A DNA stretch of 64,000 nucleotides from Bacteroidales bacterium (GCA_963682005.1 OY820914.1:605433-669432), one strand, 5' to 3'; counted from the first letter of the stretch, positions 1 to 64,000 are shown. Program-made: numbers and translations. Notes: generated from the letters alone by a model not told the origin.

Positions 1-1
1 G

Positions 2-340
2 AAAATTGCATTCCCGACCGATGACGGGTTAATGATCGCTGAAGAATTCAACCAGGCAAAAGGTTTTCTCATACTTACAGTTGAGTTGGGAGAGATCGAA
101 CAACAGGAAATGAGGTGGAATACCAGCATCGACCCCTTGCAAAACGGATTCGGATCCTTCGCAAATCTTGATGGTTGCGACATCCTGATCGTACGCGAGA
201 TTCCGGAAAATTCCAGGGATTTCCTTACAGGAAAAGGCATAGAGGTGAACCGGACCAATGAGTTGATCATCACAAAATCGATCATAAAATTCATTGACAG
301 TTCCCTGAGGGAAAAGGCAAACAGCTGCTGCTGCCCCTGA
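2..340 (+). CDS. NifB/NifX-family (iron-molybdenum cofactor-binding-like) protein, 5'-truncated by the window edge
   Basis: Frame is open from base 2 (KIAFPTDDGLMIAEEFNQAKGF...). The KIA-P-DDG...F..A..F pattern is typical of NifX-like proteins. Paralogue of 9301..9663; ends in CCCP. Confidence 0.65.
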   Translation, partial: KIAFPTDDGLMIAEEFNQAKGFLILTVELGEIEQQEMRWNTSIDPLQNGFGSFANLDGCDILIVREIPENSRDFLTGKGIEVNRTNELIITKSIIKFIDSSLREKANSCCCP

Positions 341-408
341 GATTACCGTCTTTCTTCCTGATATTGAATGTTTGCTAAGAAAATTATCTCCTTTACTGAG
401 AAAAAATT

Positions 409-1899
409 ATGCTTTTACTTGACCGGAAAATTGTAACCCTTGAAAAATATTTCCAAAAATACCGGGAGAACACGATTGGCAATGATCACCGCTTTTTAAC
501 TCCGTTCGGGTATAAAAGAATGATCTATGCAGATTGGATCGCCAGCGGCAGGCTTTATAATCCGATTGAAAAACAATTGACTTATACCATTGGGCCTTTC
601 GTGGGCAATACCCATACCGAAACCAGCGAGAACGGCAAACGGATGACCCAGGCTTACCACATGGCCCATGAGAAGATCAAGAACCATGTTAATGCCGGGC
701 CAGATGATGTGATCCTGACTACCGGCTTCGGGATGACAGGTGCCATTGTAAAATTTCAGCGTATCCTTGGATTAAAGACCTGTGGAGAGATTTCCCATCG
801 TACTTGCCTGAAAGAAGCCGACAGGCCTGTAATATTCGTGACTCACATGGAGCATCATTCCAACCAGACCACGTGGTATGAAACCTCCGCTGATGTTGTC
901 GTGATCGAACCGGGGAAGGATATGCTGGTCGACCTTAACAGGCTGGAGGATACCTTGAAAAAATACAAAGACCGGAAACGAAAAATCGGTTCATTTACGG
1001 CTTGCTCCAACGTGACCGGTATCCGGACTCCTTATCATAAAATGGCAAGAATGATGCACGAGCATGGCGGACTTGCATTTATTGACTTCGCTGCCTCTGC
1101 ACCTTATGATGAAATAAATCTTCACCCCCAGGACCCTTTTGAGAAGATCGACGGGATGTTCTTCTCCCCGCATAAATTCCTTGGCGGACCGGGGGCATCA
1201 GGCGTACTGATTTTCGACTCGGGCCTTTACAATAACAAAGTGCCTGACCAGCCCGGGGGTGGTACGGTCGACTGGACAAACCCCTGGGGCGAATACAAGT
1301 ATATCGACAACATCGAAACCCGTGAAGATGGAGGAACCCCGGGCTTCCTGCAGGCAATACGAACGGCCCTCGCCCTGGAACTTAAAAACCAGATGAATGT
1401 TGCGAATATCCATGATCGCGAAAAACAACTGATAACCCTGGCATTCCGTGAACTTCAATCAGTACCCGACATCCAGATCCTGGCTGGTCATGTGCAGGAC
1501 CGGCTTGGCGTGATTTCCTTCTATATCCCGTCCATTCACTACAACCTGATCGTGAAACTGCTTAGCGACCGGTTTGGGATCCAGGTAAGAGGCGGCTGTG
1601 CCTGTGCCGGTACATATGGCCATTACCTTCTTGATGTCAGCTACACAAAGTCGAAAAGCATTACGGAGAAGATCAATCATGGCGATCTCTCCGAAAAACC
1701 AGGATGGGTAAGGCTTTCTCTCCATCCAACCATGACGGATGATGAAATAAGATTCATTGCCGATGCATTGAAACAAATCCGGAAACATCATCAGCTATGG
1801 AGCCAGGATTATTTCTATAACAAACACACGAATGAATTCAGTCACAAGCTTGAAACCCCCGGGAACAATACCGTTAACGAGTGGTTCCGCCTGAAATGA
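409..1899 (+). CDS. PLP-dependent class V aminotransferase (cysteine desulfurase/selenocysteine lyase-like)
   Basis: EHHSN, DFAASAPY, FSPHKFLGG (PLP lysine), GGGTV, GTP and RGGCACAG (catalytic Cys region) motifs. Confidence 0.85.
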   Translation: MLLLDRKIVTLEKYFQKYRENTIGNDHRFLTPFGYKRMIYADWIASGRLYNPIEKQLTYTIGPFVGNTHTETSENGKRMTQAYHMAHEKIKNHVNAGPDDVILTTGFGMTGAIVKFQRILGLKTCGEISHRTCLKEADRPVIFVTHMEHHSNQTTWYETSADVVVIEPGKDMLVDLNRLEDTLKKYKDRKRKIGSFTACSNVTGIRTPYHKMARMMHEHGGLAFIDFAASAPYDEINLHPQDPFEKIDGMFFSPHKFLGGPGASGVLIFDSGLYNNKVPDQPGGGTVDWTNPWGEYKYIDNIETREDGGTPGFLQAIRTALALELKNQMNVANIHDREKQLITLAFRELQSVPDIQILAGHVQDRLGVISFYIPSIHYNLIVKLLSDRFGIQVRGGCACAGTYGHYLLDVSYTKSKSITEKINHGDLSEKPGWVRLSLHPTMTDDEIRFIADALKQIRKHHQLWSQDYFYNKHTNEFSHKLETPGNNTVNEWFRLK

Positions 1900-1921
1900 C
1901 ACTATGGTGCCTTTCTTCATT

Positions 1922-1961
1922 TTGTGATAAATATCACAATTCCACTTGTGATGAATCACAA
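1922..1961. promoter_or_regulatory. Tandem palindromic operator(s), Crp/Fnr- or Rex-like
   Basis: TTGTGA-TAAATA-TCACAA at 1922-1939 and TTGTGA-TGAA-TCACAA at 1946-1961, upstream of the dsrE2-tusA-hdr operon. Confidence 0.6.
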
Positions 1962-1992
1962 TAATATCACCTGACCCGATTGAACACCAAAC

Positions 1993-2000
1993 TATCTTTG
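1993..2000 (+). promoter_or_regulatory. Bacteroidota housekeeping -7 promoter element
   Basis: TATCTTTG matches TAnnTTTG, 46 bp before the dsrE2 start. Confidence 0.55.
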
Positions 2001-2046
2001 CAGCACTCAATATTCACATATCTATATATATAATAACACCTTTAAT

Positions 2047-2592
2047 ATGATCACAGACATTGATAAACAGCTCGGCGAACTAAAAACACAAGTCTCCAGG
2101 CTTGAAGCCGGAACAAAAGACCAACTATCGATGGTTGTCTTCTCCGGCGATCTTGATAAAATACTTGCCGCCATGATCATTTCAACAGGGGCTGCAGCGT
2201 ATGACATGAAAGTCAAGCTCTTCTTTACGTTCTGGGCCATTTCTGCACTTCGCGACCCGAAGAAAAATGGCAAAGGAAAGAATCTGGTCGAGAAGATGTT
2301 CGGCTTTATGCTTCCCAGGGGCAGCAATAAGGTGGCCCTTTCGAAGATGAACATGGCCGGGATGGGAAAAGCGATGATCAAGGGGATCATGAAAAAACAC
2401 GGGGTTCCTTCGCTGGAAGAGTTGATCCGTACCGCAGGTGAGTTAGGTGTTGAGATAAACATCTGTGAAATGTCGATGAACCTGATGGGATTCAAAAAAG
2501 AAGAAATGATCGATTATCCCAACATGACCATCTGTGGTGTCGCCACATTTTTATCAGATGCACAGGAGAGTAAAATTCAATTATTTATTTAA
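2047..2592 (+). CDS. DsrE/DsrF/DrsH-like (DsrE2) sulfurtransferase
   Basis: SMVVFSGDLDK, LFFTFWA, conserved ICEMSMNLMG Cys motif and C-terminal GVATFL...LFI. Confidence 0.85.
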   Translation: MITDIDKQLGELKTQVSRLEAGTKDQLSMVVFSGDLDKILAAMIISTGAAAYDMKVKLFFTFWAISALRDPKKNGKGKNLVEKMFGFMLPRGSNKVALSKMNMAGMGKAMIKGIMKKHGVPSLEELIRTAGELGVEINICEMSMNLMGFKKEEMIDYPNMTICGVATFLSDAQESKIQLFI

Positions 2593-2603
2593 TACATAAA
2601 ACA

Positions 2604-2855
2604 ATGACTACTGACGAACTGAAAAGCGTAAAATCGAATAAAATCGTTGATGCCCGTGGAACAGCCTGTCCCGGCCCTTTATTGGCAGCCAAGAAAGCGA
2701 TCGGCGAGATCGAATCAGGCGACATTATGGAGATTTACTCTTCCGATGAAGGAACAAAAAATGATATTCCAAAGTGGTGCCAGAAAATGACCCATGATTT
2801 CCTTGGAATTGTTGAAGAAGACAGCTATTCCAGGCTGTTCATGAAAAAAGCATAG
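2604..2855 (+). CDS. tusA: TusA-family sulfur carrier protein
   Basis: DARGTACPGP (CPxP persulfide Cys) and DIPKW; 83 aa. Confidence 0.9.
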   Translation: MTTDELKSVKSNKIVDARGTACPGPLLAAKKAIGEIESGDIMEIYSSDEGTKNDIPKWCQKMTHDFLGIVEEDSYSRLFMKKA

Positions 2856-3012
2856 TAATTTTCATTTCATTGCTTACACCGGGTAAATTCGGAAATCCTT
2901 TGTGCCCTCCGTGAATCCCATGTGTCCTTTGTGGTTTTTATTTTTTATTTAAGCCTTGTTTGAGATCTTTTGTAATTCGATCTCCGGCTATAGAATTGTT
3001 AAAAATTTAACT

Positions 3013-3411
3013 ATGGAAAACCGACCCAAACGCCCAAAGATCCTTGTCTTTTCCACCGATAAGATCTCTGATCCAGGCATTGACCAGGCAGGACTGAGAA
3101 AGATCCACTACTCACCCAGTGTTTACACCATCAGCCTCCCCTGCTCCTCCGGGATAAAACCCCGATGGATCCTGCATGCCTTTGAACAGGGTTTCGATGG
3201 CGTTTTCATCGCAGCCGACGGACATGAATGTTCTTACAGCCCGAAATGTCCCGACTTCACCAACAGGATCATCGAAGAGTCGCAGCGACTTATGAAGGAA
3301 AATAACATCAACCCGAAAAGGATCAGGATGGCCGCGATCTGCTCTGTATGTGCAGAACCTTTTGCCGGCCATATGGCCAATTTTAGTAAAATTTTATCAG
3401 AACTCGAATGA
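3013..3411 (+). CDS. MvhD/FlpD-like hydrogenase iron-sulfur (delta) subunit, variant
   Basis: PKILVF...D.AG...Y...LPCSSG...AF..GFDGV...INPKR pattern. ATG at 3013 is preferred over the TTG at 2956. Overlaps the next start (ATGA). Confidence 0.8.
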   Translation: MENRPKRPKILVFSTDKISDPGIDQAGLRKIHYSPSVYTISLPCSSGIKPRWILHAFEQGFDGVFIAADGHECSYSPKCPDFTNRIIEESQRLMKENNINPKRIRMAAICSVCAEPFAGHMANFSKILSELE

Positions 3412-6155
3412 CGAAGAAAATCCAAAATTACGATACACTGGTGATCGGAGGCGGGATTGCCGGACAGGAAGCTGCGCTTAACCTGGCCAATATGGATTAC
3501 AAAGTCCTCCTGGTAGAAAAAGGACTCTCCATCGGCGGGAAAATGATCCAGCTTAGCAAAGTCTTCCCTACACTAGACTGTGCAGCCTGCATTACCACAC
3601 CAAAAATGTCGGAAACCGCAAGGCATCCGAACATCACCTTGCTGCTGAACAGCCAGGTTGAAAGCATTCGCAGGGAAAATGGCGATTTCAGCGTGGAGAT
3701 CGCGAAACACCCGAGGTATGTGATCCCTGAATCCTGCACGGGGTGCCAGGAATGTGAACAGGCCTGCCCGGAAGTAAGGCCGGATGAATACAATGCAAAT
3801 CTTGCCGGGAGGAAAGTTGCCTATATACCTTTCAGCCTGGCAAACCCACGCATTGCAGTGATCGACCGCCAGGAAACCTCAGCACCATGCATCGCAGCAT
3901 GCCCCGGTGGTGTAAAACCATATGGGTATGTGTCACTGGTGAGAAACGGACAATATGAAGAGGCCATGAACCTTCACCTTGAAGATGCACCGCTCCCCGG
4001 CAGCCTCGGCCGTGCCTGCTATGCTCCCTGCCAGGGTGAATGCACACGTGCCAGCCTGGAAGGATCTGTCGACATGCGCCGGATAAAAAGATTCTTTGCC
4101 GAAGATTATTACAACAAGTATCCGACGCCTCCCGCCCGGACCATCGAAACGAAAAGCGGGAAAAAAGTGGCCGTTATCGGCTCCGGTCCTGCCGGACTCA
4201 CTGCTGCCTATTTCCTTGCCCTTAAAGGTCATAATGTGAAGATCTTTGAAGCAGCGCCCCAACTGGGCGGAATGCTGAAGATGACCCTGCCTGAATACCG
4301 TCTTCCCAATGCAGTCGTGGACCGTGACATTCTGAATGTCCTCTCCCTGGGTGTTGAATATGAGGTAAACAGGAGGATCGAAAACCTTGACAATCTTAAG
4401 AAAGAAGGATTTGAAACGGTTTTTGTTTCTGTTGGGACCCATGAGACAAGCAAAATGAATGTCGAAGGGTCTGATCTCAAAGGTATCGTGTCATGCCTTG
4501 ATTTCCTGCGTGAATCCAAGATTGGCAAAAAGAGTGACCTTACCGGGAAAAAGGTGATGGTCATTGGAGGCGGAAATACAGCGATGGACGCTTCACGCAC
4601 GGCCATCAGGCTGGGCGCGTCTAGCGTGAAGATCATTTACCGGAGAAGCAGGTCGGAAATGCCCGCCTGGAAAATAGAGATCCAGGAAGCAGAAGAAGAA
4701 GGCGTAAAGATCAGTGAACTCTGTAATCCTGTGAAGTTCACCGGGGTGAATGGCATAGTTAATAAAGTAGAGCTGATCCGGATGAAACTCGGCGAACCGG
4801 ATGCAAGTGGCCGGAAAAGACCAGTTCCCGTGGAAGGCTCTGAATATACGGAAGAAGCTGATTTCATCATCGAAGCCATCGGCTTGCAACCTACAACTTC
4901 TGTTTTCAGCAATGAACTGGAACTTAAGAAAAACGGCACCATCAAAGTCAACGAAAAAACCCTCCAGACAACAAAGCCTTGGATTTTCGCAGGTGGTGAT
5001 ACGGTCACCGGTCCCTCAACCATTATCGAAGCGGTCGGACAAGGGAAAAAAGCTGCTTTTTACATCGACAAGTTCCTTCTGAACGAAAATCCTGAAGATT
5101 ACGAATTCGGCGATAAGCTGGCACCGGTCGATAAAAAAAAGATCCTTGAACACAAGAATATTATGCCGTTACCGGCGCTGAAGGAAAAGTTCAGACCGGT
5201 TCATGAAAGGATCAGGGATTTCCTGGATGTGGAAAATACATTCACCTCGGAAGAGGCCAGGCAAAGCACTGAGCGCTGCCTTGACTGCAGCAATTGCCGT
5301 GAATGCCACCAGTGTATTTCGGCCTGCCCGGCCCATGCGATCGATTTTTCCCAGAAAGAAGAAACAGTCAGGGCGAAAGCCGGATCAGTCATTGTCTCCA
5401 CCGGGTTCAACTTGTTTGATCCGGATGCAAAGCCACAATACGGCTCGGCAAAATATGCCAATGTTATCGACTCGCTTCAGATGGACAGGCTGATCGCTCC
5501 AACCAGGCCTTTTAACAATGTTCTCCGGCCAGGTGACGGGAAAGTCCCGGGAAATATTGCCTACGTTCTGTGCACCGGGTCAAGGGATTCAAGCCTCGAG
5601 AATTACCGTTCCTGCAGCGCCGCAAGTGCCAACAACCCGATCTGTTCGCAGATCTGTTGCATGTACTCGGTCAAACAGGCCCAGCTTCTTATGGGAGCTT
5701 TGCCCATGGCCGACATCAGCATCTATTACATGGATATCAGGGCATTCGGAAAAGGATACGAAGAATTCTTCCAGCAGTCGAAATCGATGGGGGTGAATTT
5801 TGTCAAAGGTAAAGTGGCGAAGATCCGTGAAAAGGAAGATGGCAGCGGCGATCTCATTCTGCGGTTTGAAAACATCGAAACCGGCCAGGTGAAAGAGGTA
5901 AGCCATGATCTTGTGGTGCTTTCCGTTGGTATAAAGCCCGACAACAAGATCGTAAAAGCATTCAGGGATGCCACCCTGGAAGTGGATGAATTCAGCTTCA
6001 TAAAATCGGTGGATGTTCTTACAAATCCTGCCAGGACAAACATCGAGGGCGTTTTCGTTGCAGGAACTGCCTCCGGCCCTATGGACATTCCGGATTCGAT
6101 ATTATCCGCCGGTTGTGCCGCTTCTGAAACGGCCAGTTATCTAAACAACAAGTAA
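3408..6155 (+). CDS. HdrA-family flavoprotein with an inserted GltD/NfnB-like NAD(P)H-binding module (HdrL-type)
   Basis: HdrA parts: GGGIAG, FPTLDCAAC, CTGSRD...CSQICC. Ferredoxin motifs CTGCQECEQACP and CRECHQCISACP. GltD-like parts: APCIAACP, GRACYAPCQGEC, GSGPAG, GGGNTAMD, RRSRSEMPA, FAGGD. Confidence 0.85.
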   Translation: MTKKIQNYDTLVIGGGIAGQEAALNLANMDYKVLLVEKGLSIGGKMIQLSKVFPTLDCAACITTPKMSETARHPNITLLLNSQVESIRRENGDFSVEIAKHPRYVIPESCTGCQECEQACPEVRPDEYNANLAGRKVAYIPFSLANPRIAVIDRQETSAPCIAACPGGVKPYGYVSLVRNGQYEEAMNLHLEDAPLPGSLGRACYAPCQGECTRASLEGSVDMRRIKRFFAEDYYNKYPTPPARTIETKSGKKVAVIGSGPAGLTAAYFLALKGHNVKIFEAAPQLGGMLKMTLPEYRLPNAVVDRDILNVLSLGVEYEVNRRIENLDNLKKEGFETVFVSVGTHETSKMNVEGSDLKGIVSCLDFLRESKIGKKSDLTGKKVMVIGGGNTAMDASRTAIRLGASSVKIIYRRSRSEMPAWKIEIQEAEEEGVKISELCNPVKFTGVNGIVNKVELIRMKLGEPDASGRKRPVPVEGSEYTEEADFIIEAIGLQPTTSVFSNELELKKNGTIKVNEKTLQTTKPWIFAGGDTVTGPSTIIEAVGQGKKAAFYIDKFLLNENPEDYEFGDKLAPVDKKKILEHKNIMPLPALKEKFRPVHERIRDFLDVENTFTSEEARQSTERCLDCSNCRECHQCISACPAHAIDFSQKEETVRAKAGSVIVSTGFNLFDPDAKPQYGSAKYANVIDSLQMDRLIAPTRPFNNVLRPGDGKVPGNIAYVLCTGSRDSSLENYRSCSAASANNPICSQICCMYSVKQAQLLMGALPMADISIYYMDIRAFGKGYEEFFQQSKSMGVNFVKGKVAKIREKEDGSGDLILRFENIETGQVKEVSHDLVVLSVGIKPDNKIVKAFRDATLEVDEFSFIKSVDVLTNPARTNIEGVFVAGTASGPMDIPDSILSAGCAASETASYLNNK

Positions 6156-6158
6156 CAC

Positions 6159-8156
6159 ATGGAAAATAAAGAAAAAAAAGAACGGATCGGTGTCTATATC
6201 TGTCATTGCGGTGGGAATATTTCCGATTATGTTGATGTTGCACAGATCAAGGACCTTGTAAAAACCGAGGACGGGGTTGTCGTATCAAAGAATGTCATGT
6301 TCGCATGCGCCGATTCCAACCAGAAGGAAATGATAAAGGATATCCGGGATGGCAACCTCGATGCGATCGTAGTGGCTTCCTGCTCCCCGAAACTTCATCT
6401 CCATACCTTCAGGAATGTCGCTGCCCGGGCCGGGATAAATCCCTATAACTACACACAGGTAAATATCCGTGAACAATGTTCATGGGCCCATTCGGATACT
6501 CCGAAGGAGGCCAGCCTGAAAGCAGCAGGGCTCATCCGTGCCGGGATCAGGAAAGTGGCCTTTTCTGAAGCACTTGAAAATATTGAGGTCTCATCCACAC
6601 GGGCAGCAGTCGTTATCGGTGGAGGCGTTTCCGGTATGCGCGCAGCCATCGACCTGGCAAAGATGGGGAATATGGTATACCTTATCGAAAAGGAAACAAT
6701 CCTGGGCGGCCAGGTTGCAAAATGGGGAGACCTTTTTATTACCGGGCAATCCGGGAAAAAAATAGTGGAGACCCTTCAGACGGAAGTGAAAAAGCAAACA
6801 AATATCACGGTCTTCACCTCTGCCTCGGTTGAAAAAGTCTCCGGCAGCCTGGGGAACTTTCAGGTCGAAGTGAAAACAGGCAATGAGACGCTTAACCTGG
6901 CAGCGGGAGCCATCCTTGTCACCACCGGTTTCGACAATTATCAGCCGGCAGAAAATGAGTTCGGATACAAGAATGTGGATGCAGTCATTACCTTGCCCGA
7001 ATTCAGGGAACTCCTTGACAATAGCAGGGAAACCCTGGTTTACAAGAACAAGGCGATAAAAACCATTGCCTATATCTATTGCACCGGCACAAGGCAGACG
7101 AAAGGCGAGAATAAATATTGTTCACGGGTTTGCTGTACAACAGCGATCCACAGCTCGATCCTGCTTCACGAAAAATTCAGGGGAATCACTGCAATCCATC
7201 TTTACCGGGATATCCGGACCTATGGGAAACAGGAGATCCTCTATGAAAAGGCCTCAAAGAACGGTGATATTTTCATCAAATACGAGGAGAAAACACCGCC
7301 TGTTGTTGAACAGGTTAACGGTAAGCCTTTCATAAAAGTTAAAGATGAGCTTACACGGAAGATGGTACTTGAACTGGAGCCTGACCTTGTCGTCCTTGTC
7401 ACTGGGATGGTTCCACGCACCGACAGCAATATCATCGCACAGAAATTGAAAATACCTGTAGGAAATGATAAATTCTTCAACGAGATCCATCCTAAGCTCA
7501 GGCCGGTTGAAACGGTGATAAACGGGGTTTTCCTCGGGGGATCGTGCCAGGGGCCGAAGAACATTTCCGAATCGGTGCAATCCTCATTGTCGGCAGCTGT
7601 CAAGATCAATGCCCTGACAAAGAACCCTACCATTCTGCTTGAACCGATCATTGCAAGAGTGAATTTTGAAGCCTGCACCTGGTGCGGGAAATGTGCGGAA
7701 GTATGTGAATATGACGCCATCCATCCATTGGAAATGCATGGTAAAGTCGTAGCAACAGTGAACGAAGCCGTTTGCAAAGGGTGCGGGATCTGTGCACCCG
7801 TTTGCCCCGTTGATGCAATCGACATTGCCCAGTATTCGAATACTGAGATCGAAGGGATGATCGATGGATTCTGCCAGGAAATAGAAATTAAAGTGGCTGA
7901 AAAATCCGGTCCGGACAACAATGAGGAAGCCGGAACAGGAATGAAGGATATGCCGCAGATATGGCGCAGGATAGCGTCATCCCTGGAATCTGAACCCAAA
8001 ACAATACCGGTGATGGCAAAAGAGCTTGGACTTGAAAAAGAACTTGTGACCTGGCACCTGATGACCATGAACAAATACAGCATTGTGGAGGCTGCCGGCA
8101 TCGATGATACTGATGAATATTATATGTATAAACTGAAAAATCAACAGCATGGCTAA
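6159..8156 (+). CDS. Heterodisulfide reductase subunit A-family (HdrA/QmoA-B-like) protein with C-terminal ferredoxin and winged-helix-like tail
   Basis: GVYICHCGGNI, CSPKLH, NIREQCSWAH, GGGVSG, CTGTR...CSRVCC, HPKLRPVET and two CxxCxxCxxxC motifs. Confidence 0.88.
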   Translation: MENKEKKERIGVYICHCGGNISDYVDVAQIKDLVKTEDGVVVSKNVMFACADSNQKEMIKDIRDGNLDAIVVASCSPKLHLHTFRNVAARAGINPYNYTQVNIREQCSWAHSDTPKEASLKAAGLIRAGIRKVAFSEALENIEVSSTRAAVVIGGGVSGMRAAIDLAKMGNMVYLIEKETILGGQVAKWGDLFITGQSGKKIVETLQTEVKKQTNITVFTSASVEKVSGSLGNFQVEVKTGNETLNLAAGAILVTTGFDNYQPAENEFGYKNVDAVITLPEFRELLDNSRETLVYKNKAIKTIAYIYCTGTRQTKGENKYCSRVCCTTAIHSSILLHEKFRGITAIHLYRDIRTYGKQEILYEKASKNGDIFIKYEEKTPPVVEQVNGKPFIKVKDELTRKMVLELEPDLVVLVTGMVPRTDSNIIAQKLKIPVGNDKFFNEIHPKLRPVETVINGVFLGGSCQGPKNISESVQSSLSAAVKINALTKNPTILLEPIIARVNFEACTWCGKCAEVCEYDAIHPLEMHGKVVATVNEAVCKGCGICAPVCPVDAIDIAQYSNTEIEGMIDGFCQEIEIKVAEKSGPDNNEEAGTGMKDMPQIWRRIASSLESEPKTIPVMAKELGLEKELVTWHLMTMNKYSIVEAAGIDDTDEYYMYKLKNQQHG

Positions 8157-9261
8157 AATTGATCCAGGATTCGCATCCGAAATTAAGAAATACGGAGCCA
8201 GGGATTTCACTGCCTGCTTCAATTGCGGTAATTGCACCGCCGTGTGCGGTCTGACCGATAAAAATGCAAACTTCCCCCGGATGTTCATCCGTGATGGCAT
8301 GCTTGGACTGAAGGATGACATCCTTCAAAGCAAGGAACTATGGCTATGCTATGCCTGCGGAGAATGCTCGGAAACCTGTCCGCGTCAGGCCGGACCTGGC
8401 GATTATATGGCTGCCCTCAGGCGTTATGCCATCGCAAGTTATGAGCCTACAGGACTTACGAAGCTTATCTTTAAGAGCAACCCGCTTTTTATCCTGTTTA
8501 CCATCCTCCTGTCTGTCCTTCTTGGATTTTTCCTGTTCACGCTCAAACCGGAATATGAAGTTTCAAGATGGTTGTTTACGATCTTTCCCTATGCAGTGAT
8601 CCACAATATGGGACTTGTTGTTTTTGGTATCACCGGGATCTCTATGATTTGGGGATTGTTGACGATGTTCCTGAAACTATCGAAAAAAACGGTAAAAAAT
8701 GAAAATTCGAAAGGAAAATTTTTCAGTTCATTGGGTGGGATTGTAAAAGAAATGTCGACAATGAACCGCTACAAAACATGCGACGCTGAAGAGGATTCTT
8801 TCTGGAAGAATAAATCTGCGGCTCTGCAGCCCTGGTTTGTCCACTGGTCAATCATGTGGGGATTCATCGGCTTGCTCCTCGCAACCACCCTGGATTTTAT
8901 CCTGAAGGATCCTGAAACAGCCATCTGGTGGCCGACCCGGATACTGGGAACAATTTCCGGATTACTCCTTGTTTACGGAACCAGCATTGCCATTAATTAC
9001 CGTTTCAAAAAACCAACGAAATCCTATGAAGGAACCCGCCTCTCAGACTGGCTGTTCCTCTGGTTTCTCTGGATTGCGGGGATTACAGGATTCTGGCTCG
9101 AAGTTTCTGTCGCCCTCACCGGTAACAATCTTTTGAGCCACTTCGTTTTACTTATTCATACCATAATTTCAATGGAGCTGGTACTCTTGTTTTCCTTCTC
9201 AAAATTTGCCCACGCAATATACCGTCCCCTGGCGTTATATTTTTATTTTTCAGAAAGATGA
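8149..9261 (+). CDS. QmoC-like membrane subunit (HdrC-type 2[4Fe-4S] domain plus cytochrome b-like TM domain)
   Basis: CFNCGNCTAVC and CYACGECSETCP followed by about 6 TM helices with candidate heme-b histidines; ends SKFAHAIYRP. Confidence 0.8.
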   Translation: MAKIDPGFASEIKKYGARDFTACFNCGNCTAVCGLTDKNANFPRMFIRDGMLGLKDDILQSKELWLCYACGECSETCPRQAGPGDYMAALRRYAIASYEPTGLTKLIFKSNPLFILFTILLSVLLGFFLFTLKPEYEVSRWLFTIFPYAVIHNMGLVVFGITGISMIWGLLTMFLKLSKKTVKNENSKGKFFSSLGGIVKEMSTMNRYKTCDAEEDSFWKNKSAALQPWFVHWSIMWGFIGLLLATTLDFILKDPETAIWWPTRILGTISGLLLVYGTSIAINYRFKKPTKSYEGTRLSDWLFLWFLWIAGITGFWLEVSVALTGNNLLSHFVLLIHTIISMELVLLFSFSKFAHAIYRPLALYFYFSER

Positions 9262-9300
9262 AAAAGTTTTGTTAATTTCACATACTCATATCTAACTCCA

Positions 9301-9663
9301 ATGATACGTAAAAAACGTTCAACCCAGAAAATTGCAATACCAAGTGACGATGGGATCTTAGTCGGTCAACAGTTTAAAAGCTCAAGGGCATTTGTTGTCG
9401 CCACGGTCGACGACGGAAAAATCCTTCGCCAGGAATTACGATGGAACCTCATCAGCGAGATCATGACCTCCCCTCACGGGTATTATTACAACCTCGCCGA
9501 TTGCAATACCATCATTGTAAATGAAATCGGTGAAGGCCACACAAGACTCCTTGGCTCTATTAACAAAGAAGTCATCCAAACAGAGGAAACGCTTGTCAAT
9601 AATGCCTTCCTGATTTATCTCAGGAAAGCTTCCCTGAAAGCAGAAAAAATTAAATCGCTTTAA
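9301..9663 (+). CDS. NifB/NifX-family protein
   Basis: KIAIPSDDG...F..SRAF..., DCNTIIVNEIGEG; paralogue of 2..340. Confidence 0.7.
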   Translation: MIRKKRSTQKIAIPSDDGILVGQQFKSSRAFVVATVDDGKILRQELRWNLISEIMTSPHGYYYNLADCNTIIVNEIGEGHTRLLGSINKEVIQTEETLVNNAFLIYLRKASLKAEKIKSL

Positions 9664-9797
9664 TATCACCAATCCGAATTTTCTTTTTACATTTGCACCA
9701 TAAAACTAAATGATTAATCACTATTGTACCAGTAATTTTACAAATTACAGAAAATCTGACTAATAAACCTTTGCTGACTTTTTCGTTTCTGTCCATT

Positions 9798-9854
9798 GTA
9801 CCCATCCCCCGTCCCCTTCCCTACTAGTAGGGAAGGGGTGCAGGGGTAGGGTAC
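9798..9854. repeat. REP-like GC-rich palindrome
   Basis: Perfect 26-bp palindrome CCCCTTCCCTACTAGTAGGGAAGGGG at 9813-9838, with imperfect outer arms GTACCCATCCCC / GGGGTAGGGTAC. Confidence 0.75.
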
Positions 9855-9904
9855 GGTTAAGATTATTGGTATAATTGTGATCATTCGAATAAAACTATTT
9901 GATT

Positions 9905-10330
9905 ATGGAAATTACTTTTATTGTGCTCGGAATTGTTGTTGTCATCGTTGCAGTCCTGTTCTTCATTGCAAAAGGAAGGATGAAGCAATTGGAAAATGTT
10001 CCGGAAAGCAGCAAGATCATCACCATGGATGATAAAAATTTCTCACACCGGGTAAAGACCGGGATCGTTCTCGTGGATTTCTGGGCTGCCTGGTGCATGC
10101 CTTGTAAGCTCATGGCACCGGTGCTGAATGAACTGGCCGAAGAATCCAATGGAAAAGTCACGATTGGAAAAGTAAATATAGACGAAGCAAAAGAAACAGC
10201 CGCCCGGTTTGGGATCCGGAGCATTCCGACCATGATCCTTTTCAGGAACGGGAAAGAGCTCCACAGGATTGTAGGCGTCAAGCCAATAGATTATATTCGC
10301 AGGGAAATTGAGCGCAGATCGATTTATTGA
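9905..10330 (+). CDS. trxA: Thioredoxin with an N-terminal membrane anchor
   Basis: LVDFWAAWCMPCK active site and RSIPT cis-Pro; about 22-aa hydrophobic N-terminal helix. ATG at 9905. Confidence 0.85.
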   Translation: MEITFIVLGIVVVIVAVLFFIAKGRMKQLENVPESSKIITMDDKNFSHRVKTGIVLVDFWAAWCMPCKLMAPVLNELAEESNGKVTIGKVNIDEAKETAARFGIRSIPTMILFRNGKELHRIVGVKPIDYIRREIERRSIY

Positions 10331-10361
10331 ACATGTTATTCTCAATTAAATCGGATTAATA

Positions 10362-10430
10362 TTCTCCGTGGTCTTCGTGTCTTCTTTGTGAACTCTGTGG
10401 TCAAAATATTTTACCACAAAGGCCACAGAG
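10362..10430. repeat. Intergenic CTCTGTG-type degenerate repeat/hairpin
   Basis: CTCCGTG/CTTCGTG/CTTTGTG/CTCTGTG units, with CTCTGTGG (10393) pairing to CCACAGAG (10423). Related tracts at about 2895-2940, 13154-13175 and 61968-61995. Confidence 0.5.
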
Positions 10431-10515
10431 ATTCAAAGTTGATTTCTTACCGAATAATAATTTGCGGGACAAAATAGTGTCGAAATAAACAAAAAAGGGT
10501 ATTAAACCAGGGTTT

Positions 10516-10935
10516 ATGAAAAAGATAATTCTGCTGTTTTTCCTGATGACCGGTCTCTTTTACTCTGGCTCAGCCCAAACTAAAGGGACTTCATCAAATC
10601 CCGTTAAAGTGGAAGTATATTACTTTCATCCTTCCGAACGCTGCCCGATCGACCAATCCATCGAGGAAAACTCAAAAAGGGTTGTGGAGACTTCTTTTCC
10701 CAGGGAAGTAAAAGAGGGTTCGTTGAAATTCAGGGTTGTCAATACCGATGACAAGGGGAATGAGAAACTTGTTTCGAGATTCGATATCAATACACAGGCA
10801 TTGTACATTGTGAGAGTGGATAAAGGAAAGGAAACGAAGACCGACCTTACCGATTTTGCATTCTCCTTCAGCAAAAGCAACCCTACAAAGTTCAAAACCC
10901 GGTTGACGGATGAGATCAGGAATGCCCTGAAGTGA
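10516..10935 (+). CDS. Exported thioredoxin-fold protein (ArsF-like family)
   Basis: Signal peptide and KVEVYYFH...RC motif; here CxxD rather than CxxC. Confidence 0.65.
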   Translation: MKKIILLFFLMTGLFYSGSAQTKGTSSNPVKVEVYYFHPSERCPIDQSIEENSKRVVETSFPREVKEGSLKFRVVNTDDKGNEKLVSRFDINTQALYIVRVDKGKETKTDLTDFAFSFSKSNPTKFKTRLTDEIRNALK

Positions 10936-10947
10936 CCCAAGACATCT

Positions 10948-11325
10948 CTACGCTGTTTCTTTCGTAAAGAACATTTTAATCGCAATCAGGATCATCAGTA
11001 CTGCGAAGATCTTTTTCATCACATTCTCCGGCATGTTCAGAGCTACTTTTGATCCGAAATAACCTCCGATCAGAAATGCCACTGCGATGACCATGGCATA
11101 CCAGATGTTGACCTGTCCTGCACGGTAATAATTATAGGCCGCAAACAGCCCGATCGGGGGAAGCATCACAGCCACACTTGTTCCCTGGGCAGTATGCTGG
11201 TCCACCCCAAGGATATAAACCATCGCCGGTATCATGACGATCGCACCCCCGACCCCGAACATGCCTCCAAAAACACCTGCCATCAAACCTATGATGATCA
11301 GTATCCCTATTGTTGTCAGATTCAT
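10948..11325 (-). CDS. TauE/SafE-family sulfite exporter (half-size)
   Basis: GLMAGVFGGMFGVGGAIVMIP, QHTAQGTS and 4 TM helices. Likely start MNLTTIG at 11325. Confidence 0.85.
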   Translation of the reverse strand: MNLTTIGILIIIGLMAGVFGGMFGVGGAIVMIPAMVYILGVDQHTAQGTSVAVMLPPIGLFAAYNYYRAGQVNIWYAMVIAVAFLIGGYFGSKVALNMPENVMKKIFAVLMILIAIKMFFTKETA

Positions 11326-11353
11326 ACCTCGCTGTTTATTGATTTGAAATCTG

Positions 11354-11740
11354 CTACAGGCTGTCAATGACATTCCGCAGCAGTCCTGTAACTTCCAGGG
11401 CAACCGGTTCAAGTTCCGGGTTGCTGATCGCCATCATCGAAGCGATGGGATTGACTGCGGAAACCTCCGTTTGCCCGTTCTCCTTGTCGATTACGATGAC
11501 ATTGCATGGAAGCATCGTCCCGATCTTATCCTCGGCCATCAGTGCCTTGTAAGCAAAACCCGGGTTACATGCACCAAGAATCCGGTACTTCTTAAAGTTT
11601 ACCCCCAGTTTCTCGTTCAGCTTTTCATGGATGTTGATCTCGGAAATGATCCCGAATCCTTTCGTTTTCAATACATCGGTAACTCGTTGAACCGATTCGT
11701 CAAATGATACGTTCAACGTTTTGGTAAAATAATAGTCCAT
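11354..11740 (-). CDS. DUF302 family protein
   Basis: GFGIISEI, YRILGACNP and LPCNVIV motifs. Confidence 0.9.
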   Translation of the reverse strand: MDYYFTKTLNVSFDESVQRVTDVLKTKGFGIISEINIHEKLNEKLGVNFKKYRILGACNPGFAYKALMAEDKIGTMLPCNVIVIDKENGQTEVSAVNPIASMMAISNPELEPVALEVTGLLRNVIDSL

Positions 11741-11791
11741 GATCCTGTTGTTTATGTTAAACTTCCTCCGGTTACACTCTTTATTCCAATT

Positions 11792-12226
11792 TCAACCGGT
11801 CAGTATTTTCTGCATGACTGTCTTTTCCCGCTCAGTCAGCGATTCGATCTCCTTGATCGCCCCCTGGATCTTGGTCTTGAACTTCCAGCAGGTCATCTGG
11901 CGAAGCGACAATCTCCTCGCAAATTCATAAGTGGAAACATCCTCATTTCCCTTGCATACGTTAAAAGCAATGTAGAATGCCTTGCTTAGCGGGAATTTAC
12001 AGTTATGAAATATTGTTCCCGTGGTAGCTGATTCTTCCGTCTTGCATTTGGTACACCTTCGCGAATGCGGAGTCTTGCCGGAACAGAAATTGGTATTCCC
12101 GCATTTCCTGCAGATAAACCCGTCCTTCCACTTAACTTCAGCCAGGAATTCGAGGCATTTCCCATCATTCTGAAACAATTCCTCAAGTTTCTCTTTTGAA
12201 AGATCTCCGTTGAAAATAAAGCCCAT
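11792..12226 (-). CDS. Stand-alone IS1595-type zinc-ribbon/HTH protein without a DDE domain; possible regulator
   Basis: C..FL..VKW.DGF.CRKCG...RRCTKC...SAT.GTIFH..K.PL matches the IS1595 transposase N-terminus. The ORF stops at 144 aa with no catalytic domain. Confidence 0.65.
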   Translation of the reverse strand: MGFIFNGDLSKEKLEELFQNDGKCLEFLAEVKWKDGFICRKCGNTNFCSGKTPHSRRCTKCKTEESATTGTIFHNCKFPLSKAFYIAFNVCKGNEDVSTYEFARRLSLRQMTCWKFKTKIQGAIKEIESLTEREKTVMQKILTG

Positions 12227-12326
12227 ATATTCTTATAACTAATTTTATTCCGCTGCAAAAATAAATAAAAACAGTGATACTAAAAAGATTTAAGTGATAT
12301 TAATGCGATTTATTAAAAATATTTTC

Positions 12327-12334
12327 TACCTTTG
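12327..12334 (+). promoter_or_regulatory. -7 promoter element of the osmC-like gene; a divergent element lies at 12256-12263 on the minus strand
   Basis: TACCTTTG on the plus strand and TATTTTTG on the minus strand both match TAnnTTTG. Confidence 0.5.
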
Positions 12335-12376
12335 CTGCCTGGTTTCTGATTAAGGACAAACAAATAATTTAATAGA

Positions 12377-12796
12377 ATGACAAAACAATCCATAGATGTT
12401 CAGTGGACTTCAAACATGGCCTTCCAGGCTACCGTTGATGGTCATAAGTTTGTTATTGATCTTGATCCGGAAAAAGGCGGAGAGAACCTGGGTCCGCGTC
12501 CAAAACCGCTGCTCATGGTCGCCCTGGCCGGATGCACGGGGATCGATGTTATTTCCATTTTAAAAAAAATGCGTGTCGAACCAACCTTTTTCAATGTTAA
12601 AGCAGAAGGCGAAGTTACCGAGGATCATCCGAAACATTTTACAACGATCCACCTGGTGTATGAATTCAAAGGAGATGACCTTCCGCTCGACAAGCTCCAG
12701 AAAGCCGTTGATCTGTCACAGGAAAAGTATTGCGGAATTTCATATACTTTGCGGCAGGCCCTTGGCCTCACATCTGAAATCAGGATTTTATCTTAA
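12377..12796 (+). CDS. OsmC/YhfA family protein
   Basis: GPRPKPLL..ALAGCTGIDV and LSQEKYCG motifs. Confidence 0.9.
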   Translation: MTKQSIDVQWTSNMAFQATVDGHKFVIDLDPEKGGENLGPRPKPLLMVALAGCTGIDVISILKKMRVEPTFFNVKAEGEVTEDHPKHFTTIHLVYEFKGDDLPLDKLQKAVDLSQEKYCGISYTLRQALGLTSEIRILS

Positions 12797-12814
12797 CACT
12801 TAAAACGTATCGAT

Positions 12815-13018
12815 ATGAAAAAGAACATGGGTACAATTGACAAAACGATCAGGATAATTATTGCACTGGCACTGATCATCCTTTATGCAACGAATTTAAT
12901 TACCGGGATCTTCGGGATCCTCATGGTGGTTGTCGCCGCGGTATTCATCCTTACTTCCATCTTCTCATTCTGCCCGCTTTATGCACTTCTCGGCCTGAAT
13001 TCCGGGTCAAAGAAATAA
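12815..13018 (+). CDS. DUF2892 (YgaP-like) small membrane protein
   Basis: MKKNMG..DK..R, two TM helices and FCPLY. Confidence 0.9.
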   Translation: MKKNMGTIDKTIRIIIALALIILYATNLITGIFGILMVVVAAVFILTSIFSFCPLYALLGLNSGSKK

Positions 13019-13327
13019 ACAAGCGATTCACAGGATCTCTCGTGGTGATCAACAAAAATCACCGTTCTGGCAGTTAGTTGTCTTATCAACTACGCGTCAA
13101 TACGGAGGCACAGCGACCAGGGAAAATGAAATGGTGATATCCATTTCCTGACATCTCTGTGTCTCTGTGATGAACAATTAGAAGGATCATTTCAGGCAGC
13201 CTCAGGGCCGGCGGTTGCTCCCTGCAAATTAATTGAAACCCGGGAAAAATTTTTTCCCTCCCCGCAAGTTTTTCCTTTTCCTTAAGTCTAATTAGAAAAT
13301 CATGTTCAATTTAATCAACAAAAAATT

Positions 13328-13762
13328 ATGAAGACAATGAAAAGGATTTCTATTCTGATGATCATCATCGCACTGTTCGGTTTCCAGGGATTCTCCCAGA
13401 TCGCATCAACAACAGCTCCGAAAGAAAAACCCCAGACGGCTCAGACCAGTTCCAAGGCAGTTCCGGGCAAGTTCGTCGACAACAATAAAAATGGCATCTG
13501 CGATAACCACGAAGGCAAAATGCAAAATGGCAAATGTGCGAATTTTGTTGACAAAAACGGGGATGGTATTTGCGATAACCAGAAGGATTGCTGTAAAGGG
13601 AAAGGCAATGCCGGTAACTGCGGAAATGGATGCCAGCACAAAAATGGACAGGGAAAAGGGAATTGCGGCACAGGATGTGGCAATCACCATAGGTACGGAT
13701 GCTCAGGACAGAGTGGTTCAACCGCTCCAGCCCAGCAAGCCCCAACACAGGAAAAGAAATAG
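13328..13762 (+). CDS. Secreted Cys/Gly-rich protein with two FVDxNxxGICD loops
   Basis: Signal peptide; FVDNNKNGICD and FVDKNGDGICD; GNCGxGC repeats. Confidence 0.7.
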   Translation: MKTMKRISILMIIIALFGFQGFSQIASTTAPKEKPQTAQTSSKAVPGKFVDNNKNGICDNHEGKMQNGKCANFVDKNGDGICDNQKDCCKGKGNAGNCGNGCQHKNGQGKGNCGTGCGNHHRYGCSGQSGSTAPAQQAPTQEKK

Positions 13763-13793
13763 ATCCGCTCAATTTTTATAGAATGCGGGTTTA

Positions 13794-13837
13794 AGTGCAG
13801 GCTGGTAATTGAAGCTTTTTTCATTACAGCCTGCACT
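13794..13837 (+). terminator. Stem-loop after 13328..13762 (probable terminator or stabiliser)
   Basis: Inverted repeat AGTGCAGGCTG ... CAGCCTGCACT followed by GTTGATTTT. Confidence 0.55.
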
Positions 13838-13892
13838 GTTGATTTTAATCCGGGGAAATAAACTACTTTTGAATATCGTATAAGGATGCTTA

Positions 13893-14480
13893 ATGACTGA
13901 ACAGGAACTGATTGAAGGAATTTTGAACCACGACAGAAAAGCCGTTCAGTCTCTTGTCGATCTTCACCAGAAAACAGTTATAAAAACAGCATTCTATTTT
14001 GTGGATAACATGCATGATGCGGAAGACCTGTCACAGGAAGTATTCATCGAGATCATCCGCTCCATTGGAAAATATCAGGGTAAGGCATCTCTAAAAACTT
14101 GGATTTACCGTATAACCGTGAATAAATCCCTTGATTTCATAAGAAAAAGAAAAAGAATTGATTTTGTGCACCGGCTGGAAAGCCTTTTTTCTTTCAGGGT
14201 TGACGGGGATGATTCTTATATTAAAGAACCCGGAATGACAGATGACCGGGTAAGCGACCGGGAAACTGGCCTGATCATTGAAAAGGCAGTCGCCACCCTC
14301 CCCGAAAATCAAAGGGTGGCATTCGTGCTTAATAAATACGATGAATTGTCTTACAAAGCGATTTCAGAAATAATGAATATCTCGTTGTCTTCGGTAGAAT
14401 CTTTGATCCACCGGGCAAAAATGAACCTCCAGAAAAAGCTGGTCACACATTTCTCAGAATATTCCATCAGAAAAGATTAA
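13893..14480 (+). CDS. ECF RNA polymerase sigma-70 factor
   Basis: DAEDLSQEVFI, TWIYRITVNKSLD and region 4 LP..QR..F.L...SY..ISE.M..S..SVES..HRAK. Confidence 0.92.
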   Translation: MTEQELIEGILNHDRKAVQSLVDLHQKTVIKTAFYFVDNMHDAEDLSQEVFIEIIRSIGKYQGKASLKTWIYRITVNKSLDFIRKRKRIDFVHRLESLFSFRVDGDDSYIKEPGMTDDRVSDRETGLIIEKAVATLPENQRVAFVLNKYDELSYKAISEIMNISLSSVESLIHRAKMNLQKKLVTHFSEYSIRKD

Positions 14481-14481
14481 T

Positions 14482-14931
14482 ATGGACTGTAACAGATTCA
14501 ATGAAAATATTTTCAGCTACCTGGAAGGATCGATCACTCCGGGGATGCGGAAAGAAATGGATGAGCATCTCCTCTCCTGTCACGGCTGCCCTGTGATCAT
14601 GGATGGCTTTTCATCGGAAATAGCCGTCATTGAAGAGAAAAAGACAGCGGAACCGTCTCCTTTCATATCCACACGGATAATGCAGCGGATTGAATCTGAA
14701 CATCTTTCAGGTACCCGGGCCGGCCGGCCGGCCTTCAGCCTGTATTCCCGCCCCGTATTGGCCACCCTGATCATATTCATAGGGATCGTGATCGGGTTCT
14801 CGCTGGGGTTTATTGGAAATTCCGCTTACACTTCCGGTCAGAAACGGGAGGCTCGCCTGGAACAGATCAAGGCCGAGCTTTCAATTTCCGACGTTGCAGC
14901 CGGGACTGAAACATTTTTCATCAATAACTAA
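14482..14931 (+). CDS. Anti-sigma factor (zf-HC2-like, single TM)
   Basis: MDC...YLEG...HLLSCHGC followed by one TM helix; directly after the ECF sigma gene. Confidence 0.85.
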   Translation: MDCNRFNENIFSYLEGSITPGMRKEMDEHLLSCHGCPVIMDGFSSEIAVIEEKKTAEPSPFISTRIMQRIESEHLSGTRAGRPAFSLYSRPVLATLIIFIGIVIGFSLGFIGNSAYTSGQKREARLEQIKAELSISDVAAGTETFFINN

Positions 14932-14940
14932 TAGGATCAT

Positions 14941-15501
14941 ATGAACTTCTTTTCGAAAAACAAAGTGGTATTCTGGCTTCTTGTATTCCTTGTCGTGCTA
15001 AATCTTTCCGCACTCGCTACGTTCATCATATTCTTTTCAACCTCCTCCCCAGGACCAAATGAAATGACACCGGGAAAATCCTGCTCAAACTTCTGCAGGG
15101 AATTATCCCTGACACCGGATCAGTCGGCGAAGGTATCACCGGTCCTGGCCAAATACAGGAACCAGACAGACCCCGTTTCTGCAAGTATCAGGGATCAGCG
15201 CCTGCTGGTCCTGGATGAACTTGCAAAAGACGATCCGGATACACTACTTCTCTCCCAATACACCCGCAATATAAGTTCACTGCAGGAACAACTGCAGAAA
15301 GCCTCGATACACCAGTACTTCGAGCTTAAAAAGATCTGTACACCCGACCAGTGCCGGAAACTTACCTCTCTTTATTCTGAACTCTATGGCTGCAAAGAAT
15401 GCGGAATGGGGAAAGGAAGTGGAAAAGGTATGATGTACCGTCATGGACAGGAACGGCAGCGCGGATGCTGCGACAGCGGATCCACCGCCGGGAACAGGTA
15501 A
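14941..15501 (+). CDS. Periplasmic heavy-metal sensor / Spy-CpxP-ZraP family protein
   Basis: N-terminal TM; LSLTPDQ and CTPDQ (LTxxQ-type) motifs; Cys-rich tail. Confidence 0.8.
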   Translation: MNFFSKNKVVFWLLVFLVVLNLSALATFIIFFSTSSPGPNEMTPGKSCSNFCRELSLTPDQSAKVSPVLAKYRNQTDPVSASIRDQRLLVLDELAKDDPDTLLLSQYTRNISSLQEQLQKASIHQYFELKKICTPDQCRKLTSLYSELYGCKECGMGKGSGKGMMYRHGQERQRGCCDSGSTAGNR

Positions 15502-15512
15502 AGCTGCGGGCT

Positions 15513-15714
15513 GCGGGCTTCCGACTTAAAACCCCCATTCTCTGTTCTCCATTCTCCATTCTCTATTATCTGTCTTCCGTCTTCCGTCTGCGTCATCCCC
15601 GCGAATAGCGGGGCAAGCTTCGGGCTTCCGGTTTAAACCCACGATTCTCCATCCTCCATTCTCTATTATCTGTCTTCCGTCTTCCGTCTGCGTCATCCCC
15701 GCGAAAGCGGGGAC
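15513..15714. repeat. 100-bp-period tandem duplication, each copy ending in a REP-like hairpin
   Basis: 52 bp are identical at 15554-15605 and 15654-15705; hairpin GTCATCCCCGCGAA(T)AGCGGGG. Confidence 0.85.
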
Positions 15715-15856
15715 AGTCCTCAGACCTTCATAGACTTCCCGGACGGATTTGGAATGTTTAGGGTAATATTTGGAAATTAAAAAATAAATAATAAATTTAC
15801 ACCAAATATATTACCCTTTAGGATATACAATTCAAATCATTAACCTGTTAAAAACC

Positions 15857-18319
15857 ATGGCTGATTTAAATTATTCTGATGAGATCAAACAGGCTATTGT
15901 TATAGCCCAGGCCATTGCCCGTGAAAATTCAAATGAAAAATTCTCACCGGCACACCTTCTTAAAGCACTAATGAATAAGGAATTAGGTGTTGTCGATTTC
16001 CTGAAATCCCTGCAAAAGGATATCTATTACATTGAAGAATGGGCAGAATTCAGGATTGAATCCTATCCCAAGACTTCAAGGCTGCCCGATCTCCCCAAAG
16101 CCGATAATGAAGCAATTTCCGTATTTAATGAAGCAGATAATATCAGGGTGAAACTATCAAGCGATAATATCAATCCCCTGAGCGTATTTATTTCCCTCTG
16201 TACACCCGGGGTAGGATTTACCTACGAACAGTTGAAAACATTGCCGGTTACGCCTGCCGAACTGATAAATGCATTGATCAACCAGGCATCGCTACGGGAA
16301 ACCATTGGGAAACCAGCGACTCCGGGTGCCGTACCAAACCTGCAGAATACTTCGCTGCTGAAATATACCATTGATAAAATCGACCTTGCCAGGACGAACA
16401 ACCTTCAGAAAGTGGTCGGAAGGGATAAGGAGATCCGCATGATCGCAGAGATCCTCGGAAGGCGCACAAACTCAAATGTGCTGATCATCGGGGACCCCGG
16501 GGTCGGAAAGTCAGCGGTAATCAACGGATTCTGCCAGATGGCCACCCAAAATGACAACGAATGGCTGAGCGGACTCCAGGTGTTTGAACTCTCCTTCGGC
16601 AATCTCCTTGCCGGTGCTTCCTATAAAGGGGAAGTGGAGGACCGCCTTCAAAAGATCTTCGCCGAGATAAAGAATTTCAGCATGGGTGTACTGATCATCG
16701 AAGATATCCATGAATTGCTCGACAAGTTTGGCGCAGCACCGGGAGCCTCGAACCTTATCAAGCAGGAACTTGGAAAAGGCGAAATGACCATCATCGGCAC
16801 TTCAACCATCGATAACTTCACAAAGATCATCGAACGCGATAACAGCTTCAAAAGGTTCTTCGAGGTGCTGAAGATCGAAGAGAACAATGACAAAGAGGTC
16901 TTCGAAGTGCTGAAAAGCGTCATTCCCGGCTATTATGAGGAGCACCATGGATATCACGTATCGGAAGACGCCTTAAAAGAGACCATCCGCCTTACACGCA
17001 GGTACCTCAAGGAACGTAGCCTTCCTTCTGCTGCCATTGATCTGCTCGACAGAACAATGTCAGTGGTCAAGATAACCAAGATATTTACCGGGTCGATCCT
17101 CCAGGAGATCAGGGATGCGCTTACAGCCCTGGCAGATGCCCCGAAAGACGAGGTTTATTCAGCAACACTTCAGGATCTCCTGCTTCAGCTTACAAAAAAA
17201 ATAAACCCGGTGATACTGGTACAGTTGCAGGAAGAAATCAATCCCACGCTATACAGCGATCCGGATGAACTGAAGAAATACCTCGAAGATTCATTAGCGA
17301 AGATCACGGCCATAGCAGAACAGGACAAGAAAGACATAGAAATTACCGACATTGCCGCCGTTGTTGCGCAGAAAACCAACATCCCGATCGGGAAGCTGCA
17401 GAGCGGTGAACGTGAAAAACTCCTGAATTCCGAGGCATACCTCACCAAGCGTGTTGTTGGCCAGGATCATGCGATAAAGATCATTACTGAAGCCATCCTT
17501 GAATCGCGGTCAGGGATCAATAAAACAGGCAGGCCGATCGGCTCATTCTTCTTCCTGGGACCAACAGGGACGGGGAAAACAGAGCTCGCCAAATCGCTTG
17601 CAGAATTTCTCTTTAACGATGAAGCTTCCATGATCCGGTTCGATATGTCGGAATTCAAGGAAGAACACTCAGCCGCATTATTGTATGGCGCACCACCGGG
17701 ATATGTCGGGTATGAAGAAGGCGGCATGCTTGTAAACAAGATAAGACAACGCCCCTATGCTGTCGTTCTGTTTGATGAGATCGAAAAGGCCCACAGCTCT
17801 GTATTCGATATCTTCCTTCAGATCCTAGATGAAGGAAAACTGCACGACCGCCTGGGCAAAGAAGGCGATTTCTCCAATGCCGTCATAATATTTACCTCGA
17901 ATATCGGAAGTAAATATATTGTTGATTCATTTGACAAGGGCGAGATACCCTCACATGCAAACCTGATGGAGATCATGTCGAAGAATTTCCGTCCCGAATT
18001 CCTGGGAAGGCTTGATGAAATCATCCCCTTTGCCCAGATTACAAAGGACATTGCCCTGATGATCCTCGAGATCCATATGAAAAGCCTGTTCAAAGCCCTT
18101 GAAAACAAAAAGATCCGCCTCGAGATAGACCAGGAAGCCAAGGAACAACTGGCTGTTCTCGGGTTCAATCCGCAATATGGTGCCCGACCCCTGATCGGGG
18201 TCATCCGAAACCAGATGAGAAGACCCCTTTCCAGGAAGATCATTTCCGGTGAAATCGGGGAAAATTCCAATATCAGGCTTTCCTATAAAGATGAAAATTT
18301 TGTTTGGGAAACCTTCTGA
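15857..18319 (+). CDS. tssH: T6SS ClpV-type AAA+ ATPase
   Basis: Two NBDs (GDPGVGKS; GPTGTGKT, LFDEIEK), GAPPGYVGYEEGG and YGARP; first gene of the sheath operon. Confidence 0.88.
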   Translation: MADLNYSDEIKQAIVIAQAIARENSNEKFSPAHLLKALMNKELGVVDFLKSLQKDIYYIEEWAEFRIESYPKTSRLPDLPKADNEAISVFNEADNIRVKLSSDNINPLSVFISLCTPGVGFTYEQLKTLPVTPAELINALINQASLRETIGKPATPGAVPNLQNTSLLKYTIDKIDLARTNNLQKVVGRDKEIRMIAEILGRRTNSNVLIIGDPGVGKSAVINGFCQMATQNDNEWLSGLQVFELSFGNLLAGASYKGEVEDRLQKIFAEIKNFSMGVLIIEDIHELLDKFGAAPGASNLIKQELGKGEMTIIGTSTIDNFTKIIERDNSFKRFFEVLKIEENNDKEVFEVLKSVIPGYYEEHHGYHVSEDALKETIRLTRRYLKERSLPSAAIDLLDRTMSVVKITKIFTGSILQEIRDALTALADAPKDEVYSATLQDLLLQLTKKINPVILVQLQEEINPTLYSDPDELKKYLEDSLAKITAIAEQDKKDIEITDIAAVVAQKTNIPIGKLQSGEREKLLNSEAYLTKRVVGQDHAIKIITEAILESRSGINKTGRPIGSFFFLGPTGTGKTELAKSLAEFLFNDEASMIRFDMSEFKEEHSAALLYGAPPGYVGYEEGGMLVNKIRQRPYAVVLFDEIEKAHSSVFDIFLQILDEGKLHDRLGKEGDFSNAVIIFTSNIGSKYIVDSFDKGEIPSHANLMEIMSKNFRPEFLGRLDEIIPFAQITKDIALMILEIHMKSLFKALENKKIRLEIDQEAKEQLAVLGFNPQYGARPLIGVIRNQMRRPLSRKIISGEIGENSNIRLSYKDENFVWETF

Positions 18320-18378
18320 AATTTCGTAATATTGTAATTGATTTGTTATTTTCAAAAAACTAATTAATATTTTTTCTT

Positions 18379-18837
18379 ATGGCACAAAGTAAAGTAACCA
18401 TTGGCGGTGAAATCGTCAAAACAAAGGGTGTTGAAGCGATCAAAGACTTGCAGGAAAACAGGACCATGATCGTGCAGAAACTGACACAGAATGCTCCTTC
18501 TAAGCCGGAAATAGTGGAAGGCCTGAAAAATATCGATGATGTGTTCGAAAATTTTAAACCTTCTGCCGAAGTTAATTTCAAGGATAAGGAAGGCTCAAAG
18601 GTTTCCGAAGAACTGAATTTTAAATCCCTTGCCGACTTCAGCCTTAAAGGACTGACTGATAACAGCAGTTTCCTGAGTGATCTGAAAATCCAATCAGAAA
18701 CCTTTCAGCAGGTCCTGCGTGAACTGAAAAACAATAATCGTCTTAAAAAAGCAATGACTGATGAAGGCGGTAAGGTAGCACTGGTCAAATCCCTTATGGC
18801 GTTGATCAAAGAACTTGAAGAAAACGAACGTGTTTAA
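18379..18837 (+). CDS. tssB: T6SS-iii sheath small subunit
   Basis: NRT.IVQKLT..AP.KPEIVEGL...VFENFKP...EELNF.SL.DF pattern of Bacteroidota TssB; lies just before tssC. Confidence 0.85.
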   Translation: MAQSKVTIGGEIVKTKGVEAIKDLQENRTMIVQKLTQNAPSKPEIVEGLKNIDDVFENFKPSAEVNFKDKEGSKVSEELNFKSLADFSLKGLTDNSSFLSDLKIQSETFQQVLRELKNNNRLKKAMTDEGGKVALVKSLMALIKELEENERV

Positions 18838-18855
18838 TTTATAAAATATACGATC

Positions 18856-20238
18856 ATGGAAGAACAGAAAGACGCCCGTCAGCAAGACGGTTTACAATAT
18901 AAGGAAAAAATCCAGAGTGAAATTGATTCCCAGACTCCTGCTGAGGTCCTGAAAGCCAGCCTGGAACAGCTCCAGTCTACGCTGAAGATGGAAAGCTTTG
19001 ATTTCATTGCTAATCTCGTTGAAGGGGCAGAGAACCTTAATCCCGAGAAAAAGGCCAGGAAGAAAATATTCCTTTCCGAAAGCACCCGGAAAAAAGAACG
19101 CAAAGACCTGAAGAATAAGCTTAAGCTTTGGGTTGACGTCCTTACTACGGAAGGAGATCTGTACAGTATGGTTGAATCAGCTGAAAAATCTTATGAAGAA
19201 ACCAAAAACCTTTACCAGGAAAACCTCTCCAATGCTGTTGAAACCGTAAAAGACCTTGAGCGTTCCTACAGGTCTGTCGCGCTTTTCTACCGTAATACGG
19301 AAGAGGACAAAACAAACTACATTTCGATCATGAATGCTTCCCTCGAACAGATCACCGATCCGGATGTGACTGCATTCCAGGATACGATCGAACGGGAGTT
19401 CAACAGCAAATACGACAGGCTCGACCTTTGCGAAAACTACAGCCTTCTTGTCATACCCGGATTCCTCGGAAGCAAGCAAAACATCGCCGAATGGGGACGC
19501 AGGGCCAACAAATACAGGGTCATGCTTGTCACCGACTACCGCGGCGATACGTTTGAAGAAGCCGGAGACCTTCTCGATATGATTGAATCAGACAAGCTGA
19601 GCGGCGGAGAAGATTACCTTTCAAACGTGCTGCTGACATGCAACTGGCTTGTAGGCAGGGAAAAACATGCCGAGATCAATGAGGAAGAACCTTTATACCT
19701 TCCGCCTTCAGCAGTATTGGCAGGAAGAATGTACACCACGTCGATCGCCCAGGTTGTCGCCGGAAAGAAATTCGGCGAACTCCTCGGTGTCCAGGGTACA
19801 ATGCTTCCGATGCTGAAAAGTGAGCTGAGCAAATTACGCGAAATGGGCGTCGTTCCCACCGTTGATGAATGGGGAAAGATCATGGCCTTCAGCGACAAAA
19901 CCCTTTATGATGGAGCCAACAAGAAATTCCAGACTTATTCCATCGTACGAGTCTATGACTACCTTTCAAAAGTACTTGTCGATTTCTGTAACCGAAGGGC
20001 ATTTGAGAATTTTGACGCAAAAACTGAACGTGAATTCAAAAATCAGATTACAACCTACCTTGAAGGTAAGAAGTGGGATGATAAGGTTATTGAGAATTAC
20101 GAAATTATTACACTGAAGAAAGTTGATGACAAGGTTGTAATTGACATTGCACTGGAACCAAAATATCCGGCAGTTAGTTTCAAAATTAACCTGGAAGCCG
20201 AGAAAGAAGGCGACCGTTATAATTTCAAAGCAAGTTAA
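18856..20238 (+). CDS. tssC: T6SS-iii sheath large subunit (DUF5458)
   Basis: LERSYRSVALFY.N, YDRLDL..NYSLLVIPGFLG, CNWLVGR and YSIVRVYDY motifs. Confidence 0.9.
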   Translation: MEEQKDARQQDGLQYKEKIQSEIDSQTPAEVLKASLEQLQSTLKMESFDFIANLVEGAENLNPEKKARKKIFLSESTRKKERKDLKNKLKLWVDVLTTEGDLYSMVESAEKSYEETKNLYQENLSNAVETVKDLERSYRSVALFYRNTEEDKTNYISIMNASLEQITDPDVTAFQDTIEREFNSKYDRLDLCENYSLLVIPGFLGSKQNIAEWGRRANKYRVMLVTDYRGDTFEEAGDLLDMIESDKLSGGEDYLSNVLLTCNWLVGREKHAEINEEEPLYLPPSAVLAGRMYTTSIAQVVAGKKFGELLGVQGTMLPMLKSELSKLREMGVVPTVDEWGKIMAFSDKTLYDGANKKFQTYSIVRVYDYLSKVLVDFCNRRAFENFDAKTEREFKNQITTYLEGKKWDDKVIENYEIITLKKVDDKVVIDIALEPKYPAVSFKINLEAEKEGDRYNFKAS

Positions 20239-20267
20239 CCTAATTATTAACCTTAAAATTAAACACT

Positions 20268-20660
20268 ATGGCATTCAAAGCAAAATTTGTTGTAGATGGG
20301 AAAGAATACCTCATTTTATCCTCTTCCTATCATTTTTATCAGGAAACGGACGTCACCGGGAGGCCATCTTCTGTAGCCAGAGGTGGTCAGATCACAGTAT
20401 CCGTTGAATCAAGTGATGACAATGACCTGGCTAAATGGATGGTCGACAGCTGGGGCCTTAAAGGCGGTAGTCTCAAGTTTTTCAAACGCGACAGCGAATC
20501 GGCTATCATGAAACAGGTTGATTTTGAAGATGCTTACCTGGTAAGCTACGATGAAACCTATTCACATGAAACGACGATGCCAATGGTTATTACCATTACC
20601 CTGTCCGCCAAGAAAATTAAAATTGGCGATGCAAGTCACGAAAATGAATGGATCAAGTGA
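20268..20660 (+). CDS. tssD: T6SS-iii tube protein Hcp (copy 1)
   Basis: MAFKAK...F.Q.TD.TGRPSS..RGG.I...VES...W pattern. Confidence 0.92.
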   Translation: MAFKAKFVVDGKEYLILSSSYHFYQETDVTGRPSSVARGGQITVSVESSDDNDLAKWMVDSWGLKGGSLKFFKRDSESAIMKQVDFEDAYLVSYDETYSHETTMPMVITITLSAKKIKIGDASHENEWIK

Positions 20661-20666
20661 TTTTTC

Positions 20667-20717
20667 GGGGTTGACGAAAACTGGTATGACCAGGAATCTC
20701 CATTTTTCGTCAACCCC
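20667..20717 (+). promoter_or_regulatory. Long stem-loop between the two hcp genes
   Basis: Perfect 14-bp inverted repeat GGGGTTGACGAAAA / TTTTCGTCAACCCC with an inner CTGGT/ACCAG stem. Confidence 0.7.
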
Positions 20718-20737
20718 TAATTTTAAACTTACGGACG

Positions 20738-21139
20738 ATGACATTTAAAGCAGAATTAAAATTCAATGACAGTAAGACCCCCTATACTGTAATTGAATGT
20801 GATTATGTATTCACACAGGAAATAGACATTACCCATAAACCTTCAGCCAGGCCGAAGGCAGGGATTGTAAACATTGTCGTCGAAACAAGGTCCGACCCCG
20901 AGCTGATCCAGTGGATGCTTGGCACCGGGAATGTGCGCAGCGGTGAGATCTCCTTTTTCCAGGACGATGCAGCACAGAAAAAACTGAAATCATTATCATT
21001 CAAAGAAGCCATCTGCATCAAATTCTTTGAAAAATTCATACACTCTTCCGAAACACCGATGCTTACATCCATCAGCTTTGTCGCCAAGGAACTTTCCCTT
21101 GATGGTGTGAATTACTCGACACAATGGACTAATTTTTAA
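20738..21139 (+). CDS. tssD: T6SS-iii tube protein Hcp (copy 2, divergent)
   Basis: MTFKAEL...C.Y.F.Q.ID...KPS.RP.AG...W; same family as 20268..20660. Confidence 0.88.
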   Translation: MTFKAELKFNDSKTPYTVIECDYVFTQEIDITHKPSARPKAGIVNIVVETRSDPELIQWMLGTGNVRSGEISFFQDDAAQKKLKSLSFKEAICIKFFEKFIHSSETPMLTSISFVAKELSLDGVNYSTQWTNF

Positions 21140-21150
21140 AACGTACACCC

Positions 21151-23001
21151 ATGGCAACCGCTGTTGAGGCAAAAATCACCGTGGACGGAAACAAACTGGA
21201 TGGATTTATCAGCCTTTCCGTTCGTCAGAATATTTTCCTGCACAACACCTTCGATCTCTATACCAGGAGCGATGCACTTGAACGGTTCTCCTCCTCTGCA
21301 GATACCTTCGTGGTCGATAAAGCCCAGAAACTGATCGGGAAAAAGATCACCATTGAACTGACACCCGATACATCGAAATCAAAATCGAAAAGTGCAGTCA
21401 TTTTCAAAGGAGTTATCCTTGAAGTACAGGGTATAAAATACCAGGATGCTTATAGCGGATCCATTTTATTTCGCGGTTCAAGCATGGATATCAACCACGA
21501 TTCCACAACCTATTGCCGTTCCTTTAAAGATAAATCCATTGATGATATTGTCAAACAGGTATCCTCGGATTATCCTTCCAACCTGTTCTCCAAAACCAGC
21601 ATCTCATCACGTTACAAGGAAGTGCTCCCCTATGTTGTTCAGTATAATGAAACCAATTTTGAGTTTATCCGCCGCCTGGCAAAAATGTACGGGGAATGGT
21701 TCCTTGTGACCGGCGAAAATCAATTCTTCTTTGGCGATCCGCCCGAAAATAAAACCCAGCTTCTCCATGGATTGGATCTCCACGAATTCTCTTTCTCGAT
21801 GAAAATGGCTCCTGTTAAATTCACCTATACGAACTACAGCTATTTCAAGGAAGAGACCATAGAAAAGAATTCAAGTGCGGCCCAGCCCCGCACAGATAAT
21901 TACATGAAGCAAAGCCTGAATGCTTCCGATGATCTTTATACGGTTGAAGAAAAATACCATCACAATTTCCCGCTGTCGAAAGACCACCCCGACTCTGACG
22001 TGGAAAATGCAGTGAAGACCGGGAAAAAGTCCCGTGTTGCAGGACTGAACCTGGCTACAGGAACCACTGACAATCATACTCTGTCACTCGGATGCATTGT
22101 TAAAATAGAAGGATTGGGATCAACCGGTGCCTCCGGCAGCAAGATCAATTTTGGGGAATACCGGATCATTTCCCTCTTTCACACGTGTGATGAAGCCGGG
22201 AATTATACCAATCACTTCGAAGCAGTACCTGTAACAGTGGAAGTCCCGCCACAGACGAATCCTTTTGATTTTCCGCATTGCGGAACCCAGGGTGCCGTTG
22301 TCATCGATACAAACGACCCGGAAGGCATGGGCCGGATAAAAGTGCGGTTTTTCTGGCAGGCCAGCAGTGAAGAGTCTCCCTGGCTGAGAGTTATTACACC
22401 CTACGCAGGCAAAAATAAAGGAGTCTTTTTTATTCCCGAGATCGGTGAAGAAGTACTTGTCGGATTTGAAAATCAGAATGCAGATAACCCATACATCATC
22501 GGCTCTCATTTTAATGGAAAGAAGAAACCGGATGACTGGAAAAGCGACAAGAATATAAAGAAAGGCATCCGGACCAACAGCGGCCACACCATCGAATTCA
22601 ACGACGACAACGGAAAAGAAGAGATCACCATCTACGATAAAGACAACGTCAATACGATTGTCCTGTCAAGTCATGGCAAGGTGATGACCATCACATGCAA
22701 GGGCGATCTTAAGATTGAAGCAGAAAATATTGATATTACTGCACATAAGGATTACACCCTGAAGGTTGATGGCAAGATCGACATTTCCTCTACAAAAGAC
22801 ACAGAGATCAAAGCCACCGGAAAATGCACAATTAAAACCAACCAGGATATGTCACTGGAAGCCATGTCGAACCTCAAAGCCAAGGCAAATGCAAGCGCCG
22901 AGATTTCCGGTGCAACCGTTGCCGCGAAGGGGTCGGGAACGGCTGAATTATCCGCAGGTGGCTCTACAACCGTCAAAGGAGCCATAGTTCAGATCAACTA
23001 A
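21151..23001 (+). CDS. tssI: VgrG spike protein without a C-terminal toxin extension
   Basis: VQYNETNFEFIRRLA..YGEW, DPEGMGRIKVRF.W, PW.RV.TP.AG, FIPEIGEEVLVGFE and a beta-helix tail ending KGAIVQIN. Confidence 0.93.
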   Translation: MATAVEAKITVDGNKLDGFISLSVRQNIFLHNTFDLYTRSDALERFSSSADTFVVDKAQKLIGKKITIELTPDTSKSKSKSAVIFKGVILEVQGIKYQDAYSGSILFRGSSMDINHDSTTYCRSFKDKSIDDIVKQVSSDYPSNLFSKTSISSRYKEVLPYVVQYNETNFEFIRRLAKMYGEWFLVTGENQFFFGDPPENKTQLLHGLDLHEFSFSMKMAPVKFTYTNYSYFKEETIEKNSSAAQPRTDNYMKQSLNASDDLYTVEEKYHHNFPLSKDHPDSDVENAVKTGKKSRVAGLNLATGTTDNHTLSLGCIVKIEGLGSTGASGSKINFGEYRIISLFHTCDEAGNYTNHFEAVPVTVEVPPQTNPFDFPHCGTQGAVVIDTNDPEGMGRIKVRFFWQASSEESPWLRVITPYAGKNKGVFFIPEIGEEVLVGFENQNADNPYIIGSHFNGKKKPDDWKSDKNIKKGIRTNSGHTIEFNDDNGKEEITIYDKDNVNTIVLSSHGKVMTITCKGDLKIEAENIDITAHKDYTLKVDGKIDISSTKDTEIKATGKCTIKTNQDMSLEAMSNLKAKANASAEISGATVAAKGSGTAELSAGGSTTVKGAIVQIN

Positions 23002-23010
23002 ACAATCAGC

Positions 23011-23481
23011 ATGGGAAAGCCTGCTGCAAGGATCGGTGACATGCATACATGTCCGATGGTGACACCGGGCATGCCACCCGTACCCCATGTTGGCGGACCC
23101 ATAACCGGACCCGGCACTCCCACTGTACTTATTGGAGGAATGCCTGCCGCCGTGATGGGCGACATGTGTACGTGCGTTGGGCCACCCGACACGATTATTA
23201 TGGGCTCTACAGGGGTCATGATCGGAGGGAAACCGGCAGCACGAATGGGAGATCCTACAGTTCACGGCGGCATGATCGCGCTCGGATGTCCGACAGTTTT
23301 GATCGGTGAAATTATGCCAGGGTCTGTCACTCAACCAATATCACCTATTATATTGAATGCAATTCGAAATTTACCCAACGAAACTGCAGTCAAAGCAGCC
23401 CAGCTTGGCACTCTGAAGGAGGCGGCAAAAAATGGAATTCCTTTTTGCGAGAAATGCGCATTAGCCATCATGAAAGGATAG
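23011..23481 (+). CDS. PAAR spike-tip protein 1 with C-terminal PFCEKC extension
   Basis: PAARIGDMHTCP, PAAVMGD and PAARMGD motifs. Confidence 0.93.
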   Translation: MGKPAARIGDMHTCPMVTPGMPPVPHVGGPITGPGTPTVLIGGMPAAVMGDMCTCVGPPDTIIMGSTGVMIGGKPAARMGDPTVHGGMIALGCPTVLIGEIMPGSVTQPISPIILNAIRNLPNETAVKAAQLGTLKEAAKNGIPFCEKCALAIMKG

Positions 23482-23539
23482 CAAAACAAGTATTTCAAAT
23501 TCAGAAAACAAAAGTTAATCATTAACGAAGCTAAGACAA

Positions 23540-23956
23540 ATGCTAAGGATTCGTGAAAATCAATTTGAAGCTTTCTTACCAGTAAATGATCGGAAAATTA
23601 CTGACTTTATTATAAATCATTTAATAAAAGAAAGTCAAGATCTCATTGATAGAATTCCATATGATTCCTTAAAAGTTATGGTAACTAATGGAATCGCACG
23701 AGCAAAAAAATATAATCTTAGTTCTCTAGCTGATATAGCAGGATTTGTAAGTATAATGTTTGAGATTGCACCGAATTTTGATGAAATACCCGAAATCCAA
23801 TATGCATTAACAGATGAAAGTATACCACAAAATAAGCGTTTTTCACAGTTGTTCGAAAGAAGATTCGATAGTGCTTGGGAACTTGCTGCCGATTTAAATG
23901 ATGATAGTGCCAGAGCGTCAGCGTGGTTCCCGGAACTTTTAACTGAAGAAGAATAA
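23540..23956 (+). CDS. Putative effector adaptor/co-chaperone
   Basis: ML.IR..QF.AF...RA..Y.L...F...MF...P.FD resembles the helical domain often appended to DUF4123 chaperones; sits between PAAR and the toxin. Confidence 0.5.
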   Translation: MLRIRENQFEAFLPVNDRKITDFIINHLIKESQDLIDRIPYDSLKVMVTNGIARAKKYNLSSLADIAGFVSIMFEIAPNFDEIPEIQYALTDESIPQNKRFSQLFERRFDSAWELAADLNDDSARASAWFPELLTEEE

Positions 23957-23961
23957 CCTTT

Positions 23962-24846
23962 ATGGGCAAAGAATTAATTACCAACTCGCCTGAGATTCAG
24001 AGAATAGAGAAAAACATCCTCTCATTAAATAAGGATCTGGCATTTCAACTAGCTCAAACTACAGTTGATACTGCTGGCATTTTTGATCCATCACCAGTTT
24101 CTGATATAATTGGTGCAGGAATGAGCCTTTATTCAGGTGACATTGTTGGAACAGGGTTATCATTAATATCAATAATCCCTTATGCTGGGGATGCAATTGG
24201 GAAAACATCAAAAGGAGCTCGCGTTTTAAAGAAAATAAAGGCTCTTAAAAACCGTATTGAATCTGCAGTTTCTGCTTTAAATTTAGCTAAAAAATTGGCC
24301 CGAAAAAAAGCTACAGCAGCAGTTAGGGCTAAACGAAAGGCAGAAGCAGCAAAAAATGCAGCAAACGAATTGAAATGTAAAAATTGTGATCTTATTGGAG
24401 GTAAAAAATTCGGTTCCCAATCACCTTTAGAAGGAAGTAATGGGAGTTGGAAGGGAGGAGAAAGAGCAAATTCAAATTGGTACCCAGATCCAAAAACGGA
24501 AACCGGGCAAGAGGTTTTAAAAGCTACAGGTGGCAAACCAATTAATTTTAAGGAAGGATACCCTGATTTTTCTCCTTATGCAATGGATATAGGTGGAGGG
24601 AAAAAAGCACGATTTGAAATAGAAATGCAGGGAAATACAACAAGTGACATGAAAAATGCTAGAGATGCGATGAGAAGAGAATTAAAGGATCCAAATTGGC
24701 CGGGTGTTAAAGGAAGAAATGCTCCAGAAGGCTGGACATGGCATCACAATGAAGATGGAATAACAATGGAACTTATACCATCAGATCTTAATAATAATAT
24801 CCCACATTCTGGTGGGGAATCTTTAGTCAATGATCCAGGATTTTAA
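23962..24846 (+). CDS. T6SS nuclease effector: pre-toxin helical domain plus WHH (HNH/EndoVII) nuclease
   Basis: N-terminal D.AGI.DP.P.SD...SL..IIPY.GD.IGK; C-terminal GYPDFSPY...GWTWHHNED...MELIP...HSGG. Confidence 0.85.
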   Translation: MGKELITNSPEIQRIEKNILSLNKDLAFQLAQTTVDTAGIFDPSPVSDIIGAGMSLYSGDIVGTGLSLISIIPYAGDAIGKTSKGARVLKKIKALKNRIESAVSALNLAKKLARKKATAAVRAKRKAEAAKNAANELKCKNCDLIGGKKFGSQSPLEGSNGSWKGGERANSNWYPDPKTETGQEVLKATGGKPINFKEGYPDFSPYAMDIGGGKKARFEIEMQGNTTSDMKNARDAMRRELKDPNWPGVKGRNAPEGWTWHHNEDGITMELIPSDLNNNIPHSGGESLVNDPGF

Positions 24847-24858
24847 TTTGGAAAATCT

Positions 24859-25335
24859 ATGAAATTAGAAATGCTCTCAATTGGGCCACCACTTACTTCA
24901 GAACAAATACTTGCTGTCGAGAAAGTAATTAAAGAAAAATTACCACCGGAGTATAAGGAATTCCTACTTCAATATAACGGCGGGGCTCCTTATCCAAATT
25001 GGTTTAAAATCCAGTGGGAGGGGCAATATTGGGCTCTTGGGCAGGAGTTTGGAATTATCGAATATTTTCTTTCAATTTATGCAGATCGGCCTGCTGAATT
25101 TTTTCACTACTATAAAATATTTAATGGCCGAATTCCAAGTGATACAATTGCTATTGGTTTCGACCCTGGTGGAAATCTGATATTACTCGGAAAAGGTAAA
25201 GCAAATTATGGGAAAGTTTTTTTCTGGATGCATAGCTATGAGACTAATGAAGAAATGGAGTCCGATTACAGCAATGTAGGGTTCATTGCTAATAGCTTTA
25301 ATGAATTTATTGATTCACTATTCCCAGAATTATGA
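24859..25335 (+). CDS. SMI1/KNR4 (SUKH) immunity protein
   Basis: LPPEYKEFLLQYNGG, IG.DPGGN, YGKVFFW.H and IANSF.EFIDSL; directly after the nuclease. Confidence 0.9.
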   Translation: MKLEMLSIGPPLTSEQILAVEKVIKEKLPPEYKEFLLQYNGGAPYPNWFKIQWEGQYWALGQEFGIIEYFLSIYADRPAEFFHYYKIFNGRIPSDTIAIGFDPGGNLILLGKGKANYGKVFFWMHSYETNEEMESDYSNVGFIANSFNEFIDSLFPEL

Positions 25336-26111
25336 TGTCCAGAATTTTCGAGATAGTAAAGCCTGTTTATATCGAGAACTGGAATGCAAGTTTAAAAGAA
25401 TTAACTATTTCACAAACAGACATCCCACTCTCTTTTGATGAAACCCTTGCCTTAGGACAGGCAAATAAAGATTTCAGTAAATGGTTTTGGGGTGGTCCAG
25501 TTGGATCGCTCGATAATCTTAGAAATAGAATTAATGAAGCCTTGAAATATTACCCGGATGGTGCATTTGTGCGTTTGGGATCACGTAGTGGTAAGGATTC
25601 AAGCTATGCTTCAAACCATGGCTTAAAAATTACTGATGGTAATGCCGCTGTCAGAATGTTAACGGAAGACACTTATAGGATAGCCTATGATTTGCGTTTA
25701 GCCTTGCAAAATAATTATTTGCCACATGTTTTTATTCGACAGTGGTATGAAATACCTCCTTGGGCCGAATTCCGATGTTTTATGAAAAACGGTAATCTAT
25801 TGGGTATTTCTCAATATAATTGTAAGGACACGAATCAGTTTCCCCAAATTTGTCAGTATGAAGAAAAATTAAAGAGCGCTATTTTTACCTTTTTTGAGGA
25901 GTTTAAAAGTAAAGTCAGATTAAATGAGGTTATATTCGATGTTTTTGTATTACTCAGTGAATTAAACAGCAACATTTCTGTAAATGTAATACTTTTGGAG
26001 TTGAACCCTTTTTTTTCTAAGACCGACCCATGTTTATTTACTTGGTCAAATAATGGAGATTTTGATGGATCCTTTCGCTATATTAAATGCTTGTCTAAAA
26101 AACATGGTTAA
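25332..26111 (+). CDS. CDC123/R2K-clade ATP-grasp protein
   Basis: FVRLGSRSGKDS, IRQW, EFRCF, GISQY, FDV and LLELNPF...DPCLF.W motifs of the D123/CDC123 family. Confidence 0.78.
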   Translation: MMSRIFEIVKPVYIENWNASLKELTISQTDIPLSFDETLALGQANKDFSKWFWGGPVGSLDNLRNRINEALKYYPDGAFVRLGSRSGKDSSYASNHGLKITDGNAAVRMLTEDTYRIAYDLRLALQNNYLPHVFIRQWYEIPPWAEFRCFMKNGNLLGISQYNCKDTNQFPQICQYEEKLKSAIFTFFEEFKSKVRLNEVIFDVFVLLSELNSNISVNVILLELNPFFSKTDPCLFTWSNNGDFDGSFRYIKCLSKKHG

Positions 26112-26245
26112 CAACAATTTAATTCAAAATGAGTATTAGTCATGCTATAAAAGTTATCTACGTTAACACATAATCGTAAGAATTTGGGAAATTTTTTTAT
26201 GTAGAAATTGTTCAAGAATATATTTCCCCCCATATTAATAATAAA

Positions 26246-26785
26246 ATGACCCATTTGATCCAGTATATCATACTCGACGCAGCCCGCATGGAATCCGAAA
26301 TTGACAGGGCCAAAGAGATGAACCCCTGTTTCGTTTCCCTGTATCGTGGCGAACCCGAAGAGAATTTAGCTTCTGTTGCACCGTATTTATTCACTGCTGA
26401 AAGAAACTCAGACTTTGAACATTGGTACTTCGAAAAAGGCTGGGGCGATTCATGGGGTATCCTGGTTCATTCACAGGAGAACATGAAAAAACTCCACAAG
26501 CATTTCAGAAGGTTCCTGATGGTTAAAACCGAAGATGGCGAAGAACTCTATTTCCGCTTCTATGATCCCAGGGTGCTCAGGATCTTTCTCCCCACATGTG
26601 ACAACGCACAACTCAAAGAGTTTTTTGGCCCGGTCGATTGTTTCATCTGTGAAGACGAAAACCCCGATTTTGGAATTCTTTTCTCATTAAAAGATGGAGT
26701 GCTTATGACTGAAAAAATCTCAAAGGAACAAGTAATGGCTTATGAACTACCCAAGAAGCTTAAACGATTCTCCTTCTTTGGCTGA
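26246..26785 (+). CDS. DUF4123 T6SS effector chaperone (TEC)
   Basis: YIILDAAR, SLY.G...VAPYL, WG.SWG, HFR.FL.V and FRFYDPRVLR. Confidence 0.9.
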   Translation: MTHLIQYIILDAARMESEIDRAKEMNPCFVSLYRGEPEENLASVAPYLFTAERNSDFEHWYFEKGWGDSWGILVHSQENMKKLHKHFRRFLMVKTEDGEELYFRFYDPRVLRIFLPTCDNAQLKEFFGPVDCFICEDENPDFGILFSLKDGVLMTEKISKEQVMAYELPKKLKRFSFFG

Positions 26786-26861
26786 TTTGATCAAAGCTAC
26801 TGTTCATTCCCCAGGTTTCATCCTTCATTTCTCCCAATATATCCGTTCATTTAGTTATTCA

Positions 26862-26938
26862 GTGTACACCTTTTGTATAGATTGGTGTACACTACCCATA
26901 TATAATAGTGTACACTATTTTTTTTCAACAGTGTACAC
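26862..26938. repeat. Four GTGTACAC palindromes at an exact 23-bp period
   Basis: Copies start at 26862, 26885, 26908 and 26931. Copies 3 and 4 extend to perfect 16-bp palindromes. Confidence 0.85.
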
Positions 26939-26998
26939 TGTTTGATCGAATTCAAAGGGCATTTACACTGAATGAACAGAACAAGCTGGTCGATCTGA

Positions 26999-27388
26999 CT
27001 ATCTTTTCCCCGATTTCTCTACATCTATCAGGTTTATCTTCTGCCTGAATTCTTTTCCGGGCCGGTAAATCAGCTTCTTCCCTTTGACCTTGTGCATGGT
27101 CACATCCTTTGCATTCTTGCACCCCTCCCCCTTCAGCATGATCCGGAAGGTGCCGAATTCACGCAGATCTACAATGCACCCGTCACTCAGAAAGTGGTGG
27201 AGGCCGTCCATGAGGGCACTAAGGGAAGCAACAACATTGGTCCGACCTACGTGTGTAGTGTCGGCAATATATTCAGCAACCTCTTTCAGGCTGATTTTCT
27301 TTGCGGGAACCTGTGTCGCATAATACAATCCCGGCTCATCGGGCTTAAACGGATTCTTGATTTGAAGTGGTCTGAATTCTATACTCAT
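26999..27388 (-). CDS. Bacteroidota HU-family (HU-HIG-like) DNA-binding protein
   Basis: KNP..P....YYA...L..G..V.L..FGTFR...YRPGKEF pattern. Confidence 0.85.
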   Translation of the reverse strand: MSIEFRPLQIKNPFKPDEPGLYYATQVPAKKISLKEVAEYIADTTHVGRTNVVASLSALMDGLHHFLSDGCIVDLREFGTFRIMLKGEGCKNAKDVTMHKVKGKKLIYRPGKEFRQKINLIDVEKSGKR

Positions 27389-27551
27389 ATCAGTTTGGTT
27401 TTCTTACGAAAATAGGGAATTATAGCCATCCTATAAAACTTTTTTCCTGAACCAATATTAACCCCTGAATTCTATCTTTTTTTATACCTTTACATAGGTT
27501 ATAACCAACATATTTATTCGATTTCTATGTTTAATTCTGATTTTTATATAT

Positions 27552-28211
27552 ATGGGTAAACCAGCAGCACGAATCGGCGACATGCATACCTGCCCGATGG
27601 TTACGCCGGGTACCCCGCCCGTGCCGCATGTCGGCGGACCGGTAATGGGAGCCTGCGTGCCAACCGTATTGATCGGAGGCATGCCGGCAGCCGTAATGGG
27701 AGATATGTGTACGTGCGTCGGACCTCCTGATTCGATCATGCTGGGGTCAACGGGCGTTTTTATCGGGGGAAAACCGGCCGCTCGGATGGGCGACACAACA
27801 GCTCATGGTGGTGTTATAACACTTGGCTGCCCCACTGTTCTGATCGGAGAGACCATGCCCAGCGCCTCAGCCCCCGGCGTGATGCCAATCATAGCAATGC
27901 CGGCAGCCGTTCAAGCCGGGATGCAGGCCGCCATGAAACAGAGTGCTGCCTTTGCCACAAAAGCAGCACGAATTGAAGCATTGACCCAGGGAGCTCAAAC
28001 CGGGGCTGAAAAGGTCCATGGTCATAACGACCAGGAATGCAAGGTTCAATACAAAGTCACTGACAAGAATGGGAACCCGGCAAAAAATGTGAAATACGAA
28101 ATTCAGACATCCGATGGTAAAATTGTAAAAGGAAAAACGGATAAAGGAGGGATGACCCAAACTTTATCAGGATATACCGAAGGAATGTGCTCAATATCAT
28201 TCATTGATTAA
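27552..28211 (+). CDS. PAAR spike-tip protein 2 with a C-terminal TTR-like/beta-sandwich extension
   Basis: First ~100 aa are nearly identical to PAAR1; tail D..G.P..NV.Y.I...DG....G.TD..G.T. Confidence 0.9.
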   Translation: MGKPAARIGDMHTCPMVTPGTPPVPHVGGPVMGACVPTVLIGGMPAAVMGDMCTCVGPPDSIMLGSTGVFIGGKPAARMGDTTAHGGVITLGCPTVLIGETMPSASAPGVMPIIAMPAAVQAGMQAAMKQSAAFATKAARIEALTQGAQTGAEKVHGHNDQECKVQYKVTDKNGNPAKNVKYEIQTSDGKIVKGKTDKGGMTQTLSGYTEGMCSISFID

Positions 28212-28225
28212 CTCAGATCACTAAT

Positions 28226-29674
28226 ATGTCCCTGCCTACAATTCTTGCAGTTGCAGCTGTCGTTTTAATTGTCGCCGTTATTGCTTATGCCGTTTACAAT
28301 GCTTTATTCGGCGACAGCAGCGGTGGCGGCGGTGATGCCGGAGGCAGCGGCGGCAGCGGTAGTGGTAGCAACACGGCAATTCATGATCATTCACAGGGAG
28401 ACGCCAATTGTGCCGCCTGTAAAAATGCCTCCCAGCCCGTAAATGCAACTGTTCCGGAGAAAGTATTGGTGAATTTCCGCCCGAAGGCCAACTGGAAGGG
28501 AGAATTCGGCTTCGACTGGATGAGGGAAGCTGATACAGGGATGGTGGGCGATGTTGATTACGAAACAATCGTTGGAAAGTACGGGAATGTGTATGCGACG
28601 GAGTCAACGGCTGTATTTACCCTTGACAAAAGCAAATATGCTGTTCTAAAAGGCACAAATTACAATGCATTCCCAATCTCATGGAAAAAAATTAGTCTCG
28701 GGAATACTTACCTTTACTCAACCGCCTGGCTGGCCTTGTTCCCAAAGGATCAATGTACCGGTAACAATAAGAAATGCGAGGCTGAACTTGTTCTCTACAG
28801 CGAGGTATATATGAAAGAGCCTGAAATGATCCGCATTGACTACAACAAGGAATATTTTGAACTGGATAAATCGGAAGTGACCCCAAAATCACTGGGGAAA
28901 AACAATGTTCACGTCACCATTAAGTGCATCAAAGAGTTCGACACCGACCAGGAAATAAAGGTGATCCCATTTAAAACCGGAGGTGAAGACGCGCTTGCAG
29001 GGAAATTGATGGTGCTGAAAAACAACAAGGCGAACCGCTATAAAGCAAATGTTGTTTTCGTGAAAGTGACAACCAAGATAAATACAGTGGTCAAGAACGG
29101 AAGTACGGCCAATGAAAAGGATTTCCTTGAGAAATACTTGTTCCAGTCGCTTACATCACTGAATCTCGTGGAGGAAAGCCTGAACCTGTCTGCAGACACT
29201 AACTTTAACACAAAATACACCCTCCAGTTAAATGCAGTTTCGAAAGGGATCAATGTATATTTAGCTGACGGAAGCAAAATACACTCGTATCTTGAAACAA
29301 AACTGAATACCCTGAAACCCGAATATACAAGCTGGTACAAAGTATTCTTTTTTGATGAGAACGGCGGATACAACACGACAAACAGCACTACCGGGGCCGT
29401 TTCCTATACCGGCCTGAACGGCGGCGCTGCAGATATCCCCTCCAAATGCGTGGCGCTTTTTAATGGCCACAATACGGCAACAACAACACATGAACTGCTC
29501 CACGCCATGGGGATTTACCATACTTTTGATAACGACGGATTATATGTGTACAAGATAGGCCAGACCGAGAATATCATGGATTATTCTCACCAGAGTGCCT
29601 ATGGAAGCAAGACCAGGACAACACTATGGAAATGGCAATGGGATAAACTTCATGCAGCAGTAAGTAAAGAATAA
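28226..29674 (+). CDS. Putative T6SS zinc-metalloprotease effector
   Basis: HELLHAMGIYH (HExxHxxGxxH) plus NIMDY Met-turn; N-terminal TM, Gly/Ser linker and VNFRP...W.GEFGFDW.R motif; follows PAAR2. Confidence 0.75.
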   Translation: MSLPTILAVAAVVLIVAVIAYAVYNALFGDSSGGGGDAGGSGGSGSGSNTAIHDHSQGDANCAACKNASQPVNATVPEKVLVNFRPKANWKGEFGFDWMREADTGMVGDVDYETIVGKYGNVYATESTAVFTLDKSKYAVLKGTNYNAFPISWKKISLGNTYLYSTAWLALFPKDQCTGNNKKCEAELVLYSEVYMKEPEMIRIDYNKEYFELDKSEVTPKSLGKNNVHVTIKCIKEFDTDQEIKVIPFKTGGEDALAGKLMVLKNNKANRYKANVVFVKVTTKINTVVKNGSTANEKDFLEKYLFQSLTSLNLVEESLNLSADTNFNTKYTLQLNAVSKGINVYLADGSKIHSYLETKLNTLKPEYTSWYKVFFFDENGGYNTTNSTTGAVSYTGLNGGAADIPSKCVALFNGHNTATTTHELLHAMGIYHTFDNDGLYVYKIGQTENIMDYSHQSAYGSKTRTTLWKWQWDKLHAAVSKE

Positions 29675-29684
29675 TTCAGGAACG

Positions 29685-30269
29685 ATGAAATATTTGGCAC
29701 CAGTACTTTTTTTAATTTTCTTTCATTCATGCACCGCCCAGGTAAAAAACAACAAATCCGATATGGAAAAGTTTAACATCAGTGAATTTGAGAGTCATAA
29801 AGTCGGAGGTGAATATGTGCAGACCCTCAGTGACGGCACGGTCATCACACAATTTGGTGATTCCACCGGTTACTTTGAAAAATCTGTGCCTCCCCAGGGC
29901 TGGTTCTATCAATACAAGGAATTCTACGGCAACGGATTCCTGAAATTATCGGGATTGGCTTTTATCAGGGGAGATTACCAGGAAGGAACCTGGATCGAAT
30001 ATGATGAGGCCGGGAATAAAACGACTGAAACCAACTATAACAACAGTTACCACTTAACCCTTGATGATGTGCTGAAGATACTGGATGAACGCAAAATCCC
30101 CTATTCGACCAAAGATCCGTTCTTCAAGATAACAAGGGGTCTTGTGAATGCAAAAGGCATCTGGATCGTCGAATGGAAGATCATGGATAACAGGGTGGAG
30201 CGGTTAACCATTGAGGACCCTACAAAGTCTGTAACGCAGGACTACTATTTATTCCAGGGAGATCATTGA
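29685..30269 (+). CDS. Lipoprotein, putative cognate immunity protein
   Basis: Lipobox-like FHSC and MORN/YwqK-like segment (KEFYGNG.LK..G...G.W.EYDE.G); directly after the effector. Confidence 0.65.
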   Translation: MKYLAPVLFLIFFHSCTAQVKNNKSDMEKFNISEFESHKVGGEYVQTLSDGTVITQFGDSTGYFEKSVPPQGWFYQYKEFYGNGFLKLSGLAFIRGDYQEGTWIEYDEAGNKTTETNYNNSYHLTLDDVLKILDERKIPYSTKDPFFKITRGLVNAKGIWIVEWKIMDNRVERLTIEDPTKSVTQDYYLFQGDH

Positions 30270-30331
30270 TCAGGATATGATACCTTCATCCATGACCCGG
30301 GTTTGTTTAAAAAAGAATATGTGACAAGGTA

Positions 30332-30853
30332 ATGACTCAGAACAGATACTACATATTGCTTGATGCTGCCCGGATGGGCTCTGAAATAGAAACGGCCAAA
30401 AAACTAAATCAGGACTTTGCCTCCCTGTTTCTTGGGAAAAGTGAGGAATCACTTGAAATGGTAGCTCCATATCTCTTTACCTTCAACCTTAAATCGGAAT
30501 TTGCCTCATGGTTCTTTTCCTTCGGCTGGGGAAATTCCTGGGGAATAATATTCACCTCTGCAGAAGATATAAACCCTTTGATTTATCATTTTCAGCAACT
30601 GCTATTTATAAAAACCAGGGATAATGGTAATTATTACTTCCGGTTTTATGACCCGCGGGTACTGAGGAAAATCCTCCCTTCTTACGGAGGCAAGCAATTA
30701 AGTGAGTTTTTTGGCGCCATCACCCGGTTCATTTGCGAGGATGAAACACCGGGCCGGGGCCTGGTTTTTTCGCTTTTTGATAATGTTTTGAGAACGGAGA
30801 TACTATCGTCAGAACAACATCTGGACATTTTTAAAAATCTCATAATTGATTAA
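30332..30853 (+). CDS. DUF4123 T6SS effector chaperone (copy 2)
   Basis: YILLDAAR, VAPYLF, WGNSWG and FRFYDPRVLR; paralogue of 26246..26785. Confidence 0.9.
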   Translation: MTQNRYYILLDAARMGSEIETAKKLNQDFASLFLGKSEESLEMVAPYLFTFNLKSEFASWFFSFGWGNSWGIIFTSAEDINPLIYHFQQLLFIKTRDNGNYYFRFYDPRVLRKILPSYGGKQLSEFFGAITRFICEDETPGRGLVFSLFDNVLRTEILSSEQHLDIFKNLIID

Positions 30854-30886
30854 CTTTACCATTGTAAATCAAAACAAGGAGGGCTT

Positions 30887-31360
30887 ATGAAATATTTCCG
30901 ACTGGTTGCCTGGTCATTCCTGGTTATCTTTATGATTGGTTGCAATAATCAATCTTCCAAAACAGAAGCATGGACAAACCCGCTGGTCATATCCATTTCG
31001 GATCTCAAGGGAGAATTCATGCCTGATGCAGGAAATGGCACATTCGACTTTTCGCTAAAACTATCCCTGGATAGCCTGATTCAAAAATATGATCAGAATA
31101 CCATCCCCGATACGCTGGTGAAATACCTGGACGATACTACCTTATCGAAATCTGTCTTTCAGGGGAAACCAGTCATGACAGGAGTTATTTCTTTTGAAGC
31201 ACTATCCTTGCTCATATACTATGAACCAACCGATGAAAAAGGCGATGTTGCAATGAAGTGGCCGGGATTTATCAGGCCCGATGCTGGAGTAGCGGAATTG
31301 AAAGCAGCCAAAGAAGCCTGGCAAAAAGTATTGGCATCAAATACATTCAAGCGTTTATAA
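30887..31360 (+). CDS. Lipoprotein, possible immunity protein
   Basis: Lipobox MIGC; lies next to a candidate peptidoglycan peptidase. Confidence 0.55.
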   Translation: MKYFRLVAWSFLVIFMIGCNNQSSKTEAWTNPLVISISDLKGEFMPDAGNGTFDFSLKLSLDSLIQKYDQNTIPDTLVKYLDDTTLSKSVFQGKPVMTGVISFEALSLLIYYEPTDEKGDVAMKWPGFIRPDAGVAELKAAKEAWQKVLASNTFKRL

Positions 31361-31410
31361 ATCTGAATTTCACGAATCATGTTTAACCTGTTATCTAAAA
31401 AAGAACAGCA

Positions 31411-31821
31411 ATGGCAACTATTCCCGAAACCATCAATGGTGTAACAATTGAATTTGCAGAAGGAGTCAACAAAGATGTTGACCACAGCATGCTGAAAGGG
31501 TTGGTTCACTGCATTAAAAAAAATGTATCTGCCGAGCACACCCTGACTTCAATTTATATTGCCTCGGCAAGCGATTCTCACCAATTTCCCAGTCGGCATT
31601 CCATGAAAAAAGCTGTCGATATTTCCAGGATCAACGGAACAAAAATCGTGTTGGGATATCCCGGGAACAAGCTGGTTAAATCGATTGTTGCCGCTATTCA
31701 GACGACATTTGAGAGTTATCGCGGACGAAGGGAAAATTTCGGTCCTTTTCTGAAGAAAAAAAGCGGTACCGACTTTATCATCGATGGTCATAAAGACCAT
31801 ATTCATCTTTCTGTTAACTGA
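31411..31821 (+). CDS. Small M15/LAS-type zinc peptidase-like protein (candidate peptidoglycan hydrolase)
   Basis: SRHSMKKAVDIS (H-x6-D) plus HKDHIHLS (HxH); no signal peptide. Confidence 0.6.
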   Translation: MATIPETINGVTIEFAEGVNKDVDHSMLKGLVHCIKKNVSAEHTLTSIYIASASDSHQFPSRHSMKKAVDISRINGTKIVLGYPGNKLVKSIVAAIQTTFESYRGRRENFGPFLKKKSGTDFIIDGHKDHIHLSVN

Positions 31822-31865
31822 TCACTATCCTGAATCAAAAGTTAAAACCAAAAGGAAAGGTTCTT

Positions 31866-32192
31866 ATGATCTCAACATGGAAAAGGAAAAATGCCCTGAT
31901 AACGAATAAAATCATGGGTTCGATCAATGACACGCCCGAGCTGATAAAGAAAATTGTTTCAATGGTCCCGGTCGTCGGGATCGCATTCCAGACTGCAGAA
32001 ATGCATAAGATATCCATCCAGCTCCTGGCCGAACAGGCCTATAAGGAAGGAACGCTGAACCCTGCCTCAAAACTGGCCTGGGAAAAATATCTTAAAGCAT
32101 GCGAAACGGAGCATGCAATGTATGACAACTTTTGCCAGTCCTTTATTGAACATGTTAAAACTGTTAAGAAGTCACCAGTAAAAGGATTTTAG
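31866..32192 (+). CDS. Hypothetical helical protein
   Basis: Co-oriented ORF filling the gap; the true start may be the Met at 31914. Confidence 0.5.
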   Translation: MISTWKRKNALITNKIMGSINDTPELIKKIVSMVPVVGIAFQTAEMHKISIQLLAEQAYKEGTLNPASKLAWEKYLKACETEHAMYDNFCQSFIEHVKTVKKSPVKGF

Positions 32193-32273
32193 GGAAATTT
32201 CACTTCCGGGGCGGATTTCCGGATGTTGATCGGGACCGGGAACAGTAGTACAGTGACATATGGATGGGCATAA

Positions 32274-33131
32274 TTACCCACCGCTGTCATTGGCCATGTA
32301 AAGAAAAAGGTTCCGGCTTTTATCTCCTTTTATGGCAGAAATGATGCTTATCTCGGCACTGATCGTATTGACCAACTGGTAAAAAACTCCGTTACTGATC
32401 CTGACTTGTGAATAAACCGCAGGCAACTTTCCTGCCTTTGCAAGTTTACTTAACCGGCCTTTCGATTGTTGATTCATCATCACCCTTGCCAGCTCCTTTG
32501 ACAGCTTCACCCGTTCAGGCCTGGTCATTTTAGTCAGGACCTGAAGGATCGGCCGTTTGCTTGTTTTCGACAACCGGTATACAAGCTTGCCCGTTTCACC
32601 GATCGAAGCAACCCCATCCAGGAGCCCGATTACATCCAGTATATTATTTGTAACCTGGTACCACTTTAATGAATCAAGTACTTCGTTGTTCCTGGGCTGG
32701 TATATTTCATTGTACACCCTTCCTGCAGCCATTCCGCATTGGGCAGCCCCTCCGACAAGGGCAGCATACGACAGAACAGTAACAACGGTGGATGTCCCGG
32801 CTGTAACAGGAGCTGCAGCGGCTGAACCGATCGTTGCTACTCCGGCAAGAACTGTTGTGCCACATGAAATCCCTGCATTGATCAGTTCATTCCTGAGTTT
32901 CCCCGGTTGCTCCGGAGAGGAAGGTGCAGGGGGTTGAACTGCTTGCCCGGTAGTCACGGCATCCTGCACCACAACCCAGGTCTGTAATCCTTTTGGCATC
33001 ACCGGTTGACGCAATACCTCTGTCAGGGCAGGTCCGATATACAAGACACCAGCCGGCCGAAGTTCAGCATGCTGACCGACGCTGGCCAGTATTTTTGATT
33101 TCTGAAAGCCGGACAGATCATCCTGACCCAT
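32274..33131 (-). CDS. Hypothetical protein with a Cys-flanked hydrophobic hairpin (candidate effector)
   Basis: ISCGTTVLAGVATIGSAAAAPVTAGTSTVVTVLSYAALVGGAAQCG; begins 37 bp after tssF. Confidence 0.6.
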   Translation of the reverse strand: MGQDDLSGFQKSKILASVGQHAELRPAGVLYIGPALTEVLRQPVMPKGLQTWVVVQDAVTTGQAVQPPAPSSPEQPGKLRNELINAGISCGTTVLAGVATIGSAAAAPVTAGTSTVVTVLSYAALVGGAAQCGMAAGRVYNEIYQPRNNEVLDSLKWYQVTNNILDVIGLLDGVASIGETGKLVYRLSKTSKRPILQVLTKMTRPERVKLSKELARVMMNQQSKGRLSKLAKAGKLPAVYSQVRISNGVFYQLVNTISAEISIISAIKGDKSRNLFLYMANDSGG

Positions 33132-33168
33132 TGGTTATGGAGTTATAATTTTTATTCTGAATATCTGA

Positions 33169-35043
33169 TTATACTGTAATTTCAACTCTGAACGGAATAA
33201 CATTGGCTGAACATTGTTCAAGCTTCTCAAGCAATTCTTCCTTCAGGAAAAGCAATTCATTTGAACTGAATGAGACCCTTTCGAGGAACCGGATCTCAAC
33301 ATCCGTTACTTTCAATATGCCCTGTCCTTTCTTGGGGCTCTGGATATAGCTTTTCTTAACATCAACGTTGATCTTATGAGGACTGAAATGCTCATGGCAG
33401 AATGCCTTTACATCGGCAACCGTCAGGATCCTTCCCCTCGTAAGCAGCAGTTTTCTCAAACTATCCCGGTGCTCCTCTTCAGTGGGTGGCTTTTTTCCTC
33501 CTGTAATTGTGGTAATAAGTCTGAGGCTGTCGGGCTTTACATCAGGAAGATGATCGATCTTGCATTGCTTTGCCGATTCCTGTCCCATAACCGGCCTGAT
33601 TTCATTCGCCAGTTCTCCGGAGGTTGTCCAGAAGCGGATAAATACTTTTGAGTGTTCCCTGTATGGACGAAGAATGATATTCCCGGAAAAGCGGGAGTTC
33701 TTGTTCTTTTCAATAACGATGCTCTTCTCAAATTCCCCTAAAGCTCTGTTAAGCCGGTAAAGCTTTTCAAGATCTTCTTTGGTTCCGTCCTTGGTCAGCA
33801 GGATGGTTTCTTCCTTAAGGAGGTTCGACAACAAACTGAGCATTGCTTTCAGTTTTCCGGGCTCCAGCCTGCTGAGATGATCAAGCCGGAACAATGCTTC
33901 GCCTTCCTTGCCAACAGTTTCATGAACATTGGCGTCGACGATCCTGTAGTCCTTCTCTTCCGGCAGGTTTCTTACTTTCCCGCGGACTGATTCAATGGCC
34001 AGGAAAAAATCATCTGATGAGATTGGAAAAATATTGATCGGCATGTTCTCCACATCGAAAAGCTCCTGCTCAACACGGAGGTTAACAACAGGAAAGCAAT
34101 TTATGCTGCAGATCAGTTGATTTATCCAGCTTTCCTCGAGAAGGTTGCTGAATGAGATCCTGAACCAGGTGATATCTCCCTTGATCTTTAAAATATCGTT
34201 CCGCGAGAATACTTTTCTTATTTCTTCAGGAAATTCCTCCGGCAATTCAGAACTGGACGGAATGTCCTGAAGGGTGATAAAATGCCTCCGGTACCAGTTC
34301 TTGACATTCTGGAAAAGCTGGTACACGATATAATCCGGGTGATCGAGCATTTTATCCTGAGTCTCCGTTTCGTCTGTAATAAACCCGGAGCGTGTTTTTA
34401 TCGGGTTGACCCCATCCGTACATTTAGAAAACTTCAGGGCATTCAGAAGCGAATACTGGTCATTACCGGGTTGGGGCAAGGCGAAGAACAAAGAAAGCTC
34501 TTTCATCGGCATAAGGTCTTTCAAATCACGGATGCCTATCCACAGAACATTTGCCTGGATTGCCTGGCTTGATTCTCCGCTGAACAGCAACGTTTTCTTC
34601 CTGTCCTCCATCTGGTAAAACCGGTTATGAAAAACGAGGTACTCGATTTCCGCCTTATGTACATTGAAGTTCCCGGCCGGTGTAAACATGAACTCTCTAC
34701 GTTGTGAATCAAGCCGGGAGATGATCAGCTGTTTTCCGGCACTGACCGCGGCGGAAGATAATCCGTCAAAAGGGCGGCCATAAACGATTCCATGAGCCGG
34801 AGATGGTATATAATATTCCTCAGGCAGGAACTGCTCGATCATCCGCTTGATGAGCCGGTTGCTCACATGAAAGATCTCTTCATGCACATTCCCGATTTCT
34901 TCGGCACATGCACCATAAAGGAGCTTTACCACCGGATCACTCATGAAATTCTCTCGTTCATCGTGATTCCAGTCTTCCCGGATCATGATCTCTTCAGCCT
35001 TCTTGAACATGTGTTCCAGGATATCACTGGTGATGGGTTTCAT
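33169..35043 (-). CDS. tssF: T6SS-iii baseplate subunit
   Basis: DPVVKLLYGACAEE, PSPAHGI, NCFPVVN, FWTT.GELAN and RGRILT..D.K.FC; 624 aa; follows tssE. Confidence 0.88.
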   Translation of the reverse strand: MKPITSDILEHMFKKAEEIMIREDWNHDERENFMSDPVVKLLYGACAEEIGNVHEEIFHVSNRLIKRMIEQFLPEEYYIPSPAHGIVYGRPFDGLSSAAVSAGKQLIISRLDSQRREFMFTPAGNFNVHKAEIEYLVFHNRFYQMEDRKKTLLFSGESSQAIQANVLWIGIRDLKDLMPMKELSLFFALPQPGNDQYSLLNALKFSKCTDGVNPIKTRSGFITDETETQDKMLDHPDYIVYQLFQNVKNWYRRHFITLQDIPSSSELPEEFPEEIRKVFSRNDILKIKGDITWFRISFSNLLEESWINQLICSINCFPVVNLRVEQELFDVENMPINIFPISSDDFFLAIESVRGKVRNLPEEKDYRIVDANVHETVGKEGEALFRLDHLSRLEPGKLKAMLSLLSNLLKEETILLTKDGTKEDLEKLYRLNRALGEFEKSIVIEKNKNSRFSGNIILRPYREHSKVFIRFWTTSGELANEIRPVMGQESAKQCKIDHLPDVKPDSLRLITTITGGKKPPTEEEHRDSLRKLLLTRGRILTVADVKAFCHEHFSPHKINVDVKKSYIQSPKKGQGILKVTDVEIRFLERVSFSSNELLFLKEELLEKLEQCSANVIPFRVEITV

Positions 35044-35061
35044 GTGTAATAAATTAGATTT

Positions 35062-35514
35062 TCAGTATTCAAAAGAAATATTAACGTTTGTATGCCGCTC
35101 GTCCGTTTGTTTGATGGTATATTCAAGCATCAGCGTTATTTTATAATCCTTCAGGTATTTACCGCTTGTTTTTCCGGTGGCCGGGTTACGTTCTGCGGGC
35201 TCATCCTCTTTATTTATCGCCTTGATCTCAGGCTCCCTCACCTGCACTGCCGTGATTCTGTCTTCATATTTTTCAAGCATGTCCTTCACCTGTTCGATAA
35301 ACCTTGGCTGCCACTGATGAATATTGAGGATCGGCTCAAATTCATAGGACCATATCTCATATCCGAAATCCTCATTAAAAAAACATTCGCCTTGCTTTGT
35401 AGCGATAAGCAGGCCGATCAATTGCTTGATCGATTCCTCCACCGACACCCTTTCAAAGGCACCTGAACGGCTGCGCTTATTAAACGTCAACGGGATATTG
35501 AGATACGGTTTCAT
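35062..35514 (-). CDS. tssE: T6SS baseplate gp25-like subunit
   Basis: YL.IPL.F...SI.Q.I.LLI.T..GE.....FG..IW...YE.RI. Confidence 0.88.
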   Translation of the reverse strand: MKPYLNIPLTFNKRSRSGAFERVSVEESIKQLIGLLIATKQGECFFNEDFGYEIWSYEFEPILNIHQWQPRFIEQVKDMLEKYEDRITAVQVREPEIKAINKEDEPAERNPATGKTSGKYLKDYKITLMLEYTIKQTDERHTNVNISFEY

Positions 35515-35789
35515 CAGTTATTGATTCAATGGTAAAAATACTAATTTTCTTTTGATGAAAGGTAGTGATGTTCATTATCGTGGCCGGAACTCCTGTTAAA
35601 TGTGCGAAATTCGGGCATTTACAGCATCAACACTGAAGTTGGTGCGTATACAACTTCTGATCATAATCAATATTCACAATAATATCATATCTTTGTTTTG
35701 GCATCAATTATAAAAATTTCTACCTTTGACTTTTAGGAAAATAAATGTGAACCAGTGAAAAAATCTGATTCCTGAATTATAGATACTTT

Positions 35790-36878
35790 ATGCAAAAATT
35801 TTACTGTAACAGTTGTGAGAATACCTTCTTTCAGGATGCTTCCGACGGATTGACCTGCCCTTCCTGCGGCAGCAACAGTGTCGCCCTTCTTTCGGAGGAA
35901 ACCTCAGGTCATTTCTGGAAATCCATGACGTTCATTATTTCGATGGCCGTTATGGCCGTGATGCTCCTGACCCTGGTCCTGCTCCCATCCGGAAATAAGG
36001 TAATAAAACCTACATTCAACATCTCGGTAAAAACCTCCCCGAAAGATCGTCTTGTTGTTACGATTATTACGGTTGGAAATGAAACCGCTGATCCTAAAAA
36101 ATTCGAGTACTCTGTTGATAACGGATATACCTGGCACACCCAATACGCTTATTACTCTGAAATTAAACGGGATCTTTATATCCTGGTGCGAGAGAAAGCG
36201 AATCCGGAAGAGGTTATGGCCTATCCTGAAAACCCTGTCAGCTATGCGCCGGTTCCAAGGCTGATCGCAACGCCAAAAACCAAGGATTGCAATTGCCGTG
36301 AACTGATGATCATCTCTGTTGATCCCCCCGGAAAAGGCAGCAACATGATAACCATTCATGCTACCCTTCCACAATGTGAAAAATTGTATTCCATTACCGG
36401 TGCACCTGATTCCTATCAGACAGATAGTTCTTTTCTTCTTGATAAATCCGGGAGCTACACCATCTTTGTGAAAACCGCCAATTGTAATCCTGTCGCATAC
36501 GGCCGGAACCCGTTTGTTTATACAAGTAAGGAGTATGATCAGCCACAGCCAACAACGCCCCAGACCAACTATGTGCTGGAGGATAACATCGACAACAAGC
36601 CGTTAAAGCCGGCATCCAACGAAAGCAGGGACAAACTGCCCGCTACCATTGTGCAATCTATAATCAAGCCTTCTGAGACCTCCGTACATGGTTTGCTGAT
36701 TGTCACTTTTATTGTAGAAACCAGTGGCGAAGTATCCCACGTCAACATCATCAAAGGAATAAACGAAGGGGTTAACAGCAAGGTAAAGGATTACCTTGAA
36801 ACAATGGGTCTGTGGAATGTCGGACGGGTTAACGGTAAAACTGTTAAAACAAAAGTGACATTGCAGCTTACCTTCTAG
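35790..36878 (+). CDS. Zinc ribbon + TM + Ig-like + TonB C-terminal domain protein
   Basis: CxxC...CPSCGS, one TM, YSVD.G/YSI.G Ig-like segments and a C-terminal V.FIVE..G.V..V.I.KG...W..G...GK.V. A TACCTTTG promoter element lies at 35721. Confidence 0.7.
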   Translation: MQKFYCNSCENTFFQDASDGLTCPSCGSNSVALLSEETSGHFWKSMTFIISMAVMAVMLLTLVLLPSGNKVIKPTFNISVKTSPKDRLVVTIITVGNETADPKKFEYSVDNGYTWHTQYAYYSEIKRDLYILVREKANPEEVMAYPENPVSYAPVPRLIATPKTKDCNCRELMIISVDPPGKGSNMITIHATLPQCEKLYSITGAPDSYQTDSSFLLDKSGSYTIFVKTANCNPVAYGRNPFVYTSKEYDQPQPTTPQTNYVLEDNIDNKPLKPASNESRDKLPATIVQSIIKPSETSVHGLLIVTFIVETSGEVSHVNIIKGINEGVNSKVKDYLETMGLWNVGRVNGKTVKTKVTLQLTF

Positions 36879-36880
36879 GT

Positions 36881-38524
36881 TTATTTCTCTTTATGTGCCT
36901 TCCTGTCTGTTCCTGAATCCTGGCGATCGTAGATCAGATCTCCCGGACTTTGCGTGAAGATCTTTCTTGTTGTATGCTTGAGGGCAAAGTAACTTGCCAC
37001 AAGGATGAGGATCAGTGACGTTATCGTCCATTGATTCACCAGGTCGAAATAATTCTCACCCGCCTCCATGGGGCTTTTAAACAGGATGAGAACAAGCCTG
37101 ACCGCCCCCATTGAACCGACAGTCATATTGACCACGTACGAGATGACAATGGCAATGAGGATTACGCTGAAGATGATAGAAAGGTAAATCTTTTCCAGTG
37201 AACGATGATGGATCCCGAATGCCTTGAATGTGCCAATATTCATCTTGATCCGATCAAGGTGATTCCTTAAAAGATTGGTGAGGAATAAAATGATGCTGAG
37301 GACACTAAAGATCATTAGGATGATTGAAATGATCTGTGTCAGGTTGGATATGAAATTATAATTTTCCAGTGCTTTCACCTGTCCCATATCAATCCGCATT
37401 TTATGGGTTGCCTGCAGGTAATCGTTAAAGTCTTTCAGTTTATCCAGGCTGGTAAATTCAACGACCAGCTTATCCAGCCAGAAATTTGCAACGCTATCCA
37501 TCGTGACAGTAGTTGTATAATCAGCATACCTGGTAAAGCTGAATCCCCTTATTTTTTTATCATTTGCAAGAGCATGATAGATTCGATCCCGTAAAGCAAC
37601 GGATGTGTCAGGTTTAATTCCCACATTGATCTGGTAGCACGGAAAAAATGAGTAGTCATAGGGCTGTATGTCGACAATGGGTGCAAGGTGGTTGTATTTT
37701 GGATCTTCTTTGAGAAGTTGCTTGATCTTGTCTTTTAATTCATGTGCTCTTTTATCCTTTTCAATCGTCAGAAATGCAATCCCCGGGGGCAGTGTCGGAT
37801 CAAATGGGTTGTAGGTGGTCAGGGCCATTTGGCGTTGCTGGAAGAAATAGGTCGTTGCAAAAAAGTCATTTTTCCCCGGCAGCTCTCTGACAACGGCAAT
37901 AATTGGCAAAGGAACTTCCCTGAATTTATCCTCGGTGGTGGATTTATCCGGAAATGCCATGATGAGGTATGGTGACTTATGCTCATAACCGAGTTTTTTA
38001 AGCAGCTTGGATGTCACGATCAATCCCAGCTCCCTTTCCTGTAAAAATTCTCTTCCGTAGATGAGGTTACTGTCTTTCAGGATAACCTTTAGCATGGGGT
38101 TACCCAAGTCTATCGTTCTTCCCTTCATATCTTCGGATGCGGCATCATTCTTTCTGACATCCCAGAACCGGAGCGAGAATGACCGGTACCCTGTTACACT
38201 GCGGTATTTATATTTCTTTTTCGCCAGCGTATCTTCCTTAAGCTGCCTCATGATCTCAGGCAGTTCATCGGCCTGAACATAAGGAATATCAATGGATACC
38301 CATTTGATAAAAGGATCATTCATCTTTTCATTCAGGTAACGAAGGCTCCCTTTTGCAAAGCCAAGAGCAAAAAAAGTGATCAAGAAAATGATCAGCAGGA
38401 AAATAAAATTGCTGAAATTTTTTCCCATAAGCACTCGTCCTTCTTTTTTAAAAAAGAGGTAGGCAAAATCCACAGAAATATTGGTGAACAAATATTTTGA
38501 AAAAAAAGCAAATATTTTTTTCAT
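36881..38524 (-). CDS. FtsX/MacB/LolC-type ABC permease
   Basis: N-terminal TM, large periplasmic domain and three C-terminal TMs with the R.K.NIGTFKAFG coupling motif. Confidence 0.8.
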   Translation of the reverse strand: MKKIFAFFSKYLFTNISVDFAYLFFKKEGRVLMGKNFSNFIFLLIIFLITFFALGFAKGSLRYLNEKMNDPFIKWVSIDIPYVQADELPEIMRQLKEDTLAKKKYKYRSVTGYRSFSLRFWDVRKNDAASEDMKGRTIDLGNPMLKVILKDSNLIYGREFLQERELGLIVTSKLLKKLGYEHKSPYLIMAFPDKSTTEDKFREVPLPIIAVVRELPGKNDFFATTYFFQQRQMALTTYNPFDPTLPPGIAFLTIEKDKRAHELKDKIKQLLKEDPKYNHLAPIVDIQPYDYSFFPCYQINVGIKPDTSVALRDRIYHALANDKKIRGFSFTRYADYTTTVTMDSVANFWLDKLVVEFTSLDKLKDFNDYLQATHKMRIDMGQVKALENYNFISNLTQIISIILMIFSVLSIILFLTNLLRNHLDRIKMNIGTFKAFGIHHRSLEKIYLSIIFSVILIAIVISYVVNMTVGSMGAVRLVLILFKSPMEAGENYFDLVNQWTITSLILILVASYFALKHTTRKIFTQSPGDLIYDRQDSGTDRKAHKEK

Positions 38525-38556
38525 ATTTTCCAGTTTAGATGGATGGGTCTCCGGTT

Positions 38557-39381
38557 CTAAAATATCGATTGAATTTCCCTGAGGATATCAGGAACATCTT
38601 CATCCTGCCAGGTCAACCAGGAATTGGTTCCTCCTTTCCTTGTAAACAAACCATCCTGTGATAATTCAACAACCTTGTTTTCGGTCGCCTGTTCGCGCAA
38701 TAAGATCAGCACATCGGCATATTTTAATGAAAGATGAATGTTGTGGCTGACAATGATGGCTGATCTTTTGTTCTTCAGCAGGTTCTCCTTAAGAATGGAG
38801 ATAAGCTCATCGGAATTTGATTCATCCAGGTTGCCGGTTGGTTCGTCACCAAAGAGAACCGTAAATTTGGGAGTGATCGCTCTTACAAATGCAAGACGTT
38901 GTTTCTGCCCACCCGATAATTCAACGGCATTTTTCCAATCGGGGATTTCAGCAAGGCCCAGGGTCGACATAACAGAACGAACATTTGCATTTGCATTTTC
39001 CATGGTGGCTCCCTGGATCATCTGGGTCAGGCAGGCATTTTCCAAGGCAGTAAAATTCGGCATCAGGTTCGTATTCTGAAAAATAAAACTGAAATATTCC
39101 CGCCGGATCCTGCCTCTCTCCGAGAAAAGCTGTTCTTTCCAGAGATTTGCAAAGGAAATTTCCGAACTGTCCTCATTTGGCAAAAAAAGAATATCGCCAC
39201 TTTCGATCGTGTTGTTCATGAGTCCAAGGGTCTCCAGAAAGGTGCTTTTCCCGCTCCCGGATTTTCCCAGCAATACGACGAGCTTATTCCTTGGGATTTG
39301 AAGATCCGCGACTTTAAGCACAACATTCCCCCGTTTATATGCACAGTGGAGTTTCTTTATGATAAACAAAGGATTATCCAT
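38557..39381 (-). CDS. ABC ATP-binding protein (LolD/MacB-type)
   Basis: GKSGSGKS, FIFQ, LSGGQKQR, DEPTGNLD and VSH motifs. Confidence 0.92.
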   Translation of the reverse strand: MDNPLFIIKKLHCAYKRGNVVLKVADLQIPRNKLVVLLGKSGSGKSTFLETLGLMNNTIESGDILFLPNEDSSEISFANLWKEQLFSERGRIRREYFSFIFQNTNLMPNFTALENACLTQMIQGATMENANANVRSVMSTLGLAEIPDWKNAVELSGGQKQRLAFVRAITPKFTVLFGDEPTGNLDESNSDELISILKENLLKNKRSAIIVSHNIHLSLKYADVLILLREQATENKVVELSQDGLFTRKGGTNSWLTWQDEDVPDILREIQSIF

Positions 39382-39393
39382 ATATCCAACGTA

Positions 39394-40800
39394 TTAATAG
39401 AAAAAACGAAGGTCTACCCAATAGTACCGGGTGCTATTTGATACAAAAGTCAGCTTGCTGTTCTTCCCGGTGGATAACCGGGATAATTCATCCAGGCTTG
39501 TTCTCATTTTAGCCAGGAACGGGATGAGAAAGCTATCAGGAATCAGCGATTCATCTGTTAGTTTTCGTACAGAATTATTCAAAACGGCTTCGGATGAGTT
39601 TGTAATCCAGAAGAGATTCTCAAAAATTTCCTTCAACTTGTAATTCAATATTTTCTCCTCTTCAAGGTTCGGATATTCCTTTTTCATCAGGAGTATCAGG
39701 GTGAGTTTCAGTTTCTGCCTGTCGAGAACTGTTGATGAATTATCAATGACCGACCTCATATTCAACACCACTTCCATAAGCTCCTGGTTCGACATCAGGG
39801 TGACGTATTTGAACAGCGGATACTGCATGGAATCTGGTTTCCAGGGGGCATAGGCTGTTTTAAAATCATCGTCGACCATTTTAATTTTTTCTATTCCATC
39901 CTGTTCTTTGATCAGGGGAAAATAAATCCAATCATTTTTATCGCTTTCCGGTTGATAATTCCAGATCACGAACTTTTTGTCTGCCTTGCTTGTTTTCCTG
40001 AATCTGATGGCCTGCTCCTGATCAAAAAAGATGCTGGGAGCAATATTTTTCGAACTCATTTCACTCAATGCTTCAGGTGAATCGTTCGGCATGATCCAGG
40101 TCCGGGATTGCGGCAGGTAGCAAAAATCAATGGGAACCCATCCGATTATGATTTCCATTGGATCTGTACCAAAAGGGATTTTCCTTTCCCTGCCCAGGAG
40201 TATGGCCTTAGGTTCAATCTTATATACAAAATATAATTGCCTGGCTTCGGTGTATATTTTTCGTTTCTGCAGCAGTTCAGGGTCATTGTATACCTCCACC
40301 CCTGTTTTACTGTTCCCGGAGTTCTCTTGCGTGTTATACATATCTTCCTGGCCAAACGTCATAGCCTGAATATTTTGTTTCGTTTTCCCGTCGATAAGAC
40401 AATGACGCCATAAAAGGAGATCGTGCATATTGATCCAGCCTTTATCAACCGCTGTTTTTCCAAGATAAAAGTTATTCAGGTCTGGCGAGGGGTCCGAATA
40501 AACATGGAGGTATTCACCTACCATGTTGTTCACGAAATAGGTGTCATTTAACGATGCTTTCGAACCGATCTCCTTTGCCTCGGAAGTGCGGAAAAGGTTA
40601 TTGTTGCTCCTGTCTGAAAAAACTTCCCAGTAAGCCCCGGTATTTATGCTCAAAACATTACTCCTGTCCGCATTGTACTCAGGAACAATATATTCCTGTG
40701 GGATACCCATTATTTTAATTGGCAGATTCTTCTGCGCTGCGAGTACAAGAGGAAATAAGAGGAAAATGAAAATCATCCTCCTCTTTGAAAAATTGTCCAT
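39394..40800 (-). CDS. TssR-like protein lacking the vWA domain
   Basis: Shares WEVFSDR, GWI...LLLWR.CL, F.YK, GWV and the C-terminal YW.. with 40825..43266, but has no MIDAS motif; signal peptide present. Confidence 0.7.
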   Translation of the reverse strand: MDNFSKRRMIFIFLLFPLVLAAQKNLPIKIMGIPQEYIVPEYNADRSNVLSINTGAYWEVFSDRSNNNLFRTSEAKEIGSKASLNDTYFVNNMVGEYLHVYSDPSPDLNNFYLGKTAVDKGWINMHDLLLWRHCLIDGKTKQNIQAMTFGQEDMYNTQENSGNSKTGVEVYNDPELLQKRKIYTEARQLYFVYKIEPKAILLGRERKIPFGTDPMEIIIGWVPIDFCYLPQSRTWIMPNDSPEALSEMSSKNIAPSIFFDQEQAIRFRKTSKADKKFVIWNYQPESDKNDWIYFPLIKEQDGIEKIKMVDDDFKTAYAPWKPDSMQYPLFKYVTLMSNQELMEVVLNMRSVIDNSSTVLDRQKLKLTLILLMKKEYPNLEEEKILNYKLKEIFENLFWITNSSEAVLNNSVRKLTDESLIPDSFLIPFLAKMRTSLDELSRLSTGKNSKLTFVSNSTRYYWVDLRFFY

Positions 40801-40824
40801 GTATCGTATGAATCGGAATGAATA

Positions 40825-43266
40825 TTACGGCAGATCTGTTTGCTGGATCCAGTAGAACCGCTGTTCATGGTTTATAAACGAATAATGCTGATACCCTGGA
40901 ATATTATCCCTTATCTTGTTAAGAATCTTTTCCTTTGATCCGACCCTGTTTACCCATTTCGTCAGGTCTCTGTCTGATATGATGGAAGCATCTCCGATAT
41001 CGCGGATCTTATGCTGAAGGAGTTCGGTCTTCCCGACCGCACCAAATACAGTGGCTTCAGCTTCTGCAAGGGACATCTCCTCAATTTCCTTGTTTGAGAC
41101 GGACCCCATATGGCTTTTAAGCACCTGCATCCATGCGTTCTTAAATGCCTCCCTCAGCTGATCCGGGCTTAGCCCTTGTTCAATGGACAAGCTCTTTATC
41201 CGTAAAATCAATTCGGAGAGTTCCTCATTGCTGAAAAGAAGATCAAACTGCCAGAGGGGCAACTGTGCATTTTTTATGGTATTTGTGGTATAGCCCTCAC
41301 TGTAAACCTGTGCATGTTCTTCTGCAAGTATTTTCAGGTTTTCAACAGGAATATCCCAGATCGTCAGAAGGTTTAATACAGGACCAGTGAGGTTTTCCGT
41401 ACCTCCTCCATCCTGAAGATTCTGAACATTGGCCAGGGTGGCATTTGTAGAATCATTGATGCCGTGAATTGCTTTCACGATTTCTTTTGTTAACACTGGT
41501 GCTGACATGACGCCATCCTGACCAACAAACGTCTGTTGCATGACAAAACCTGCCTTTAAGGGAGAATTCAATAACATCCATTTTTTATCCTGGTCATAAT
41601 TGACCGGTAGAGTTGGGGGGGGCTTCACTGAATTTGTGGCATTTGCTGCATCCTGGAAATCGTTATAAACAAGCCGGCCCAACGTCACCAGGATATTCTT
41701 GGTATCCTTTACGAATTTATTGTAATACTCCCATCCGGCTTTGGGACAATGGACCTGGAAAGCAATGAAGCTGCAATTATAATCATGAAGCAGGTTGATG
41801 ACATCCGTGTTTGTAACAGGATTGTCATCGATCGCCTTGCCGTTATCTCCGGCATCTCCCACCAGGATAACAACATTTGTCTGCTTCTTGTCGGGGCTTG
41901 TTTTACGCAAAGCCGAACTTACACCATAGTTCACAGCTTCCGTAAAATCATGGTCATCATCATTGCTGAATGCTTTTCTATCCCGAAGCCAGCTTGCGAT
42001 TACACCATAATCGGAACTCAATCCTTTAAATTCTGCAACATTGTCCTTATCTTCCTTGTCCCTGTATATCATCACGGAAAATCTGAAATCATTCCTTTTG
42101 TCTGAGACAAGGTCCTTCATGCTCTCAATGATCCCCTCGCTTACACTGGCAAAATAGGGACTCATGCTTTTCGTTCCGTCAATCACGAAGATCATATTGA
42201 TGTTGCGGTTGATATCGCTACCCTTATTCAATAATTCCTTGGTATCAGCCCATTGAAATTCCGTGAGTTTACGGCCGCTTATGGTGTTGACTTCACCGAT
42301 CGATCCGATCTTAAAGATTTGATTTGTTTTATTGATCTCATCCTGGTTGGACAGGATCGGGAACCGGCTGAAATAGGAGCCGTATTGACTAATTGATTTG
42401 CATGAGTCATAATCCCAGACGACAGATTCAGGAGGGGGCTGTTGATTATCACGGTATTTCCGGGCTGCTTCGATGGTACTGAAAACGATGGCCTTGGATT
42501 TACGGGAATTCCTTTCTGAGATGGCTTCTGAAGCTGTATTGGGTATGGAAGCAACACGGTGATCCCAAACTGTAACCCGTTTTGCATCAACCCAACCTTT
42601 CACAGCATCCTTTTCAACATAATTCATAAACCTCGCCGTTGTGCCGAGCAGGTATGATCTGGGCTTTGTTGAGTTCGGAAAATAATTGATCTTATAGATG
42701 TAAAAAACCTGGTAAACATTGCATACATATTCATTTTTTTCCTTCATGTCAGGATCATCATAGAACCTAACAAATTTTGATTCGCCCGGCTCGAGCTTCG
42801 CCTTGGTCGCAAATTTTATGGTATTCATCAGGACGGCTTTTTTCGAAACGTCCTGTTCATTGTAAAGGCAACTCCTCCAAAGCAAAAGATTATCCTGGTG
42901 GATCCAACCATAATCCTTTGATGCCAGTGAGGGTTTCATTTCCTGTTCTGCCAGGTTATTATCCTTATAGATATGGATGTATTCTCCATCCACTTCTCCC
43001 ACGAAAAACCAATCCAGGTATTTTAAGGTTTTCATGACTTTTGTTCCGCCAGGAGTTGTATAAGTCTGATTCTTATTCCTGTCGGAAAACACCTCCCAGA
43101 TTGCCGTCAGATTGTCTCCCGGCAATTCTACTTTTGCTTCTAGATGTGGCTTATTATACTTGTTTGGGAGCATCTTGTAAGATTTTTCCCCGGTCTGGGC
43201 AAATCCTGAGCAAAATAGCAACAACAACAAATTCAAACACAGTAAACTCCTGAACATGAAAATCAT
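40825..43266 (-). CDS. tssR: T6SS-iii TssR-family protein with a vWA domain
   Basis: WEVFSDR.KN, LLLW..CL, vWA FVIDGTKSM...VILVGDAG and C-terminal FYWI...LP. The likely start is 43266; the 43323 start overlaps the upstream gene. Confidence 0.78.
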   Translation of the reverse strand: MIFMFRSLLCLNLLLLLFCSGFAQTGEKSYKMLPNKYNKPHLEAKVELPGDNLTAIWEVFSDRNKNQTYTTPGGTKVMKTLKYLDWFFVGEVDGEYIHIYKDNNLAEQEMKPSLASKDYGWIHQDNLLLWRSCLYNEQDVSKKAVLMNTIKFATKAKLEPGESKFVRFYDDPDMKEKNEYVCNVYQVFYIYKINYFPNSTKPRSYLLGTTARFMNYVEKDAVKGWVDAKRVTVWDHRVASIPNTASEAISERNSRKSKAIVFSTIEAARKYRDNQQPPPESVVWDYDSCKSISQYGSYFSRFPILSNQDEINKTNQIFKIGSIGEVNTISGRKLTEFQWADTKELLNKGSDINRNINMIFVIDGTKSMSPYFASVSEGIIESMKDLVSDKRNDFRFSVMIYRDKEDKDNVAEFKGLSSDYGVIASWLRDRKAFSNDDDHDFTEAVNYGVSSALRKTSPDKKQTNVVILVGDAGDNGKAIDDNPVTNTDVINLLHDYNCSFIAFQVHCPKAGWEYYNKFVKDTKNILVTLGRLVYNDFQDAANATNSVKPPPTLPVNYDQDKKWMLLNSPLKAGFVMQQTFVGQDGVMSAPVLTKEIVKAIHGINDSTNATLANVQNLQDGGGTENLTGPVLNLLTIWDIPVENLKILAEEHAQVYSEGYTTNTIKNAQLPLWQFDLLFSNEELSELILRIKSLSIEQGLSPDQLREAFKNAWMQVLKSHMGSVSNKEIEEMSLAEAEATVFGAVGKTELLQHKIRDIGDASIISDRDLTKWVNRVGSKEKILNKIRDNIPGYQHYSFINHEQRFYWIQQTDLP

Positions 43267-43279
43267 AGTTTGTCTCCTC

Positions 43280-45373
43280 CTACTCTTTTGATAAATTATA
43301 GAAAAAATAATCAACATTCGCATTTACATTCTGCTGGTCGGAACTGCTGCCAGTCTGGGTTTCTTTATTATAATTGATCAGGTCTCTCGGATCAATATCC
43401 TTGTCCAGAAAGACATATACCTTGATATTCCTGATATTGTCATGAGGCAGAATGATCCCGTCATTAACAATTCTTGAAATGAACATCCTTCCTCCATCCT
43501 TATATACCGAATAGGGCATATAAAACTGGATCTTTATCGTTGACTCAGTGGCAAGGTCAAGCTTCTGTATGGCATTATTGAAATTTGTGAAATCTTCATT
43601 CAGGTTTGGTTTGTCATCAAACAGCATCTGTATTTTCTGTAAAGTGCCCCGGTAAACTGCAGTATCGGAGGTAATATAAGGACGTTCCGCATTACTGACA
43701 AACAGTGAAAACGGAATATTATAGGCCTTAATGGATTCAAGTCTTGACTCGAGGGATTTGCGCGTGATTATACGGATAGAGGGCATGGGCAGGGTATAGA
43801 TGATGCTATATGATTTAGTAACTGAAAGATTAACCCTTTTTCCTGCATTGATCTCAGTGGGCGATAAAACGATGGAAAGCTTATCATAGACGGGGTCCGT
43901 AATGAAGATCTTGTATTTGATCCCTTCCATGCTGATCATATCGGGAATACCGTCTTTTACCTTGTATTTGATGATCGGATCGCCTTCTTTTGGTAGTGGG
44001 AACCCAATCTGCAGGTAACAATAATCAATGGGACGCCCTTTCTCAGGATCAAAAAAGTCGAGCTTTAATGTAGTTTTCGGAAACCGGATGCTGGCATTAA
44101 ATTTCACAATTTCATTTTTCGAATTCTTTGATGCCTTTAACTCCGACGGGGCTTCACAATCCAGAATAATGTCTGACCGGGATTGAAACAATTCAGGAAA
44201 TACCAGTGTATCCCGTACCTGGTCAAAAAACAGTTGCTGTCCTTTATACGCGAATATCAGCGGCAGCTTGTTCTTTCCGATAAGGGCCAGGGCTTCCGGA
44301 TCAGGATCCGACTCCCTGCGGTTTGTTTCCGCCTGTTCAACATTCACCGGGATTTCGATCGTATTCAATTGAAATTTCCGGATTTGCCTGTTGGATTCTT
44401 TGGATAACACCCTCAGCGTATCCGTGTGGGCAGAAAACTTAAAGTACATGGTACTTTCATTAAATGTCGACATCCGGCCGCTGATAAATGCAAGAATCTC
44501 AGGATAAACGATGGGGTTGATCTCTGGTAGCTTGGTAATGACAGGCCTGTTTACTGGAGATTCCACGGGTGTTTCAGACAGACCAGGTTCCGTGGCTTTG
44601 GGTTCTGCATTAAGAGCAGCTGGTTGCGTTTCAGGTGAGGATGGTGGGTTTACAGGTGCAGGCGGTGGTGTTACCGCTGCGGGAGGAATTACCGGGACTT
44701 CAGGTGTCTCGGTTTTTGCAATCGATTTCCCGGGCCAATCCACTTTTTCCACTTCGGTCAGCTGCATTTCAATTTTTTGCTTCACTTTAAATGCGGGTGG
44801 CAGCTCCGGGCACTTTTGCTTGTTGCAAAGTATGAACAGGATACCCTTTGCATCAGCGGGGTTTTTCATCAATTTCGAAATGTTATCTGCGAGCATTTTA
44901 TTGGCATTCAGATCCACCGCGATCAGGAAAAATTCCGACATATCTTCAAGATCCAACTGGGCTGCATTCTGAACGAAGACATCCGAAAGCAATGTGTGAA
45001 CTCCCGGCTGTGTTGTGGTATCAGAAGGCTTGGCCCAAAGAACATCCATATCAACAAGTGATGTGTTGCTGATCCCGGCAAAGCCCACAAGAATTTTCCT
45101 GGCAGGTATCCCTTCCGAACTTTTTTGCGGACCGATCTGATATTCAACCTTGAGCGGGATCAGAAATACCCCCTGAAGTGTACTGAAATCTTCCCCTGCC
45201 CTTGAGATGCCGTAAAATGATTTCGGGGTTGAGAAATCTTTCCTGGAGATTGGCAGCGGGGCAAAGACTTTCTTCTGCAATTCAACTTGTGCAGTTGCAT
45301 ACCCAGGGTCAAGGATAAGCAGGAGAAAAGATAAAAAACCGAAAAAAACTGAACGTGTATATGATCTTACCAT
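43280..45373 (-). CDS. Exported hypothetical protein with a Pro-rich linker
   Basis: Signal peptide, central PPAAVTPPPAPVNPP linker; tightly coupled to tssR. Confidence 0.7.
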   Translation of the reverse strand: MVRSYTRSVFFGFLSFLLLILDPGYATAQVELQKKVFAPLPISRKDFSTPKSFYGISRAGEDFSTLQGVFLIPLKVEYQIGPQKSSEGIPARKILVGFAGISNTSLVDMDVLWAKPSDTTTQPGVHTLLSDVFVQNAAQLDLEDMSEFFLIAVDLNANKMLADNISKLMKNPADAKGILFILCNKQKCPELPPAFKVKQKIEMQLTEVEKVDWPGKSIAKTETPEVPVIPPAAVTPPPAPVNPPSSPETQPAALNAEPKATEPGLSETPVESPVNRPVITKLPEINPIVYPEILAFISGRMSTFNESTMYFKFSAHTDTLRVLSKESNRQIRKFQLNTIEIPVNVEQAETNRRESDPDPEALALIGKNKLPLIFAYKGQQLFFDQVRDTLVFPELFQSRSDIILDCEAPSELKASKNSKNEIVKFNASIRFPKTTLKLDFFDPEKGRPIDYCYLQIGFPLPKEGDPIIKYKVKDGIPDMISMEGIKYKIFITDPVYDKLSIVLSPTEINAGKRVNLSVTKSYSIIYTLPMPSIRIITRKSLESRLESIKAYNIPFSLFVSNAERPYITSDTAVYRGTLQKIQMLFDDKPNLNEDFTNFNNAIQKLDLATESTIKIQFYMPYSVYKDGGRMFISRIVNDGIILPHDNIRNIKVYVFLDKDIDPRDLINYNKETQTGSSSDQQNVNANVDYFFYNLSKE

Positions 45374-45411
45374 AATTTCGATTGAACTCCTCAGGTTAAC
45401 GTCAAAACTTT

Positions 45412-46932
45412 TTAATAAGCAGTAAGACGGATGTTTATGCCAAGATCAAGACTGAATGCAGAAAGGGAGGCCTTGGAAGCTCCATAAAGACTGTTGAATG
45501 TATCATCACCGTTATACACGCTATAACCCGATCCCCTGTTTGCAATATTTGAAAAACCGTATGCATATTCAATGCCCAGGAATAAATCAATACTTTTCGA
45601 AAGACTTGCTTTAAGGCCCAGACCGACAAGGGCCGAAAGGTTGATGGAATTCAGATATGAATTGGTTGAAGTTGAAGAAAGGTCAGAATACGTGCCATAT
45701 CCATAGTCAGACAATTCATTTCCCCAAAGGATAATATTATCATACCCCGGATATTCTCCCATAAATGTACCGGTTCCGACTGTGGTTGTATAGTCTTTGG
45801 AAAGCACAAAGCTTGCTTTTATTCCCAGTTTCCCATAGAGCGAAAGTGCTTTTGATACTGAAAGGTCATATTTTACATAAAGAGGTATCTGCAGGTAGGA
45901 AATTTTATCTTCCTCCTTCAATGAGGTAAGCGTATCAATCAGGTTATACGGATCATTATCAATATCCACAAATTTTTCCGGAACATATTCATCAATATGG
46001 TTTGTCGTCAGTGTATTGGTATACATTCCATAATCGATCGTCAGGCCGACGCTTAACAATCCTGCTGAAGACTTGAACAAACCTGCTTCGATACCCAGGC
46101 CACCGGCCAGGACGATCCCCGACTCAGATGTAAGTGACGAGATATTTCCCTGTCCCTGATCGGCGATCGTTACATTGAACATGGAGTAGCCCGGAAGTAA
46201 ATGAATAACAAATGATATTGGTTTCTTATTGGCTTCAACTCCCGAGTCGGCAGTAATTATTCCCATTTTGGATACCTCGTCGCTCGGGCAATATTTTGTC
46301 AAGGCTTCCGAGAAGGCTGTTTTGGCTTTCTTGTAATCTTTTTTTGCAAGATATGTTTTCCCGATGTCGCGCAATTCCTTGCATTTATCGTTCCCGATGG
46401 TGTCTTCGATTTTCGCAATTTTGAACGAAGTAAGCAGGTCGTTGAACTGGATGACAAAATTCAGAGGGGTTTTAGGTGAATGGATATGTTCATCCTTGTA
46501 CATCCCCTGCATTTCCTTCCGGGTACTTACCACGATCTGATAATTGTTCTTGCTATAGCTCTGGATGGGGTTTTTCTTTCCGATCTTAACGACCACGACC
46601 ATACCTGCGGGATACCACTGCCTGACATATTCAATATATTTTGAGACCGTGATATGCGTCGGGGTTTTTTTCGAATAATCGAGGTCGTTGATTACATCAA
46701 CTTCAGGAGAAACAAAAAGTTTCCGGAATCCGTCGACATATTCTTCCAGGATCTTGCCTTCATCAACATCCCTGGTGAACTGTGAAAATTCTTCATATCG
46801 GCGAATGATGGAATCTGCCTTTCGGTTGACGGTGTTTTTTTCCGCTGGTGTAAATGTACGCTGTGCGAACCCGGGAAGAGAGAAACAGATGGTGATGACA
46901 GAGAGAAAATAATATATCTTTTTCATAGTCAT
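45412..46932 (-). CDS. Outer-membrane beta-barrel protein with N-terminal periplasmic and TPR-like domains
   Basis: Signal peptide, TPR-like helix pair, amphipathic strands, YLQIPLY and C-terminal FSLDLGINIRL (PorT/OMP_b-brl_2-like). Confidence 0.75.
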   Translation of the reverse strand: MTMKKIYYFLSVITICFSLPGFAQRTFTPAEKNTVNRKADSIIRRYEEFSQFTRDVDEGKILEEYVDGFRKLFVSPEVDVINDLDYSKKTPTHITVSKYIEYVRQWYPAGMVVVVKIGKKNPIQSYSKNNYQIVVSTRKEMQGMYKDEHIHSPKTPLNFVIQFNDLLTSFKIAKIEDTIGNDKCKELRDIGKTYLAKKDYKKAKTAFSEALTKYCPSDEVSKMGIITADSGVEANKKPISFVIHLLPGYSMFNVTIADQGQGNISSLTSESGIVLAGGLGIEAGLFKSSAGLLSVGLTIDYGMYTNTLTTNHIDEYVPEKFVDIDNDPYNLIDTLTSLKEEDKISYLQIPLYVKYDLSVSKALSLYGKLGIKASFVLSKDYTTTVGTGTFMGEYPGYDNIILWGNELSDYGYGTYSDLSSTSTNSYLNSINLSALVGLGLKASLSKSIDLFLGIEYAYGFSNIANRGSGYSVYNGDDTFNSLYGASKASLSAFSLDLGINIRLTAY

Positions 46933-46954
46933 TTTTTTTGCTGTTAAAAATGAA

Positions 46955-48388
46955 TTAATAGACCAGGGTTTTGCTGATCAACCGTTCGCCGTTGCCGAGG
47001 ACAGCTTCGATGAAGTATATACCTTTATTCAGGCCAACCAACTCCAGAGGCACATTTTCAACCTGGACAGTCTTATCATACCTTATGCGTTTCATTTCAT
47101 TTCCAATGACATCTCTGACAAAAACATCCACCGTGCCACTATAATCACTATTAAGTTCACAGTTTAAATGGCCATCGTTCGGATTTGGAAAAATTCTCAT
47201 AAATGATGTTTCGATAATTGCTTTTGATGAGTCTGTAGGATAATATTCCCTGTAACAATCAGAATTGTCATTCGAAGAAACTTCCAAATAATAGGTATAA
47301 TCTGAAATACTATTTGTTTCATATACACAAAATACTTTACCATCAAAGTTCCCGCATTCACTACAGGTATCTTTAAAGGGCTCTTTTTTTATTTTCCCCC
47401 AGCGATAAGAATTTTGATATGGATCACAGGATGTACACATCAGAAAGAGCTTATTTGAATTTGGGTAAGCATTTAGCTTTCTTTCAATTGTTTCTCTTCC
47501 TTTACCATGAATAAAAAACAAGGAAGCTTCTGCTGTATCGATATCCGAACATGTAATATTTAATGGTTTCATATGACAAAAAATGGTATCCCTTCCAATT
47601 TTATATGAATTTGTTTTAAAAGTATATAGGTCTTGTCCCTTATATGATTTGCCGTGTAATTCCCACCTAAAATAATATTCTGCAGGGTTTGAGGGGTTTG
47701 CATGGAATTCAATCGTGTCATTATAACAGGCGGAATATAATGGATCACCCGCCGATGTAGTTGCTGTTATTGTTAGGCTGTTAAGAAAGGGTTCAATAAC
47801 ATGAATATTTTTTGTGATTGAAGCGGAACTTAGGCATGTTCCTGTTTTATTTTTAGCAGAAATATCTCCACCCGCAAAAACACTATCGAACGACACAATT
47901 ATACTACCAGTACTTCCTCCGCTAACTATATGTGAATTGGGGGGTAAAGACCAATAACAGTTTTGAACCGGAACTCCGAATTTATAGGCAATGTAAGGAA
48001 CTGATCCTTCACCCGCACAAACGCTACTTTTCCCGGAAAGAGAATCGAGGTTGTCAGGAATACTTAATATGTGGATATATAAAGTGTCGTCAGGCCCTTC
48101 CCCATTAATATTTACAGCACGTGCTGTAAGATAAAAAATTCCTGAAGTATTTCCGGCAGCAATTAAAACTGTATCTCGATTGGGATCATATGGATATTCC
48201 ATTCCCCCATTCCATTCATTATTCCAGATAACATTTGTCACACCTTGAATTTTATCAATGTAAAATTTTTGTGTTGTAAGTGTACAAATTGAATCTGGAC
48301 CATTAATCGTTGGCTGAATCGGTACTTGTCCACGAATTACCGTAATACCCAAAAATAAAAAGGTTAAAAATAAGGGAACTTTTTTCAT
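46955..48388 (-). CDS. T9SS type A CTD protein with PKD-like/Ig repeats
   Basis: Signal peptide, I.GP..IC and SG..SVC repeats, CTD IFPNPN.G...L.KGIYFI...K.LV. Confidence 0.85.
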   Translation of the reverse strand: MKKVPLFLTFLFLGITVIRGQVPIQPTINGPDSICTLTTQKFYIDKIQGVTNVIWNNEWNGGMEYPYDPNRDTVLIAAGNTSGIFYLTARAVNINGEGPDDTLYIHILSIPDNLDSLSGKSSVCAGEGSVPYIAYKFGVPVQNCYWSLPPNSHIVSGGSTGSIIVSFDSVFAGGDISAKNKTGTCLSSASITKNIHVIEPFLNSLTITATTSAGDPLYSACYNDTIEFHANPSNPAEYYFRWELHGKSYKGQDLYTFKTNSYKIGRDTIFCHMKPLNITCSDIDTAEASLFFIHGKGRETIERKLNAYPNSNKLFLMCTSCDPYQNSYRWGKIKKEPFKDTCSECGNFDGKVFCVYETNSISDYTYYLEVSSNDNSDCYREYYPTDSSKAIIETSFMRIFPNPNDGHLNCELNSDYSGTVDVFVRDVIGNEMKRIRYDKTVQVENVPLELVGLNKGIYFIEAVLGNGERLISKTLVY

Positions 48389-48497
48389 ATGAAAACCATT
48401 TTAAACCATTAATTACTATTATCTTATTCTAAACAAATTGTTTAAGTCAAAAATTGATCATATAATTTATTTATTTTTTAATACAGGATTTTTAAAA

Positions 48498-51400
48498 TTA
48501 TTTGTTACCAGAAGACTCCAATCCAACAGGGGGAGTCGGAGCGACAGGAAATCTCACTCCAACATGTTTCGACAGAATAACTCCGTTATTGTCTTTCCTG
48601 TCATCTCGCGTAGCAACAACAGACCACGAAAAAGATACATTGGATGAGCCATGATTAAGTTCATAAACATCAAACCCTTCCTTTGTCTTGTTTGTAACAT
48701 AAACTCCATTGCACTCACCTTCTAGTTGAACGAAAACCTTCATTGGACATTCTTCGTTTACAATAATGTTTTTTGAGAATACCGGGTCAAGTGTAATATG
48801 AGAATGACCGGCTATTAACCTATCAACCCCATAGTCTGTAAACAAGATATCCGGCGATTCTGGGCAAAACATCATAACTTGTTTTCCGTGTTGATTTTCA
48901 ACAATAGTTCCTGCAACCCCGGTACCAGTAACCTTATAATCCGTACCGCCAGATGTTTTGCCTCCAAGATAGGATTGGGCAGTCCCGCAAGAAAAGAACC
49001 CTCCGTAGTTTCCATTTGAGGACACGGTTGCAACTGCATATAAACCATATATCTTCCCAAAAAACCCGCCTCCTGCACCACCAGAAACTGAACCTCCGGA
49101 TGAACCTCCTCCTATTCCAATAATTCCAACTCCATTTGTATTTGTATTGGTTGACTTGATGACAGCATCACTGGTAGAGGAAACGGATGACGAGATATCA
49201 ATGGTGGATGAGGAGTTAAATGGGCCAGTCATTGTTCCTCCCGCTGTAGGAAGGGCGCTTATATCTGAACAATTCAAACTTCTGCTATTTGCGGAAGTAA
49301 GTCTCCCTTTCGAATCAACGGTAAAGTATGGAACACTTGCACCGGAACTTCCACCATATGATCCGGAAGCAACACCAGATGTTGAAAGAGCCAGTGTGCC
49401 AGTATTGCTGATACTTGCATCTCCTGACATGATGACATCTGTTGCAGTACCCGATGAATTACCTACAAAGATATGTGCTGAAACTAACGAAGAGGATAAC
49501 AATGGTCCATAAGTGGAATTATTAATTCTTGCAAATAATCCTGATGTGGTTGTCCATAAATCGCCATTTACAGGTGAAGAGGGAGCCGTTCCATGAGGTA
49601 AGCTAACCCCTGAGTTGCCCGATGATGATGCCACTGTTGTTAATTTCCCAGTCATTGTTCCTCCAGCAATTGGCAGAGCCCCAAAATCAGAACACGCCAG
49701 ATTTCGGCTGTTGGCAACAGTAAGTCTTCCTTTGGAATCAACAGAAAAATAGGGAACGCTCGGACCAGAACCTGATCCATATGATCCTGCATTAACACCC
49801 GATGGCGACAGCGTTAATGTGCCAGAACTACTTAAACCAGCATCTCCTGACATGGACACATCTGTTGCCACATTTGATGCATTCCCTACAAAAATATGTG
49901 ATGATGATAATGTAGCCGTTAAAGCATTAATATCCCCGAGGTTCAGATTTCTGCTATTCGCAGAAGTAAGTCTGCCTTTTGAATCAACGGTCAGATACGG
50001 AACACTTGCTCCACTGCTACCCCCATAGGATCCTGCAGTTACACCAGAGGCTGAAAGGGTAAGAGCTCCGGTGTTGCTCATTGTTGCATCACCGGTCATG
50101 GCCACATCTGTTGCTGCATTCGATACGTTTCCAACAAATATGTGCGATGAAGTTAACCCTGATTGAAGCAATGGTCCTGTTGTTGTATTATTGGCCCGAA
50201 CAAACAAACCTGCACTTGTAGTCCACAGATCACCGTTTACTGGTGCAGCGGGAGCAATACCATGGGGCAGATTCAGTCCGGCATTTCCCGCGGTAGAACC
50301 AACAGTATTCAACTTCCCTGTCATTGTTCCCCCTGTTGTGGGTAATCTTAACGTAGTAAACGTATTCCAATCTGTGGATGATAAAAATCCAGGCAGTGAA
50401 CCGTTGGCTTTCTGGCCATTTGTATAATCCAGTGAGACGATTCCTGTAGCTGCATCAAAATCTGAAGATGTAAATGCTGAAGCCCCTTTGGTACTTCCGT
50501 CGGCAGCTGCATCTGCAATTGATATAACAGGTGTTGTACCACCGCTTGAGCTCACAGGTAAAGTACCAGTTACTGATGTAACCGTCCCTGTTGTTGAGCT
50601 TAATGGTCCTACAGTAGTGTTATTTACCCGCACAAATAACCCGCCCGTTGTTGTCCACATATCACCATTGCCTGGAGAAGTTGGTGCAATCCCATGGGGC
50701 AGATTCAGTCCGGCATTTCCCGCGGTAGAACCAACAGTATTCAACTTCCCTGTCATGGTTCCTCCTGTTGTGGGTAATCTCAACGTAGTAAATGTATTCC
50801 AATCTGTGGATGATAAAAATCCAGAAACAGAACCATTTGCCTTTTGTCCGTTAGAATAATCCAGGGATACAATGCCAGTTGAAGTATTGAAATCCGCTGC
50901 TGTAAAGGTGGACGCTCCTTTTGTACTTCCATCGGCTATGGCATCCAGAATTGAAATTGCCGGAGTTGTGCCACCGGTTGATGCAACAGGAGTCGTTCCG
51001 GTCACGGATGTTACTGTCCCTGTTGTTGAACTTAATGGGCCAATAGTACTACCGTTAATACGGATAAAAAGGCCTCCTGTGGTCGTCCATATATCACCAT
51101 TGCCGGGTGAAGATGGTGCAATCCCATGAGGCAGATTCAGACCGGCATTTCCCGCGGCAGAACCAACAGTATTCAATTTCCCTGTCATTGTTCCTCCTGT
51201 TGTAGGTAATCTTAACGTAGTAAAAGTATTCCAATCTGCGGATGATAAAAATCCAGAAACAGAACCATTTGCCTTTTGTCCGTTAGAATAATCCAGCGAA
51301 ATCACTCCTGTGGTGGCGTTAAAATCTGTTGCTGTATATGTTGATGCACCTTTCGTACCTCCGTCAGCTGCTGCATCAGCAATTGATATGATCGGAGCTG

Positions 51401-51860
51401 TACCACCGCTTGAAATTACTGGAGCCGTCCCAGTAACAGACGTAACCCCGGTTCCCGACCCTGACTTCTTCGCATACATCGCATACGGAACATATTTGAA
51501 CTGGGATGTTCCAATTTCCGTATAAGCAGATGCCCCGGAAAGTTTAATCGTAGTCCTTAAATAATAGGAAGCATCACTCCAATCAATGGAATCAAATTTC
51601 CCTACTCTATCGATTCCGGCACCAACACTTAGTGTTACCAATCCCAAATCACTTGTTATCGTATCATGCTTTTCACTATATATTACAGAACCGACAGGAC
51701 TTCCTTTCAGGATATACAATTTAAAGCTTACAGCCTGGTTTATCACCTGGATCCCGGAATTATCCCTGACAACCATTTGAAAATTAAACGGGGTGCCGGA
51801 TTGTGCAAATGCTGAAACTGCCAACCCCATCACAACGAAAAACACGTAAAGCTTTTTCAT
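48498..51860 (-). CDS. Secreted tail-fibre-like (probably trimeric) repeat adhesin
   Basis: Signal peptide; Bacteroidota N-domain FNFQ.VVRD..G...YSE.H...GL..L.VG...VPYAMYA; three 144-aa repeats and three ~80-aa SSHIFVGN...VDSKGRLT repeats; LP..GGTMTG motifs. Confidence 0.75.
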   Translation of the reverse strand: MKKLYVFFVVMGLAVSAFAQSGTPFNFQMVVRDNSGIQVINQAVSFKLYILKGSPVGSVIYSEKHDTITSDLGLVTLSVGAGIDRVGKFDSIDWSDASYYLRTTIKLSGASAYTEIGTSQFKYVPYAMYAKKSGSGTGVTSVTGTAPVISSGGTAPIISIADAAADGGTKGASTYTATDFNATTGVISLDYSNGQKANGSVSGFLSSADWNTFTTLRLPTTGGTMTGKLNTVGSAAGNAGLNLPHGIAPSSPGNGDIWTTTGGLFIRINGSTIGPLSSTTGTVTSVTGTTPVASTGGTTPAISILDAIADGSTKGASTFTAADFNTSTGIVSLDYSNGQKANGSVSGFLSSTDWNTFTTLRLPTTGGTMTGKLNTVGSTAGNAGLNLPHGIAPTSPGNGDMWTTTGGLFVRVNNTTVGPLSSTTGTVTSVTGTLPVSSSGGTTPVISIADAAADGSTKGASAFTSSDFDAATGIVSLDYTNGQKANGSLPGFLSSTDWNTFTTLRLPTTGGTMTGKLNTVGSTAGNAGLNLPHGIAPAAPVNGDLWTTSAGLFVRANNTTTGPLLQSGLTSSHIFVGNVSNAATDVAMTGDATMSNTGALTLSASGVTAGSYGGSSGASVPYLTVDSKGRLTSANSRNLNLGDINALTATLSSSHIFVGNASNVATDVSMSGDAGLSSSGTLTLSPSGVNAGSYGSGSGPSVPYFSVDSKGRLTVANSRNLACSDFGALPIAGGTMTGKLTTVASSSGNSGVSLPHGTAPSSPVNGDLWTTTSGLFARINNSTYGPLLSSSLVSAHIFVGNSSGTATDVIMSGDASISNTGTLALSTSGVASGSYGGSSGASVPYFTVDSKGRLTSANSRSLNCSDISALPTAGGTMTGPFNSSSTIDISSSVSSTSDAVIKSTNTNTNGVGIIGIGGGSSGGSVSGGAGGGFFGKIYGLYAVATVSSNGNYGGFFSCGTAQSYLGGKTSGGTDYKVTGTGVAGTIVENQHGKQVMMFCPESPDILFTDYGVDRLIAGHSHITLDPVFSKNIIVNEECPMKVFVQLEGECNGVYVTNKTKEGFDVYELNHGSSNVSFSWSVVATRDDRKDNNGVILSKHVGVRFPVAPTPPVGLESSGNK
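50170..51460. repeat. Three intragenic 432-bp direct repeats
   Basis: GCAGATTCAG..CGGCATTTCCCGCGG recurs at 50267, 50699 and 51131 (exact 432-bp period); the outer boundaries are approximate. Confidence 0.85.
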
Positions 51861-51915
51861 ATGTTTTGTTTTATAAAGTATTCTCGAAATCAGTCCTTAT
51901 TCCCTTTTGAAAAAT

Positions 51916-53799
51916 TTACCTGGCAATAATGATCTTCCGGATCTCGCCGGCTGCATCATTCCCTGTTCTGAAATAAATAAAATAAATTCCATTCGGCAGA
52001 TCAGAAACATCTACCTTATACTGATGCGAACCCGCAGGAAGCAATCCGAATTCATTCTGCTTACAATTATTCCCCAGCAACCCTTCGATACCAATAGATA
52101 CGCGAACTTCCTGCGCAAGACTGAAGACTACATTCAGAACGGTACTTGCGGGATTCGGGTAGATCCTGCAATTTGCAATGAGCGGATCGTTTTCTGCAGT
52201 ATTGCCGGACGACAAGGCCTTCAATACGGGAGCGGAGAGAATCATGTTGCTGAGAGGTTCTCCTTCGCTATCCGCCAGCTCAGACTCCTCATCAAGGGAG
52301 AACCGGACGACAGATGAAGAACTGAATTTCTCCGAAATCTTAACATGCAATGTGATCAGTATATCTTCCGCTAAAACCTGGATCGGATCCAGTTCGGACC
52401 AAACAATCCTTACCTGATCTTTGTAGATACTGAATAACAATCCCGGTTTACTAAAGGAGACATCCCTGATGGTTAAAAGTTCACTTGGATAATTGATCTT
52501 CAGCGTAATTGCACCAATCTGAGCCCCGGTTTTCAACCTGAGCGGAATTTCAATTTCCTGTGCCTGACTAACTCCTATAATTTGCTCCTGAACAAGTTCA
52601 ACCTCATTTTGAAATGATTTGCCTGTAAAAGGTACATATGAACTGTTTACGTCTCCAACGCATAACCCATAGAAATTATCGGTATTTGCGACACTATTCA
52701 CAATAATGGCATTACCACCGATCGCAGGCAGGGAGAATGTCCAATCCCCTCTGTTAAACAAATTAATTTGGCCAAGAAACCTCTTTTTAACCAATAATGC
52801 ATCTGTCCCATTTATATAATTACTGTTATCGACATCGCCTGCAAGCAATTTGACAGGCTCACTCCAATTTTCTAACCCTGCAAACTCGCGTTGAATTTTC
52901 AGCGCATCCGTTGAGTTCACACTCTTCCAGATTTTTTTTGTGGAGGCTTCCAGGTTATATTCCCCCATAGGAATGTTACTAATTAAATAGTACCCCGAAC
53001 TATTCGTTGAGAAGAACCCAAATATCTCATTATTCTTCTTAAGGACAAGATTTATGCTATCCAATCCTGAATTACTCACATAATAATATGAAAATGTCCC
53101 GGAAACCGTAGCCGGAGTGAATATAGTTCCATTGTGATAATAAAGGCCTGAAGGCTGGTCCGTCACTGTTGATCCGCCAGCTTTATGATATCTGCAATCC
53201 TTGCCGCCATTGGATTCGTTATTAAAAGTTAACGAAGCAATATTTCCGGATACGTGTGTAAAGTTCAGATCCATCAACTTCGAATAGTGTGAAAGTGTAA
53301 CTGGTATGGCAGATGACCACCTGATTAAAATTGCATGTATGGCGCCAGAAATGGTGGTATCATTGAGCTGAACACCAGAGCTGATTGATAAATTAACATT
53401 GGTGTGTGATGTAAAAGTGAGTAAGGTCGAGTCATATTCGATTCTTAGCTTCATGGTATCCATCCCAGTAAAACCAAAGACTCTGATTGGCATTACTGCC
53501 GTATTGCCGATAGCCGCACCTGTATCTGTCAACATGGTAATGGGTGCCGTATAAATCTCCGGTTGCTGAAACCCGGTTGTGGCTTTGATACCGGGCACCG
53601 ATAATGTATTCACAATATTTTCACCAACCGTAATGCTCTGGGGACCTATAATTCCTGAATAACTATCGCCCAGGGAGGAAATTACCACAGGGCCGTAATT
53701 CTGGCAAAACAAAGGGGCCGCCGGAAACCAGAAAAGGAACAACATCCAAAAAACAGTTCTTCCAGAAACCTTTTGACTGGATTGTCGATTTGTCTTCAT
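51916..53799 (-). CDS. T9SS type A CTD protein with cohesin-like and dockerin-like domains
   Basis: Cohesin-like segments MPIRV.GF......L.I.YD..LL.F and IPLRL...IGAITL.I.Y; dockerin-like VNSTDAL and GDVDNS.YINGTDAL; CTD IYPNPA...LPNGIYF...KIII. Confidence 0.8.
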   Translation of the reverse strand: MKTNRQSSQKVSGRTVFWMLFLFWFPAAPLFCQNYGPVVISSLGDSYSGIIGPQSITVGENIVNTLSVPGIKATTGFQQPEIYTAPITMLTDTGAAIGNTAVMPIRVFGFTGMDTMKLRIEYDSTLLTFTSHTNVNLSISSGVQLNDTTISGAIHAILIRWSSAIPVTLSHYSKLMDLNFTHVSGNIASLTFNNESNGGKDCRYHKAGGSTVTDQPSGLYYHNGTIFTPATVSGTFSYYYVSNSGLDSINLVLKKNNEIFGFFSTNSSGYYLISNIPMGEYNLEASTKKIWKSVNSTDALKIQREFAGLENWSEPVKLLAGDVDNSNYINGTDALLVKKRFLGQINLFNRGDWTFSLPAIGGNAIIVNSVANTDNFYGLCVGDVNSSYVPFTGKSFQNEVELVQEQIIGVSQAQEIEIPLRLKTGAQIGAITLKINYPSELLTIRDVSFSKPGLLFSIYKDQVRIVWSELDPIQVLAEDILITLHVKISEKFSSSSVVRFSLDEESELADSEGEPLSNMILSAPVLKALSSGNTAENDPLIANCRIYPNPASTVLNVVFSLAQEVRVSIGIEGLLGNNCKQNEFGLLPAGSHQYKVDVSDLPNGIYFIYFRTGNDAAGEIRKIIIAR

Positions 53800-53963
53800 C
53801 GGGTTTGGTTTTACAAATGAATCACTTACTTCCGAAATGAAAGGGCTAGTTCATAGTATTTGGTGCTGAATAAGGAAAAACAAATCAATACTATAATATA
53901 ACAAATATAAAAAAAATTCAAAAGAAACAATAAAATTTTTACTTTTGGATTAAATTTTTCTCT

Positions 53964-55355
53964 ATGACCATGAACATCTTATCCAAGTCAATTGTCACTA
54001 AACGATTCCTGTTGCTCTCCCTGATTCTCCTTGTCGCATTTTCCGCTAAATCCCAGGTATCCGGAAAGGGCTATGGCAGGTACCTGAAAAGTGAATATCA
54101 AAAGGCTTTTGAATGTTACAAGGAGGCTTTGATGGAGAGTGATACGGATGTGGTTGCCAATTACGGGATGAGCTTATTATATTCCAATAACACGTTCCCG
54201 CAATACAACTATTTCAAGGCATTCAGGTATATCCGGAAAGCAAAAAAAGACCTCTCGACTTATGATGACAAGGGCCTGATCAATCTGAACAAGATTGTCC
54301 CTGATATAAAAGCCAAGGTCGATCAGGATTATGATGCGATCGAAAAAAAGCTCTTTGATTTTATCAACAGTCATTCTACCATAGAATACACAGACATTTT
54401 CGTGAATGAGTTCCAGGATTCAAAATTCCGGCACGATGTGGTTCAGATGAGGAACCGCGGGTATTTCCTGAAAGCAAAAACGGCAGATAACGTAACCGAA
54501 TATAACCTGTTCATCGAGCGGTTCCCGGATGCCAGCGACCTTCCCGAGGCGTTAAAACTAAGGGATTATGCGGCATACCGTGATCTGCGGACGAATCTTA
54601 AACTGGATAAGGTGTATGAGTATATCCGCAATTATCCCTTGAGCGAACAGCGCGAGCAGGTTTATAACCTCTATGATTCACTGGACTTTGAAAACACACT
54701 GGCTACAGGAACGGAAGAAGGTTACTCTTCGTTCTTAATGCGTCATCCGAAAGCAAAACAGTCACCAAAAGCCATTGAATTATACATTAAGAAAAAGTAC
54801 GCGGCAACCCAGGAAAAGAATACGACAAAAGCATACAACATGTTTCTTGACCAGTTCTTCACTGCAGAACAACGGGAAAGCGCGCTTAATCTGAGGAACA
54901 AATTGTTCTTCGAGGAAATAAAGGAGCTGAATAATGTTGAAAAGTACAATAAGTATATTTCCACAATTTCTGATGGCCCCCTGAAACAGGAAGCAGTCAA
55001 CGAACGCGACAAGAAGGCATTTGAAGATGCAAAAGAGGCCAAGTCAATCCTTGCTCTTGAGAACTTTATCTATACCTGCCCGGGTGCTGTTCAGATTAAA
55101 CAGGCAACCATCCTGCGCGATTCACTTGTGTTTGAACAATGTAAAACAATGGTTTCCACCGAACGGTTCTATGAATACATGCGCAGCTATCCTACCCTGA
55201 CAAGCAAGCCAAAAGCCATCGAAATCCTGGAACAACTGGCATACAAGGAAGCTGAAGCAAAAAACACAAAGGAAGCTTACGAAGAATTCATCCTGAATCA
55301 TCCTCTTGCACCACAAAGGAAAGCTGCGCAAGAGCGTGCAAATAAAGTCAAATAA
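53964..55355 (+). CDS. Exported TPR/helical-repeat protein
   Basis: Signal peptide and about ten Y..F(I/L)..(Y/F/H)P.(A/S) helical repeats. A TACTTTTG promoter element lies at 53940. Confidence 0.75.
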   Translation: MTMNILSKSIVTKRFLLLSLILLVAFSAKSQVSGKGYGRYLKSEYQKAFECYKEALMESDTDVVANYGMSLLYSNNTFPQYNYFKAFRYIRKAKKDLSTYDDKGLINLNKIVPDIKAKVDQDYDAIEKKLFDFINSHSTIEYTDIFVNEFQDSKFRHDVVQMRNRGYFLKAKTADNVTEYNLFIERFPDASDLPEALKLRDYAAYRDLRTNLKLDKVYEYIRNYPLSEQREQVYNLYDSLDFENTLATGTEEGYSSFLMRHPKAKQSPKAIELYIKKKYAATQEKNTTKAYNMFLDQFFTAEQRESALNLRNKLFFEEIKELNNVEKYNKYISTISDGPLKQEAVNERDKKAFEDAKEAKSILALENFIYTCPGAVQIKQATILRDSLVFEQCKTMVSTERFYEYMRSYPTLTSKPKAIEILEQLAYKEAEAKNTKEAYEEFILNHPLAPQRKAAQERANKVK

Positions 55356-55524
55356 CCGGGCAGGGAATGGTTACCAGGATACAACTTCAGAGAACGCTGC
55401 TGCGGATATGAAATATTGGTAAAGCAATAATCCAAGTCCCAGCGCGCATACGAAAAGGAACCTTACGATCGCATAAGAGCGTTGTTTCTGATTTAAAGGT
55501 GCTGCCATAATCCGATTCTATAAA

Positions 55525-56013
55525 TTATTGTGTCTTTGATTTATTACAATCCTCAAGTTGTTTTGTAAGTGATTCTTTCGACGCTTCCAGCTTTGCATTG
55601 TCCTGCATTAATTTCTCAGATTGTCCTTTATATGACGAATTGTTATTTACATCGCTTATTTTTTCATACAATTTCACAAACTTTTTTAAGACCGGGTAAT
55701 AAATACTTGTAGTATCTATTTTATGTCTGACAAGCTGATTTAGATCAACCACATTACTTTGGTAATCTGCATTGTATGAATTTGATTCCAGGAGGACATC
55801 CAGTTCTGCCATTTTCTGTTTAAACTCTTCCAGGACCTTGCTTTCCTGCCTGTTCTCATTCTTTTCACTATTCCCAACATTCAGAGAGGCAATATTGGGG
55901 ATGGAAAGCAGGTAATATACGGGGACCAGCGAACAGAACAACAGGATCGCATAGATCATGATCACCCTGGTTATTGCTAGAGACCTTTCTGCATTGTTTG
56001 AATAATATGCCAT
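55525..56013 (-). CDS. tssO: T6SS-iii membrane-complex protein TssO
   Basis: N..ER...TM helix then coiled coil ending LE.C; follows tssK. Confidence 0.65.
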   Translation of the reverse strand: MAYYSNNAERSLAITRVIMIYAILLFCSLVPVYYLLSIPNIASLNVGNSEKNENRQESKVLEEFKQKMAELDVLLESNSYNADYQSNVVDLNQLVRHKIDTTSIYYPVLKKFVKLYEKISDVNNNSSYKGQSEKLMQDNAKLEASKESLTKQLEDCNKSKTQ

Positions 56014-56031
56014 TTTTGACTACTTTACTGG

Positions 56032-56979
56032 TTAAGGCGTTATTGCTGCACTCTCTTTCAGGAAACGGGAATAGCTGTCGGAGAACGTTCTGCAAACGTT
56101 GATGGCCGAAGCAATATCGAGGTGATTGTATTTCAGTGAGATGATCTTGCTTAACACCCTTTTCATTTCGTCCTCTTTCCCGGATTTCAATTCTATTTCA
56201 TTGTAGGTATATAGAATTGAAGCGATCTGAACAACTTTTTCGATCAGGAAAACCGGCGGCATGTATTGCAGATACCATTCCAGGGAAGCTTTGTTCAGGT
56301 TGAAATACTCCACCAGGTTCATGAGCAACGGTTTGTGCGCTATAATACGTGATCCCAAAAGGCTGTAGGCTGTTTTTTCAAGCTTCAGTAATGCTTCGAG
56401 GATATCGTTATAAAAGCTCACAAGAAGCGGTGATGACTGTATGGAAGCACTTGGGGGAATATAGCTGCGATCCTCGTCAAAGGAAGTATTTGTGAATTTC
56501 GCGATGGGTATGATACTGTTCCCCACAGCATGAAGAGAGTTTCCCTGGATCGGAAGGAATTGAAATTTATAATCGGGTAAGGCAAAGGGATAGCGTAACG
56601 GGCTTTCCTGTTCATTGATCTCACCGTATGGAATCCGTGTATAGGCGTCAACACTCATCACCAGGTAGTAAGGTGGCGGATTGTCGGCCGGCCTTGCCAG
56701 ATGAAATTCAGCATTTGCCGGTATCTGAACCATATATCCATCAGGTGAAATGGCAACCAGTTCCCTGAGTATCCTGATCTTTTCCTCACTCAGCATCAGT
56801 GAAAATCGTGGCGATGTCTTATCTTTATCATCGGTAGGCAAAATGCCATAATTGATCAGGTTAACATACCCTTTTGCAATGATCTGGCTCCTGTTGATGA
56901 AATGGTTCTCCATATCGAGAAAGTGAGCTGAGCTGACTTTCATTCCGTTGATCCAGTTAACCTGGAAATAATGGTTCAT
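56032..56979 (-). CDS. tssK: T6SS-iii baseplate subunit TssK
   Basis: VNW.NGMK....HF, NYG.LP, R.PYG....E.PLRYP, YIPP and Y.H.DI. Confidence 0.85.
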   Translation of the reverse strand: MNHYFQVNWINGMKVSSAHFLDMENHFINRSQIIAKGYVNLINYGILPTDDKDKTSPRFSLMLSEEKIRILRELVAISPDGYMVQIPANAEFHLARPADNPPPYYLVMSVDAYTRIPYGEINEQESPLRYPFALPDYKFQFLPIQGNSLHAVGNSIIPIAKFTNTSFDEDRSYIPPSASIQSSPLLVSFYNDILEALLKLEKTAYSLLGSRIIAHKPLLMNLVEYFNLNKASLEWYLQYMPPVFLIEKVVQIASILYTYNEIELKSGKEDEMKRVLSKIISLKYNHLDIASAINVCRTFSDSYSRFLKESAAITP

Positions 56980-57068
56980 AATTTCAAGTTTTATAATAAT
57001 CGTAGCATAATTTCTCCCGATAACATTTTCTCCTGTTGTCTTTTTGCTGCCCGGTTTTTCCTTAAGGG

Positions 57069-58016
57069 TTAAACTTTCATCAGCTGTGATTTGTATTCAT
57101 GTTCGCGTTTGCAGATGATCATGTAGGACTGCCCTTCCCTGTCCTTTTGATTCGTGACATACTCGATCTCTTCGATGGTTGATGGTCCGAAAACGTGGGT
57201 ATTGGTAAAACCAAGCTCGATCAGCGTCTTGTTGGGATCAAGGATCTTCCCCACCGTCCTGCCATCGGAGAGAAAGAAGAACCAGCCCAGGTAGTTATTG
57301 CTCCGGTCCTTCACTTCGATATTAAACTTCCCCTGTGTCACTTTATAGGCTTCAAGCGTGGCATTGAAGAAATCACCCAGCTTTATGTTGGCCGGTGCCC
57401 TCATGGGTTGCGAATCAATAAATTCTTTCCCTGTTTCGATGGTTAGCCGGTATTTAATAATTATGATAACCTCAGTTGGATCAATCGAAAGGGTCGGGCT
57501 TTTAAAATACATCCATGGTTTCTGGGGCAGGTAGATCTTCGGAGGGATCAGCAGGTAGCAATCGTAAGCGTAAACCAGGAACATGGGGATAAAAAAAGTT
57601 GTGACAGCTGAAATATTGTACAGGTTATTTTGCGCATACCTGCCGATGCTCATGAAGGTTAGAAGGCCTGCAAATCCTATAAACACTACGGCAACTGCAT
57701 ATAGCAACCTCCATCCTATGGGTTCCATGGCCGGCCATTCAAGAACCTTCTTCGACAGAAATACATGAAGAACACCACCAATAAGATTCCAGATAAGGAT
57801 CAGCAGGTAGATGTAGAAAATATTACCAGGCCAGCTATTGGCGCGGATCCCGACAATACCGAGGAATATGAAACTGCATGCAAGGTAGATCAGGTTAAAA
57901 CCCATTTTCTTTTTCGCGCTTTCAACATAGAAAGTTATCAGCAGGACCAGGATCATTGCAATGGTCGTGCAGATAAGAATCGGGGGTACTGGTTTCAGAA
58001 GGAATGAATAGCCCAT
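57069..58016 (-). CDS. tssN: T6SS-iii membrane protein TssN
   Basis: About 5 TM helices then IPPKIY..W, AP....LGDFF, GW.F, LDP.KT and I.CKR. Confidence 0.88.
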   Translation of the reverse strand: MGYSFLLKPVPPILICTTIAMILVLLITFYVESAKKKMGFNLIYLACSFIFLGIVGIRANSWPGNIFYIYLLILIWNLIGGVLHVFLSKKVLEWPAMEPIGWRLLYAVAVVFIGFAGLLTFMSIGRYAQNNLYNISAVTTFFIPMFLVYAYDCYLLIPPKIYLPQKPWMYFKSPTLSIDPTEVIIIIKYRLTIETGKEFIDSQPMRAPANIKLGDFFNATLEAYKVTQGKFNIEVKDRSNNYLGWFFFLSDGRTVGKILDPNKTLIELGFTNTHVFGPSTIEEIEYVTNQKDREGQSYMIICKREHEYKSQLMKV

Positions 58017-58026
58017 AATATTTATT

Positions 58027-59007
58027 TTAATTTTTTATTAGATTCTCTTCCAGGTAAAATTGATTCATGGTAAAAATAGAGTCGCTGGGTTTTTCCGCTG
58101 CCGGCGGGGGTTCAAGGGATACTGTATTGAATCCGAGATAGGAATCACTCAACGAAAAATCAAGGTCCGCATTTTGTATTTCAATGGAAATGTCAGCATC
58201 ATAACCGATAGGGATAAAATAGTCATAAAACCTCCGGATAAGCTTGCTTTTCTTTCCATTCTCAAGGAATTGGTCAATTTTCGATGCTTGGATCGGCCCG
58301 ATGTTAAAAATGATCGTTGGTGTACTTTCCATAAAATCTCCGCCAACGATCATATCATCTCCGCATGAAAAAGAGCCCAGGCTTTCGGAAGAAGAATGGA
58401 TCATTACCTTGATCGGGTGATACCGGTCCTCTACCTGCCAGGAAACACTTTCTTCAAGAAAATACTCAAGACAAATGGCTGTAAGCTGGAAGTTCCCGAC
58501 AATGCGATGAAGGAAAGGAATTATCCGTGCGAGCCGGGCCTGGTAAAGATCGGTAATATCATCCCCGATCATCCAGAATTTTTTCAATTCCTCAAAACTA
58601 TTGTTATTCAATAAGGCAAGCAACTCATTTTCATAAAGCTCAAGCGCCACTCTTTTCTGGAAAATTTCATTTTCAATCGGATTGAACAAAAGATGAGCGT
58701 GATTTTTTTGTTTCCGGTTGAACTCATGGATCTCGTTGATTTTTTCCCTTGATCCTTCCGGTGATTTCAGAAAAAGATTTTCCGGCAGTGAATTAAAAAG
58801 TCCATCCCTGGAAAGCTTGCATACCAGTTTATTCTCCCGTTTTTCGAAATGCAGAACGTCGTAATCCCAGTTCTTCCTGTGACTGCTTTCGAATTCGACA
58901 ATGATGTTGTCGGGGCTTATTCCCTGCATTATCAAATCCCCAATGACTGTTTCCGCCCTCATGGAAGGTTTGGAACTGGTTAACTGATCAACAAGACGGT
59001 CATTCAT
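58027..59007 (-). CDS. tssG: T6SS-iii baseplate subunit TssG
   Basis: RAET, LSRDGLF..LPE.LF, F.P.E.E.F, FW, IVGN, FIP and LGFNT. Confidence 0.85.
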   Translation of the reverse strand: MNDRLVDQLTSSKPSMRAETVIGDLIMQGISPDNIIVEFESSHRKNWDYDVLHFEKRENKLVCKLSRDGLFNSLPENLFLKSPEGSREKINEIHEFNRKQKNHAHLLFNPIENEIFQKRVALELYENELLALLNNNSFEELKKFWMIGDDITDLYQARLARIIPFLHRIVGNFQLTAICLEYFLEESVSWQVEDRYHPIKVMIHSSSESLGSFSCGDDMIVGGDFMESTPTIIFNIGPIQASKIDQFLENGKKSKLIRRFYDYFIPIGYDADISIEIQNADLDFSLSDSYLGFNTVSLEPPPAAEKPSDSIFTMNQFYLEENLIKN

Positions 59008-59027
59008 ATACTTTGGGACTCTGTTAG

Positions 59028-59035
59028 CAAAAATA
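59028..59035 (-). promoter_or_regulatory. -7 promoter element of the tssG-N-K-O operon
   Basis: TATTTTTG on the minus strand, 20 bp before the tssG ATG. Confidence 0.5.
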
Positions 59036-59106
59036 CATTATTTTATGAAAATGTAAAAGGTTTTTCTGCATTCCTGACCTGAACAGGGCCAGCAAGGGAT
59101 ATATGA

Positions 59107-59260
59107 TGAGGTGGTGAGGTGGTGAGGTGGTGAGGTGGTGAGGTGGTGAGCTGGTGAGGTGGTGAGGTGGTGAGGTGGTGAGTGGGGAGCTGGTGAGCTG
59201 ATAAGTTAAGAACTTGATGACTTTGTGACTTGATGACCTTGTGACCTTGTGACCTTGTCA
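59107..59260. repeat. Compound octamer microsatellite
   Basis: Nine TGAG(G/C)TGG units at 59107-59178 plus degenerate copies, then about five TGAC(C/T)TTG-type units at 59218-59257. Confidence 0.9.
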
Positions 59261-59436
59261 CTTTTTAGGGGATCATCTTAACAAACTCAACATCCTGACA
59301 AGGTCAAAACAACAATTTGTTTGAAAATTAACAAAACTGGATATGGTTTATGTAAATATTAAAAATGAAATAATATCTTTGTTCGTCCATTTGAATTTGT
59401 CAGGGTTCGTTAACCAGAATCAATTATTACCGTACA

Positions 59437-59862
59437 ATGAAATTTTGGCTTACCTTTTTATTTTCCAGTTTTCTTTTTTTTGTAGGAGTTGGCCAGGCAA
59501 AGCCTGATTCTTCATCAAATTCCCCGAGCCAGGCAACAACTATCGACCTGAGGTCTCCACATTTCCCAGGGGGTACAAACGAGTTACTCAAGTTTCTGAT
59601 TGATAACCTGAACATAGCTGACAGCAATGAGCGGGCAAAGGTCAAAGGGCTGCTTCTGATCAACATTATCATTGATTCTACCGGAAAGATCAAGGAAGCC
59701 ACAGTGCTTGCCGGGATCAACAAGAAAGTGAACAAGGAAGTTGAACGGGTCTTTTCCATCATGCCTGACTGGATCCCGGCCATTGTCGACGGTCCGAAAA
59801 CCGATCAGGAATTTGTTTACCAGATCTCGCTGAACCTGGGGACGAAACCGAAAAAGAAGTAA
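59437..59862 (+). CDS. TonB C-terminal domain protein
   Basis: Signal peptide; P.FPGG...L.KFL..NL...G......IDSTG...E..RV...MP.W.PA. Confidence 0.85.
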   Translation: MKFWLTFLFSSFLFFVGVGQAKPDSSSNSPSQATTIDLRSPHFPGGTNELLKFLIDNLNIADSNERAKVKGLLLINIIIDSTGKIKEATVLAGINKKVNKEVERVFSIMPDWIPAIVDGPKTDQEFVYQISLNLGTKPKKK

Positions 59863-59948
59863 TTTCCAGATGATCCGGATGAACGCATACTTCGTAATTA
59901 TGAATTATGAGGCAGACAACGATGTGAATGCCTTAACCGCGTGTTCAG

Positions 59949-61955
59949 CTATCTTTTTGAAAATCGTTTAACCTCAGCTTTCGTCCTGCCTGCCAGTCTG
60001 ACCAGGTAAACACCTATATCCAGGGTACTTATATCCAAATGTAATTTCCCCTGGTTCATTTCCGTCTTTATCACTACCTGGCCCTGTGCGTTAATCAATT
60101 CCAGGGAGGTTCCCGGTTCCGGGTTTTCAGTTTCAACAGTGAGCTTATCGGTTGCAGGATCAGGGTAAACTACAAATGATCCGGATATCCTTTCCGGTGA
60201 AGGCTCAATGCCTGCTGGTTCATAAAGCGATTCAACCGCGTCAAGGTCGAACCCTGCATCGGGTGCGTTTGCGGTTCCGTCATTATCATCCACGATCATG
60301 ATGAATCGTGCTCCATAGACCCCGGCGGCCGAAAGGTCAAATGAAGTGGTTCCCAGGCCGTCTCCGAGGGAAACCCACGGGCCGTCTTTCGTTTGCGAAA
60401 CATAGCAGACGAACCCTTCGGGTGTAGAATCCCCTTCCACAACAGTAAAATCATTCCCTTCGATATCGGGAACGGGATACTGCATGTCGAGATGGATCAC
60501 GCCGTTCTTACCCAGGGAATAGTTTATGTTGTCGGGCGGCCCGATTATACCAGGCGTGTTTGCTTCATCCTGGAAATTATTGCCGGGGATCACAACAGTG
60601 GCCACGTTGGAAACAAAATGACCCGGGAATGGTTGCAATTGAATATTGATCGTGGTTGATCCCGATTCCGGAACGGTAATATTATTGATCACACCCGTAA
60701 GGTAATCATTGGCAACGAACCTCAGGGAATATGTCCCGGCTGGCAGGTACTTGTGGTAATAACCGTTCACTGAGTCGCTGTATACGGGGAAGAAGCCGTC
60801 AACAAACAACGCAGCCCTTACCGGAAGGCCGGTCACGCTGTCGGTTACAATTCCTTCAAGTCCGAATCCGGCATTTGTTAACATTTCCATCATCGCAGGA
60901 ACATTGTTGTGATAATAGTACTGGATCTGCGAGCCCGGCGGCTGCTTATTGTTCGATATCTCCATGGTGAGGGCATCTGTTCCGCTGAGTCCGTAACTGT
61001 AGTCGATAGTTTCGCCGTTGGTCGGGTAATCGGCATAGGACTGGCGGACCTGGAGCAAGGGATACCCGGAAGCACCTGAATAAGTCACAGCCAGCTGATG
61101 CAAGGCCGGGTAATCCGGAGGCTGGGTGGCACGATAGCACCAGGGCCAGAGCACGACCTCCTCTCCGCTGTGATACGTAATATGAATGACGAAATGGTGC
61201 TCATAAACGCAGTTCCTTAGCGCTTTTGTTTCAAGCTGGGAAAAGGTGCCGGGGCTGTTTCCCTCACCGTTCCACATGTAGCCGCCATCGCGGTTGCAAT
61301 CCACGTAGTTGCTGTTGTAACGTGACATATTTGCCCTTCCGTCGGGATTGACCATCGGGTATATGAAGATCTCACGGCTGTCGATAAGGCCGGTTATCTG
61401 CGGATCGGAACCATAGCCGGTGCAGAGGTCGCGGGCGAAGCGGACCAGGTTTTCAGGGCCGCCGATCTCATCACCATGAATGCCGCCATCGAACAAAACT
61501 TCCGGCTCATTCTCATCTGTACCCACATTGTCACTGATTTTGAGATAGGTCAGTTGCCGGCCCTGCAGAGTTGTTCCGGTCACGATTTTCTTACAGATAT
61601 CCGGAAACGCTGTCGCCAGACTGTCCATCAATGCGATAATCTGGTCGTAGTTATGATACGCTTCCGCCCTGTCTTTCCAGAATCCCCTGTAGTATTCGTT
61701 CAGGTCGCTCTTCAGTATCTCAGACTTCAGTCCTGCAGCCTGTATCCTGTCATATTCCGATGGAACAACATACATCAGGGCATGCCCTTCCAGTGCATGG
61801 ATATCCCCGTTCAGGTGAAGATCCCCGAGCTTATGGGCCTCATCATTATTTGCAAGTGTAACCCTGACCTCCATTTCCTGATTCCGCCAGCCGTTTTGGG
61901 AATAACCGGAAATCACCAGGATTTGCAGCAGGAAAAGTACCAGGAACAGTCTCAT
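59949..61955 (-). CDS. M14 zinc carboxypeptidase with a T9SS type A CTD
   Basis: IHGDE, NPDG, R.N...D.NR, YHS and EIS motifs; carboxypeptidase regulatory domain; YPDPA...GVYLV CTD. Likely start MRLFL at 61955. Confidence 0.88.
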   Translation of the reverse strand: MRLFLVLFLLQILVISGYSQNGWRNQEMEVRVTLANNDEAHKLGDLHLNGDIHALEGHALMYVVPSEYDRIQAAGLKSEILKSDLNEYYRGFWKDRAEAYHNYDQIIALMDSLATAFPDICKKIVTGTTLQGRQLTYLKISDNVGTDENEPEVLFDGGIHGDEIGGPENLVRFARDLCTGYGSDPQITGLIDSREIFIYPMVNPDGRANMSRYNSNYVDCNRDGGYMWNGEGNSPGTFSQLETKALRNCVYEHHFVIHITYHSGEEVVLWPWCYRATQPPDYPALHQLAVTYSGASGYPLLQVRQSYADYPTNGETIDYSYGLSGTDALTMEISNNKQPPGSQIQYYYHNNVPAMMEMLTNAGFGLEGIVTDSVTGLPVRAALFVDGFFPVYSDSVNGYYHKYLPAGTYSLRFVANDYLTGVINNITVPESGSTTINIQLQPFPGHFVSNVATVVIPGNNFQDEANTPGIIGPPDNINYSLGKNGVIHLDMQYPVPDIEGNDFTVVEGDSTPEGFVCYVSQTKDGPWVSLGDGLGTTSFDLSAAGVYGARFIMIVDDNDGTANAPDAGFDLDAVESLYEPAGIEPSPERISGSFVVYPDPATDKLTVETENPEPGTSLELINAQGQVVIKTEMNQGKLHLDISTLDIGVYLVRLAGRTKAEVKRFSKR

Positions 61956-62211
61956 TGCTATAAAAATTTTTGCGTCTTTGTGTCTTGGCGGTAATGTTTT
62001 TTTTATAATTTTCTTACAATACTCGGGTGCAAAGGTCGTCATAGTGATTAATGCACATAGAAGGGATGCAAAATGCAGGAATAGTGGACGGAGACAACAG
62101 GTAAGAGAACAGAATATGGAAACCCGAAGCCAATAGTCTGTAGTTTGAAGCCTGTAGCCTGAAGCCTGTTCCAGCTTTCACGGGAATGACAGTATAGGAA
62201 AAGCCTGCAGA

Positions 62212-62694
62212 CTACTTTTTTTCCGGCTCCGCCTTTGGTGTTTTCTCTTTCTTTAAGGGCATTTTACGTTCGACATCCCCTTTTGAAGTGATCAGGACTT
62301 CGTATCCCTGTGTTTCATTTTTCATGATCATTCCGTAAAGAAATACCTTGTCGGGTTTCTCAACTTTTACAGGGTCCGACATTGTGAATCCCTTGAAATT
62401 CTTGGCGATCGATTTCGTGACTTTTTTCGGGAACTCAGCTTCCGTGATGGTGGTGCGGGTTTCCATCCATTTCCCGTAGGAATTGAAGAGGGTCGTCGAG
62501 GCAATTTCATTGGCCTTGAAACTGATCAGATAATTTTTCTTCTGCATTTCATATCTGACCTCCGAAGCACCCGGGTATTTTTTGTCAAAGCCCTGCTTCA
62601 CGTTCGCCGGAACTTTGTCCGGTGTAATTTCCTGGCTGTATCCACAGATGCTTAGCATCCAGATGCTAATAAATAATAAAACGCTGGTTTTCAT
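62212..62694 (-). CDS. PepSY-like/BLIP-like periplasmic protein
   Basis: Signal peptide; VP..VK..F.KKYP.A...F...G.W.ET.....P..V repeats. Confidence 0.8.
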   Translation of the reverse strand: MKTSVLLFISIWMLSICGYSQEITPDKVPANVKQGFDKKYPGASEVRYEMQKKNYLISFKANEIASTTLFNSYGKWMETRTTITEAEFPKKVTKSIAKNFKGFTMSDPVKVEKPDKVFLYGMIMKNETQGYEVLITSKGDVERKMPLKKEKTPKAEPEKK

Positions 62695-63078
62695 GATTCA
62701 ATTTGTTATAATGTTTGAAATTATTTTTCAAGGGTGAATGATTGATTACCTTCATATGGACCTAATCCGCGATCAAAGTTAAACTAAATTCCTGCGACCT
62801 GTATGTTCAAATGGTCCCTTTACGAAAATAGTAAGTTTATCACCAGCGATTTCCTGGTAATATGATGTTTCATATAACTTTTCCTAAACATTCACTGTAT
62901 ATTTTGGAGTTTTTTACAGAACATTCTTGATTTTTCTTTATTTTTGGAACTAACAACGATAAATACGAAAAACCAGGTATTTATTGATATATTTATATAT
63001 TTACAAAGAATCCAATCTGTAAAAAATCATTTTCACTCCCTTCAAAAATCCAAGTCTCATTTATCAAAAACCAAAATT

Positions 63079-64000
63079 ATGAAAACATTTTTACGCCAAT
63101 TAACATCAATCATGATGATGGCATTAATTATTGCTGGAATATTTTCCTGCAAAAAGAAAGAAGATACCGTTAAGCAATTCCGGGTAACCCAAATGTTATA
63201 TTATTATAATAACGATACGATCCCGGAGTTTAAAGTTTTATTTGAATATCAGAACAACAAAATTGCCATGATGCGGGAGTATACCTATAATACTCAATCA
63301 AGTCAATTTATTGAATCCTACAGATACGAGGTTGAATATCCCGACGCGAATTCCATTGTCGTCACCGACTCATATTTAGTTACCGATACGAAGGCCTGGG
63401 AACCCCGTTATAAATATGAGGCTGTATTTTCCGGGGGAAAGATAACTGAAAGCATTGAATATGATTATTATAGCGGGAACTGGGTACCTTACAACAAATT
63501 CAATTGCACGTATGCAAATCAAAATATGTCACAAGTGATTAATTATAATTACAGTAACGGGAATTGGGTGAACGATTACAAGACAGAAAATACATTTTCA
63601 GGATCCAAGTTAACGCAAAGTATTTCATATGATTATGATGCCGCGTGGGTCCAGTCATGGAAGGATGTAGTTACTTATAATGGGAATATTATTGATAATA
63701 TCACCGGGTACGATTTCAATGGGTCAACATATGATCAGGAAGATAAGTATGTATATGAATATACCAGCAATCTTATCTCGAAAATAACGGAATCCTATTA
63801 TTATAGCGGGAATTGGAATGTTTCTACAACGTCACTATACACATATGATTCGAATAAAAACCTGGCAACGGAGGTGCGGACAAATTCATACTCTACAAAA
63901 GTTGAATACTCATATGAAACAGGAAGCGGCAATTGGTCTCAGATACGGGATGTCTGGGATGGCGATTCGTATATGATGAACCATCTGTTTCCAAATCCAA
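63079..64000 (+). CDS. Beta-rich lipoprotein (YD-like/DUF4595-like), 3'-truncated by the window edge
   Basis: Absent from the ORF track. Reads MKTFLRQLTSIMMMALIIAGIFSCKKKED (lipobox FSC plus KKKED) and stays open to base 64000, with Y.Y..G.W repeats. Confidence 0.75.
   Translation, partial: MKTFLRQLTSIMMMALIIAGIFSCKKKEDTVKQFRVTQMLYYYNNDTIPEFKVLFEYQNNKIAMMREYTYNTQSSQFIESYRYEVEYPDANSIVVTDSYLVTDTKAWEPRYKYEAVFSGGKITESIEYDYYSGNWVPYNKFNCTYANQNMSQVINYNYSNGNWVNDYKTENTFSGSKLTQSISYDYDAAWVQSWKDVVTYNGNIIDNITGYDFNGSTYDQEDKYVYEYTSNLISKITESYYYSGNWNVSTTSLYTYDSNKNLATEVRTNSYSTKVEYSYETGSGNWSQIRDVWDGDSYMMNHLFPNP

Follow-up and report, generated by a model that had tools for sequence, protein, structure and literature searches.

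A mosaic fibre gene and its T9SS-anchored GFQQP partner in a Bacteroidales T6SS-iii locus: a common gene pairing with a loose tie to the T6SS

The mosaic adhesive trimer (MAT) fibres of Bdellovibrio bacteriovorus have a signal peptide followed by a β-rich N-domain of about 110-130 aa, long mosaic stalks and variable C-terminal tips of S74 and non-S74 classes; the conserved ~130-aa N-domain occurs on all 21 MATs, and its surface partner was left open in the article that described them (Caulton et al. 2024, PMC10769870). The T6SS-iii membrane complex is formed by TssN, TssQ, TssO and TssP together with TssR, and TssR is an essential protein of this complex in B. fragilis (Bongiovanni et al. 2024, PMC10781749). 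Extracellular "antennae" attached to a T6SS have been reported for the T6SS-iv of Aureispira, in an account whose available text does not give their composition (bioRxiv 10.1101/2024.01.29.577165). Envelope devices such as TslA and TagQRST couple cell contact to firing, and the available text of the review that covers them has no mention of fibre, fiber, adhesin or T9SS (PMC13584744).

The window analyzed here is a stretch of 64,000 nucleotides from a Bacteroidales bacterium (GCA_963682005.1 OY820914.1:605433-669432). Table 1 shows that it encodes a mosaic fibre, P0001, and a T9SS cargo protein, P0002, as two co-directional ORFs with a gap of 55 bp. The pair lies within a T6SS-iii locus, with T6SS-iii genes on both sides (ClpV, TssB, TssC, VgrG, PAAR, TssE, two copies of TssR, TssK, TssN and TssG). 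The locus is of the same kind as that of the described T6SS-iii membrane complex, likewise with a TssR of barrel, VWA and C-terminal domains and with PKD-domain proteins adjacent; unlike in that description, whose available text mentions neither ABC nor T9SS, TssR here is always accompanied by ABC/FtsX, OMP and T9SS-CTD proteins (PMC10781749). The two ORFs with their repeats, the dockerin and T9SS CTD of P0002 and the placing within a T6SS-iii locus had all been put forward in an initial annotation and were confirmed.

Table 1. Genes of the locus and domains of the two paired proteins (aa, residues of the protein named; positions counted from the first letter of the window).
Feature	Position	Strand	Profile match
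P0001, mosaic fibre without CTD, 1120 aa	48498-51860	-	
P0001 ND, Ig-like β-sandwich plus helix, aa 21-133	51462-51800	-	homologous to MAT N-terminal domain
P0001 three 144-aa A units, each a1 + a2, aa 134-565	50166-51461	-	
P0001 B-B-a2-B-a2' stalk modules, aa 566-880	49221-50165	-	
P0001 Gly-rich linker and conserved C-terminal domain CT, aa 881-1120; β-sandwich ~1006-1085	48501-49220	-	
P0002, T9SS cargo, 627 aa: N-terminal GFQQP, cohesin-like, Ig-like + dockerin, weak second cohesin-like, type-A CTD	51916-53799	-	
P0002 GFQQP module, aa 31-83, proposed dock for fibre ND	53551-53709	-	HMM E 8.9e-27
P0002 cohesin-like domain 1, aa 91-225	53125-53529	-	Pfam Cohesin 26.4 bits (cut-off 24.1) in whole protein; 18.5 bits alone
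P0002 SdrD_B/CarboxypepD_reg-like Ig domain + Dockerin_1, aa 244-342	52774-53070	-	
P0002 second cohesin-like region, aa 396-545	52165-52614	-	Cohesin 13.9 bits, E 0.061, below cut-off
P0002 T9SS type-A C-terminal sorting domain, aa 546-625	51925-52164	-	Por_Secre_tail E 2.3e-9
PKD_6 + T9SS-CTD protein, 477 aa, conserved downstream neighbour of CT-fibres	46955-48388	-	
TPR + OMP_b-brl_2 outer-membrane protein, 506 aa, conserved module member	45412-46932	-	
u697, 697 aa, family unassigned; common to L080, L081, L185, L186	43280-45373	-	
TssR, 832 aa	40825-43323	-	Pfam TssR, TssR_VWA, TssR_C
Short TssR paralog, 468 aa	39394-40800	-	
ABC ATPase + FtsX-type permease, always downstream of TssR	36881-39381	-	
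TPR-like protein, 463 aa, opposite strand; same position in L080, L186	53964-55355	+	

P0001 is a putative Sec-exported mosaic fibre composed of a MAT-like ND, a shuffled stalk resembling phage tail fibres and a lectin-like β-sandwich tip, CT. Its N-terminus is signal-like when read by eye (MKKLYVFFVVMGLAVSAFAQ), and no T9SS CTD was found in it with Pfam or an in-house CTD HMM. The stalk contains three repeat units of 144 aa, three B units of ~80 aa, one extra a2 and the start of another unit, with LPxxGGTMTG occurring five times, HIFVGN and VDSKGRLT three times each and GT[VG]TSV twice, far above chance. The same modules recur, independently of one another, in 119 database homologs; Phage_fiber_2, PTR, Peptidase_S74, Collagen, Gp53-like_C or Phage_tail_C domains are present in some of these. 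P0001 is a chimera joining two conserved gene neighbourhoods, one per end: on the ND side an upstream T9SS cargo protein starting with a GFQQP module (here P0002), and on the CT side a downstream PKD/CTD protein, OMP, in some cases u697, TssR, ABC and FtsX.

The ND, modelled with a pLDDT of 90, has 27 paralogs in the host genome, compared with the 21 MATs of Bdellovibrio (PMC10769870). They are spread over the chromosome, have the ND directly after the signal peptide, and include none with a CTD (0/27). Among the 25 paralogs whose C-termini were scanned, eight end in Peptidase_S74 and the rest in Fib_succ_major, Lcl_C, PKD_6, Gly_rich_2 or a region with no match; the tip of P0001 is non-S74. 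The ND profile matched the N-termini of 13 large fibre ORFs in one Bdellovibrio genome (best E 1.4e-5), a weak match (E ~1e-5 per genome) that covers mainly the first half of the domain, and the earlier description of the fibre as Bdellovibrio-like therefore holds. From this homology we place P0001 as a predicted Bacteroidota member of the MAT-type fibre superfamily, in another phylum than the MATs. Its tip differs from the solved MAT tips (Z of only 4.5 with the Bd2133 tip), and some ND genes here, unlike those of the Bdellovibrio genome searched, are paired with a T9SS-anchored GFQQP-module protein.

This pairing extends beyond the locus. In the host genome, 4/5 GFQQP genes adjoin an ND gene, whereas the background rate would be 1.46% (binomial P 2e-7), and at 18 of the 30 loci examined in the class an ND gene lies directly downstream of the GFQQP gene on the same strand; the other 12/30 have no ND match beside GFQQP. 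These counts bear out the statement of the initial annotation that genes with this N-domain usually come after a GFQQP module. Seen from the fibre side, only 4/27 ND genes of the host genome have a GFQQP neighbour. Among 401 class genomes GFQQP is present in 220 and ND in 248 (247/400 when the unpublished G134 is left aside), and their presence agrees in 28 of the 30 families tabulated, a near-identical phyletic distribution. Most GFQQP proteins are just 155-195 aa long, comprising signal, module and CTD, so that the mature part is little beyond the module. From this genetic linkage the GFQQP module probably anchors the fibre to the cell surface, which makes the T9SS-anchored module a candidate surface dock of MAT-type fibres. 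Since the GFQQP profile had no match in the Bdellovibrio genome, such a dock would be a Bacteroidota-specific solution.

P0002 is an unusually long version of the GFQQP protein, carrying the generic dockerin/cohesin-like/CTD tail of its host. It resembles other T9SS type-A CTD cargo with cohesin or dockerin domains in having Por_Secre_tail (37.9 bits, cut-off 27), Dockerin_1 (24.2 bits when all of P0002 is scanned; 37.9 bits, E 2.1e-9, for the segment alone) and a marginal cohesin. Two cohesin-like domains had been proposed; the first scores just over the cut-off, but the second falls below it, so this claim is only half supported. Unlike the classical cohesin-dockerin setting, P0002 has no cellulosome context. 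Contacts between cohesin and dockerin might polymerise a surface scaffold, as the initial annotation proposed. The cassette, however, is not a fibre-specific device: 39 T9SS cargo proteins of the host genome end in it.

The β-sandwich of the CT model of P0001 matches tips with the H-type lectin fold from phage tailspikes, from phage tail fibres and from the fibres of R-type pyocins (7EEA, 9K4A, 6CL6, 7W1C and 4MTM; Z 10.4 to 7.7, rmsd 1.6-2.8 Å, 70-78 residues), the best being the Pam1 tailspike tip (7EEA; Z 10.4, rmsd 1.6 Å, 71 residues), followed by the K64-1 depolymerase, the R2 pyocin fibre and AP22 gp53. Searching CT against BFVD gave 22 matches at E<=1e-3 with phage tail proteins on top, and a Foldseek search against the PDB gave none at E<=1e-3. 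Annotated tail-fibre proteins from two phages, Rhizobium phage Paso and Stenotrophomonas phage StenR_269, match the a2 module, and the early reading of P0001 as fibre-like is thus supported. Collagen triple-helix repeats precede CT in four homologs (P0039, P0040, P0049 and P0053), which, together with the resemblance to trimeric phage tips, implies that CT fibres would be trimeric. CT, with 228 relatives in metagenomes, is 40-50% identical across many lineages, a degree of conservation unusual for a receptor-binding tip, and CT may therefore contact a conserved partner instead.

The phage-like a2 module and CT fold could also mean that P0001 is a prophage or tailocin tail-fibre remnant caught in the locus by chance. 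We consider this very improbable, because P0001, unlike phage and pyocin fibres, sits in a cellular locus in conserved synteny with envelope genes, has a Sec signal peptide (by eye) and 27 chromosomal ND paralogs, and because CT relatives were found in 0/154 candidates from IMG/VR viral contigs. No phage structural genes were present among the window ORFs scanned, and PHROGs gave no match for the five proteins scanned (P0001, P0002, the PKD/CTD protein, u697 and the 463-aa TPR protein). A second reading is that the fibre is the extracellular part of the T6SS-iii, placed on the TssR-containing outer complex for target recognition or as a firing trigger. CT-fibres also lie within T6SS-iii loci in L080, L081 and L109, where, as in the window, the TssR operon opens with the fibre gene; the synteny of L080 and L081 is near-identical to that of the window (TssG-N-K-u162-TPR-fibre-PKD/CTD-OMP-u697-TssR). 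More broadly, a CT-fibre heads the order fibre, PKD/CTD, OMP, TssR, ABC, FtsX in 12/22 modules of the family, namely 10/20 of the TssR modules surveyed plus the window and G001. The core T6SS locus of G001 lacks TssR, and the sole full-length TssR of G001 belongs to its fibre module; on the contig of that module, at some distance, the profile picked up a short TssR2-like ORF as well. Four of five T6SS-linked CT domains fall in one clade with L073 and G001 (SH-aLRT 90, quick tree). The requirement for TssR in the B. fragilis T6SS-iii (PMC10781749) and the Aureispira antennae, a likeness in idea from a system of subtype iv (bioRxiv 10.1101/2024.01.29.577165), point the same way. On the other hand, 20/26 family genomes with a TssR module have neither TssC nor TssN, 10 of those 20 being at least 95% complete, and 7/13 T6SS genomes lack TssR. 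Across the family genomes the fibre/TssR module did not consistently accompany the T6SS core genes (TssR versus T6SS, Fisher P 0.19 at an odds ratio of 2.4, with non-independent relatives). Of the 10 fibre-headed modules surveyed, seven are in genomes without T6SS markers, 75/80 metagenome CT loci have no T6SS gene in their often short flanks, and five other T6SS-iii loci carry no fibre, with large T9SS-CTD proteins alone in that slot. The fibre type is tied to the module of TssR, ABC and FtsX rather than to the T6SS itself. Thus the initial annotation was right about the locus, but the proposed link, a fibre given to the T6SS, is weakened by this distribution, and we regard a T6SS-borne fibre as unlikely. 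Its remark that T6SSs normally lack a target-recognition fibre was overstated as to such factors in general, since TagQ and TslA are known to serve T6SS target recognition (PMC13584744).

The same distribution suggests another possibility, that the fibre, PKD/CTD protein, OMP, TssR-like protein and an ABC/FtsX mechanotransmitter form a self-contained surface appendage, autonomous and anchored through the PKD/CTD protein and OMP, with P0002 secondary or incidental, having come with an ND swap. The gene set is conserved whether a T6SS is present or not. A PKD/CTD protein, which in the window also carries Por_Secre_tail, lies downstream of the fibre in 12/12 fibre-headed family modules and is a more constant neighbour than P0002; in every such module a T9SS-CTD protein of 437-482 aa and then a protein of 450-556 aa follow the fibre, and in fibre-less modules larger CTD proteins fill the slot. 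The two G001 proteins are weakly homologous to their counterparts in the window (E 9e-10 for PKD/CTD and 3e-6 for OMP). Other TssR-linked fibres have a different N-domain (N2, PF26696), and a GFQQP or P0002-like gene was found in 0/20 of the other TssR-linked loci surveyed, nor was a P0002-like gene found in L080, L058, L101 or G001, so that P0002 is unneeded for a CT-type fibre as such; the survey of synteny thus recovered the CT-fibre in other T6SS-iii loci, but not its partner. Judging by this gene order, the downstream PKD/CTD protein could be the real anchor of the fibre. Against this stand the strong ND-GFQQP linkage, which is independent of the TssR module, and the weak OMP homology between loci; we also know of no TssR function outside the T6SS. 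We hold the autonomous appendage to be possible, though doubtful. TagS/TagT is also an ABC/FtsX-type pair. Still less likely in our judgement is a combined form, in which the fibre, PKD/CTD protein, OMP, TssR and ABC/FtsX would make up a T9SS-installed antenna with a trans-envelope transmitter that senses contact and triggers the T6SS-iii in window-type loci, the GFQQP module being the receptor of the MAT-type N-domain.

The explanation that we favour, with modest confidence, is that the MAT-type fibre is held at the surface by T9SS-anchored P0002 through a contact between GFQQP and ND. P0002 would be secreted by the T9SS, its CTD removed and the protein fixed on the cell surface, in the way established for cargo with a type-A CTD. 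The GFQQP module of P0002 would bind the ND of the fibre, perhaps already in the periplasm, with the CTD-less fibre then crossing together with P0002. The base of the fibre would be held at the surface with the tip pointing outward as an adhesin. Since the unit runs in the same direction as the TssR operon, with little space between them, in a T6SS-iii locus, it may act close to the T6SS-iii machine, although the wider distribution of the fibre/TssR module shows that the T6SS is dispensable for this module.

We found no description of GFQQP as a MAT-type dock, or of a TssR-ABC-FtsX-fibre module, in the literature covered, with Supplementary Tables 3 and 4 of PMC10769870 (MAT-like proteins of other bacteria) possibly outside its scope. 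Taken together, the results show that the pairing of fibre and GFQQP genes is common in this group and that its tie to the surrounding T6SS genes is looser than it appears. MAT-type fibres are widespread in Bacteroidia, and the GFQQP-ND pairing provides a concrete candidate for what the MAT N-domain binds, as well as a possible route to the Bacteroidota surface for proteins without a CTD. If the antenna reading were true, the fibre would be the first molecular identity for a T6SS-attached extracellular structure. TssR itself is accompanied by ABC/FtsX, OMP and T9SS cargo, and often by a fibre too, for the most part in genomes that lack a T6SS sheath, which puts its T6SS-specificity in question and indicates an undescribed envelope module.

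The genes for the fibre protein P0001 and for the T9SS cargo protein P0002 upstream of it lie 55 bp apart, and the coordinates, lengths and strand of the two ORFs in the initial annotation were borne out. P0002 had been read as carrying two cohesin-like domains, a dockerin-like domain and a CTD; the dockerin and the CTD stood, the first cohesin was marginal, and the second did not reach the threshold. As a whole, the interpretation offered there, in which P0002 anchors P0001 and the fibre serves the T6SS, is partly supported.

Features of the fibre protein P0001 and the cargo protein P0002 (ND, N-domain; a1, a2 and B, stalk modules; CT, C-terminal domain)
Feature	Position	Strand	Remarks
P0001	48498-51860	-	ORF, 1120 aa
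P0001 signal-like N-terminus	start of protein	-	read by eye
P0001 ND	aa 21-133
P0001 three 144-aa units	aa 134-565		each a1 (GTVTSV…GQKANGS…DWN) + a2 (LPTTGGTMTG…NGDxWTT)
P0001 stalk modules B-B-a2-B and beginning of a further a2	to aa 880
P0001 Gly-rich linker and CT	aa 881-1120
P0002	51916-53799	-	ORF, 627 aa
P0002 GFQQP module	aa 31-83
P0002 first cohesin			Pfam, marginal (26.4 vs cut-off 24.1 bits)
P0002 Ig-like domain	between cohesin and Dockerin_1
P0002 Dockerin_1			clear, 37.9 bits with the segment scanned alone
P0002 second cohesin-like region			13.9 bits, sub-threshold
P0002 T9SS type-A CTD	C-terminal

The whole P0001 had no match in Pfam, NCBIfam, PHROGs or a PDB sequence search, and its stalk segments gave only sub-threshold matches in a relaxed Pfam scan, e.g. 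gp37_trimer at E 0.037. Among 119 database homologs, ND, a1, a2, B and CT each occur separately in different proteins, and some of the homologs carry Phage_fiber_2, PTR, Peptidase_S74, Collagen, Gp53-like_C or Phage_tail_C. These homologs show P0001 to be a true mosaic. Module a2 is 53% and 42% identical, over short pieces, to annotated tail-fibre proteins of two phages. Collagen triple-helix repeats precede CT in four homologs, the one sign, and an indirect one, that P0001 may be trimeric. An AlphaFold model of CT, computed from 57 aligned sequences, had a mean pLDDT of 74, with the last β-sandwich above 90. Foldseek returned nothing from the PDB for this model at E<=1e-3, and an exhaustive VIA search placed the Pam1 tailspike on top (Z 10.4, rmsd 1.6 A, 71 residues), followed by the K64-1 depolymerase (Z 8.3), the R2 pyocin fibre (8.1), the K1 lyase (8.0) and AP22 gp53 (7.7); phage tailspikes and fibres thus ranked first with their distal C-terminal domains, and H-type lectins came next. 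Phage minor-tail and tail-fibre proteins also led the 22 matches at E<=1e-3 in BFVD. Since 228 relatives were confirmed in metagenome contigs and none among 154 candidates from IMG/VR viral contigs, we regard CT as a cellular domain. A prophage remnant was considered for P0001 and rejected, given this absence from viral contigs, the missing PHROGs match, the lack of phage structural genes among the window ORFs scanned, the Sec signal, the 27 ND paralogs around the chromosome and the conserved synteny with cellular envelope genes.

In the organism's own 5.27-Mb genome, ND was found in 27 ORFs, always directly behind the signal peptide. No T9SS CTD turned up in any of these ORFs, lenient thresholds included, compared with 264 ORFs of the same genome that have one. 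Of the 26 other ND proteins, 25 were scanned over their last 300 aa (one of 188 aa was left out): 8 matched Peptidase_S74 and 6 Fib_succ_major, 5 of these over the cut-off, and the remainder matched Lcl_C, PKD_6, Gly_rich_2 or nothing. The ND model (pLDDT 90) folds as an Ig-like sandwich with a helix and has no specific solved relative, Foldseek against the PDB giving only generic Ig-like matches and the best VIA match having a Z of 7.0, and its ESM Atlas matches are Bacteroidota clusters only. The available text of Caulton et al. 2024 (PMC10769870) describes 21 mosaic adhesive trimer (MAT) fibres in Bdellovibrio. These are trimeric and end in S74 or non-S74 tips, and their signal peptide is followed by a conserved domain that is rich in β-structure and ~130 aa long. 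The ND proteins are laid out alike, with the N-domain following the signal peptide and both kinds of tips. In a complete Bdellovibrio genome, reached via the Bdellovibrionales homolog P0025, the Bacteroidota ND profile matched 13 large ORFs (589-2594 aa; best E 1.4e-5). Among six Bdellovibrio loci fetched, five had ND matches, all directly behind signal peptides, and the motifs …YQG.I…G.PL…V.F.F.I…IY.E…G.F.V.IG.GT… and …VPY..YA… are common to both groups. From the layout and these matches, P0001 was placed as a probable member, of the non-S74 kind, in a Bacteroidota branch within the MAT-type superfamily, the cross-phylum match being weak. Terms for Bacteroidota or T9SS are absent from the two readable supplementary files of PMC10769870.

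The initial annotation had stated that the GFQQP module, which stands at the N-terminus of P0002, usually precedes ND genes, and the adjacency counts show this rule to be correct. Four of the five GFQQP ORFs in the own genome have an ND gene as their direct neighbour, against a background of 1.46% (binomial P 2e-7); three stand upstream of it, one at 55 bp, one at 2 bp and one overlapping, and the fourth stands downstream. A same-strand ND gene lies directly downstream of GFQQP in 18 of the 30 class loci fetched, a set that includes the one unpaired copy of the own genome; as the ND HMM derives from own-genome paralogs, it may miss divergent N-domains in the other 12. An exhaustive phmmer search with a 71-aa GFQQP stretch found only 7 relatives, among them one 633-aa protein with the P0002 architecture and five of 155-169 aa with signal, module and CTD only; a single-sequence search is too narrow for this family, which becomes visible by profile. 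The GFQQP profile matched 220 of 401 sampled class genomes, in frames almost always of 160-195 aa, and the ND profile 248 of 401; both totals count the unpublished genome G134, matched by both, and become 219/400 and 247/400 without it. Presence or absence of the two agrees in 28 of 30 families and 27 of 30 genera tabulated, which is a descriptive figure as relatives are not independent.

Residues ~225-625 of P0002 form a cassette found on 39 T9SS cargo proteins of the own genome, always C-terminal with the CTD, which is present in 40 of 48 cassette ORFs and in 39 of 39 full cassettes. By this comparison, the long body of P0002 is not specific to the fibre. The cassette (window 51925-53125, minus strand) consists of an SdrD_B/CarboxypepD_reg-like Ig domain, Dockerin_1, a cohesin-like domain and the type-A CTD. 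The proteins that end in it reach ~6,400 aa, are frequently encoded in tandem gene arrays (for example at 1551141-1583682, 933817-941047 and 1061932-1070596 of the own genome), and possibly form a surface network of T9SS cargo.

T9SS type-A cargo has its CTD cleaved and is attached to the surface. Most GFQQP proteins, once mature, are hardly more than the module, from which we infer that the GFQQP protein is a surface-fixed stub. Such a stub would dock the CTD-less fibre via ND and would perhaps co-export it. Speaking against this proposed docking, or limiting it, are the findings that only 4 of the 27 ND genes in the own genome have a GFQQP neighbour, that the GFQQP profile had no match in the Bdellovibrio genome, and that the P0002 body is shared with other cargo. 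Complex prediction of ND with the GFQQP module gave an ipSAE of 0.00 in both runs with the partner fold uncertain, a result that favours neither binding nor its absence.

The P0001/P0002 pair is not conserved in close relatives: none of 40 has a full-length P0002, and the fibre body or CT is found in only five (full CT in G001 and G037, short pieces in G002, G022 and G040). Fibres ending in CT stand first in a conserved module with the order fibre, a 437-482-aa T9SS-CTD protein (often with PKD), a 450-556-aa OMP-like protein, in some cases a 697-aa protein (u697) or small genes, TssR, in some cases a short TssR, ABC and FtsX. This module occurs in five metagenome contigs (L080, L081, L058, L101 and L109) and in the same-genus genome G001; L080 has every gene of the window in the same order between TssG and TssR, except that P0002 is missing. 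In the family, a CT-fibre heads 10 of the 20 TssR modules surveyed, while 6 have larger T9SS-CTD proteins (4 directly before the OMP-like gene, 2 further upstream) and 4 have neither; large CTD proteins also occupy the fibre slot in five T6SS-iii loci from other families. No ND or GFQQP gene is present in the 20 modules; the N-domain of their fibres is a different one, N2, equivalent to PF26696 (23 of 25 annotated homologs match). Since TssR-linked fibres with ND occur only in the window and L109, P0001 is a chimera, its ND-type base bringing P0002 and its CT-type end belonging with the TssR module. A quick CT tree grouped four of the five T6SS-linked rows with L073 and G001 (SH-aLRT 90), with L058 outside.

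In the window (36881-48388, minus strand) and related loci (L058, L101, L172, L175-L194), the constant companions of TssR are an ABC ATPase, an FtsX-type permease (the two are fused in some cases), an OMP_b-brl_2-type protein and at least one T9SS-CTD protein. A shortened TssR paralog with the N-barrel and C-domain and without VWA (window 39394-40800, minus strand) repeatedly stands beside full-length TssR, also in L052, L054, L081, G021, G444 and G001 (C39:63513-65042). N2, with the motif …SAMLDVKS..KG.L.PRMT…GLLVY…, is found in the fibres of L175-L183, L189 and L080 and in 22 own-genome ORFs (for example 3295196-3301360 and 4809752-4813895); it is either N-terminal or comes immediately behind ND, at positions ~170-240. 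Between the fibre operon and the genes TssG-N-K-162aa lies the gene of a 463-aa TPR/YbgF-like protein (53964-55355) on the opposite, plus strand; it has the same place and orientation in L080 and L186 (G444).

The pair lies in a T6SS-iii locus with ClpV, TssB, TssC, VgrG, two PAAR with effector/immunity genes, TssF?/TssE, ABC/FtsX, two TssR genes, TssK, TssN and TssG, and it is possible that P0001 acts as a T6SS antenna in the source organism. According to the accessible part of PMC10781749, TssR is essential in the T6SS-iii membrane complex of B. fragilis. G001 has a compact core T6SS locus without TssR, its one full-length TssR being part of the fibre module, which lies on a different contig; further along that contig, a profile found a short TssR2-like ORF. 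Extracellular structures are attached to the Aureispira T6SS-iv, their composition being unnamed in the text available (bioRxiv 10.1101/2024.01.29.577165; PMC12428579). The initial annotation had proposed a target-recognition fibre for the T6SS. However, of 90 genomes of the family, 26 have TssR, 12 have TssC and 13 have TssN, and TssR occurs together with a T6SS marker in only 6 (odds ratio 2.4, Fisher P 0.19). Both TssC and TssN are absent from 20 of the 26 TssR genomes, 10 of these 20 being at least 95% complete, TssR is absent from 7 of the 13 T6SS genomes, and 7 of the 10 fibre-headed modules are in genomes without T6SS markers. As a general rule, the antenna role is therefore not supported. 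By these counts, the fibre has its stable partner in the TssR/ABC/FtsX module, only some copies of which lie within a T6SS-iii locus, and TssR may not be T6SS-specific. Among T6SS accessory factors, a 2026 review places TagQ and TslA in a class called 'target recognition', and the part of its text available has no mention of fibre, adhesin or T9SS (PMC13584744).

The window T6SS itself diverges from the one usual in the family: its TssC scores E 2.8e-152 compared with about 1e-232, and its TssN is 25% identical to that of G001. Compared with G001 (C10), window 18856-20238 and 57069-58016 represent a T6SS-iii lineage unlike the family's usual one, and the closest synteny match is the metagenome contig L080, which suggests that the whole locus was acquired horizontally. 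Its cargo region (15857-35514) encodes VgrG, PAAR, a PAAR-Big_1 protein, two DUF4123 adaptors and a D123-like ATP-grasp protein. The same region contains a WHH/colicin-DNase nuclease at 23962-24846, with SUKH immunity at 24859-25335, an Ssp4-like effector at 32274-33131 and a 482-aa protein whose astacin motif is weak. The seemingly ORF-poor stretch at 9.2-13.9 kb holds small ORFs only, with no tandem repeats found there, and Rfam gave no family for the window. The cluster at 409-9261 (plus strand) suggests an anaerobic lifestyle of the source organism: it encodes large, heterodisulfide-reductase-like Fe-S/FAD oxidoreductases, a class-V aminotransferase and proteins that resemble DsrE and FlpD.

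Taken together, we consider it somewhat probable that P0001 is a mosaic surface fibre of the MAT type, that the GFQQP module of the T9SS-anchored P0002 docks its N-domain, and that its C-terminal type links it to an envelope module of TssR and ABC/FtsX. In the literature searched, both the GFQQP-ND gene pair, widespread in Bacteroidia, and the largely T6SS-independent module of TssR, ABC, FtsX, OMP, CTD protein and fibre seem to be undescribed.
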